Assembly (NCBI GenBank): GCA_023515725.1
Contig: JALDTO010000266.1
Location: forward strand, 1,403,580-1,467,579
Source: Amoeboaphelidium protococcarum X5
Lineage: Eukaryota > Fungi > Aphelidiomycota
Direction of reading: 5' to 3'
Length of the DNA stretch: 64,000 bases
The notes below the pieces were generated by a model that saw only the letters and a program-made list of their open reading frames with translations, made no database searches and had not been told where the DNA came from. Below, one piece after another: positions 1-64,000 of this stretch. The first letter of the stretch is position 1. Every line of letters begins with the position of its first letter. The position numbers were made by a program, and so were the translations under genes.

Positions 1-330
1 AACGGTCCAAAAGGAGCCCGAAAATGCGCTGATGTGATAACTTTTTCTAAATTGCGCCCAATCACTTGCTAATTTAGAAGAATATTGCACTAGGTGTATT
101 CTGCAGTCAGCTGTATATTTACAGCACGCGATCAACGGGAACTGCAAATCATCAGTCATTCTGTTTCACAAAAGCTGTAGCCGCTTAGACTTCTCCTCCT
201 TCAAAGAAGTTGAAACAATCGGCCAGTCGTTCGTTCGTTCGTTCTTATATCTCTTCCCCAATTGTTGTGGTTAATTAGTCATCAACTTTATATAAATACA
301 CTATTTTAAGCATTTAATTACCAAACGACA

Positions 331-2364
331 ATGACCTTGATTAAGTATCATATCAATGTGCCTTCCGTAGATCCATCTCGTCAGTTGTATCCTGTCAATT
401 CTGCTGGTTAACCTTTATACAAGTCTCTGCTGAACACCAAGTTCTTTGGCGAGTCTCAAGAGGATGCTGGCTTGTAGCAATAACAACGTTTCTTGATAGA
501 GTCTCAAACCGGTTTGTAGGTGGAGGGAAATAACCCAGTTTATGTGGCTCAGACTGTGAATCTAATCTAAATGTCCAAGATGTTTGAGCAGTTGTCTCAT
601 CTGTCCAAAGTGTCTGCCACGTTATTCGAGTCAACAAAGCAGCACTTGGACAAGATCCAGTAGAGATTGGACAGTTCTGCTCAGAGAGTTGAAGCGCTGA
701 AGAAGGTGATTCCGCTCGTTTAGGAGAAGATGAGCTCCCAGCTGCTTACAGATGGGCTTGGTAATGAGAGAACTGATTACAAGAACCCATTTACACCTGA
801 TCAGCAATTGTTCGCTGCCGGCCCCAATGATAAGAATGGATCTCATCTACCATTGGCTATCAGAGACATTTACCGGAATAAGTGTATGGCTCCACCAATG
901 TTGTAGATGCTGGATCAGTTCAGGGAGGATGGATCGAGTAGTATGAAGCATTACTCTTATCCTCAGTTCTTTATCGAGCAATGGAGATTGTTGATGGAGA
1001 AGGAGGCTGCTAAGGAAGAGTCTACTTTAGTCACTACCGGAGCAGGTAAGAAGAAAAAGAAGAAGGTGAAGAAGGATGGAGAGTCAAAGAAGAGTAAAGC
1101 TGTCAAAGCTGCTGATGTTCAGGTGAAAAGATATAATAAGGCTGGAGAGCTGATCGTTGATTAAATTGGGTCTCCGTAGCCTGTTGAGACAATGCCACAG
1201 TAGTAAGACTTGTCTTAATCAGCTTCACAATAATAGTATGTTGCCCAGCAATAGTTTTAAACCTCCAGTGTTCCATACCAAGATTTTGCTCCTCCTGCTA
1301 TAAGTGTTGCCAATTATAACACTTAGAGCATTCCAAATGACATCATGCCTTAGTCGCCTCCGTCTGCCATGGCTCCACCTCCGCCTCCACCATTTTAGAG
1401 TGCGCCTGGTATGAGCTCTGGTATCCCTGCTCCGCCGCCTTTGAATGTTTCTGTAGGATTTCCTTCGATTCCCGTGGCCTCACCGCCTGTAGGTAACATG
1501 CCAATGCCGCCAATGCCACCCGGAACTCCATTAAGTGCATTCGGAATGCCTCTAAGTGCTCCGCCGCTCAATTCTCCTGTGTCCATGCCATCAATGCCAT
1601 CTGGTATTCCTCCTTTGAACATTGCTGCTAACGTTCCGCCTCCAATGGTTGGAAATGTGCCACCAATGTTTAACATCGGCAATATGGGTAATCTGCCACC
1701 ACCTCCTATGATGAATATGATTGGTAAAATGCCGCCTTAGATGGGTAGTATCGGTGTGCCGCCAATGCCATTGGGCCTGCCTCCGCCGAATCTAATTGGT
1801 TAACCATCATCAATACCGTAAATGCCTTTTCCAATGATGTCACCAATGTCTGGATTTCCGGGCGTTCCTCCTGTGGGCAATATACCAGCACCGCCAGTAT
1901 TAGGACAAATAGCAAAATCACCTGCAGGCTTTGATTCGCCTATGCCACCCGCCGGACCACCACCTGCTCCCATGGCGAATGTACCTGCAGCACCTGCTTT
2001 CAATTCTCCAGCTGCACCTCCTCCGCCTCCACCACCGATGGCCATGGAATCACCGGTGTCTGCCAACGATGGTAAATTAGCCTCAGACTTGTTGAGTCAG
2101 CGATCCGGTCTAAAATCTGCTGCATAGAGGCAGATGCCAGAGCCAGTAAAGAAGGATTCGCGTAATGAAATGTTGGATGGTATCCGTGGTGGTGGAGTCA
2201 ATTTGAGAAAGGTTACTATACAGACAAAGTCCGCCGCTGAGGCAAAGAAGAGTGTTAGTGGTGGCAATGACGTTGCGTCTATTTTGGCGCGAAGAGTTGC
2301 ATTGGAAGCGAGTGAGAGCGAAGGTGAATCTGATGATGAAGAGAATGATGACGACTGGGAATGA
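331..2364 (+). CDS. WASF/SCAR: WAVE/SCAR family Arp2/3 activator (~677 aa)
   Basis: Single frame from ATG331 to TGA with TAR=Gln. N-terminal WHD (LSKVSATLFES..., YSYPQFFIEQWRLLM), basic KKKKKK tract, long polyproline region, WH2 (RNEMLDGIRGGGVNLRKV), C motif (NDVASILARRVALE) and acidic end DDDWE. Confidence 0.93.
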
Positions 2365-2500
2365 TACTGATGTTGATGTTTATGATTTGTGTCTGGTTTG
2401 AAATTGAATAAACAATATCTTTTTGATAATTTTATTCTTTATATTGACAGAAATTTGAAGATAAACCAAAAGATCAATATTTAAATTAAGCAATCTTATT

Positions 2501-2813
2501 TCAATACATTTACTGAGGCTACATTTACTACATAGCCGCAGGATTCATCATTTAATTCTCTAAAAGCTAAGGATCTATCTGCTGATGGGAGGATTGATGT
2601 GAGCTTCTATGTCTACCGTGTGAGCCCATTGATTTCTATTGCAAATAATGACCACCATGTGCGCCACCTTGATATTACTACTCTAGCATTGCTTATTCGC
2701 TCATCAATTCGTGTGGATTTTACTGATAATTTTCCGCGCGTTGATTCTATTATATGGATCTAGCCATCGGGGAATGTTGATTCCACTATTGCCCATATTA
2801 GTCTTGAGTTGGA

Positions 2814-2846
<33 letters not shown>

Positions 2847-3544
2847 TGATGCTGCATATACGCAAAGTCTTGCGCTGACATCTATTATCCTGAACCAGTC
2901 ATTTGAGTATACGGAAAGCCATCAATACCTTGCTGAGGATACTGAGCTAAAGGTATATGCATACCCCGTGATTAGATATCTCCTCCAGCCGACATAGCTT
3001 CGCGTTATAACTACTCTTATTATTACTGTTAGTGCAAACTCTACTGCTACTATAATAGCTATTGTTATTAAAGCTGCTATTGCTACTGAGGTGTCAGAGA
3101 CTGCGCGGTAACACTTCCCTTAGGATTGTGATGATTTTTTTACTGTTCCGCTGGATTAGAGGCTCTTGCCTGAGTTTATGCAGCAGCCTGAGGTGCTTTG
3201 CCATCCTACAAGAGAGTCTCAGGAGCAGGAGGTGTAGCAGGTGGTGAAGGAGTTGCAGGAGCAGGTGTTGGAACATAAACCACAATCTTATTTTCATTCT
3301 TATTGACTATTGGAGCAGGCGGAGGTGGTGGTGGAGGTGGAGGAGGAGGAGGAGGGGGCGGTGGAGGCGGAGGACCAACAAATAAATTCTTGAAAAAGTC
3401 AATAAATCCCCTTTTATATATTTGTACCTCTTACTGTTGACTATTACTGGGCTATAATCGCGACTATTAAATAGATGCCGAGTGGACTAATATCAAAGAC
3501 ACTGATAAGATCCAAATCGCTCTCCAAAGTAAAACCATCCGCAT
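2501..3544 (-). CDS. Secreted Pro/Gln-rich low-complexity protein (347 aa)
   Basis: Open under code 6 with no in-frame TGA. Begins MRMVLLWRAIWILSVSLILVHSA (signal-like), then a KR dibasic site, a poly-Pro run and poly-Gln runs built of TAA/TAG/CAA. Confidence 0.7.
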
Positions 3545-4555
3545 TTAAATCTATTTTATCTATATAAGTATATAATTCAATCTATGTCTTCCAAGCCTAT
3601 AATAATTCACCGTGATTACAAGGAAGAGCACAAGACAATGAACATCAATTGTGAAACATCTTCCGATCGAATCTTGACGCGAAACGCAAAAACGTGATTT
3701 TGAGAATCGTGACTGCTCGACGGTCATTGGATCAGAGGTTTCACGTTGCACTCAAATGCAACTGTGACATTGGGTAAATGATCATCCTTGCCAGCTGTGC
3801 ATAATGATTAGGAAAAAATGCTACGGATACTACAGAGTATGTAACAATGTACCAAGTTCAAGCTTTGGGGTCTATACAAAAGTATCTCTATAAAAGTGAC
3901 TAACAAAGATCGGCAGCTCTCTCGCTCTCTTGCATTAATCACTCGCTAAGACATTTATAGTCGAGTAACGATAACGATTCTATATCAATTTTTATGTAGA
4001 CGAGAAAAGTTGGCAATTATTACATTAGTCTAGCCAGCAACGTTCACAATCTCAAACTTGAAACTCATTACCAAACTTGACCCATTTGACGCTCATAAAA
4101 TAGATATAATCATAATTTTAAAGTAACGTGCATAACCAGTGAGCCCATCTTCAGTAAACCAAATTACTACTTTATTGGCTCTAAAGAAAACACATAATTA
4201 TACAGACCGTAATGAGTAATTCGTAACAATGATCATTACTAAATAATGCATAAAGCTTATCGGAAAATTCCAAATCAAGATCTGAAACAAACGCCACAAA
4301 GAACGTCCGATTAAATGCAGTGCAGTGAGCCGAGACGATGTGTGGCGTTCAAGAGATGAAGCGCGTCGATTCGTGAAAAGTTTCCGCGTTCCCATTTTCG
4401 ATCTTTGGTCTTTCTTCTTATTTGGTGCCGACGGGAAGCCGTATTGTTTATTGTCAAGTTTTAACTTTTTCTGTCAAGTTATAAACTCGGCTACTTCATC
4501 TTACATCTATACTCATACATTTAAGTTGTTAGCTTGTAAGTGTGGACGTGTTGAG

Positions 4556-7549
4556 ATGCTACGTTTGCAGTCTGTAAGTAGGCGTTCTTTTAGTGGAAAT
4601 TCGAAAAGATGCATGTCGTCATTTGCACCTCTGGACACATTTCCAAGACGTCACTTGGGTTCTAATGACTAGCAAGTTGACTCAATGCTGAAAGTGTGTG
4701 GTGTGTCATCTCTGGATGAACTTATCAAGTAGACTGTGCCGTCGAGTATTCTATTCAACAAAGATCTCAACTTGAATGAACCTCTTACGGAGAAGGAGTT
4801 GGTTAATCGTCTCAAGGAAATTGCCAGTAAGAATCAGGAGCTGAAATCGTATATTGGTATGGGTTACTATAACACTATTGTGCCGCCTGTTATTTAACGC
4901 AACATTTTGGAGAATCCTCAGTGGTACACGCAGTACACTCCGTATTAGCCAGAGATTGCGCAAGGAAGATTGGAGTCTCTGTTGAACTTTTAGACTATGG
5001 TGACAGATCTTACCGGTATGGACATTGCTAATGCTAGTTTGCTTGATGAAGGTACTGCTGCTGCTGAAGCTATGACCATGTGCTTTGCCGCGTCCAAGCG
5101 ACTTCGTAAGGTGTTCTTTGTGGACAAGGATATTCACCCTTAGACTATTGCCTGTGTAAAGACTAGAGCTGATGGTTTCGGTATTAATGTCATTGTTGGT
5201 GATTTGGCTCACTTTGATTTTGAAGCCAATAAGGATCATCTGAGTGGTATTATGATTCAGTATCCAACTACCGACGGCCGTGTGCTGAATGGTGAAAATT
5301 ACATCAAGAAGGCTCATGACGTTGGTGCTTAAGTTTGTTGTGCCACTGATCTGATGGCTCTGACTCTGCTCAAGGCTCCAGGTGAGTTTGGATGCGATAT
5401 TGCTTTCGGTAATAGCTAGCGCTTTGGTGTGCCTTTGGGCTTTGGTGGTCCACATGCTGCTTTCTTTGCTTGTAAAGATGAGCATAAACGTCGCTTGCCT
5501 GGCCGTCTTGTCGGTGTATCGAAAGATGCGTCTGGTAAGAAGGCTTATAGATTGGCTCTGTAGACCAGAGAGCAGCATATTCGTCGTGAGAAGGCCACCT
5601 CTAATATCTGTACCGCCTAAGCTCTGCTGGCTAACATGAGTGCTATGTACGCGGTTTATCATGGTCCAGAGGGTTTGAGGAACATTGCTCGCAGAATTCA
5701 CTCCATGACTGCTGTATTTGCTGAGAGTATTAAGCGTCTCGGTCATCATGTAAAGACGGAAACGTTCTTTGATACTGTCACTGTAGAGTTGGGCCACAGT
5801 GCAGACGACTTAATCAGATACGCTGAGAGCAAAGGTGTCAATCTACGTCATGTCGATTTGAAAACTGTGGCCGTGTCCTTTGATGAGACTGTGACTGAGC
5901 AGGATTTGAAGAATTTGATCATGATCTTTGCAAAGAAGCCCACTCTAGTTGATGGTCAGTACGTACAGAGTCATGTAGGCGAGTCGGGTATTCCAGATAT
6001 TGCTCAGGTGGCCAAGGATCTGGACGTTGCTAATAAGCTGGTTGGTATTCCAGATGAATTTGTGCGTTAGTCTAAATTCATGCAGCATCCAGTCTTCAAT
6101 TCTTACCACTCTGAAACTGAGATGCTCCGCTATATCACAAGATTGCATAACAAGGACTTGTCTCTTGCTAATGCTATGATACCTCTAGGATCTTGTACAA
6201 TGAAGTTGAATGCAACCACGGAGATGTTGGCTGTGACTTGGCCAGAGTTCTCTAATATCCATCCTTTCGTACCTCCATCTTAAAGTGAAGGTTATCGTAC
6301 TCTGTTGTAAGAGTTGTCGTATGCTCTGGCAGAGATCACTGGATTTGACTCCGTTAGTTTGCAACCAAACTCTGGTGCCCAAGGTGAATTGGCTGGCCTG
6401 CGTGCTATTAAAGCTTATTTGGAGTCTATCGGTGATAAGCATCGTAAAATATGTCTGATCCCAGTCTCAGCTCATGGTACTAATCCTGCTAGTGCCGGAA
6501 TGGCCGGAATGGACGTTGTGGTTGTGAAGTGTGACGCTAATGGTAGTCTTGATATGGTTGATCTGAAGGAGAAGTTGACGAAGCATAAGGACAATCTGGC
6601 AGCCATGATGATTACATATCCATCAACTTATGGTGTTTTTGATGAAGGAGTGGAAGAGATTTGCGATATGGTTCATTAGCATGGCGGACAAGTGTATCTT
6701 GATGGTGCCAATTTGAACGCGCAGGTAGGAGTGTGTCGTCCTGCGGATTATGGAGCTGACGTGTGTCATCTCAATTTGCACAAGACTTTTGTTATCCCTC
6801 ACGGTGGCGGAGGTCCTGGTCAGGCGCCTATTGCAGTCAAACAACACTTGACTCCGTTCCTACCTGATCATCCTATTGTGAAGACTGGCGGTGATTTGTC
6901 ATTTGGATCTATCTCTGCGGCTCCATTCGGATCTGCTAGTATCTTATCGATTTCATGGGCGTACATTTAGATGATGGGACCTAAAGGGCTGAAGCTGGCA
7001 ACGTAGCATGCAATTCTGAATGCTAATTATATGGCTATGCGTTTATCTGAGCACTACAAGATTCTGTTTTTGAACAAGAATGGTATGTGTGCCCATGAAT
7101 TTATTGTTGACATTAGACCATTTGCAAAGTATGGCATTGAGGCTATTGATGTGGCTAAGCGTTTGTAAGATTATGGCTTTCATTCGCCGACAATGTCTTG
7201 GCCTGTCGCAAATACGATCATGATTGAGCCTACAGAATCCGAGTCCAAGTCTGAGTTGGATAGATTTTGTGATGCCATGATTTCTATCAGGCAGGAGATT
7301 TAGGAAGTTGCTGATGGCAAGTAGCCAAAGGACAACAATATTTTGACTAATGCTCCGCATCCATTGGAGATTTTGCTGAAGGATGACTGGACTCGTCCAT
7401 ATTCTCGTGAACGTGCTGCATATCCACTTGATTGGACTCGTGTCAGGCAGCGGGGTAAGTTTTGGCCAACCGTTGAGCGTCTAGACGATGCATATGGTGA
7501 CCGTAATTTAATCTGCTCGTGTCCGCCTCTTGAAGATTATGAAGACTGA
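4556..7549 (+). CDS. GCV2/GLDC: Glycine dehydrogenase (decarboxylating), glycine cleavage P protein, mitochondrial
   Basis: Mitochondrial-presequence-like start [13 protein letters not shown]; motifs [54 protein letters not shown] (PLP Lys) and [12 protein letters not shown]. Intronless, 997 aa. Confidence 0.97.
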
Positions 7550-7674
7550 AAGCATTAATTTTTTTCTCTTGTGAAAAATATAATATTGCTCGTCAGTTGC
7601 GTGTTTACTTAAGTGTTGGTATATATTACCACGAAAAGTATAAGTATATCTAAACTAGACAGTTGGAGAATTGC

Positions 7675-8879
7675 ACTATTCATTCATTCAAATTTTTCAT
7701 GTATCAAAAAATCATAGAAAGCATATCAGACAGTAACCAGTTCAGAACATCCTCTGCTGCTGGGCACTTCTTATGCCTTGAGATGATGATGATCCACCAC
7801 CACCCTGCTTCATGTGGAATAGAGAACGGTGGTCCTTGATAAAGTGGTCCAACTTTTCTGGCTCTTCACCAATCTTCTTCTTGGTGTCATCACTAACAAA
7901 GTTCAACTTTCCCTTATTCACCAAGTCGAATTCATCCAAAAGCTCACGTGTCAAAGTTTCTCTCAGACCCAACTGCTCTTGAAAGTAGCGCTGAATATGC
8001 TGTGGATCAACCTTCTAATACTGCAACTGCAAACCAACATTCTTATTCAGCACATCAACTAGCTGGCGAGGAGTTATGATGGTTGGACCAGACAGGCGAT
8101 ACATCTCCACATTGCCACTCTTAACCTTACGGCTCTCTTCACCCAGCACATCGTTGCAGATAAACTTGATCACATCGTGCATATTGATCATGGTGAACTT
8201 GGCATCTTCATTCAGCGGCCATTCCAGCTTGCTGCGCTCCATCATCATAAGACGGTGCAGGAACAGGGATTGCTGCAGACACACCAGACGGACAATACAG
8301 GCATCCTGGAAGCCGAACTCGCGCAGACACTTTTCCAAATTGCAGTAATTCTACGCAGTCTTGTTGTCTTGACCATCAATACCAGCTCGACTGATCAGCA
8401 TGACGCGTTGTGCCTGAGACTGGTGGGCAGCTTTCAGAATTAATTTGGTCTAGTCCACCATCTTGCCAGTTGCCCAGTCAGGTACTACGATCAGAGTATC
8501 GACACCGTCCAAATGCTTTCTCAACTATCCTTCATCTGGCTAGTCACCCATCTCAATCACACACGCACCTTTAGACCACAGCAGGCCACTACGCTCAGGA
8601 TGACGGACTGTGCACCATAACTCACTGATCTAGCCTCTAAACTTTTCATTGTCCAGCAGCTCGCACACCACGCCACAGCCCACAGCAGTATCAGCATTCG
8701 CCACAAAGACTCTTCTCATATTGCTCATTGCACGATTGGTTGTATATTCCAAATACTTTGATCAAGTAAAAGCAATAGAAGAGAAGGAGAATCAATGAGG
8801 ATAAGCAAAGTCTATCATATTGATGCCATCAATGATATGATGCCAAACCAGTTAGTTCCAAGTGGACAAATCAGGCAAT
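7675..8879. repeat. Left arm of ~1.2 kb inverted duplication (partner ~17250-18460)
   Basis: The reverse complement matches 17250-18460 almost base for base over the CDS and ~150 bp upstream; the 3' flank is partially similar. Confidence 0.93.
7742..8728 (-). CDS. NmrA-like / atypical SDR Rossmann-fold protein, copy 1 (328 aa)
   Basis: MSNMRRVFVANADTAVGCGVV...TVRHPE...LDGVDTLIVVP...YRLSGPTIITPRQLVDVL, a typical NmrA-like layout. Near-identical to the copy at 17398. Confidence 0.7.
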
Positions 8880-8998
8880 AAATTGATAATTCTAAAAGCG
8901 CCAAAAATTCTCTGATAAGACTTCATGATAACCAATATTTAAATTTATTTAGATTGCATCAGAAAGTCTACTCATTCAACTCTCATCACAGTTCACAT

Positions 8999-10315
8999 TC
9001 ATAGCAGAGACCGGTCGAACGCAATCAAAACGTATAGTTGCATGCGAAGTAGGCTCATCTTGGCATTAAATTCATTAATGAAATACGATCTTTATGATTC
9101 CAAAAGAGGATCTTGACCATTAAAAGTATACAAGTGCTTGTTCAGCTTTTTATCTCGTCGTGTCGCAATGTAATTTCTAACACCGTTCAGCTTCCACAAA
9201 CGAGGCAAAGATTCAGGTTAAAAACTCTACATATGAACGCGCAAAACCTTACTATAAGCCTCAAGATCCTTTCTGGATTAAGCTGCTGTCAGCACTTGTC
9301 CAATAATCAATGTTTTGTAACTGAACATCCGACGATTCCGCCTTGATCCAAACCACTGACTAGCCTAATCTGAAAAGTATTTTTGTACAGTAGCAAGGCC
9401 GCCACACTTGAGCACATCAACCAAGTCTTAGAAGGCAAACATCAGACAATTATGATCATCATACTATCGCCGCGCATTCAACACCAATAATTAATACCCA
9501 TTTTAGAATAAAGACTACATCACCAGTGGAATATGGGGCAACTAGTCCAATAGATATAAAGAATCACTGAGAAGAGCAATTTTCCTCTTGGTGTCAATGA
9601 CTAGTAAACTGTAATGAGTGGTGCCTGTATGTATAAAAAAGGCACGAGTCTTATAACCACTCTCAAGATGTTCACTATCATGGGATACTATTTCAGCCAA
9701 GTTGACACGCCAAAATTACAGAGTTTCCACAAAGATACTATCAACCTACTCCAGTATACGATTCTTGCGGGCGAAAGCTTTGTAGAATAACTAAAGATCC
9801 ATATCAGAGTATTTACTTAGATGAGGACTTTAGAATATTGATGTATCCCTATCAGTGAGAGCTTTTTGTGTACTCAGGTACACTTACTTTTGAACCCCGA
9901 CGCGAAAATTCGGATTAATAAGAGAGGCACGTAGAAGGCAAATAAAGATCTCCGATAGATCAAGCCCGTCCACATCAAAGGACGATCTCTTTACCTAAAG
10001 GTACTCTTCAACGCTCACAAGACATCTTTTTAAACCATCTGAAGATTTACGCTTCCCATTCTCATGCTCCTCCACCAATTATTAAGCAAAATGCACATAA
10101 TCTTTACTATACGCGAATTAGTGCAGCTCTTTTCGAAGCTGAGCACTGTAGAGTCTTTCAGACCGAGCAGAGTTCAAAGGCTTTCCTAACCATTTGATCA
10201 TCTATTAAGGATAAGAGGTGCGTAAGGCAACATCAGAGGAGCCAGCAACATCTGACAGCAGAATGACCACTACAAGCAACAAACGCGCGCACCAGTTCAA
10301 ATTAACCATTATCAT
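8999..10315 (-). CDS. Secreted CE-clan (Ulp1/SENP/YopJ-like) cysteine protease-like protein (438 aa)
   Basis: Absent from the ORF track; open under code 6. Signal-like MIMVNLNWCARLLLVVVILLSDVAG; catalytic-like motifs FFIHTGTTHYSLLVIDTKRKIALLSDSL and RQYDDHNCLMF. Confidence 0.7.
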
Positions 10316-10739
10316 GAATATAATAGCGTGAAATATAATTTCTGAACAAGCAGAGCATGAAATAAAATAATTTGTGGAAATTTAAATGAGAAAATTGGTC
10401 ATGACATGCGTTCATCCAAGCGTGATATTTAGTCGCGTGTTGATGGCACCTCGCATGACATCCCTCCGCCATGACTCGAGACAGGAGATTGTCCTCATGG
10501 TGATCGAACTTTGAATCTTATGCACTTTAAAATATTCTTCCCATACTCTTTACTTGAGAGCTGGTTCATAATTAGATCTTTAGTACTGAGTAGAGAGAGA
10601 GAGATCCCGTCGTCATGGATTCTCAATAATTGTGCTGATTGATGCTGGCTGCCTCCAATTCTAGAATAGATTTACCTTGTAAATATTTCATATACAACAA
10701 AACTTTTCTTACTACAAATAAGTCTATTATTTCATAAAA

Positions 10740-13046
10740 ATGGGATTGAAAAAAATAGTGAAGCAAAAGCTGTCTAGCAAGAAGTCGTTATCCAAGCCTG
10801 ATGCCAAAGAGATGGAAGTGGTTGAAGCCTAGCTGTTCTCTGGCATTCAAGTTGAATCTAGCAAGACTAAAGAGCCAACTAGTCCAGACTCTTCCGCTTC
10901 TGAAACATCTAATCAATCGGCTATCACTTAATCTACAGCCTCAAGTAGTAGTAGTAATGGTAGTGGCACCTCAGAGAAAAGTGTTATGGAAAAAGATGGT
11001 GGGGCGGTTGCTTTAAATAGAATTCCAAGTGGGTTTGCATCAATGTCTGGATCTTCTGATGGATCTTCAGTGTCATCGCCGTCTAGTGCTTCAGATAATG
11101 ATTCGCGTGGCAAATCGTCCAAACGATTGGCAAAGTCCAATAACAAAACACCTACTCCAGTAGTGATTAAAGATTAGAATATGTCCAGTGCATCTACTTA
11201 ATCATCGCCATCCGATGGTAGTGATATATCGTCGTCCTCCGCTGCCTCAGATGCACAATCTAGCTAAAAAGACACAGGAACTAAATCAAAAGCTTATCAA
11301 ATAAAATCTCCATTGTCAGAGGTTTCATCGTCGAAGAGTTAAGCAGATTCTTCGAGCAGCAATCAGAGCAGCGCTGTGTCCCATGCTAATGAAGAAGATG
11401 ATGAAAACGAGTCGCTGCATAGCAAGATTGAGAAACTCAAGGTGAAAGGGTCTAGCGATTATACAGCGAGTGCATCAGAGGCATCCCAGGTTACGGTTGC
11501 AGATGATGATTAAGAATGGTCTCCTGTTAAAAGTAAGCGTACTCTGAAGGCAGAGAGACGATCTCAAAGGTCTCAGCAGTCTTCCGTCGCGTCCTCTCCA
11601 GTCACATCTAGTGTAAGTAGCAAAGGTATCAAGTCAAATGGAAAAGATACGAAAGCTAGGTAAACAAGTTCTTCAACCAAGAGAGTGGTCCAAGCATCGT
11701 CGAATCTGCCTTCAGGAAGCAGCGATGGAAGTAGTGGCAGTAGTAATCAAAGCAGTCGCAGCTCAGAGATCAGCAAGTAGAGCCGAAGAGTGGAAAGTAA
11801 AGTCACTGCATCTTCAGTAGATAGTCCTTTTAGCTCGTCATCTGGCTCACAAAGTCAGTCATCTGATAGTGAGATATCAAAGGCCAGAGCTAATGCGAAA
11901 TCAAAGAATCAAACCGCAGGAAATGGTATCTCTCCTCAGACCAGGTAGAATAAGAATAACAGAATAGAGTAGTGGCGCTAGACTTTAACAACGGAAGAGT
12001 TTGGAGCGGCGGCTGTGTCTGGTATGGTAGCCGATTCCGAAGATTAACCTCTCATGAATATGTACAGCTCTAGTAAACCTAAAGTCGTCTAAAGTCCTAT
12101 TATGGGTGCGAACTACTAGCAGAGTGGAGCTGCTTAACCACCCATGATGCCTCCCGCTATGAACAACTACACTCAGGCTTAGAATTAACAGTTTTAGCAA
12201 ATGTAAGCAGGCCCATACGCTCTCCCTTAGTATGCTTAATAGTTGGGCGCATACGGAAATGGTGGAGGCCAATTTGGTCCTGGGGCTGCCGCGTTCTCTA
12301 GACACTCTGGCTCATCGCCCTCAGTCGGATCCGCATTTGATGATCTGACGCCGTTTGATTCCATTAGTAACGGACCTGATCGCCGTGGTGGGTATCCACC
12401 AATGTAATAATAAGGTCCTGTAATGCCGCAAAATATGATGAATACATAATAGTTCGCGTTGTAGTAACAGTAAATGATGGCTTAGTATGCTATGGGTGCT
12501 GGAAACCAGTTTATGGTCAATCGTAATGTTTAGAACATGTAGGCCCAGCATCTTCCTTACAATTATGGAAACCAGCAGCTGCTTCAGGCTTAGATGATGT
12601 AATAGTAGCAAATGCAGTATGGAATGGCTTAAAGGCCGGCTATGATGCTGAATCCATAATTTCAGTAGTAGGTAGCGATGCGGCCGCCTCAGCGATAACA
12701 GTCTGGACCGATAAGGCCCGCTTGGTTGGATGATGAGGAACCAGCTATTGGTGGATAGAATACTTTGATGGAGCAGGTGAAGAAGGGCCGAGCGTAACCA
12801 TAAACGAGTGGAAAGAATCTGGTAGCATAGATCAAGTATGATAAAAATACTGGCCAAGTTCCCACCCTTTAAAAGAGTACACCTGCACAACTCGGTCAAT
12901 AGTATCTCCAATAACAATAGTACATGATGATGCTCTCTCAGTAATAGCAGTAGTAGCAGCCAGGATATCCTTAAAATCTACAGATGCCTCAGTACTAGAC
13001 CAACTTTGATGATGATGAACCATTGAGCAATTTGAAGCCTCGTTGA
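10740..13046 (+). CDS. Uncharacterised Ser-rich then Gln/Met/Pro-rich disordered protein (~768 aa)
   Basis: ATG10740 (MGLKKIVKQKLSSKK) to TGA13044 in one frame under code 6 (middle only spot-checked); includes ORF-track fragment 10986-11177; C-terminal DDEEPAIG and DDDEPLSNL motifs. Confidence 0.7.
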
Positions 13047-13207
13047 TTTTTGATTAGAGTAATAAAGTTACCGTCAGCTATAATGTACAGTGCCTATATT
13101 CCTCTTGCTATGATACGCTTTAAAGTAGGAGAACGTAGTAGTAAAAATTCAATCAATATGACAAGCAACTATATTTATTCAAATCAAATCAACCTCAAAA
13201 TATTTAT

Positions 13208-41223: not shown

Positions 41224-44200
41224 ATGAATTCTCTGCTACCTTATGCAGTTGAGAGGAGCTAGAACAATGTTCAAGAGATTCTGTAGTGTGAAGATATGAT
41301 ACAGCTCACTCTACTTAGTAGACGTCTGGAGGCCTCGTTCTAGTTCAAGTATCCACCACTGGCGATGGAAGAGTATCGGCAGCTAGTTGAATATTATCTG
41401 AAGGCGCTTAATTAATTGCTGAATATGGATGGTGATGAATTTGCTCTGATTCCACAAGATACACTGGAGATTGCCAAGTAGGTTATTTGCACTCTTATTA
41501 TCGTTATTGAACGTCATCATTACTATGATATCACTTTGTAACTGGATATGCCTAAATTCTATCGTACTTTCACCAAGCTGTACAAGTAAAATTCCGTGTT
41601 GATACCTAGCTTTTTAAAGTTAGTTCCCATCATTCGCAAATGGTTTACTCTATCTGATGATTAGCTGAAAATTATGGTCCAGTCCATTTAGCCGCATCAT
41701 AAAACGTAATTAGTATTTGCTCATTCAATGCTCTGTCTGTTCTGTCCAACTGATCTTAAAGCTGTCAGTGATGAAATGATTTTTAAAGTTCTGGACTGGT
41801 TAATGTTCACTCATACAATGATCACTCTGAGGTGTCTCGATATGAACTTTGTTGATTTTCTGAGTCGTACCGTATTTGATAGATATCCACATTTCAAGTT
41901 GACTAAAGAGCACCAACTGCTATTACTTTAAATCATTTTGAGATGGCTTGAAGTTCCTGCTGGATCTGGATTAAATAATTAGAATTGGACTGTTGGGTCT
42001 GGCAATCCGCTTTCGTTTGCCACTTACTAAAATCACTCAATTGCCCAGTATGAGGGACAAGGCTCCCTATTCTCAAAGCATAGAAGGGACAAGTTCAAGA
42101 GTGCCTCTATTGCTATCACTTATGGAGTCGATGATTTTTAATTACTGAAATCCTTGATAAAGTCTGTGGATGTGTATGTCCATCCAAGTAGTCATAGCAG
42201 TTGTACTGGGAGAATTGTCAAGTTGGTGGCGCTGTTATGTGAGACTCTCCATTCTCGTGTGCGTATGGAGAAATATGGTTAGACTAGATATGAAGAGAAT
42301 GCGTTTATCTCGTATGAAGATCTATCTCATCGAGTCAGATTATTCTATTCTTTATTAGAGGTGTCTGTGTTTGGAAAGGATTAGAAGAGTGTTAGCGAAT
42401 CTTTGGCTGGTATTAGACACTTGGTATGGTTGGCGCCAGAGATTATCAATGATGCCGTTGTGAAAGTTCTCCCTAGTCTTGAAGGAGTTGATATGGCGCA
42501 CAGAACTTCTAGTAGTTTATAAATGTTGTCTTATATGAGCATTCCTATGATTCATAGATTCCATAATCCATCTGGTGCAGAGTAGATGAATATGCTTCTG
42601 CGTCTGTCTCTACCTGGCATTGATATGAATGATCCCAACAAGACTTTTAATACTCTGTTAATGTACTGCAAATTGTTTGTGTTTATACCATTGCATTAAA
42701 CTGCTACTGTTGGTGTAAAGTGTGAACTTCCATCTGATCTTGCAGGATACAGAGGTCCAGTCAATGGTTAGTAGACTCATGGCGATGCTCAAGATTTAGA
42801 AGCATATATAGAAAGTACCGCTATCCTCACGTAGTATTTGCCAGAGTTTTTGTTCGAGTTACTGAACAAAATTGAAGTCTTGATTGAGAACTTGCCTAGA
42901 TTGTCTGAGACTAATGCCACAATTGAAGGCAATCTGATGCATGTCGTTGTGTTTCTGTGTGATATTCTGTTCCGCTAATGCAGTGTAAGTAATCTTGACA
43001 TTGTAGAGACCTGGCTTATCAAGATTGTAAATATGGCGGCCATCCCTGCTAGTAAATTCATCTCGCAGATAATATCCATCTACCTGATTGCGCGTCCAAT
43101 TGCCCTTAAAAAGATTGCTGATTACATCCAAGTATCGATTGAGCGTGAGATTGAGTACGGCTCCGGTCGTAAGGCTTCAATTATCAAGCATTCTCACGAG
43201 TCTCAACAGGAGCTGGTTGGTGATTATATGTTGTGGTATTACCTTATTCTGTATCGTGGCTGTGCCATGTCTGTCGGTCATGCATTTGGTGCGAATATTT
43301 CAAATTCTGTCTCTGTTTGTCAGTAGATGGTTGAAAATGCATCGCGCTGGCTCTTACAAGTGGCATCAAGGACGTGTTATTCTGTTATCACCCGTATTTT
43401 GCGTTGTGTGTTGAGCAGTGTGAGTTCTATATTTGTACTTGAACGCGGTGCTATCTCTAATGATTGCACACCTGATGCTGCTACTCAATACTCTTTTCTC
43501 TGGGGACTCAGCCCTTATGAACGAGTGTGCTAGAAGCTTGGATAACCGCTAGGATCTTTTATTTTGGATGAGAGACGCCACAAGAGCAATGTTGGTGAAT
43601 CATTGTAAAAGGCTTTGCCTTAAGAGTAGTTTTGGAATGAAATTAAGTTGGAACTTAATGTTCAATGGCATATTCCTAGAGATCAAGAGAAGAAGTTGGC
43701 CTTGAGCATTGTTAAGACTACAGTTGAGCCTCTGATTGCTTAACTTAGCGGTTTCAGTGCTCTCGCTGGGCGATAATCGGCGACTTCTGAGTAGAATACC
43801 GCCCAGAATCTATGCAAATGTCTTACCCAGATATATCATGCAATCCAAGGAATGGCTACCCTTTTGGACGTGGATCACGCGAATGTGAACAAGGATGATT
43901 CTGCTCGTGCTCGCTTCTCCTCAGTGTCCAGTGTTGATGAAGACTTTTCATTGCCTGAACAGTAGGATATGGCCATGTAAGAGTCTCTGGAAGACTTGGT
44001 TGGCGGATAGGGAGGAGATTTTATGGATCATGGCATTGAAGAGGGGCATTATCTAAAGAAACCTCTGCCTGCTGGATATGTTTTCACGGATCCCAACTCT
44101 GATGAGTACAGGTACGTACTGTCGGTGAGACATAAGATTGGTTAGTCGTTGCTGTAAGTTTGTCAATTCATGAAAGATAATCTTAGCGATAATATTGAGT

Positions 44201-47187
44201 GTCAGATCATGCTTGTGAAGTCCATTCGCGCGTATTTGGTTGATCGCGGTCTGGAGAAGGATCGATATGATGATTACAGTAGAGCCTACTTGTTTATGAA
44301 GAGTGTTCTGCGCATTGGTTCTCGCAGAGAGTATAAGATGTATTCACATTATTTGTGGCTAAAGAGACTGCAACTGGCTCATCATGCTAGATTGAAGCAT
44401 AACAGTTTGAGCGAGAAAGGGAATCTGGTTGATATCTAACTTTGCCGTCAGTTACTTGGTCATTTGGTAGAGCTTGCAACTGGGAATTACACGGACGTTC
44501 GTATAGAATCTTAGCATGTACTGTTGAAATTGCTTAGCTCTTTTGCCAAATTGAAATATCATATTCTAGATCAGACTTTTGAGCTTATCAGAGAAACTTT
44601 GAAGCTCTTGGCCAAGTCTCCTAAAGATTCTTTGTTGTTGAATAGACTCAAAGGCGCACTGAATATTCTGTCGTTGAAGCCGTTCAGCAATGTTTATCGT
44701 CGGCGATGGAAGTACATATCCAAGTTCTTGGTGTCAGTGGTCAAATGTTTAGCCGTAGATAATGCCCACGTTCAGGATTTGGTGCACAATGTCTTTCTAG
44801 ATTTCATCAATAAGTTTCAGAGTCCCCCTTTGTCCGTCAACAGACTGGAGTTTGTAAAAGCTTCTGATGCGAATTTTACTCAAGTGCAGAGTAAGCGCTT
44901 TAGCGAGCACCTCTAGATCTATAATGATTTGATTGTCTCGCTATTGCACTTGGAGTAGGTGGCCAGTCATTGGAAGAGTAGTGCTTTCATCTTGAATATG
45001 GTGGATATGTTGTTGAGACCCGATGTTCCGTTGAGGTCAGATGTTGTGACTTCTATTGTATCTAATGTTAATAACGAGTCTCTAGCTGTAAGAAAAGTTG
45101 CATAGGCAGCTTTTGTTGGCCTGGTGAAGAAGATCAAGGTGCGCAGCTAGTTATTGGATCCGAAGATGCCTTAAAAGTATAAGCTGATTGCTTCATAATC
45201 GCAGTATGTTGGCTCAGGGGCTGCAGAGTAGACGGAACTGTTTATTGATGATCAATCTCTTGGCTGGCTGTTCAGTCCTTCTAGTTTCAAGGCTTATTTG
45301 AAGAATACTGATGATGCAAATTTGCTTTTGTATAAGTTGAAATCTACCGCTGAATTGCCTGTGTATTAGAGTCTGATTAATTTGGTGTCTAGCTCTGAGT
45401 TTTGGTAGTCCTTACTGAAGTTCAATGCTTTAGAGTCGACCAAGTTTAATTCTAAACGCGCCGCATAGCCTGGAGAAGAGCACTTTTCAACTTTGAACGT
45501 AAACGTTTATAAGCAGATATTCAGAGTAATTGAGGATCAGGTTCTGTATAAAGTTATTAGTCCCATGGTAGAGCCGTGGTTCAACAAGTTGGATGATAAA
45601 GCCTTGAGTAGGGCGGCCTCTGAGTTTTCTACTGGTCTGGTGCTTGGCAGTAAGTTGTGGTCGCAGTAGAAGAAGGATAAATTGTGGAGTTGGTTAACTC
45701 CGCTGTTGAGAAAAGCTTTGCTGGGATGTACTTAAGAGAATCTGTAGTTCTGGCATTACTTTATACGTTTATCCTGCTCTCATCACGACTTGCACAGAAG
45801 AGTTTAATTGCAATAGCTTCTTCTCGATGATCCTCTACTTGCCATTAACATTGACGCGTAGACGTCGTCATTCGCCGAGTTGAAGAAGTTGAAGTTTAAA
45901 TTCTATTTTATGGCTGCTTATTAGTTCAAATTAAAGCCACAAGCTTAGAAAATGGCTCTGGAGTATGCTCAACTTATCACATGTCCATCCAAGTAGGTTC
46001 GTGAAATGCTTGCTCTAAACATAAGTCAATGTCTTCTTGCATCTTATCAACCTAATGAGCTGGTAGATTAATTGCAGATGCCAAAGCTTGAAGGATGGAG
46101 AAAGTTACTCGCCGTAGATCAGAATAGCTTGCAACTGTTTGAGTCTCTATCATCAATCGACAGGTAGAACGGAGACTTGGTGGTAGGAAAAGTTTACGGA
46201 TCAGAATTTGGATAATCTGCGAAATCTATGTTGTAATTTATTGTGGAGCCAATATCTGCGGGGTAAGGTCACCGTATTTTGCCTCTTTTGCTACAAGGTA
46301 ATAGTCCCTATATTCAAGATTTACTGCGGCTGTAGTCAGTGGACGATTTGGAACTTGCCAATGCGGCAGTAAATGTTCTGTCTATCGTTCCAGACATGAG
46401 TATTCCGCCTTATGAACGCATAAGCTTCACCAAGACTCTTCTCGATGCATTCCGCACAGGTTTAGTAGAATGCGCAGCCAAAGATGAAGAGTCCAAAAGA
46501 AAGATCAAGCTTCGTATTCTCGCAATGTTGCAAGTTGTCACCGTGAGAAATATTTTGTTCATTCTGAAGGAGTAGGAAATTGTCGATGTTGTTGTGTCGC
46601 TATGTCTTGAATTGTTGGTGGATTAAAGTGTAGAGGTGAGAATATTGGCTGGTATAACTATTGGTGGTCTTGTGAGATTATTCAATAGTCAATCACTGAT
46701 TGATGTCTTGCGTAAGAAATTTGTATCTTTTATTGCCGCCGCTGGAAAAGAATCTACTAGTGGAGGAGGTACTATGTCTATTGCCAAGAAACACGGTGGA
46801 ATTCTGGGATTATGTGCATTGATCCAGGCATATCCTCATGATATTAAGTCTTTTACTGCAGAAATTCTGGTTCAGTTATCAAGACATTTAAAAGAGCAGT
46901 CGCCAATTGACCGCTCTGTGAAATTGCTTTTCGCTAGTTTCCGCAAGTCTCATCAGGATACCTGGCATCAAGATGTTCTAAACGGAGAATAGGAAGATTA
47001 CTATGACATTTATGGTTACAGTAGAAGTAAGAATAGGAGTGGCGGAACGCGTGATAAAGCAGCCAATCAGCAGAGTGCTGTCGTTCCTTCTGGTAGTGAT
47101 GATGATGTTCGTAATGGAAAGTTTACGTAGGCGCAATTAGACAAGCTGGAAGGATTACTTACTAGTGCATCAACTTACTATGCATGA
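41224..47187 (+). CDS. BLM10/PSME4: Proteasome activator Blm10/PA200 (~1987 aa)
   Basis: NSLLPY start, YVHPSSHS, LPGIDMNDPNKT, KHGGILGLCALIQAYP, FRKSHQDTW, C-terminal HbYX motif TYYA-stop. Confidence 0.9.
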
Positions 47188-47569
47188 TGATGTGTACAAT
47201 TCTTTGTATTTAAAAATAAAAATTGATACGAAAACTTTTACAGTCTTCTTCCATTTTCTTGAATTACTCTAACAACATGTTGAAGGACGCCGACTCTCAC
47301 AACTCTTCATTTAAAGATCGTGATCAGGAGCGAGATTAGTCGAAAGCGCCAACAAGCCCCTGAACATGCAGCACAGAAATGAAATAGAGGCGCAGTGGGG
47401 CAATATTTTCGCATTGCCGCGTATTCCATTCACCTTCCTTAACGGTAAACTCGCGCGTTATTCATCCTTGTTCAGTGGCTATTATCTGATTTTCAATATA
47501 CCTTACGGCTGCTGTAAATAACACTAATAGAATTTCCGTTGAAATTATAGATAAATCATCATCACTAAT

Positions 47570-49045
47570 ATGAGCGAAAGTACCACTAATATTCCCAAGG
47601 GAATTACACGTCAGGATGTATAGAATAGCCTGATGGCGTAGAATGAAATGCTAAAAGTGGCGTCTAAATATTATCGCAAAGTGCTGGAGATGAGCTAGAC
47701 TAGTCTGGAGTTTGCTAACAGTCTCGATGATGTGTCCAAATGCAAAGGAGCTGAATAAAGCGGCGTCGGTCTGAATAGCGCTGCTGAGTTGCACAGGCTT
47801 ATCGCGAAGCACTAGGAGCAGTTGGCTGAGCTCATCCATAAAGAATATGAGGTCCCGCTGCAGCGTAATCTTGCCACTCATACGAAGCGTATTGAGGAGA
47901 ATGATCGTCAATTTGAGAAGACCATGAAGAAGATGCAGGATGACATTAGCAAGACTGAGAATAAGATGCTGAAGGGAAGGAAGAAGGATCTGGCCGTATT
48001 CCAATAGTCCCTTAAAGACATGCAGCGTCAGGCTGAGGAGCTGGAGCAGATTAGAGAGCAAAACAACACGCGTGTCCTATAGGAAGAGTAGAGGCATTTC
48101 ATGTTCCTTGTGTAGAAGGCTGCCGGTGTGGTAAAGAGCGAGTATGATCATTACTCTGCGCTGGCACTGCTCAGTAGAGATGTCACCGAGGAGATTATTG
48201 GTATTGCATTCGCTCCACCTGGCAAGACTTTGGACCAGGCAGAGAAGCGGCGCGTCGTTGAGAAGTTCTTGGGCTCTAGTATCAGTGTCACTGGCAGTCC
48301 TCAGCTTCAGCATAGAGATTCTATGAGCAGCATTGGAAATACTATTAGCAGTGGAGGCAACAATTATAATGGTGGGTTTGGTGATGACGCTGAGTCTCGT
48401 AGAGTCAGTCAGAGCTCATCTGTTGTCGGTCAGGTTATCCATCATTATATCAAATCCCCTCAAGGAACTGGTCCCGCCGGTCAACTGCCGACTGTTGGTG
48501 GTAATAGCGCTAACTCTGCAGCACGACCTGCAACTCCTCCAACCACTCCATAGCCACTGAATACAAGACGCTCATCCAATAGCACTGCAGAAAAGGCCGC
48601 TGCAAGACGATTGAGTTCCGGTCAAATGAGTCCGCTGATCCAAGATTCACTGAAAAAGTTGAACTTGGCTGCATCTAATGTAGGTGCTTCCTAGTAGTAG
48701 TAATCTATAGAGAGTGGACAGCCTGCATCGACGCAGTAGAAAGTTGCGCGTGCAGAATCCAACTCATCATCATCTGTTGCTAAATTGACTAAAGTTGTAG
48801 AAGAAGAATCTGCTGCTGCTGGTGCCGGTGCTGCCGTCTCTACTAAGAAGACTGATCTTGATCTGGTTGTTGCTATTCATGACTTTGCGGCTAGAAGTGA
48901 ACGTGAATTGTCCTTTGGAAAGGGCGACGTATTGCTGGTAAAGTAGAGAAATGATAATTGGCTGTACGCTACTCATCATCCTGCTCAGGTTGGTGCCAAG
49001 AGCGGCTGGATCCCGGTCAGTTATACCAACAGTCATTAAGGTTGA
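47570..49045 (+). CDS. I-BAR/IMD (Ivy1-like) domain + C-terminal SH3 protein (491 aa)
   Basis: Helical N-terminus ITRQDV...ASKYYRKVLEMSQTSLEFANSLDDVSKCKGA...RKKDLAVFQQSL; SH3 VVAIHDFAARSERELSFGKGD...W..GWIPVSY. Confidence 0.75.
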
Positions 49046-49397
49046 GAGAGTAACAGAGGAAGATGAGATAGTATGTTTGAATTGAATAAAAGTAGACTTA
49101 GTTAATAGCTTTTATTATTATCTTATCCTCTTAATGTTTAAGATCTTGAACATGATTTAATACAAAGAGCTAGTTTAATTGCGCATATTGCAGTCCAATC
49201 AACGCTGCCGTTGTGACTTGGTCATAATAATAGACCATCAATCAATGGTGTAAGCGGTGGTATTCCCACGTCTTCTCTGCACTTAAATCGATAGTGTTAG
49301 CATTTATAAGTAGCAGAAAATAGTTTATAGACTTTACTAAATACGCGTAAATATATTAATTGAAATTACAGACCTCTCAAGTGACCATCCACAAGTA

Positions 49398-50248
49398 ATG
49401 AATCAAAACTGTGCAAAGTGTAACAAGATTGTCTACCCAACAGACAAGATTCAAGCTAATAACCAGTCTTTTCACAAACTGTGCTTCAAGGTATGATATT
49501 GTACTGCACAGAAGATATGATAACAATATGATTATATTTATTGTAGTGCAATGAGTGTGGATTAACGTTAAACTTGAAGAATTTTCAGTCGTTCAACTAG
49601 ACGCCTTACTGCAAGGCTCATCTGCCTAAGCACAGTGCTACCGTTGTGGCTGATACTCCGGAGAATAATCGTATCAGAAATGTGGCCTAGATGGTCAGCA
49701 ATGTGCAGTACAGAGCTGATTATGAGAAGATGAAAGGTGATGCTGGTGGATTTGGTCAGGCTGCTCTAGAGGCGCCCGAGATTAAGAATTCAATGAAGGC
49801 TGCCCAGTAGATCAGTCAGGTCAGGTACACGCACATAGCTCATGATGGCCCAACTAATTCGGCTTAATCCAACAACAGCGTTCACTCTGCCAATAGATCT
49901 ATTGCTAGTGCATCACCAGCTGTATCCAATGCAATGATCAACTAGTACAGCGCACCTGCACCTGTAGCTGTAGCTGCCGGAGTTGAAGTTTAGTAGTAAT
50001 AGCAAGCTGTAAGAGCAAGTTAGCAGTAATTGGCACCGGAAGATGTTCAAGCTTCTGCGTAAAACATTGCTGCCATGCTTTACAAGGCTTCTTTCGCGTA
50101 CCACCCTGATGCTGATGATGAGCTGTCCTTCGATGTCGGTGACAGCATTGTGGACGCACAAATCGTAGCCGAGGGATGGTTGTACGGCACGAATCAGCGC
50201 ACCGGTAAAGCGGGTCTTGTCCCAGAGCCATACGTGCAGAAAGTCTGA
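49398..50248 (+). CDS. LASP1: LASP1-like LIM-nebulin-SH3 protein (intron 49491-49546)
   Basis: MNQNCAKCNKIVYPTDK...FHKLCFK|CNECGLTLNLKNF...YCKAH LIM; nebulin repeats VADTPENNRIRNVAQMVSNVQYRADYEKMKG and APEIKNSMKAAQQISQVRY; SH3 DELSFDVGD...EGWLYGTNQRTGKAGLVPEPYV. Confidence 0.88.
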
Positions 50249-50967
50249 ACTGATCATTCATTTTTTTCATTGCACGCATTGGTTTGCTGGGCTGTTGATG
50301 AGTGTTGATCGTATCGGAAGCGTGTATTTTTTGGTACTTGAATGATGTTTCTCAATTGAAATGACTAAAATAGATTTGTCTCTTTGTTTCATGGTGATTT
50401 CTTCTTGCACACTGCATAAATGATGATGGTCCCTTCATTCTATGAAAGACTCTGACGGTGAAAGCTGGAGCGGTAAAATTTCTCCCTAGAATATAGTTTC
50501 AGATTAGCTTCTCTTCGCCCAGAACTTTTTCAGTATTGAAAGTGTCGATACACCCACAGTAGTTGCTGATATAATCTCGATTCATCGCGGACCAAGAGGA
50601 TGGATTTACGAAACGCAAAAACATCTTCAGTAGAGAGACTTTGCACAGAAGGAGATCTCAAGTCCAATCGCCTGGAAACGTTTCACCGTTGAAACAATTC
50701 AACTCTATCGATTGTTTGTTTGATTTCAAAAGTGCCCAGACTGTAGAAGCCACGTTCTCTTATTATTCTTTCACACAGCACTTGAATTGAACTGACTGGA
50801 CTGACTGAGAAACTATCTTCACGCTCTCTTTCCCAGGCGACGTTAAGTTATTCTGAGACTAATATCAACAAAGTTTGTTTCAACTTGGTAATTAGTATTC
50901 ATCGTAGTTGCCTTAATATACATCAATCATATTGTAAAGTCAAAGTAAAGTCAGATTAAAATCAACT

Positions 50968-53917
50968 ATGGCCAGCAAGCAGATTGTGAATAAAGCTCCG
51001 TAAGAAGCCGGATTGTATCTGGTTCCCCTGGTTTACACTGGACAAGGAGACGTTCTAGTTCCCACACATCAAGTATCTTGCCAAGCTAACGGTATGTATC
51101 ATATTTTTTCATGTTTTCTATATCATATCTTCTATTGCTGTTTATGCCTCTTTCGTTTATGAATGTGTAGTAATTAATCTCCTCTGCCATAATCAAGTAA
51201 CGTAAACTTTCAAGGTGAGTGCGATTTAGAATGCAGCAGACATTGTTGGGGATGTTGAAGCCATCTATCGTTTGCCACTTGTCGATAGAGCTCTCATTAA
51301 CGGGCTGGAAATTAACATTGATGGAAGGAATATCACAACTTCCATCTCTGATACTGACACCGGTAACAATCAAGAGGATATGATTGCCTAGATGGACAAG
51401 CCCAAGCGTGAATTGTTGCAGATCAATATGGGTCAACTGAAGTCCAACTCTATCGTTACCGTATCTATCTCTATGCTATATGAGCTAAAGAATTATAACC
51501 AGCAATGTGTCAATTACGTTATACCTACCCATTTGATTGGAAAGGACTGGAAGGAGGACCATAAGGTTTCTTTCAAGGCCAGTATTCATTTCTAGATGCT
51601 GTCTCAGATTAAGAATATTGTTTCATCCGTACCAGATGCGTAAATTGAACTGAATTGTGCCAGAGATGCTAATAAGCGCGTAGTAAAGGAGGAAGATAAG
51701 GCTAGACATGCACAAGTGAACGTCGATTTGAAGTTGTCTAAGGAAGACTTGTCATCTGAGCACACTCTGTCCATCTTTACTGCAAAGTGGGGCTAGTCTA
51801 TGGCTATTACTGAATTCAATCCCAAGACTAAAACTTACTGCACCATGTTGGATTTGTGCCCATAATTCAAACAGGGAGAAGGTGAGATGAAGTGTGACTT
51901 CGTAATTTGTTTTGATATGACTTCCCAGATGGTTGGTGGCAAGGCATATAGAATGAAATAAGCAATTCAGGTGTTGTTGAAGTCGCTACCTGAAGACTGT
52001 TTCTTCAACCTAATTGGCTTCGGTGCTGGCTGTGCTGCCATGTAGCCGTATAAGAGCTTAATCAATGGCCCTGATGCTCAGGAAATGGCCACTGCTTTCT
52101 TGGATGGAATACAGCCAGACATGGGTGCTAAACGTGATTTAGAAGTGTTTAAGAATGCTTTTACTGAAATCAAATTATAGCCTAATTATCGCCGCCAAAT
52201 TTTTGTGATTACTGGTGGAGAATTTGAGAAGGCTGATGAAGTGCTCAAGTATGTTCGTAGCTAGTCTAATGGTGGTAGAGGAAGATTGTTTTGTGTTGGC
52301 ATTGGTAAAGCGTCAAATCCGGCGTTCTTGGAGAAGTTGGGCTCTTATGGAAGTGGCGAAGCATACTTTGTCAATTCTCAGGATAGGTTGGAGCTGAAGA
52401 TGTTGGCCATGTTGAAGAAGGCTATGCAACACGGCGCACGTAATTTCAGAGTACGCTGGGTTGACAACAAGGTGTTTTAGTCTGCCGCGCCATCCACTCC
52501 CGAGAGTGCCAGTACGAAGAGTAAAGATGGATCTACGAAGACTTTCGGTATGAAGGACTTGTTTACTGTGGATGAAGCTGATGTGGCCAAATAAGAGTCT
52601 TTCAAATTTGACGAACACGTTCTATGTCAGACCCCAGCTGATATTCATTCTCTGTACGTTGGTAAGAGAACTTCGGTGTTTGCGTTCACCAAGTTACCTG
52701 CTCAGCTACTGAAGGAACTATTTCTGTCTGCTGCCTCCACGGAAGGCCCATAAGACTTTACGGCTGAGGTTGTGAGCTCCGTCATGATTGTCGGTGAGAA
52801 TGATGTGCCAATCATTCATACTATGGCTGCAAAGCGCTTGATCAATGATTTGGAAGACAATCGCTCCTACTTTCATATTGGTCTTCCTTTCCATCCGACG
52901 CTGGAGGCTAAGAAGAGATCTCCATCTCAAGTTGATGCGAAAGACATCTCTGCAACTATTGTCAAGCTAGGCAAGGAGTACAGTTTAATGACATCAAAGA
53001 CTTCGCTGATTGCCACGAATGAGTTTGGAGAGTAGTTGAAGAAGACAGATCTGAGCATTAATTGGATCATTCCAAGTCATCGCGCGGCTAATGCTAAGGC
53101 TTTAAGTCCACGTGGTCAGACTCCGAGTCCGTCACCAACGAAGTCTTCACTGAGCGACAAAAAGGATTCAAGTTCCGGTGATGTTAAAGGATTAGGATCT
53201 CGCAGCAGTCGCACCAGTTTATTCTCGTTTAAGCGCAAAGATTTGGGCAAGACTCCAGCCAATGCTCCTGCACCTAGTGCTGACTCTGGTAAAGGATCTT
53301 CATTAGCTCCGGGAAGCAATCAGTCGTTTGTAGAGTCTCACATTTCCTAGGGATCAGATGGTGGAGCAAAGATGTCCTAACTCTCTAGTGATCATTACGG
53401 CAATACCTCCGCCTCCATGTCCAGAATCTCAGCTGATGGAGAAGGAACAGCTACGGAGGCTTCCAATTTTCAGGAACCGCCAGCGAATGACAAGTATTCA
53501 ATTATAGTGTCTCTGCTGCGTTTCCAACAGGCTGATGGCTCTTTTGTGTGGAAGAATGAACTGGTTGATCAATTGTCTTTACTGCCTCAAGCAGTCGGCC
53601 AACAACAATAGTTGGACTAAATTTAAGCCTCTCTAGCTGAGGATGATAAGAGTACAATATATCGCAACGATATTTCAGGAAAGGTGAATAGCGGTAAGTC
53701 TCAGGTAATTCTGGATCCTAATGCTGAAGAATAGCAAGCAGTGTGGGCCACGCTTCTGGTGCTGGCTTATTTTGAAATTCATCTGCCAAGTGAACGTGAC
53801 ATTATTGCATAGAGTGAAAAGAAGGCCAACAAGTGGTTGGACTAGCCTCAGTAACTTGGCTATTTGAGCGTTTCTAAAGATCAGGCTGTCGATGCTGCAA
53901 GATCCGTCTATGCGTGA
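50968..53917 (+). CDS. VIT + vWA domain protein (VWA5A/LOH11CR2A-like); intron ~51092-51170
   Basis: VIT-like N-terminus; vWA FVICFDMTSQM...LLKSLPEDCFFNLIGFG...IFVITGG...FCVGIG; IIHTMAAKRLINDLE; YSLMTSKTSLIA; LLRFQQADGSF. Confidence 0.8.
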
Positions 53918-54380
53918 AGTTTGCATGGTAGTGAGTGCGTCGATTACGATTTGGTATTTATGATGAGGTGAATAAATGTTGAGAATAAATTAGGTCGTGT
54001 ACGTTGATTTATTTACGATAGTATCTAATTGTTTGTCGTCTATAACTCAAAATCGTCTACCGATGTTGTACAACTACTGTACATCACCGGATCTGTACTT
54101 GATTCTCAGAAATTATAGCCAGCGTAATGTTTGTATCGTTGATGTTTTCATCATGGCCAGGCTCGACTTTTTAACATTCCCACAGCTTTGTTTGATTTCC
54201 TGAAAGATGCCTTGGCAACGGATCAGGCTCGATCAGTTCAGCTTTGAGACTCAATTCAATTCAATGGTATTGGTAATGTTTGTTTTGGCCTGTGCTTGCT
54301 TGCCCACGCTGTTGTGTACTCTTTTTCCCATCCGACTCTGCACATTAAGACTTTTACTATAATTGCATTTTTGACTTATA

Positions 54381-56933
54381 ATGACAGTGTTTAATAAGGC
54401 TTTAACCTGTGCATGGCTGTTAACCGTTTCCTAGTTTACTCGTGCTGCTGTGCCTGTCATTGGTGGCGGGTCAACATTTCAGACTGATATTCAGATCATC
54501 TTTAATGATTATTATGCTTTCTCTTTGAATTCCACGGGTGTGGTGAGTTACAATTCTACTGGAAGTTCAGCGGGACTTAGTTAGACTATTGCTGGACTGT
54601 ACATGTTTGGTGGTTCTGATTTCCGTCCTCCCGTTGGTTCAACTGTGCAGGCTATCCCTATCTACGCTGGTGGTGTGTCTGTGGTTTACAACGTCCCTGA
54701 GTTGTAATCTGCAAATATAAACTTGAGGCTATCTCGCAGTGCTCTGGTTGGTATTTTTAGTGGTCAGGTCAAAAAATGGAATGATCCTTTGATTGTGGCT
54801 GCTAATCCTTTGGCGACCTCTATACTGCCTAATTAGAACATCACAATCGTTCGTCGTTCTGATGGTAGTGGTACGACTTTTGCCTTCACATCAGGTCTAT
54901 CATCAGTCGATAGTACAACATGGGTATATGGTGGAAACACAGTGTTCAACTGGACTTGGGCATAGAATATTGCCGCTGCTGGTAGTTCTGGTGTGGCTAA
55001 GAATGTTCTCGGATTGAGGTACAGTATTGGATATGTCGATTCTTACATTGCCACTGATTATCAGATCTAGTCGGCCTCCATATAGAACAAGAAGCTGGAA
55101 TACATTGAGCCGTCCTCTCAGTCCATTAATGCTGGCTTTCAGCGTATCTAAGGCGCCAATTTCGATATCCAAGACTTTATTGATGTGGATGAGACTGGTG
55201 CGTACCCGTTTGTTGTGTTTACGTACAATCTTTTGAATGATAATATGAAGCAATTCTTCTCTATCACTCAGGTGCGTGAGACGTTGAAGTATCTGTATTG
55301 GTGTTTGACTGATAACTTTGCCACCAACTCTCTGCTTGCCAATACTCTGATTCCTGTCCAATAGAATATTAGAGATGTTAATTTGAATTTGCTCAAGACG
55401 TACAAGTATGGTGATGTTTAAGTCTTTGGTTAATCTCCGTGTGACGCTCCCAACTAGTGCAAGAATGGTGGTTAGTGCAGTGTTATCTACCCGTTCACTG
55501 ATCCTGTGGTGAAGTGCAAGTGTAATGCTTTGTTCACCAATGTCATTAATAGCGATTGTTCAGAGCTCTCTCCAGGAGAATTTGTCGATCTTCCTTAATT
55601 ACCTGCAGTCTTGATGACCATATTCGCTCTGGCTGGCATTTTGTACACCATAGTCATGGGTCTCATGCTGGTCACCAGAGCTGATCATCCTGTGGTGAAA
55701 GCCATGAGCCCATTCTTTTGCTTCTGGATTCTCGCTGGCTGTATTTTGAGTTATGTCTCTGTGTTCCTGTTCATCGGAGAGCCTAACAATTTTACTTGTG
55801 GTGCACGTCCTTGGTTCCTCTCGACTGCATTTGGTGCCGTGTTTGGTATGCTTGCTGCAAAGACGTGGCGTATTTACTCCATTTTTGGTAATGTTAAGCG
55901 TATGGAGGAGAGTCTTACCAACTTGAATCTGTTCATTCGCTTCGGAGGTGTCGTGCTGAGCAGTGAATGGCTATTGGCGATCATCTGGTCCGGTGCGGGT
56001 ATCTTGTAGCCTTACAACACATTCGCTGAGAACGGACTTAGCGTGGCTAGAACTTGTGCGTCTCTGAATGGAGATTTGTAGACGGCCATGTCTGTCTTAT
56101 TTTATCTCTCTAATGCAGCCTTGTTGGCGTTCTGCATTTATCTTGCTTACAAGACGCGTAGTTATCAGTATCAGTACAATGAGAATCGTGAAATATCTCT
56201 AACATTGTCCTTGATCACGTTCCAACTGGTGATTGGTATCCCTTTGACGTATGTTGTCGCTTTGGATCATGAAGCTGTTTTTGTCATTACAGCTGTGACT
56301 CTCACCCTGGTGCCGTTCACTGTGACTACAGTCATGTTTGGACCAAAGTTTTACAGCCTTTACTTGGCCAAGTTCTTCAAGAAGGAGGGCGCTTATGATA
56401 TTGGAAAGTCTACGTTTGGTGCTAGTGCTACAAATGCCTCCACTGCAACTGGAGGTGCAGCAGTGAGAAAGAGTACCGAAATTCTGCCATCTGGACTGTC
56501 TTTCTGGCATTGCAGTCTGAAGCGTAATCGTATCGGTTCTCCGTGGTTTATGTGCACCATTGCCATTGTACCGGAGATTAATTGGATTGCGTTTGTCGAC
56601 GATTGGGCCAATTCCTCCCCAAAAGTGTACGAAGTCTTCAAGTTTACCGATGTGAGTTTCTCTGATCAAGTGCCGAAAGGTCAGGACCCTGAGACAAGTA
56701 CACTGCTGAAAGTGGGCGCTGTTGAATACATCATGGAAGTGAAGACTAAAGAGTACATGGCAAAGTTCAATAAAGTCTTATCTAAAGTTTAGCACGGCGC
56801 TGAAGCCAATGTCAAGATTAAGAATACTGCCACTGGTGAGAGTGTCAAGCAGCCAGCAACTATTGATCGATCGGCCAAGATTGATAGAACTGCAACTGAG
56901 AAAAAGATGATTATTGAGTAGGATAAACTATGA
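54381..56933 (+). CDS. Class C-type GPCR with PstS-like phosphate-binding ectodomain, EGF-like module and PH-like tail; paralog A (850 aa)
   Basis: Signal peptide; PstS motifs GGGSTF, TGSSAG, FGGSD, WNDPLI, RRSDGSGTT, SIGYV, YPF; EGF C..C.NGG.C..C.C..C; class C 7TM motifs HPVVKAMSP, KTWRIYSIF, AYKTR..YNE, FGPKF. Confidence 0.85.
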
Positions 56934-57189
56934 TGATGTATTAGGTCGCACTATGATACATAAAGGATGATAATAATTGATTACAGGTTTATAATAAAGT
57001 TTAAAGTTGATGATGATATCTGTCTCTTTTAATGTACTGTATGAACAAAAATGAAACTTCAACACATGGAAATCCTATTGCATCAAAATCTAAACTTTAT
57101 CAACCTTTATTACCAATTTCATCAAGTAAACCAAATTCTTTCACCTCAGTCATTATTAATTTCATAGCGGGTTGATACATTCATGTTGT

Positions 57190-58872
57190 TCAATCAGCCA
57201 AAATAGACTTTATCTCGGCAGACTGCATGAATCTGGGGTAACTAGCCTTTTGCATCAGCTGGAAAATGTGGTCATACGCATCACGCAGAACATTAATGTC
57301 AAGAGATGTTGGATTGGCCTCTGCGGTCTTAATGTCAGCCAGGATTGTATCACGCGTACCTGCTAGCAAATTCAACTCATTAGGACTTCCAATGGCGACA
57401 AAGTTGTAACAAATCTCTTTACACTTTATGAAATACTCCGTGCGGTCCATAATAGACTCCAGCTCTTGACAAGCTAAGTAGAACTTCAAGTTCTCAGTTG
57501 AGTAATCCTTCTCCAAGAAGGTCATGAACCACTTCAATCCAAGAGGATCCTGTAGAACATCACGCAACCCCAAATTCCACATACGCGCATGACTGAAAGA
57601 AGGAGTATCTGGCACAGGTACCTCGACATACTTCTCCGTCTCAGACTTATCCCATGGGTTGTTCTTGTGCAAGTCAGAGCGAACCAGCGGATCAAATCTA
57701 GAGTACATGTCAATACGCGTAATAAGATTCTTGACCGCCGTGGAGGTTGGCAGACGATAGATGTTCAGACAGGCAGTAAGATTCTCCACCTACTTCTTAA
57801 GATAAGCCTCCACTTTGGCTTCATCTTTCAACTTCTTCTCATACTTCTCCGGGCTATAGCGGTGCTTCTTGATCTTGGTGATTGGCGTCTCCTCAATGTA
57901 AAGGCGACTGGCTTTCAGCGGTCTCTGCACCTTCCAGAAGGCAGCTTCACGCAATTCAAATAGCTTCTTCTCACCACGATCCAGCCTGCTAAAGTGAGCC
58001 TTCTGCTTGTCCTTCATCTCTCTGATGAGATCTTATTTGAACTCAACAGCCTGTCCCAGGGTGGCAAGGCGCTCCTTCTCCTCCGAGTTCAAGTTGGATT
58101 TACGCTTCAAGTACAGGTAGTAATCCAGATCAGAAGTGTCCCAGAAACGACTAGGATAAAAGAAGTCAGCCTGGTACGTGTACAAGGAGTCATCTTCACG
58201 ATACACCTGCTGACTATCATCGACCGGGATGATGTAGCCGTTGTCAGTCATGTTTTAGATGATCAACTTGGCATCAGCCGGGTTCAGAGCATTCAGCTCC
58301 TTCAAGAACCACACGGCAATATCATAACCAGTAGCGCACAGTGGCTGAACATTAAGCAGTCCTTTGATGTCCTTAAAGTGGACACCATCCACGGGATCGC
58401 GCAACTTACGCAGCAACTTTTCGTAACGCTCAAAGCGGGCCTTGACAGCGAAAGATTACCAGCGAGGCGCCACAGACAGCAGCTTTGATTAAAGCAATGC
58501 CAGCTTGTAGTCCTTCTCCTCAACATAAATCTCCTTCTTACCCGAGACTGTAGTGTTGATAGATGTACCCGCATTTTTGCTATTCAACGACTCACTCGAT
58601 ATGCTGATCCTACTGCCTTTGGTACCAGAGAAAGCCTTACTGATGATGGAGGTCTGCCTGTTATTCTTGGATACGATGGACATGTTGTCATCAACGATGG
58701 TACTATCTCTTGTGGTTGATGTAATGATATCTCCACCAAGAGATGGTTATGGCGATATACCAGAGCTGGCAGCAGATGCAGTCTTCTTGCGATAGTAAGA
58801 TTGCTCCTATTGTTTCATAGCCAGCTTCTTCAGTGCAGCCTTAGTCTCTTACAAATCTTCGGTATCACTCAT
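57190..58872 (-). CDS. R7-family-like RGS protein (DEP-DHEX-GGL-RGS, 560 aa)
   Basis: DEP (CATGYDIAVWF...NGYIIPV), DHEX (ELREAAFWKVQRP), GGL (YSRFDPLV...NNPW), RGS (WNLGLRDVLQDPLGLKWFMTFLEKDYSTENLKFYLAC...LMQKASYPRF). Confidence 0.88.
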
Positions 58873-59397
58873 TTTAGTATTGATTGTATTGCTAGTGGGT
58901 TTTAAAAACAATAAATTTAAATTTGGTCAGTATAAATAATTAACAGATTATACACCAACTTTAAATGAGAGGAAGGCTGTATAAGCGTTGCCTAGTTCAG
59001 TCAGTGGCGAGTAAAAGTTTCATGATGAAGCCATAAACAATAGCCAGTAAATGGTTTGGTATAAAAATAAACTCTGATGGAAACCTCACCAAGTTCCCAC
59101 AGTTTATGCCGGTAACTATGTAGGATAAACTCGGTTCTTAGATGCAATACTATATGTATTATTATCTGGGGGCCACTAATGCGTGCGTACATTAAAATCC
59201 ATACAGTGTGTTACATGTGTTACCATATAACACGATTCCGTACTATACTATTTAGTCTCGGTATATTTTGGCAGAGGGGGCAACTGATTACGCAAAAGTC
59301 AGCTGTCAACAGGCCAACCTGAAACGAATCTAAACTATGACGTATCTATCATTTTTAAAGCACCAAGATACCGTTTACAAGATGGAAATATGCATAA

Positions 59398-60619
59398 TAG
59401 TCCGTTTGAACAACATGTCAAAACCTCAAAAAGTATTATTAACCAAAGCTTATTAACGTTCAAAGAAAATGACTCCCGGTGAAATCGAGGTCATAGAACG
59501 TCTTAAAGCTAAGGATTATGGCTATACAGTTATGGCCGACGCTGTAGGCCGGTCTGAAGCCTCTATCCGTTATTGCTTTAGCCGCAAAGCAGCATCTTAG
59601 CGACTTCCCCCCCCCCCAAAGAAACGATTAGAAATCCGAATAGAGGACGTCGAATTAGTACTATTTCGAAGTTGGCTGCAGCCAGAAGTCCGCGTTCTTC
59701 AGTTAGATCGTTGAGAGGAAAGCTTGCGTAGGAAGTCGGTACTGATTAGCCTCTGCCGAGCACAACAAGCATATATAGGCGCCTCAAATCATCTGGGATA
59801 GCAAAAAGAGTCTGTCCGAAGAAACCTGCAATAGCTTTGGTGAATTAAAGTCGTCGAGTTGCGTGGTGTAAGCTAATGAAAGAGGCGCTTCGGAAGGACC
59901 CAAATTTGATCAAACGTTTGATCATATCTGACGAGTCCACCGAACGTCAATTTCCAGTGCGAGGCAAAGTTATGGCTTGGGCACTCTCTAAACTTGCTAG
60001 AAAGAAGCTTCCCATAAATCCCCAACGTCAGTAGGGTGGTATATCAGTGATGTTCTTCGGCTCCATGAGTTGGCATGGATTTGGACCCTTGATTCCTCTG
60101 GAGGGCAACCAAAATGGATAATCCTATATAAAAACTATTGATAATGCGGTAATTCCCTATATTAAAAAGTTGAGAAAAGATCATGGTGTAAGACCAGTTT
60201 TTCAGCAAGATAATGCACGCTGTCATACCGCGAAAATTGTGTAAGAGCACTTCAAAACGCAGCGCGTGACGCTTCTCTAGGATGAGCTCGGACCTGACGG
60301 AAAATGGCCTGCATCTAGTCCTGGCCTGTCCCCGATTGAAAATGCATGGGCTCATGTGAAGAGATTGCGTCGTGAGAGGTATCCTACGCCAAAAACCAGA
60401 GAAGAGCTCATAAATCAGTTCACCGCTGTATGGGAAGGTTTGACGGTATAATACGCTCGTAAGCTCATGGAATCACTTCCAAATCGTATAGAAGAGCGTA
60501 TTAAAGCTAAAGGACAGACGATTGATTATTGATATCTTATTTTTTGACGAAATTGTGACTATAATATTGATTGATTTGATCGCTCGCTTTCGTTTGTGAC
60601 AAAAAAGTGAAACGGACTG
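59398..60619 (+). mobile_element. Tc1/mariner (IS630-Tc1) DNA transposon with degenerate TIRs
   Basis: Left end tAGTCCGTTT...TGTCA; the right end reverse-complements to TA|CAGTCCGTTT...TGTCA; contains a transposase. Confidence 0.8.
59416..60532 (+). pseudogene. Tc1-like transposase with one frameshift (~59607-59640)
   Basis: HTH (MADAVGRSEASIR) lies in one frame. SIYRRLK, KKPAI...RRVAWCK, IISDES, FQQDNARCHTA and WPASSPGLSPIENAW lie in another frame, with a C11 tract at the junction. Confidence 0.8.
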
Positions 60620-60701
60620 TATCATCATAATTTATAACCACTTTATATCATCTTTTATTTAAATCTTCCACACCATCTTAATTAATGTAACCCTTAAAAA
60701 A

Positions 60702-63245
60702 TCAATTGTCGTCCACAACGCTGGAACTGATGGATGACGATGCCTTGGTAGCAACGGCCTTGTTCAACTCCAAAGCAGTCTGCTGAATACGCGGGAAAAA
60801 CTTTTTGAATCTAGCCATCATATCCTTGTTCTTACTCTCCAGTGAATACTCACCGGTTGGGTGCTTGATTACACAACTCTCAGGCGTGTCACCATCAGCC
60901 AACTAACACTCGGTCAATTTCAAAGACTCGTACACTTTCAACTGGGAGCTGGTCATATCTTCAACGGCGGCGAACCAGTTCAACTCTGGAATCACAAAAA
61001 TCACAGCTTACAACCATGCAGCACCTAAACGCTTCTTACGGATGGAAAACTGCCAGAAACTCAAACCAGACTGACTGACATCACCAAAATTCTTATTACC
61101 TGAATTCTCAGCCGTGGCTGTACGAGCAAAAATGGAGTTGGACATATCATAGGCCAAACTCTTTCTGAAGAAGCGGGCAAAATACAACTCATAAACCTTG
61201 GAGCCAAACATGATCGACGTGATGAAGAGTGGGCACAAGATAAGCAGCAAGCACGTAAGAATATTAATGGAGTTGTAATCCAGCGATGGCAAGTACACTA
61301 GCGGCAGACCTACAAGCAGTGGCAGAATGGTGGTATAGATGGCGAAGGAGATCGACTTGGACTCATTAAACTTTTCACCAGCATATCTAGTCTGAAATGC
61401 GACATAAATACATGCACAAAGCAAGATTGCGTTAAATACGTACAACAAAGCACTCATAGTGGACGCGACGGTAGCATTGCCAGAGACACAAGTCTTCACG
61501 ACAAAATTGGACGCATTCAGCACCACGGTTGGCTTCAAAGGTGATGCGGCCACCCAGATGATGCTCAACAACAACTCGAGACCACAAATGACTGATCCGA
61601 AACGCAGCAATAGACTTGCATCAGATAATGATTAATTCACACGACGCAGATTACCAAAAATAGTGTACACACGATAATTCTTCGCAGTCATCATACCAAA
61701 CACCAAGCCAAATGCAATGGACAACCAAAATGGACGCGCATTACACATAAAATCGTTTGGCTCACCCAAGAATAAGAAAACTCCTGTATAACTAATGGTA
61801 CAACCACCCAGAATCAGTAAACTAAAGGTTGGTGAAATGGCCTTGATCAATGGGTGATTTCTACGGAACACCAACATCATAGCAACCACACCATTATATA
61901 TAATTCCGGATATGGCAAGAAACAGTAGGAAACCATTAATCGGCTCCTGGTAAGTAATAAACAGGGACGGCGTTAATTCGCTACAATCATTATTAAGATT
62001 ATTGGTGTACAACTTTGGACAGCTACATCTTATAGTAGCCGGAATGAATGGACTCGTCTTTACGGGACACACACCACCATTCTGGCACAGGCCATCAAAA
62101 TCACAGACAGAGGTGCCATACAATGGTTTGGAATCACTGTACACAAACTACTGTAGTGTTGAGATAGCATTCTGCAAGTTGGCACTATCCAGCTGCACGT
62201 AAGAGAATCTAGAGATAACACGCTAAGCATACGTATCAGTGTAGGTCCAGTAAATGTAACGCATAACAGATCTAAACTGATCAACGTTATAGTATCTAGA
62301 GACATTCTTATTCAGAGCATAGAACGTGAACGTGGTGATAGGATACGAGCCACTGGCAGTAGAATCAACATTACCGAGCGTCTCATAGTTACCCTGAGCA
62401 GCGGCCAGAGCAATCTGAGCAGAAGTCTAGTTGGCCACAGTAAGCTCATTCTGTCTGTTATAAAGACGAGCGTAATCAATCTACTTTGTCGCAGCATCAG
62501 CCAAATCAAGATATCCAACAGAGTAAGCATTACCAATGATGTTCTAAACCACACCGATGGAACCAGCACCACGAGCAAAAGGTGTCAAACCAGCATTGCC
62601 CCAATTAGGAAGACCATTCACACCAACTTTACTGCTCCACTCCGGAGACACCTTGGTCAGAAACTGAGTGAAAGCCGTTGTAGTTCCAGAACTATCATTA
62701 CGCACAATGACTTTGATATCCTGATTGACACTAGAAAGACTAGGATTGTTTGCCACTAAAGCAGGATCATTCCATCTAATTATTGTGCCATTAAATATCT
62801 TCACAACAGTCATGCGGTCCATGATGAGGGAACAACTCTGAGAGGAACATCCAATATCAGGCACATTATAAGTAATGACGATTGCAGAACCAAAGGTGGG
62901 TAGAGTGACAAAAGAGTTGGCAAACTCAGGTGCAATAACAGATGGCAGAGCATCAGTACTACCCCAAGCAGCACCACCATTCGCAGCTGTTCTCACACCA
63001 GATCCGGAACCAACTGCAGAATACTGAATAGAAGTGTTGGCATAACTAAAAGGTAAACTGTTATATGACAGAGCCCAATCAAACTAAACTTGAGCCTGCA
63101 GCGTAGATCCAGCGCCTTAAAGACCTACACAATACTCATTTAAAGGTTATTCGAAACAGCTATCTTATAAAATGTTCTATCAAAACTTACTTGCTTATAT
63201 AAGAGTTGCATACAATGCGGCAAAAGCAAAGTTTGTTAGTATCAT
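60702..63245 (-). CDS. Class C-type GPCR with PstS-like ectodomain, EGF-like module and PH-like tail; paralog B (intron 63190-63125)
   Basis: MILTNFAFAALYATLIQA|SLQGAGSTL, SAVGSGSG, WGSTD, WNDPAL, VRNDSSGTT, SVGYL; CQNGGVC EGF; HPLIKAISP, KNYRVYTIF, FQTR...FNESKSI, FGSKV. Confidence 0.85.
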
Positions 63246-64000
63246 CTTTCAAACAATGTACTGAATGATCCAACAGGTAATAATTAATGATGATGACGAT
63301 GATGATGATATATGTTTCAGCAGAGTCTAGTGATGGATGATAAGTGATAGACAATACGCTGATAAATCAAGCCTATATCAGAAATATAATATCAGAATAC
63401 TCGCCAAGCAGCACTATTGGACAAGGTGATAGTTGTATATCTAATAAATGAGAAGGATGGGAAAGCCCATAAATCGATTGTTTGTTGTAGTTTGCCGTTC
63501 TCTCATGAGTTCTTACAATAATACGCATAAGCTTTCTGCATAGCAACGGCGTAATCAGTTGTAAGAATGGTCTGGCAAGATGAAATTGGGGAGATTAGTT
63601 CTTACATCGTCGATACATTAATTGTCTCGCTTTTGCAGAAAAGACACTTTACAAATAATGTGACAAAGCAGGTGGAAAATGAACCAGCATTGTATGAAAA
63701 AAGATTGATCAAAATGAATATTAGCTCGATACGCAGTTGTAATGCAAGTCAGCAATGAATCACGCGTTCCTCAAAAGAGTTGAGCAGATAAAAAATCTGG
63801 ATATAGTATTGAAAAAACACAGGCTAGTAAAGTACGAATACCATTCCGTGCCGGATAATGTTATATGAAGAAAGCGAACAGTGTCAATGAAACCTCGACG
63901 CAGTACCCGAACTATTTCTTCTGTGCTTGACTGCGACTTGTGAACCCATCTATCTCCTCTGTGTATGTTCATCGTAAACGCGCACAATCACTCTCTCGAA

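What the first reader, a model, noticed from the sequence alone, without database searches (positions are those of the whole stretch)
54381..63245. Candidate 'metabotropic phosphate receptor' system: two PstS-EGF-class C GPCRs flanking an R7-RGS gene
Seen: two convergent paralogous receptors (54381-56933 +, 60702-63245 -), each built as signal peptide / PstS-like binding domain / EGF-like module / class C 7TM / cytosolic tail, with a DEP-DHEX-GGL-RGS gene between them. Known: animal class C GPCRs usually carry a type I Venus flytrap domain, whereas PstS is a type II periplasmic binding fold. Animal GPR158/GPR179 (ligand domain + EGF-like + class C 7TM) dock R7-RGS/Gbeta5 directly and signal through it. 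Inference: this locus encodes an analogous receptor-RGS module that senses extracellular phosphate (or a phospho-ligand), for example for host finding by an algal parasitoid's zoospores. I know of no characterised PstS-GPCR, but have not searched.
Basis: partly seen in the sequence, partly recalled or inferred. Interest (0 to 1): 0.95.

Follow-up and report, generated by a model that had tools for sequence, protein, structure and literature searches.

The report
Phosphate-binding GPCR pair with PH tails
An algal parasite related to fungi makes two cell-surface signalling receptors whose outer part is a bacterial phosphate-catching protein with its pocket intact, so they probably sense outside phosphate; the regulator gene between them is probably a neighbour, not a proven docking partner.

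Summary
Observation confirmed. The genome is Amoeboaphelidium protococcarum (TAA/TAG = Gln). R1 (54381-56933 +) and R2 (60702-63245 -, one intron) are PstS / EGF-like / class C 7TM proteins, the only class C GPCRs found. All nine PstS phosphate-contact positions are kept, and both genes are under strong purifying selection. New here: the 'cytosolic tail' holds a PH-fold domain (Z 12.8), shared across the family. The family also occurs in chytrids, Blastocladiomycota and Mucoromycota. The gene between the receptors is an R7-like RGS, but the GPR158 analogy fails its tests: no post-TM7 coiled coil in the R1 model, no Gbeta5, and a 7TM closest to mGlu2/GABA-B2. No RGS lies beside the receptor in nine fungal loci. 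In a second aphelid the R2 ortholog's 3' neighbour is a LASP-like gene. Best reading: phosphate-gated class C receptors signalling through ordinary G proteins. Binding and signalling are untested. Type II binding-protein/7tm_3 fusions are published (even PBP_like_2, as 'transporters'); I found no paper on phosphate sensing or the PH tail. The scan noted the receptor pair before on the duplicate copy.

The parts
54381..56933 (+). Receptor R1, 850 aa, intronless: signal peptide, PstS domain, EGF-like module, class C 7TM, linker, PH domain
54450..55415 (+). R1 PstS domain with T32, F33, S62, D80, R159, D161, S163, G164, T165 (E. coli PstS T10, F11, S38, D56, R135, D137, S139, G140, T141)
55440..55559 (+). 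R1 six-cysteine EGF-like linker (C354-C393)
   Evidence: Pfam EGF in homolog P0010
55599..56378 (+). R1 class C (7tm_3) seven-helix domain
56487..56825 (+).
   Evidence: (Z 12.8, rmsd 2.5, 94 aligned)
57190..58872 (-). R7-like RGS gene, 560 aa: Ser-rich N-terminus, DEP (faint), DHEX, GGL, RGS box; Ala in place of a conserved Asp near the RGS box C-terminus
59398..60619 (+). Tc1/mariner-like DNA transposon (ORF 59558-60532, D-D-42-E spacing, imperfect terminal inverted repeats); insertion seen only in this copy
60702..63124 (-). Receptor R2 exon 2: PstS (about 63122-62136), EGF-like (62105-61983), 7TM (61943-61176), PH-like domain (61070-60756)
63125..63190 (-). 66-nt GT-AG intron of R2, containing an in-frame TGA (inferred from sequence and the sister-strain model, not from reads)
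63191..63245 (-). R2 exon 1, encoding the signal peptide

Best explanation
R1 and R2 are plasma-membrane class C GPCRs whose ligand domain is a domesticated prokaryotic PstS. Shown: the architecture, the intact phosphate pocket, purifying selection, and retention of both paralogs in a second aphelid. Inferred: outside orthophosphate closes the two PstS lobes, and the disulfide-braced EGF-like stalk passes the movement to the 7TM dimer (R1/R2 heterodimer or homodimers). The dimer then switches an ordinary heterotrimeric G protein; the genome has about five Galpha, one Gbeta and one Ggamma per gene set. The PH domain probably binds Gbeta-gamma or phosphoinositides as a built-in feedback or localisation module. 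The R7-like RGS belongs to the same general G-protein toolkit and may act on this pathway, but it does not dock as RGS7 does on GPR158, and its position here is lineage-specific. A likely use is to tell phosphate-poor water from phosphate leaking from, or inside, an algal host.
For: All nine contact positions align with PstS structures; Foldseek TM 0.85-0.88 to PstS. dN/dS between the two copies is 0.044, 0.022 and 0.055 at dS about 0.22. Both paralogs have 57%-identical orthologs in run SRR9661224, and the duplication is aphelid-specific. Family members across chytrids, Mucoromycota and Paraphysoderma mostly keep S38, D56, R135 and SGT. Most chytrid members lose D137, which PDB mutants show is compatible with bound phosphate. 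Class C motifs in TM3, ICL3/TM6 and TM7 are present. G-protein subunits are present. PH fold shown. Contigs of one run cover the three genes separately and leave the intergenic DNA uncovered, as transcripts would (run kind unrecorded).
Against: No binding, signalling, dimer or stage-expression data. An intact pocket does not fix the ligand or the direction of the signal. The RGS adjacency is unlikely by pure chance (about 0.2-0.5%, post hoc). R1's ICL3 motif has Tyr where R2 and mGlu2 have Phe. The PH function is assumed from fold only.
Confidence: 0.55

Rival explanations
1. The true ligand is a phospho-compound or another oxyanion (polyphosphate, a phosphate ester, a phosphorylated algal wall glycan), or phosphate is a constitutively bound cofactor and the signal is something else.
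For: Chytrid members vary at the T10 and D137 positions, and some lose R135. Paraphysoderma carries an expanded tandem set, which suggests ligand diversification. Dictyostelium GrlD is a putative polyphosphate receptor (PMC10445921).
Against: R1 and R2 keep the complete E. coli-type set, including D56 and the R135-D137 pair. PstS pockets bury the ion and exclude larger esters (established knowledge).
Confidence: 0.2
2. One reading: a GPR158-like module in which the receptors dock the neighbouring R7-RGS and signal by tuning its GAP activity, using the single Gbeta in place of Gbeta5.
For: The only class C GPCRs found flank one of three R7-like RGS genes (chance about 0.2% for R7, 0.5% for any RGS, post hoc). 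The order is kept in both genome copies and the sister strain. EGF-like stalk as in GPR158. This RGS differs from its paralogs at a conserved Asp, which may mark a specialised role.
Against: No Gbeta5. No post-TM7 coiled coil in the R1 model and no VCPWE-like motif. GPR158 is absent from the top 60 PDB matches. No RGS within 10 kb in nine fungal loci, and R2's 3' neighbour in a second aphelid is the LASP-like gene. The copies that share the order are only about 8% diverged and are not independent.
Confidence: 0.12
3. Functional gene cluster without docking: the RGS is the dedicated GAP of this receptor pathway and is kept nearby for co-regulation.
For: Low chance of adjacency. RGS and R2 lie on the same strand. 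All three genes are covered by separate contigs in one run.
Against: A transposon sits between RGS and R2 in this copy. R2-RGS adjacency is missing in the second aphelid. The other R7-like pair has no receptor beside it.
Confidence: 0.1
4. The proteins are phosphate scavengers or transport accessories, as 7tm3-PBP fusions were interpreted in Plasmodiophora.
For: PMC4815078 proposed this for PBP_like_2/SBP-7tm3 fusions.
Against: The membrane part is a class C GPCR fold with signalling motifs and a PH tail, not a permease.
Confidence: 0.03

Closest known systems
Class C GPCRs with type II periplasmic-binding ectodomains in early-diverging fungi and protists (PMC3251606; PMC5168858; PMC4815078)
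   Same: 7tm_3 fused to a prokaryote-type type II binding domain; EGF-like modules seen in gut-fungal members; PBP_like_2 plus 7tm3 listed in Plasmodiophora.
   Different: In the passages I read, none is identified as PstS with an intact phosphate site or linked to phosphate sensing, and none mentions a PH tail. A 2026 review lists fungal 7tm_3 receptors as uncharacterised (PMC13308352).
Bacterial and archaeal PstS
   Same: Same fold (TM 0.85-0.88) and all nine phosphate-contact positions.
   Different: Fused to a GPCR, with no ABC permease role. The receptor domains form one group apart from the sampled prokaryotic PstS.
GPR158/GPR179 with RGS7-Gbeta5 (PMC8611064)
   Same: Non-flytrap ligand domain, EGF-like stalk, class C 7TM; an R7-type RGS is present in the genome.
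   Different: PstS rather than a PAS/Cache domain; PH domain rather than the RGS-docking coiled coil; no Gbeta5; 7TM closer to mGlu2 and GABA-B2.
Calcium-sensing receptor (phosphate as partial antagonist, PMC10102455) and Dictyostelium GrlD (putative polyphosphate receptor)
   Same: Class C receptors that respond to phosphate species.
   Different: They use flytrap or BMP-type domains, and phosphate is a modulator of CaSR. Here a dedicated phosphate-binding protein is the ligand domain.
R7 RGS family (RGS6/7/9/11; RGS7-like genes reported in chytrids, PMC3971589)
   Same: DEP-DHEX-GGL-RGS order; best PDB match RGS7.
   Different: Must pair with a Gbeta1-type subunit, if any; Ala replaces a conserved Asp in the RGS box; one of three paralogs.

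Membership tests
Class C GPCR | 7tm_3 domain over curated cut-off; seven helices | tested here: met
Class C GPCR | Large extracellular ligand domain after a signal peptide | tested here: met
Class C GPCR | Type I Venus flytrap plus nine-cysteine domain (animal type) | tested here: not met
   type II PstS and a six-Cys EGF-like module instead
Class C GPCR | Dimerisation and G-protein activation | not testable with these tools
   motifs present; no multimer modelling or assay available
PstS | Type II PBP fold | tested here: met
PstS | Phosphate contacts T10, F11, S38, D56, R135, D137, S139, G140, T141 | tested here: met
   R1 identical at all nine; R2 has Leu at the backbone-contact position 11
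PstS | Measured selective phosphate binding | not testable with these tools
   needs ITC
GPR158/GPR179-type RGS-docking receptor | Cytoplasmic coiled coil about 40-95 residues after TM7 that binds DHEX | tested here: not met
   R1 model: disordered 670-701, then PH fold 703-815; R2 not modelled, tail homologous to R1's
GPR158/GPR179-type RGS-docking receptor | Gbeta5 partner | tested here: not met
   single Gbeta gene, Gbeta1-like
GPR158/GPR179-type RGS-docking receptor | PAS/Cache ectodomain and GPR158-like 7TM | tested here: not met
GPR158/GPR179-type RGS-docking receptor | EGF-like linker | tested here: met
   (by cysteine pattern)
GPR158/GPR179-type RGS-docking receptor | Physical receptor-RGS complex | not testable with these tools
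   no multimer prediction or assay
R7 RGS | DEP-DHEX-GGL-RGS order | tested here: met
   (DEP only faint)
R7 RGS | Intact GAP surface | tested here: inconclusive
   EN and Asn motifs kept; Asp to Ala before the YPRF motif
Conserved receptor-RGS gene module | Linkage kept in independent lineages | tested here: not met
   0 of 9 fungal loci; R2-RGS adjacency absent in a second aphelid; R1 flank there not testable
PH domain superfamily | Seven-strand sandwich closed by a C-terminal helix | tested here: met
   Pfam PH over cut-off in related receptor P0093

The most novel reading that the evidence does not exclude
A dedicated extracellular phosphate receptor family of aphelids and early fungi, built from a captured PstS and carrying its own PH module. 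In aphelids it works as an R1/R2 heterodimer whose PH domain or loops recruit the adjacent R7-like RGS with a conventional Gbeta, an independent origin of RGS-docking class C signalling used in host sensing.
Probability: 0.1. Interest if true: 0.9.

Novelty: new variant of a known kind. Interest (0 to 1): 0.62.

Why it matters
How eukaryotic cells sense outside phosphate directly is largely open. The known cases are transporters acting as sensors or receptors merely modulated by phosphate. This family gives a concrete candidate with a predictable pocket, so one binding assay and one signalling assay can test it, and it is spread over aphelids, chytrids and Mucoromycota. A PH domain built into a GPCR tail is a further unusual feature of non-animal class C receptors. 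A working PstS-gated GPCR would also be a ready scaffold for phosphate biosensors and could bear on how algal parasites recognise hosts in mass cultures.

Tried and rejected
Word-index protein searches with a junction piece and with a family alignment found almost nothing; the exhaustive search found the family. Sequence searches of the R1 tail alone did not reveal PH; structure did. The top Gbeta PDB hit 9mzg is a duplicated Gbeta1 construct, not a fungal protein. The C316 copy and the sister-strain locus were rejected as independent synteny evidence (92% DNA identity for C316; 98% protein identity for the sister-strain R1). Bacterial contamination or an assembly chimera was rejected: table 6 code throughout, continuous frames, homologs in many fungi. 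Paper searches found nothing on PstS-GPCRs or Amoeboaphelidium GPCRs; the library is incomplete.
Full report
Source and code. Long reading frames in the window exist only when TAA and TAG are read as Gln. The closest proteins are annotated Amoeboaphelidium protococcarum, an aphelid parasite of algae. The genome is 23.6 Mb and holds most genes twice; the second copy of this locus is on contig C316 at about 92% DNA identity.

Observation. R1 is an intronless 850-aa frame at 54381-56933 (+). R2 starts at 63245 (-), has a 66-nt GT-AG intron with an in-frame TGA, and ends at 60702; the implied 825 aa matches the sister-strain annotation. They are 36.6% identical over 797 aa. PF00003 and PF12849 each give exactly four matches in the genome, these two genes and their C316 copies, so they are the only class C GPCRs detected. 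A six-cysteine EGF-like module joins the two domains. The gene between them (57190-58872, -) has DEP (faint), DHEX, GGL and RGS domains, and RGS7 is its best solved relative. All three genes are under strong purifying selection between the two copies: dN/dS 0.044, 0.022 and 0.055 at dS about 0.22. In one public run three separate contig sets cover the three genes and skip the intergenic DNA, as transcripts would, but the run's kind is not on record.

Ligand domain. The R1 ectodomain aligns to E. coli-type PstS (E 5e-31) and superposes on PstS structures at TM 0.85-0.88. The positions known from PstS crystallography (own knowledge) are T10, F11, S38, D56, R135, D137, S139, G140 and T141. R1 keeps all nine; R2 keeps them with Leu at the backbone-contact position 11. 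Chytrid homologs mostly keep S38, D56, R135 and SGT but lose D137; PDB entries of D137 mutants still hold phosphate. Phosphate is therefore the best ligand guess, but binding is inferred, not shown.

A missed part. The tail is not unstructured. After a disordered linker (670-701) the model shows seven strands and a long helix, matching PH domains at Z up to 12.8 over about 100 residues. The domain is conserved in chytrid and Mucoromycota members and in class C receptors with other ectodomains, one of which passes the Pfam PH cut-off. R2 has a homologous tail. I found no paper describing PH-tailed class C GPCRs.

Family range and history. The PstS-EGF-7TM architecture occurs in many chytrids and in Calcarisporiella and Jimgerdemannia; Paraphysoderma, another algal parasite, has a tandem set of PstS and 7tm_3 genes. 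The ESM Atlas has a chytrid cluster at 0.98 and weaker clusters in amoebae and other protists. In the 7TM tree R1 and R2 each pair with an ortholog from a second table-6 organism (run SRR9661224, about 57% identity), and the duplication is aphelid-specific (95/91). The receptor PstS domains fall on one side of a branch against the prokaryotic PstS sampled (SH-aLRT 99). That fits one old acquisition, but the prokaryotic sample is small and length-biased, so no donor is named.

Is the RGS part of the system? For: with roughly 5,400 genes per set, three R7-like genes and about eight RGS genes, the chance of one lying in the three slots around the receptor pair is about 0.2% and 0.5%; this is a post hoc figure. 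Against: nine receptor loci from eight fungal genomes have no called RGS gene within 10 kb, and a six-frame scan of eight of them found none. In SRR9661224 the R2 ortholog lies tail to tail with the ortholog of the window's LASP-like gene (49532-50248; SH3 85% identical), so the block VWA-R1-RGS is not between them there. The R1 contig of that run is too short to test R1-RGS linkage, which stays open. The two other R7-like genes have no receptor beside them. GPR158 docks RGS7 through a cytoplasmic coiled coil and works with Gbeta5 (PMC8611064). Here that stretch is a PH domain in the R1 model, there is no VCPWE-like motif, the genome has one Gbeta1-type subunit and no Gbeta5, and the 7TM is closest to mGlu2 and GABA-B2. 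RGS7-like genes in chytrids and a holozoan origin of Gbeta5 are published (PMC3971589). This RGS has Ala where RGS7 and its own paralogs have Asp before the YPRF motif; that Asp contacts Galpha in RGS4 (own knowledge), so its GAP strength may differ.

Mechanism. Most likely (0.55): phosphate closes the PstS lobes, the EGF-like stalk transmits the change to a receptor dimer, and a conventional heterotrimer is switched (subunits present), with the PH domain binding Gbeta-gamma or lipid. Every step after the architecture is inference. Long retention of two paralogs suggests either a heterodimer, as in GABA-B, or two affinities. Rivals: another phospho-ligand or a cofactor role (0.2), GPR158-like docking (0.12), a co-regulated cluster without docking (0.1), transport (0.03).

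Novelty. Class C receptors with type II binding domains are published for chytrids and gut fungi (PMC3251606, PMC5168858), and PBP_like_2 fused to 7tm3 was listed in Plasmodiophora as a putative transporter (PMC4815078). Fungal 7tm_3 receptors remain uncharacterised (PMC13308352). What is new is the identification of an intact PstS pocket, the family-wide PstS-EGF-7TM-PH design, and a testable candidate for a dedicated outside-phosphate receptor.

Steps left out. R2's two exons were not joined for any search or fold, and frames with TAA/TAG were searched as separate pieces or through deposited protein records (P0153 for R1). R2 and the RGS were therefore not modelled, and no complex could be predicted.

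Noticed in passing
window 59398-60619: Tc1/mariner-like transposon with 42 residues between the second Asp and the Glu, imperfect terminal repeats; absent from the C316 copy, the sister strain and a biofilm metagenome contig.
   Followed up: partly
G000:C137:67273-72008 (L016, L020) and C181: Tandem pair of further R7-like RGS genes with no receptor beside them; both keep the RGS-box Asp that the window's RGS lacks.
   Followed up: partly
L040 (G000:C200:421612-422613): Only one Gbeta gene (Gbeta1-like) for three GGL-type RGS proteins and one Ggamma, so GGL domains here would have to pair with a conventional Gbeta.
   Followed up: partly
P0034, P0093, P0066, P0100, P0091: Class C receptors with other ectodomains (cysteine-rich, flytrap) also carry a PH-like tail, so PH-tailed class C GPCRs are a wider group.
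   Followed up: partly
L065 (Paraphysoderma, 3286-22229): Tandem array of about four PstS/7tm_3 receptor genes in an unrelated algal parasite, several split in the annotation.
   Followed up: no
L015 and L050 (run SRR9661224): A second organism using TAA/TAG as Gln, 48-51% GC, about 57% protein identity: a more distant aphelid with both receptor orthologs.
   Followed up: partly
L054 6013-7773; L056 113-2235: An arrestin-like gene lies next to the Spizellomyces receptor, and a PhoD-type gene 8 kb from a Rhizoclosmatium receptor; single cases, probably chance.
   Followed up: no
window 47543-53917: IMD-SH3, LIM-nebulin-SH3 (LASP-like) and VIT-VWA genes precede R1; a Pex13-like and a RhoGAP gene follow R2 in the sister strain.
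   Followed up: partly
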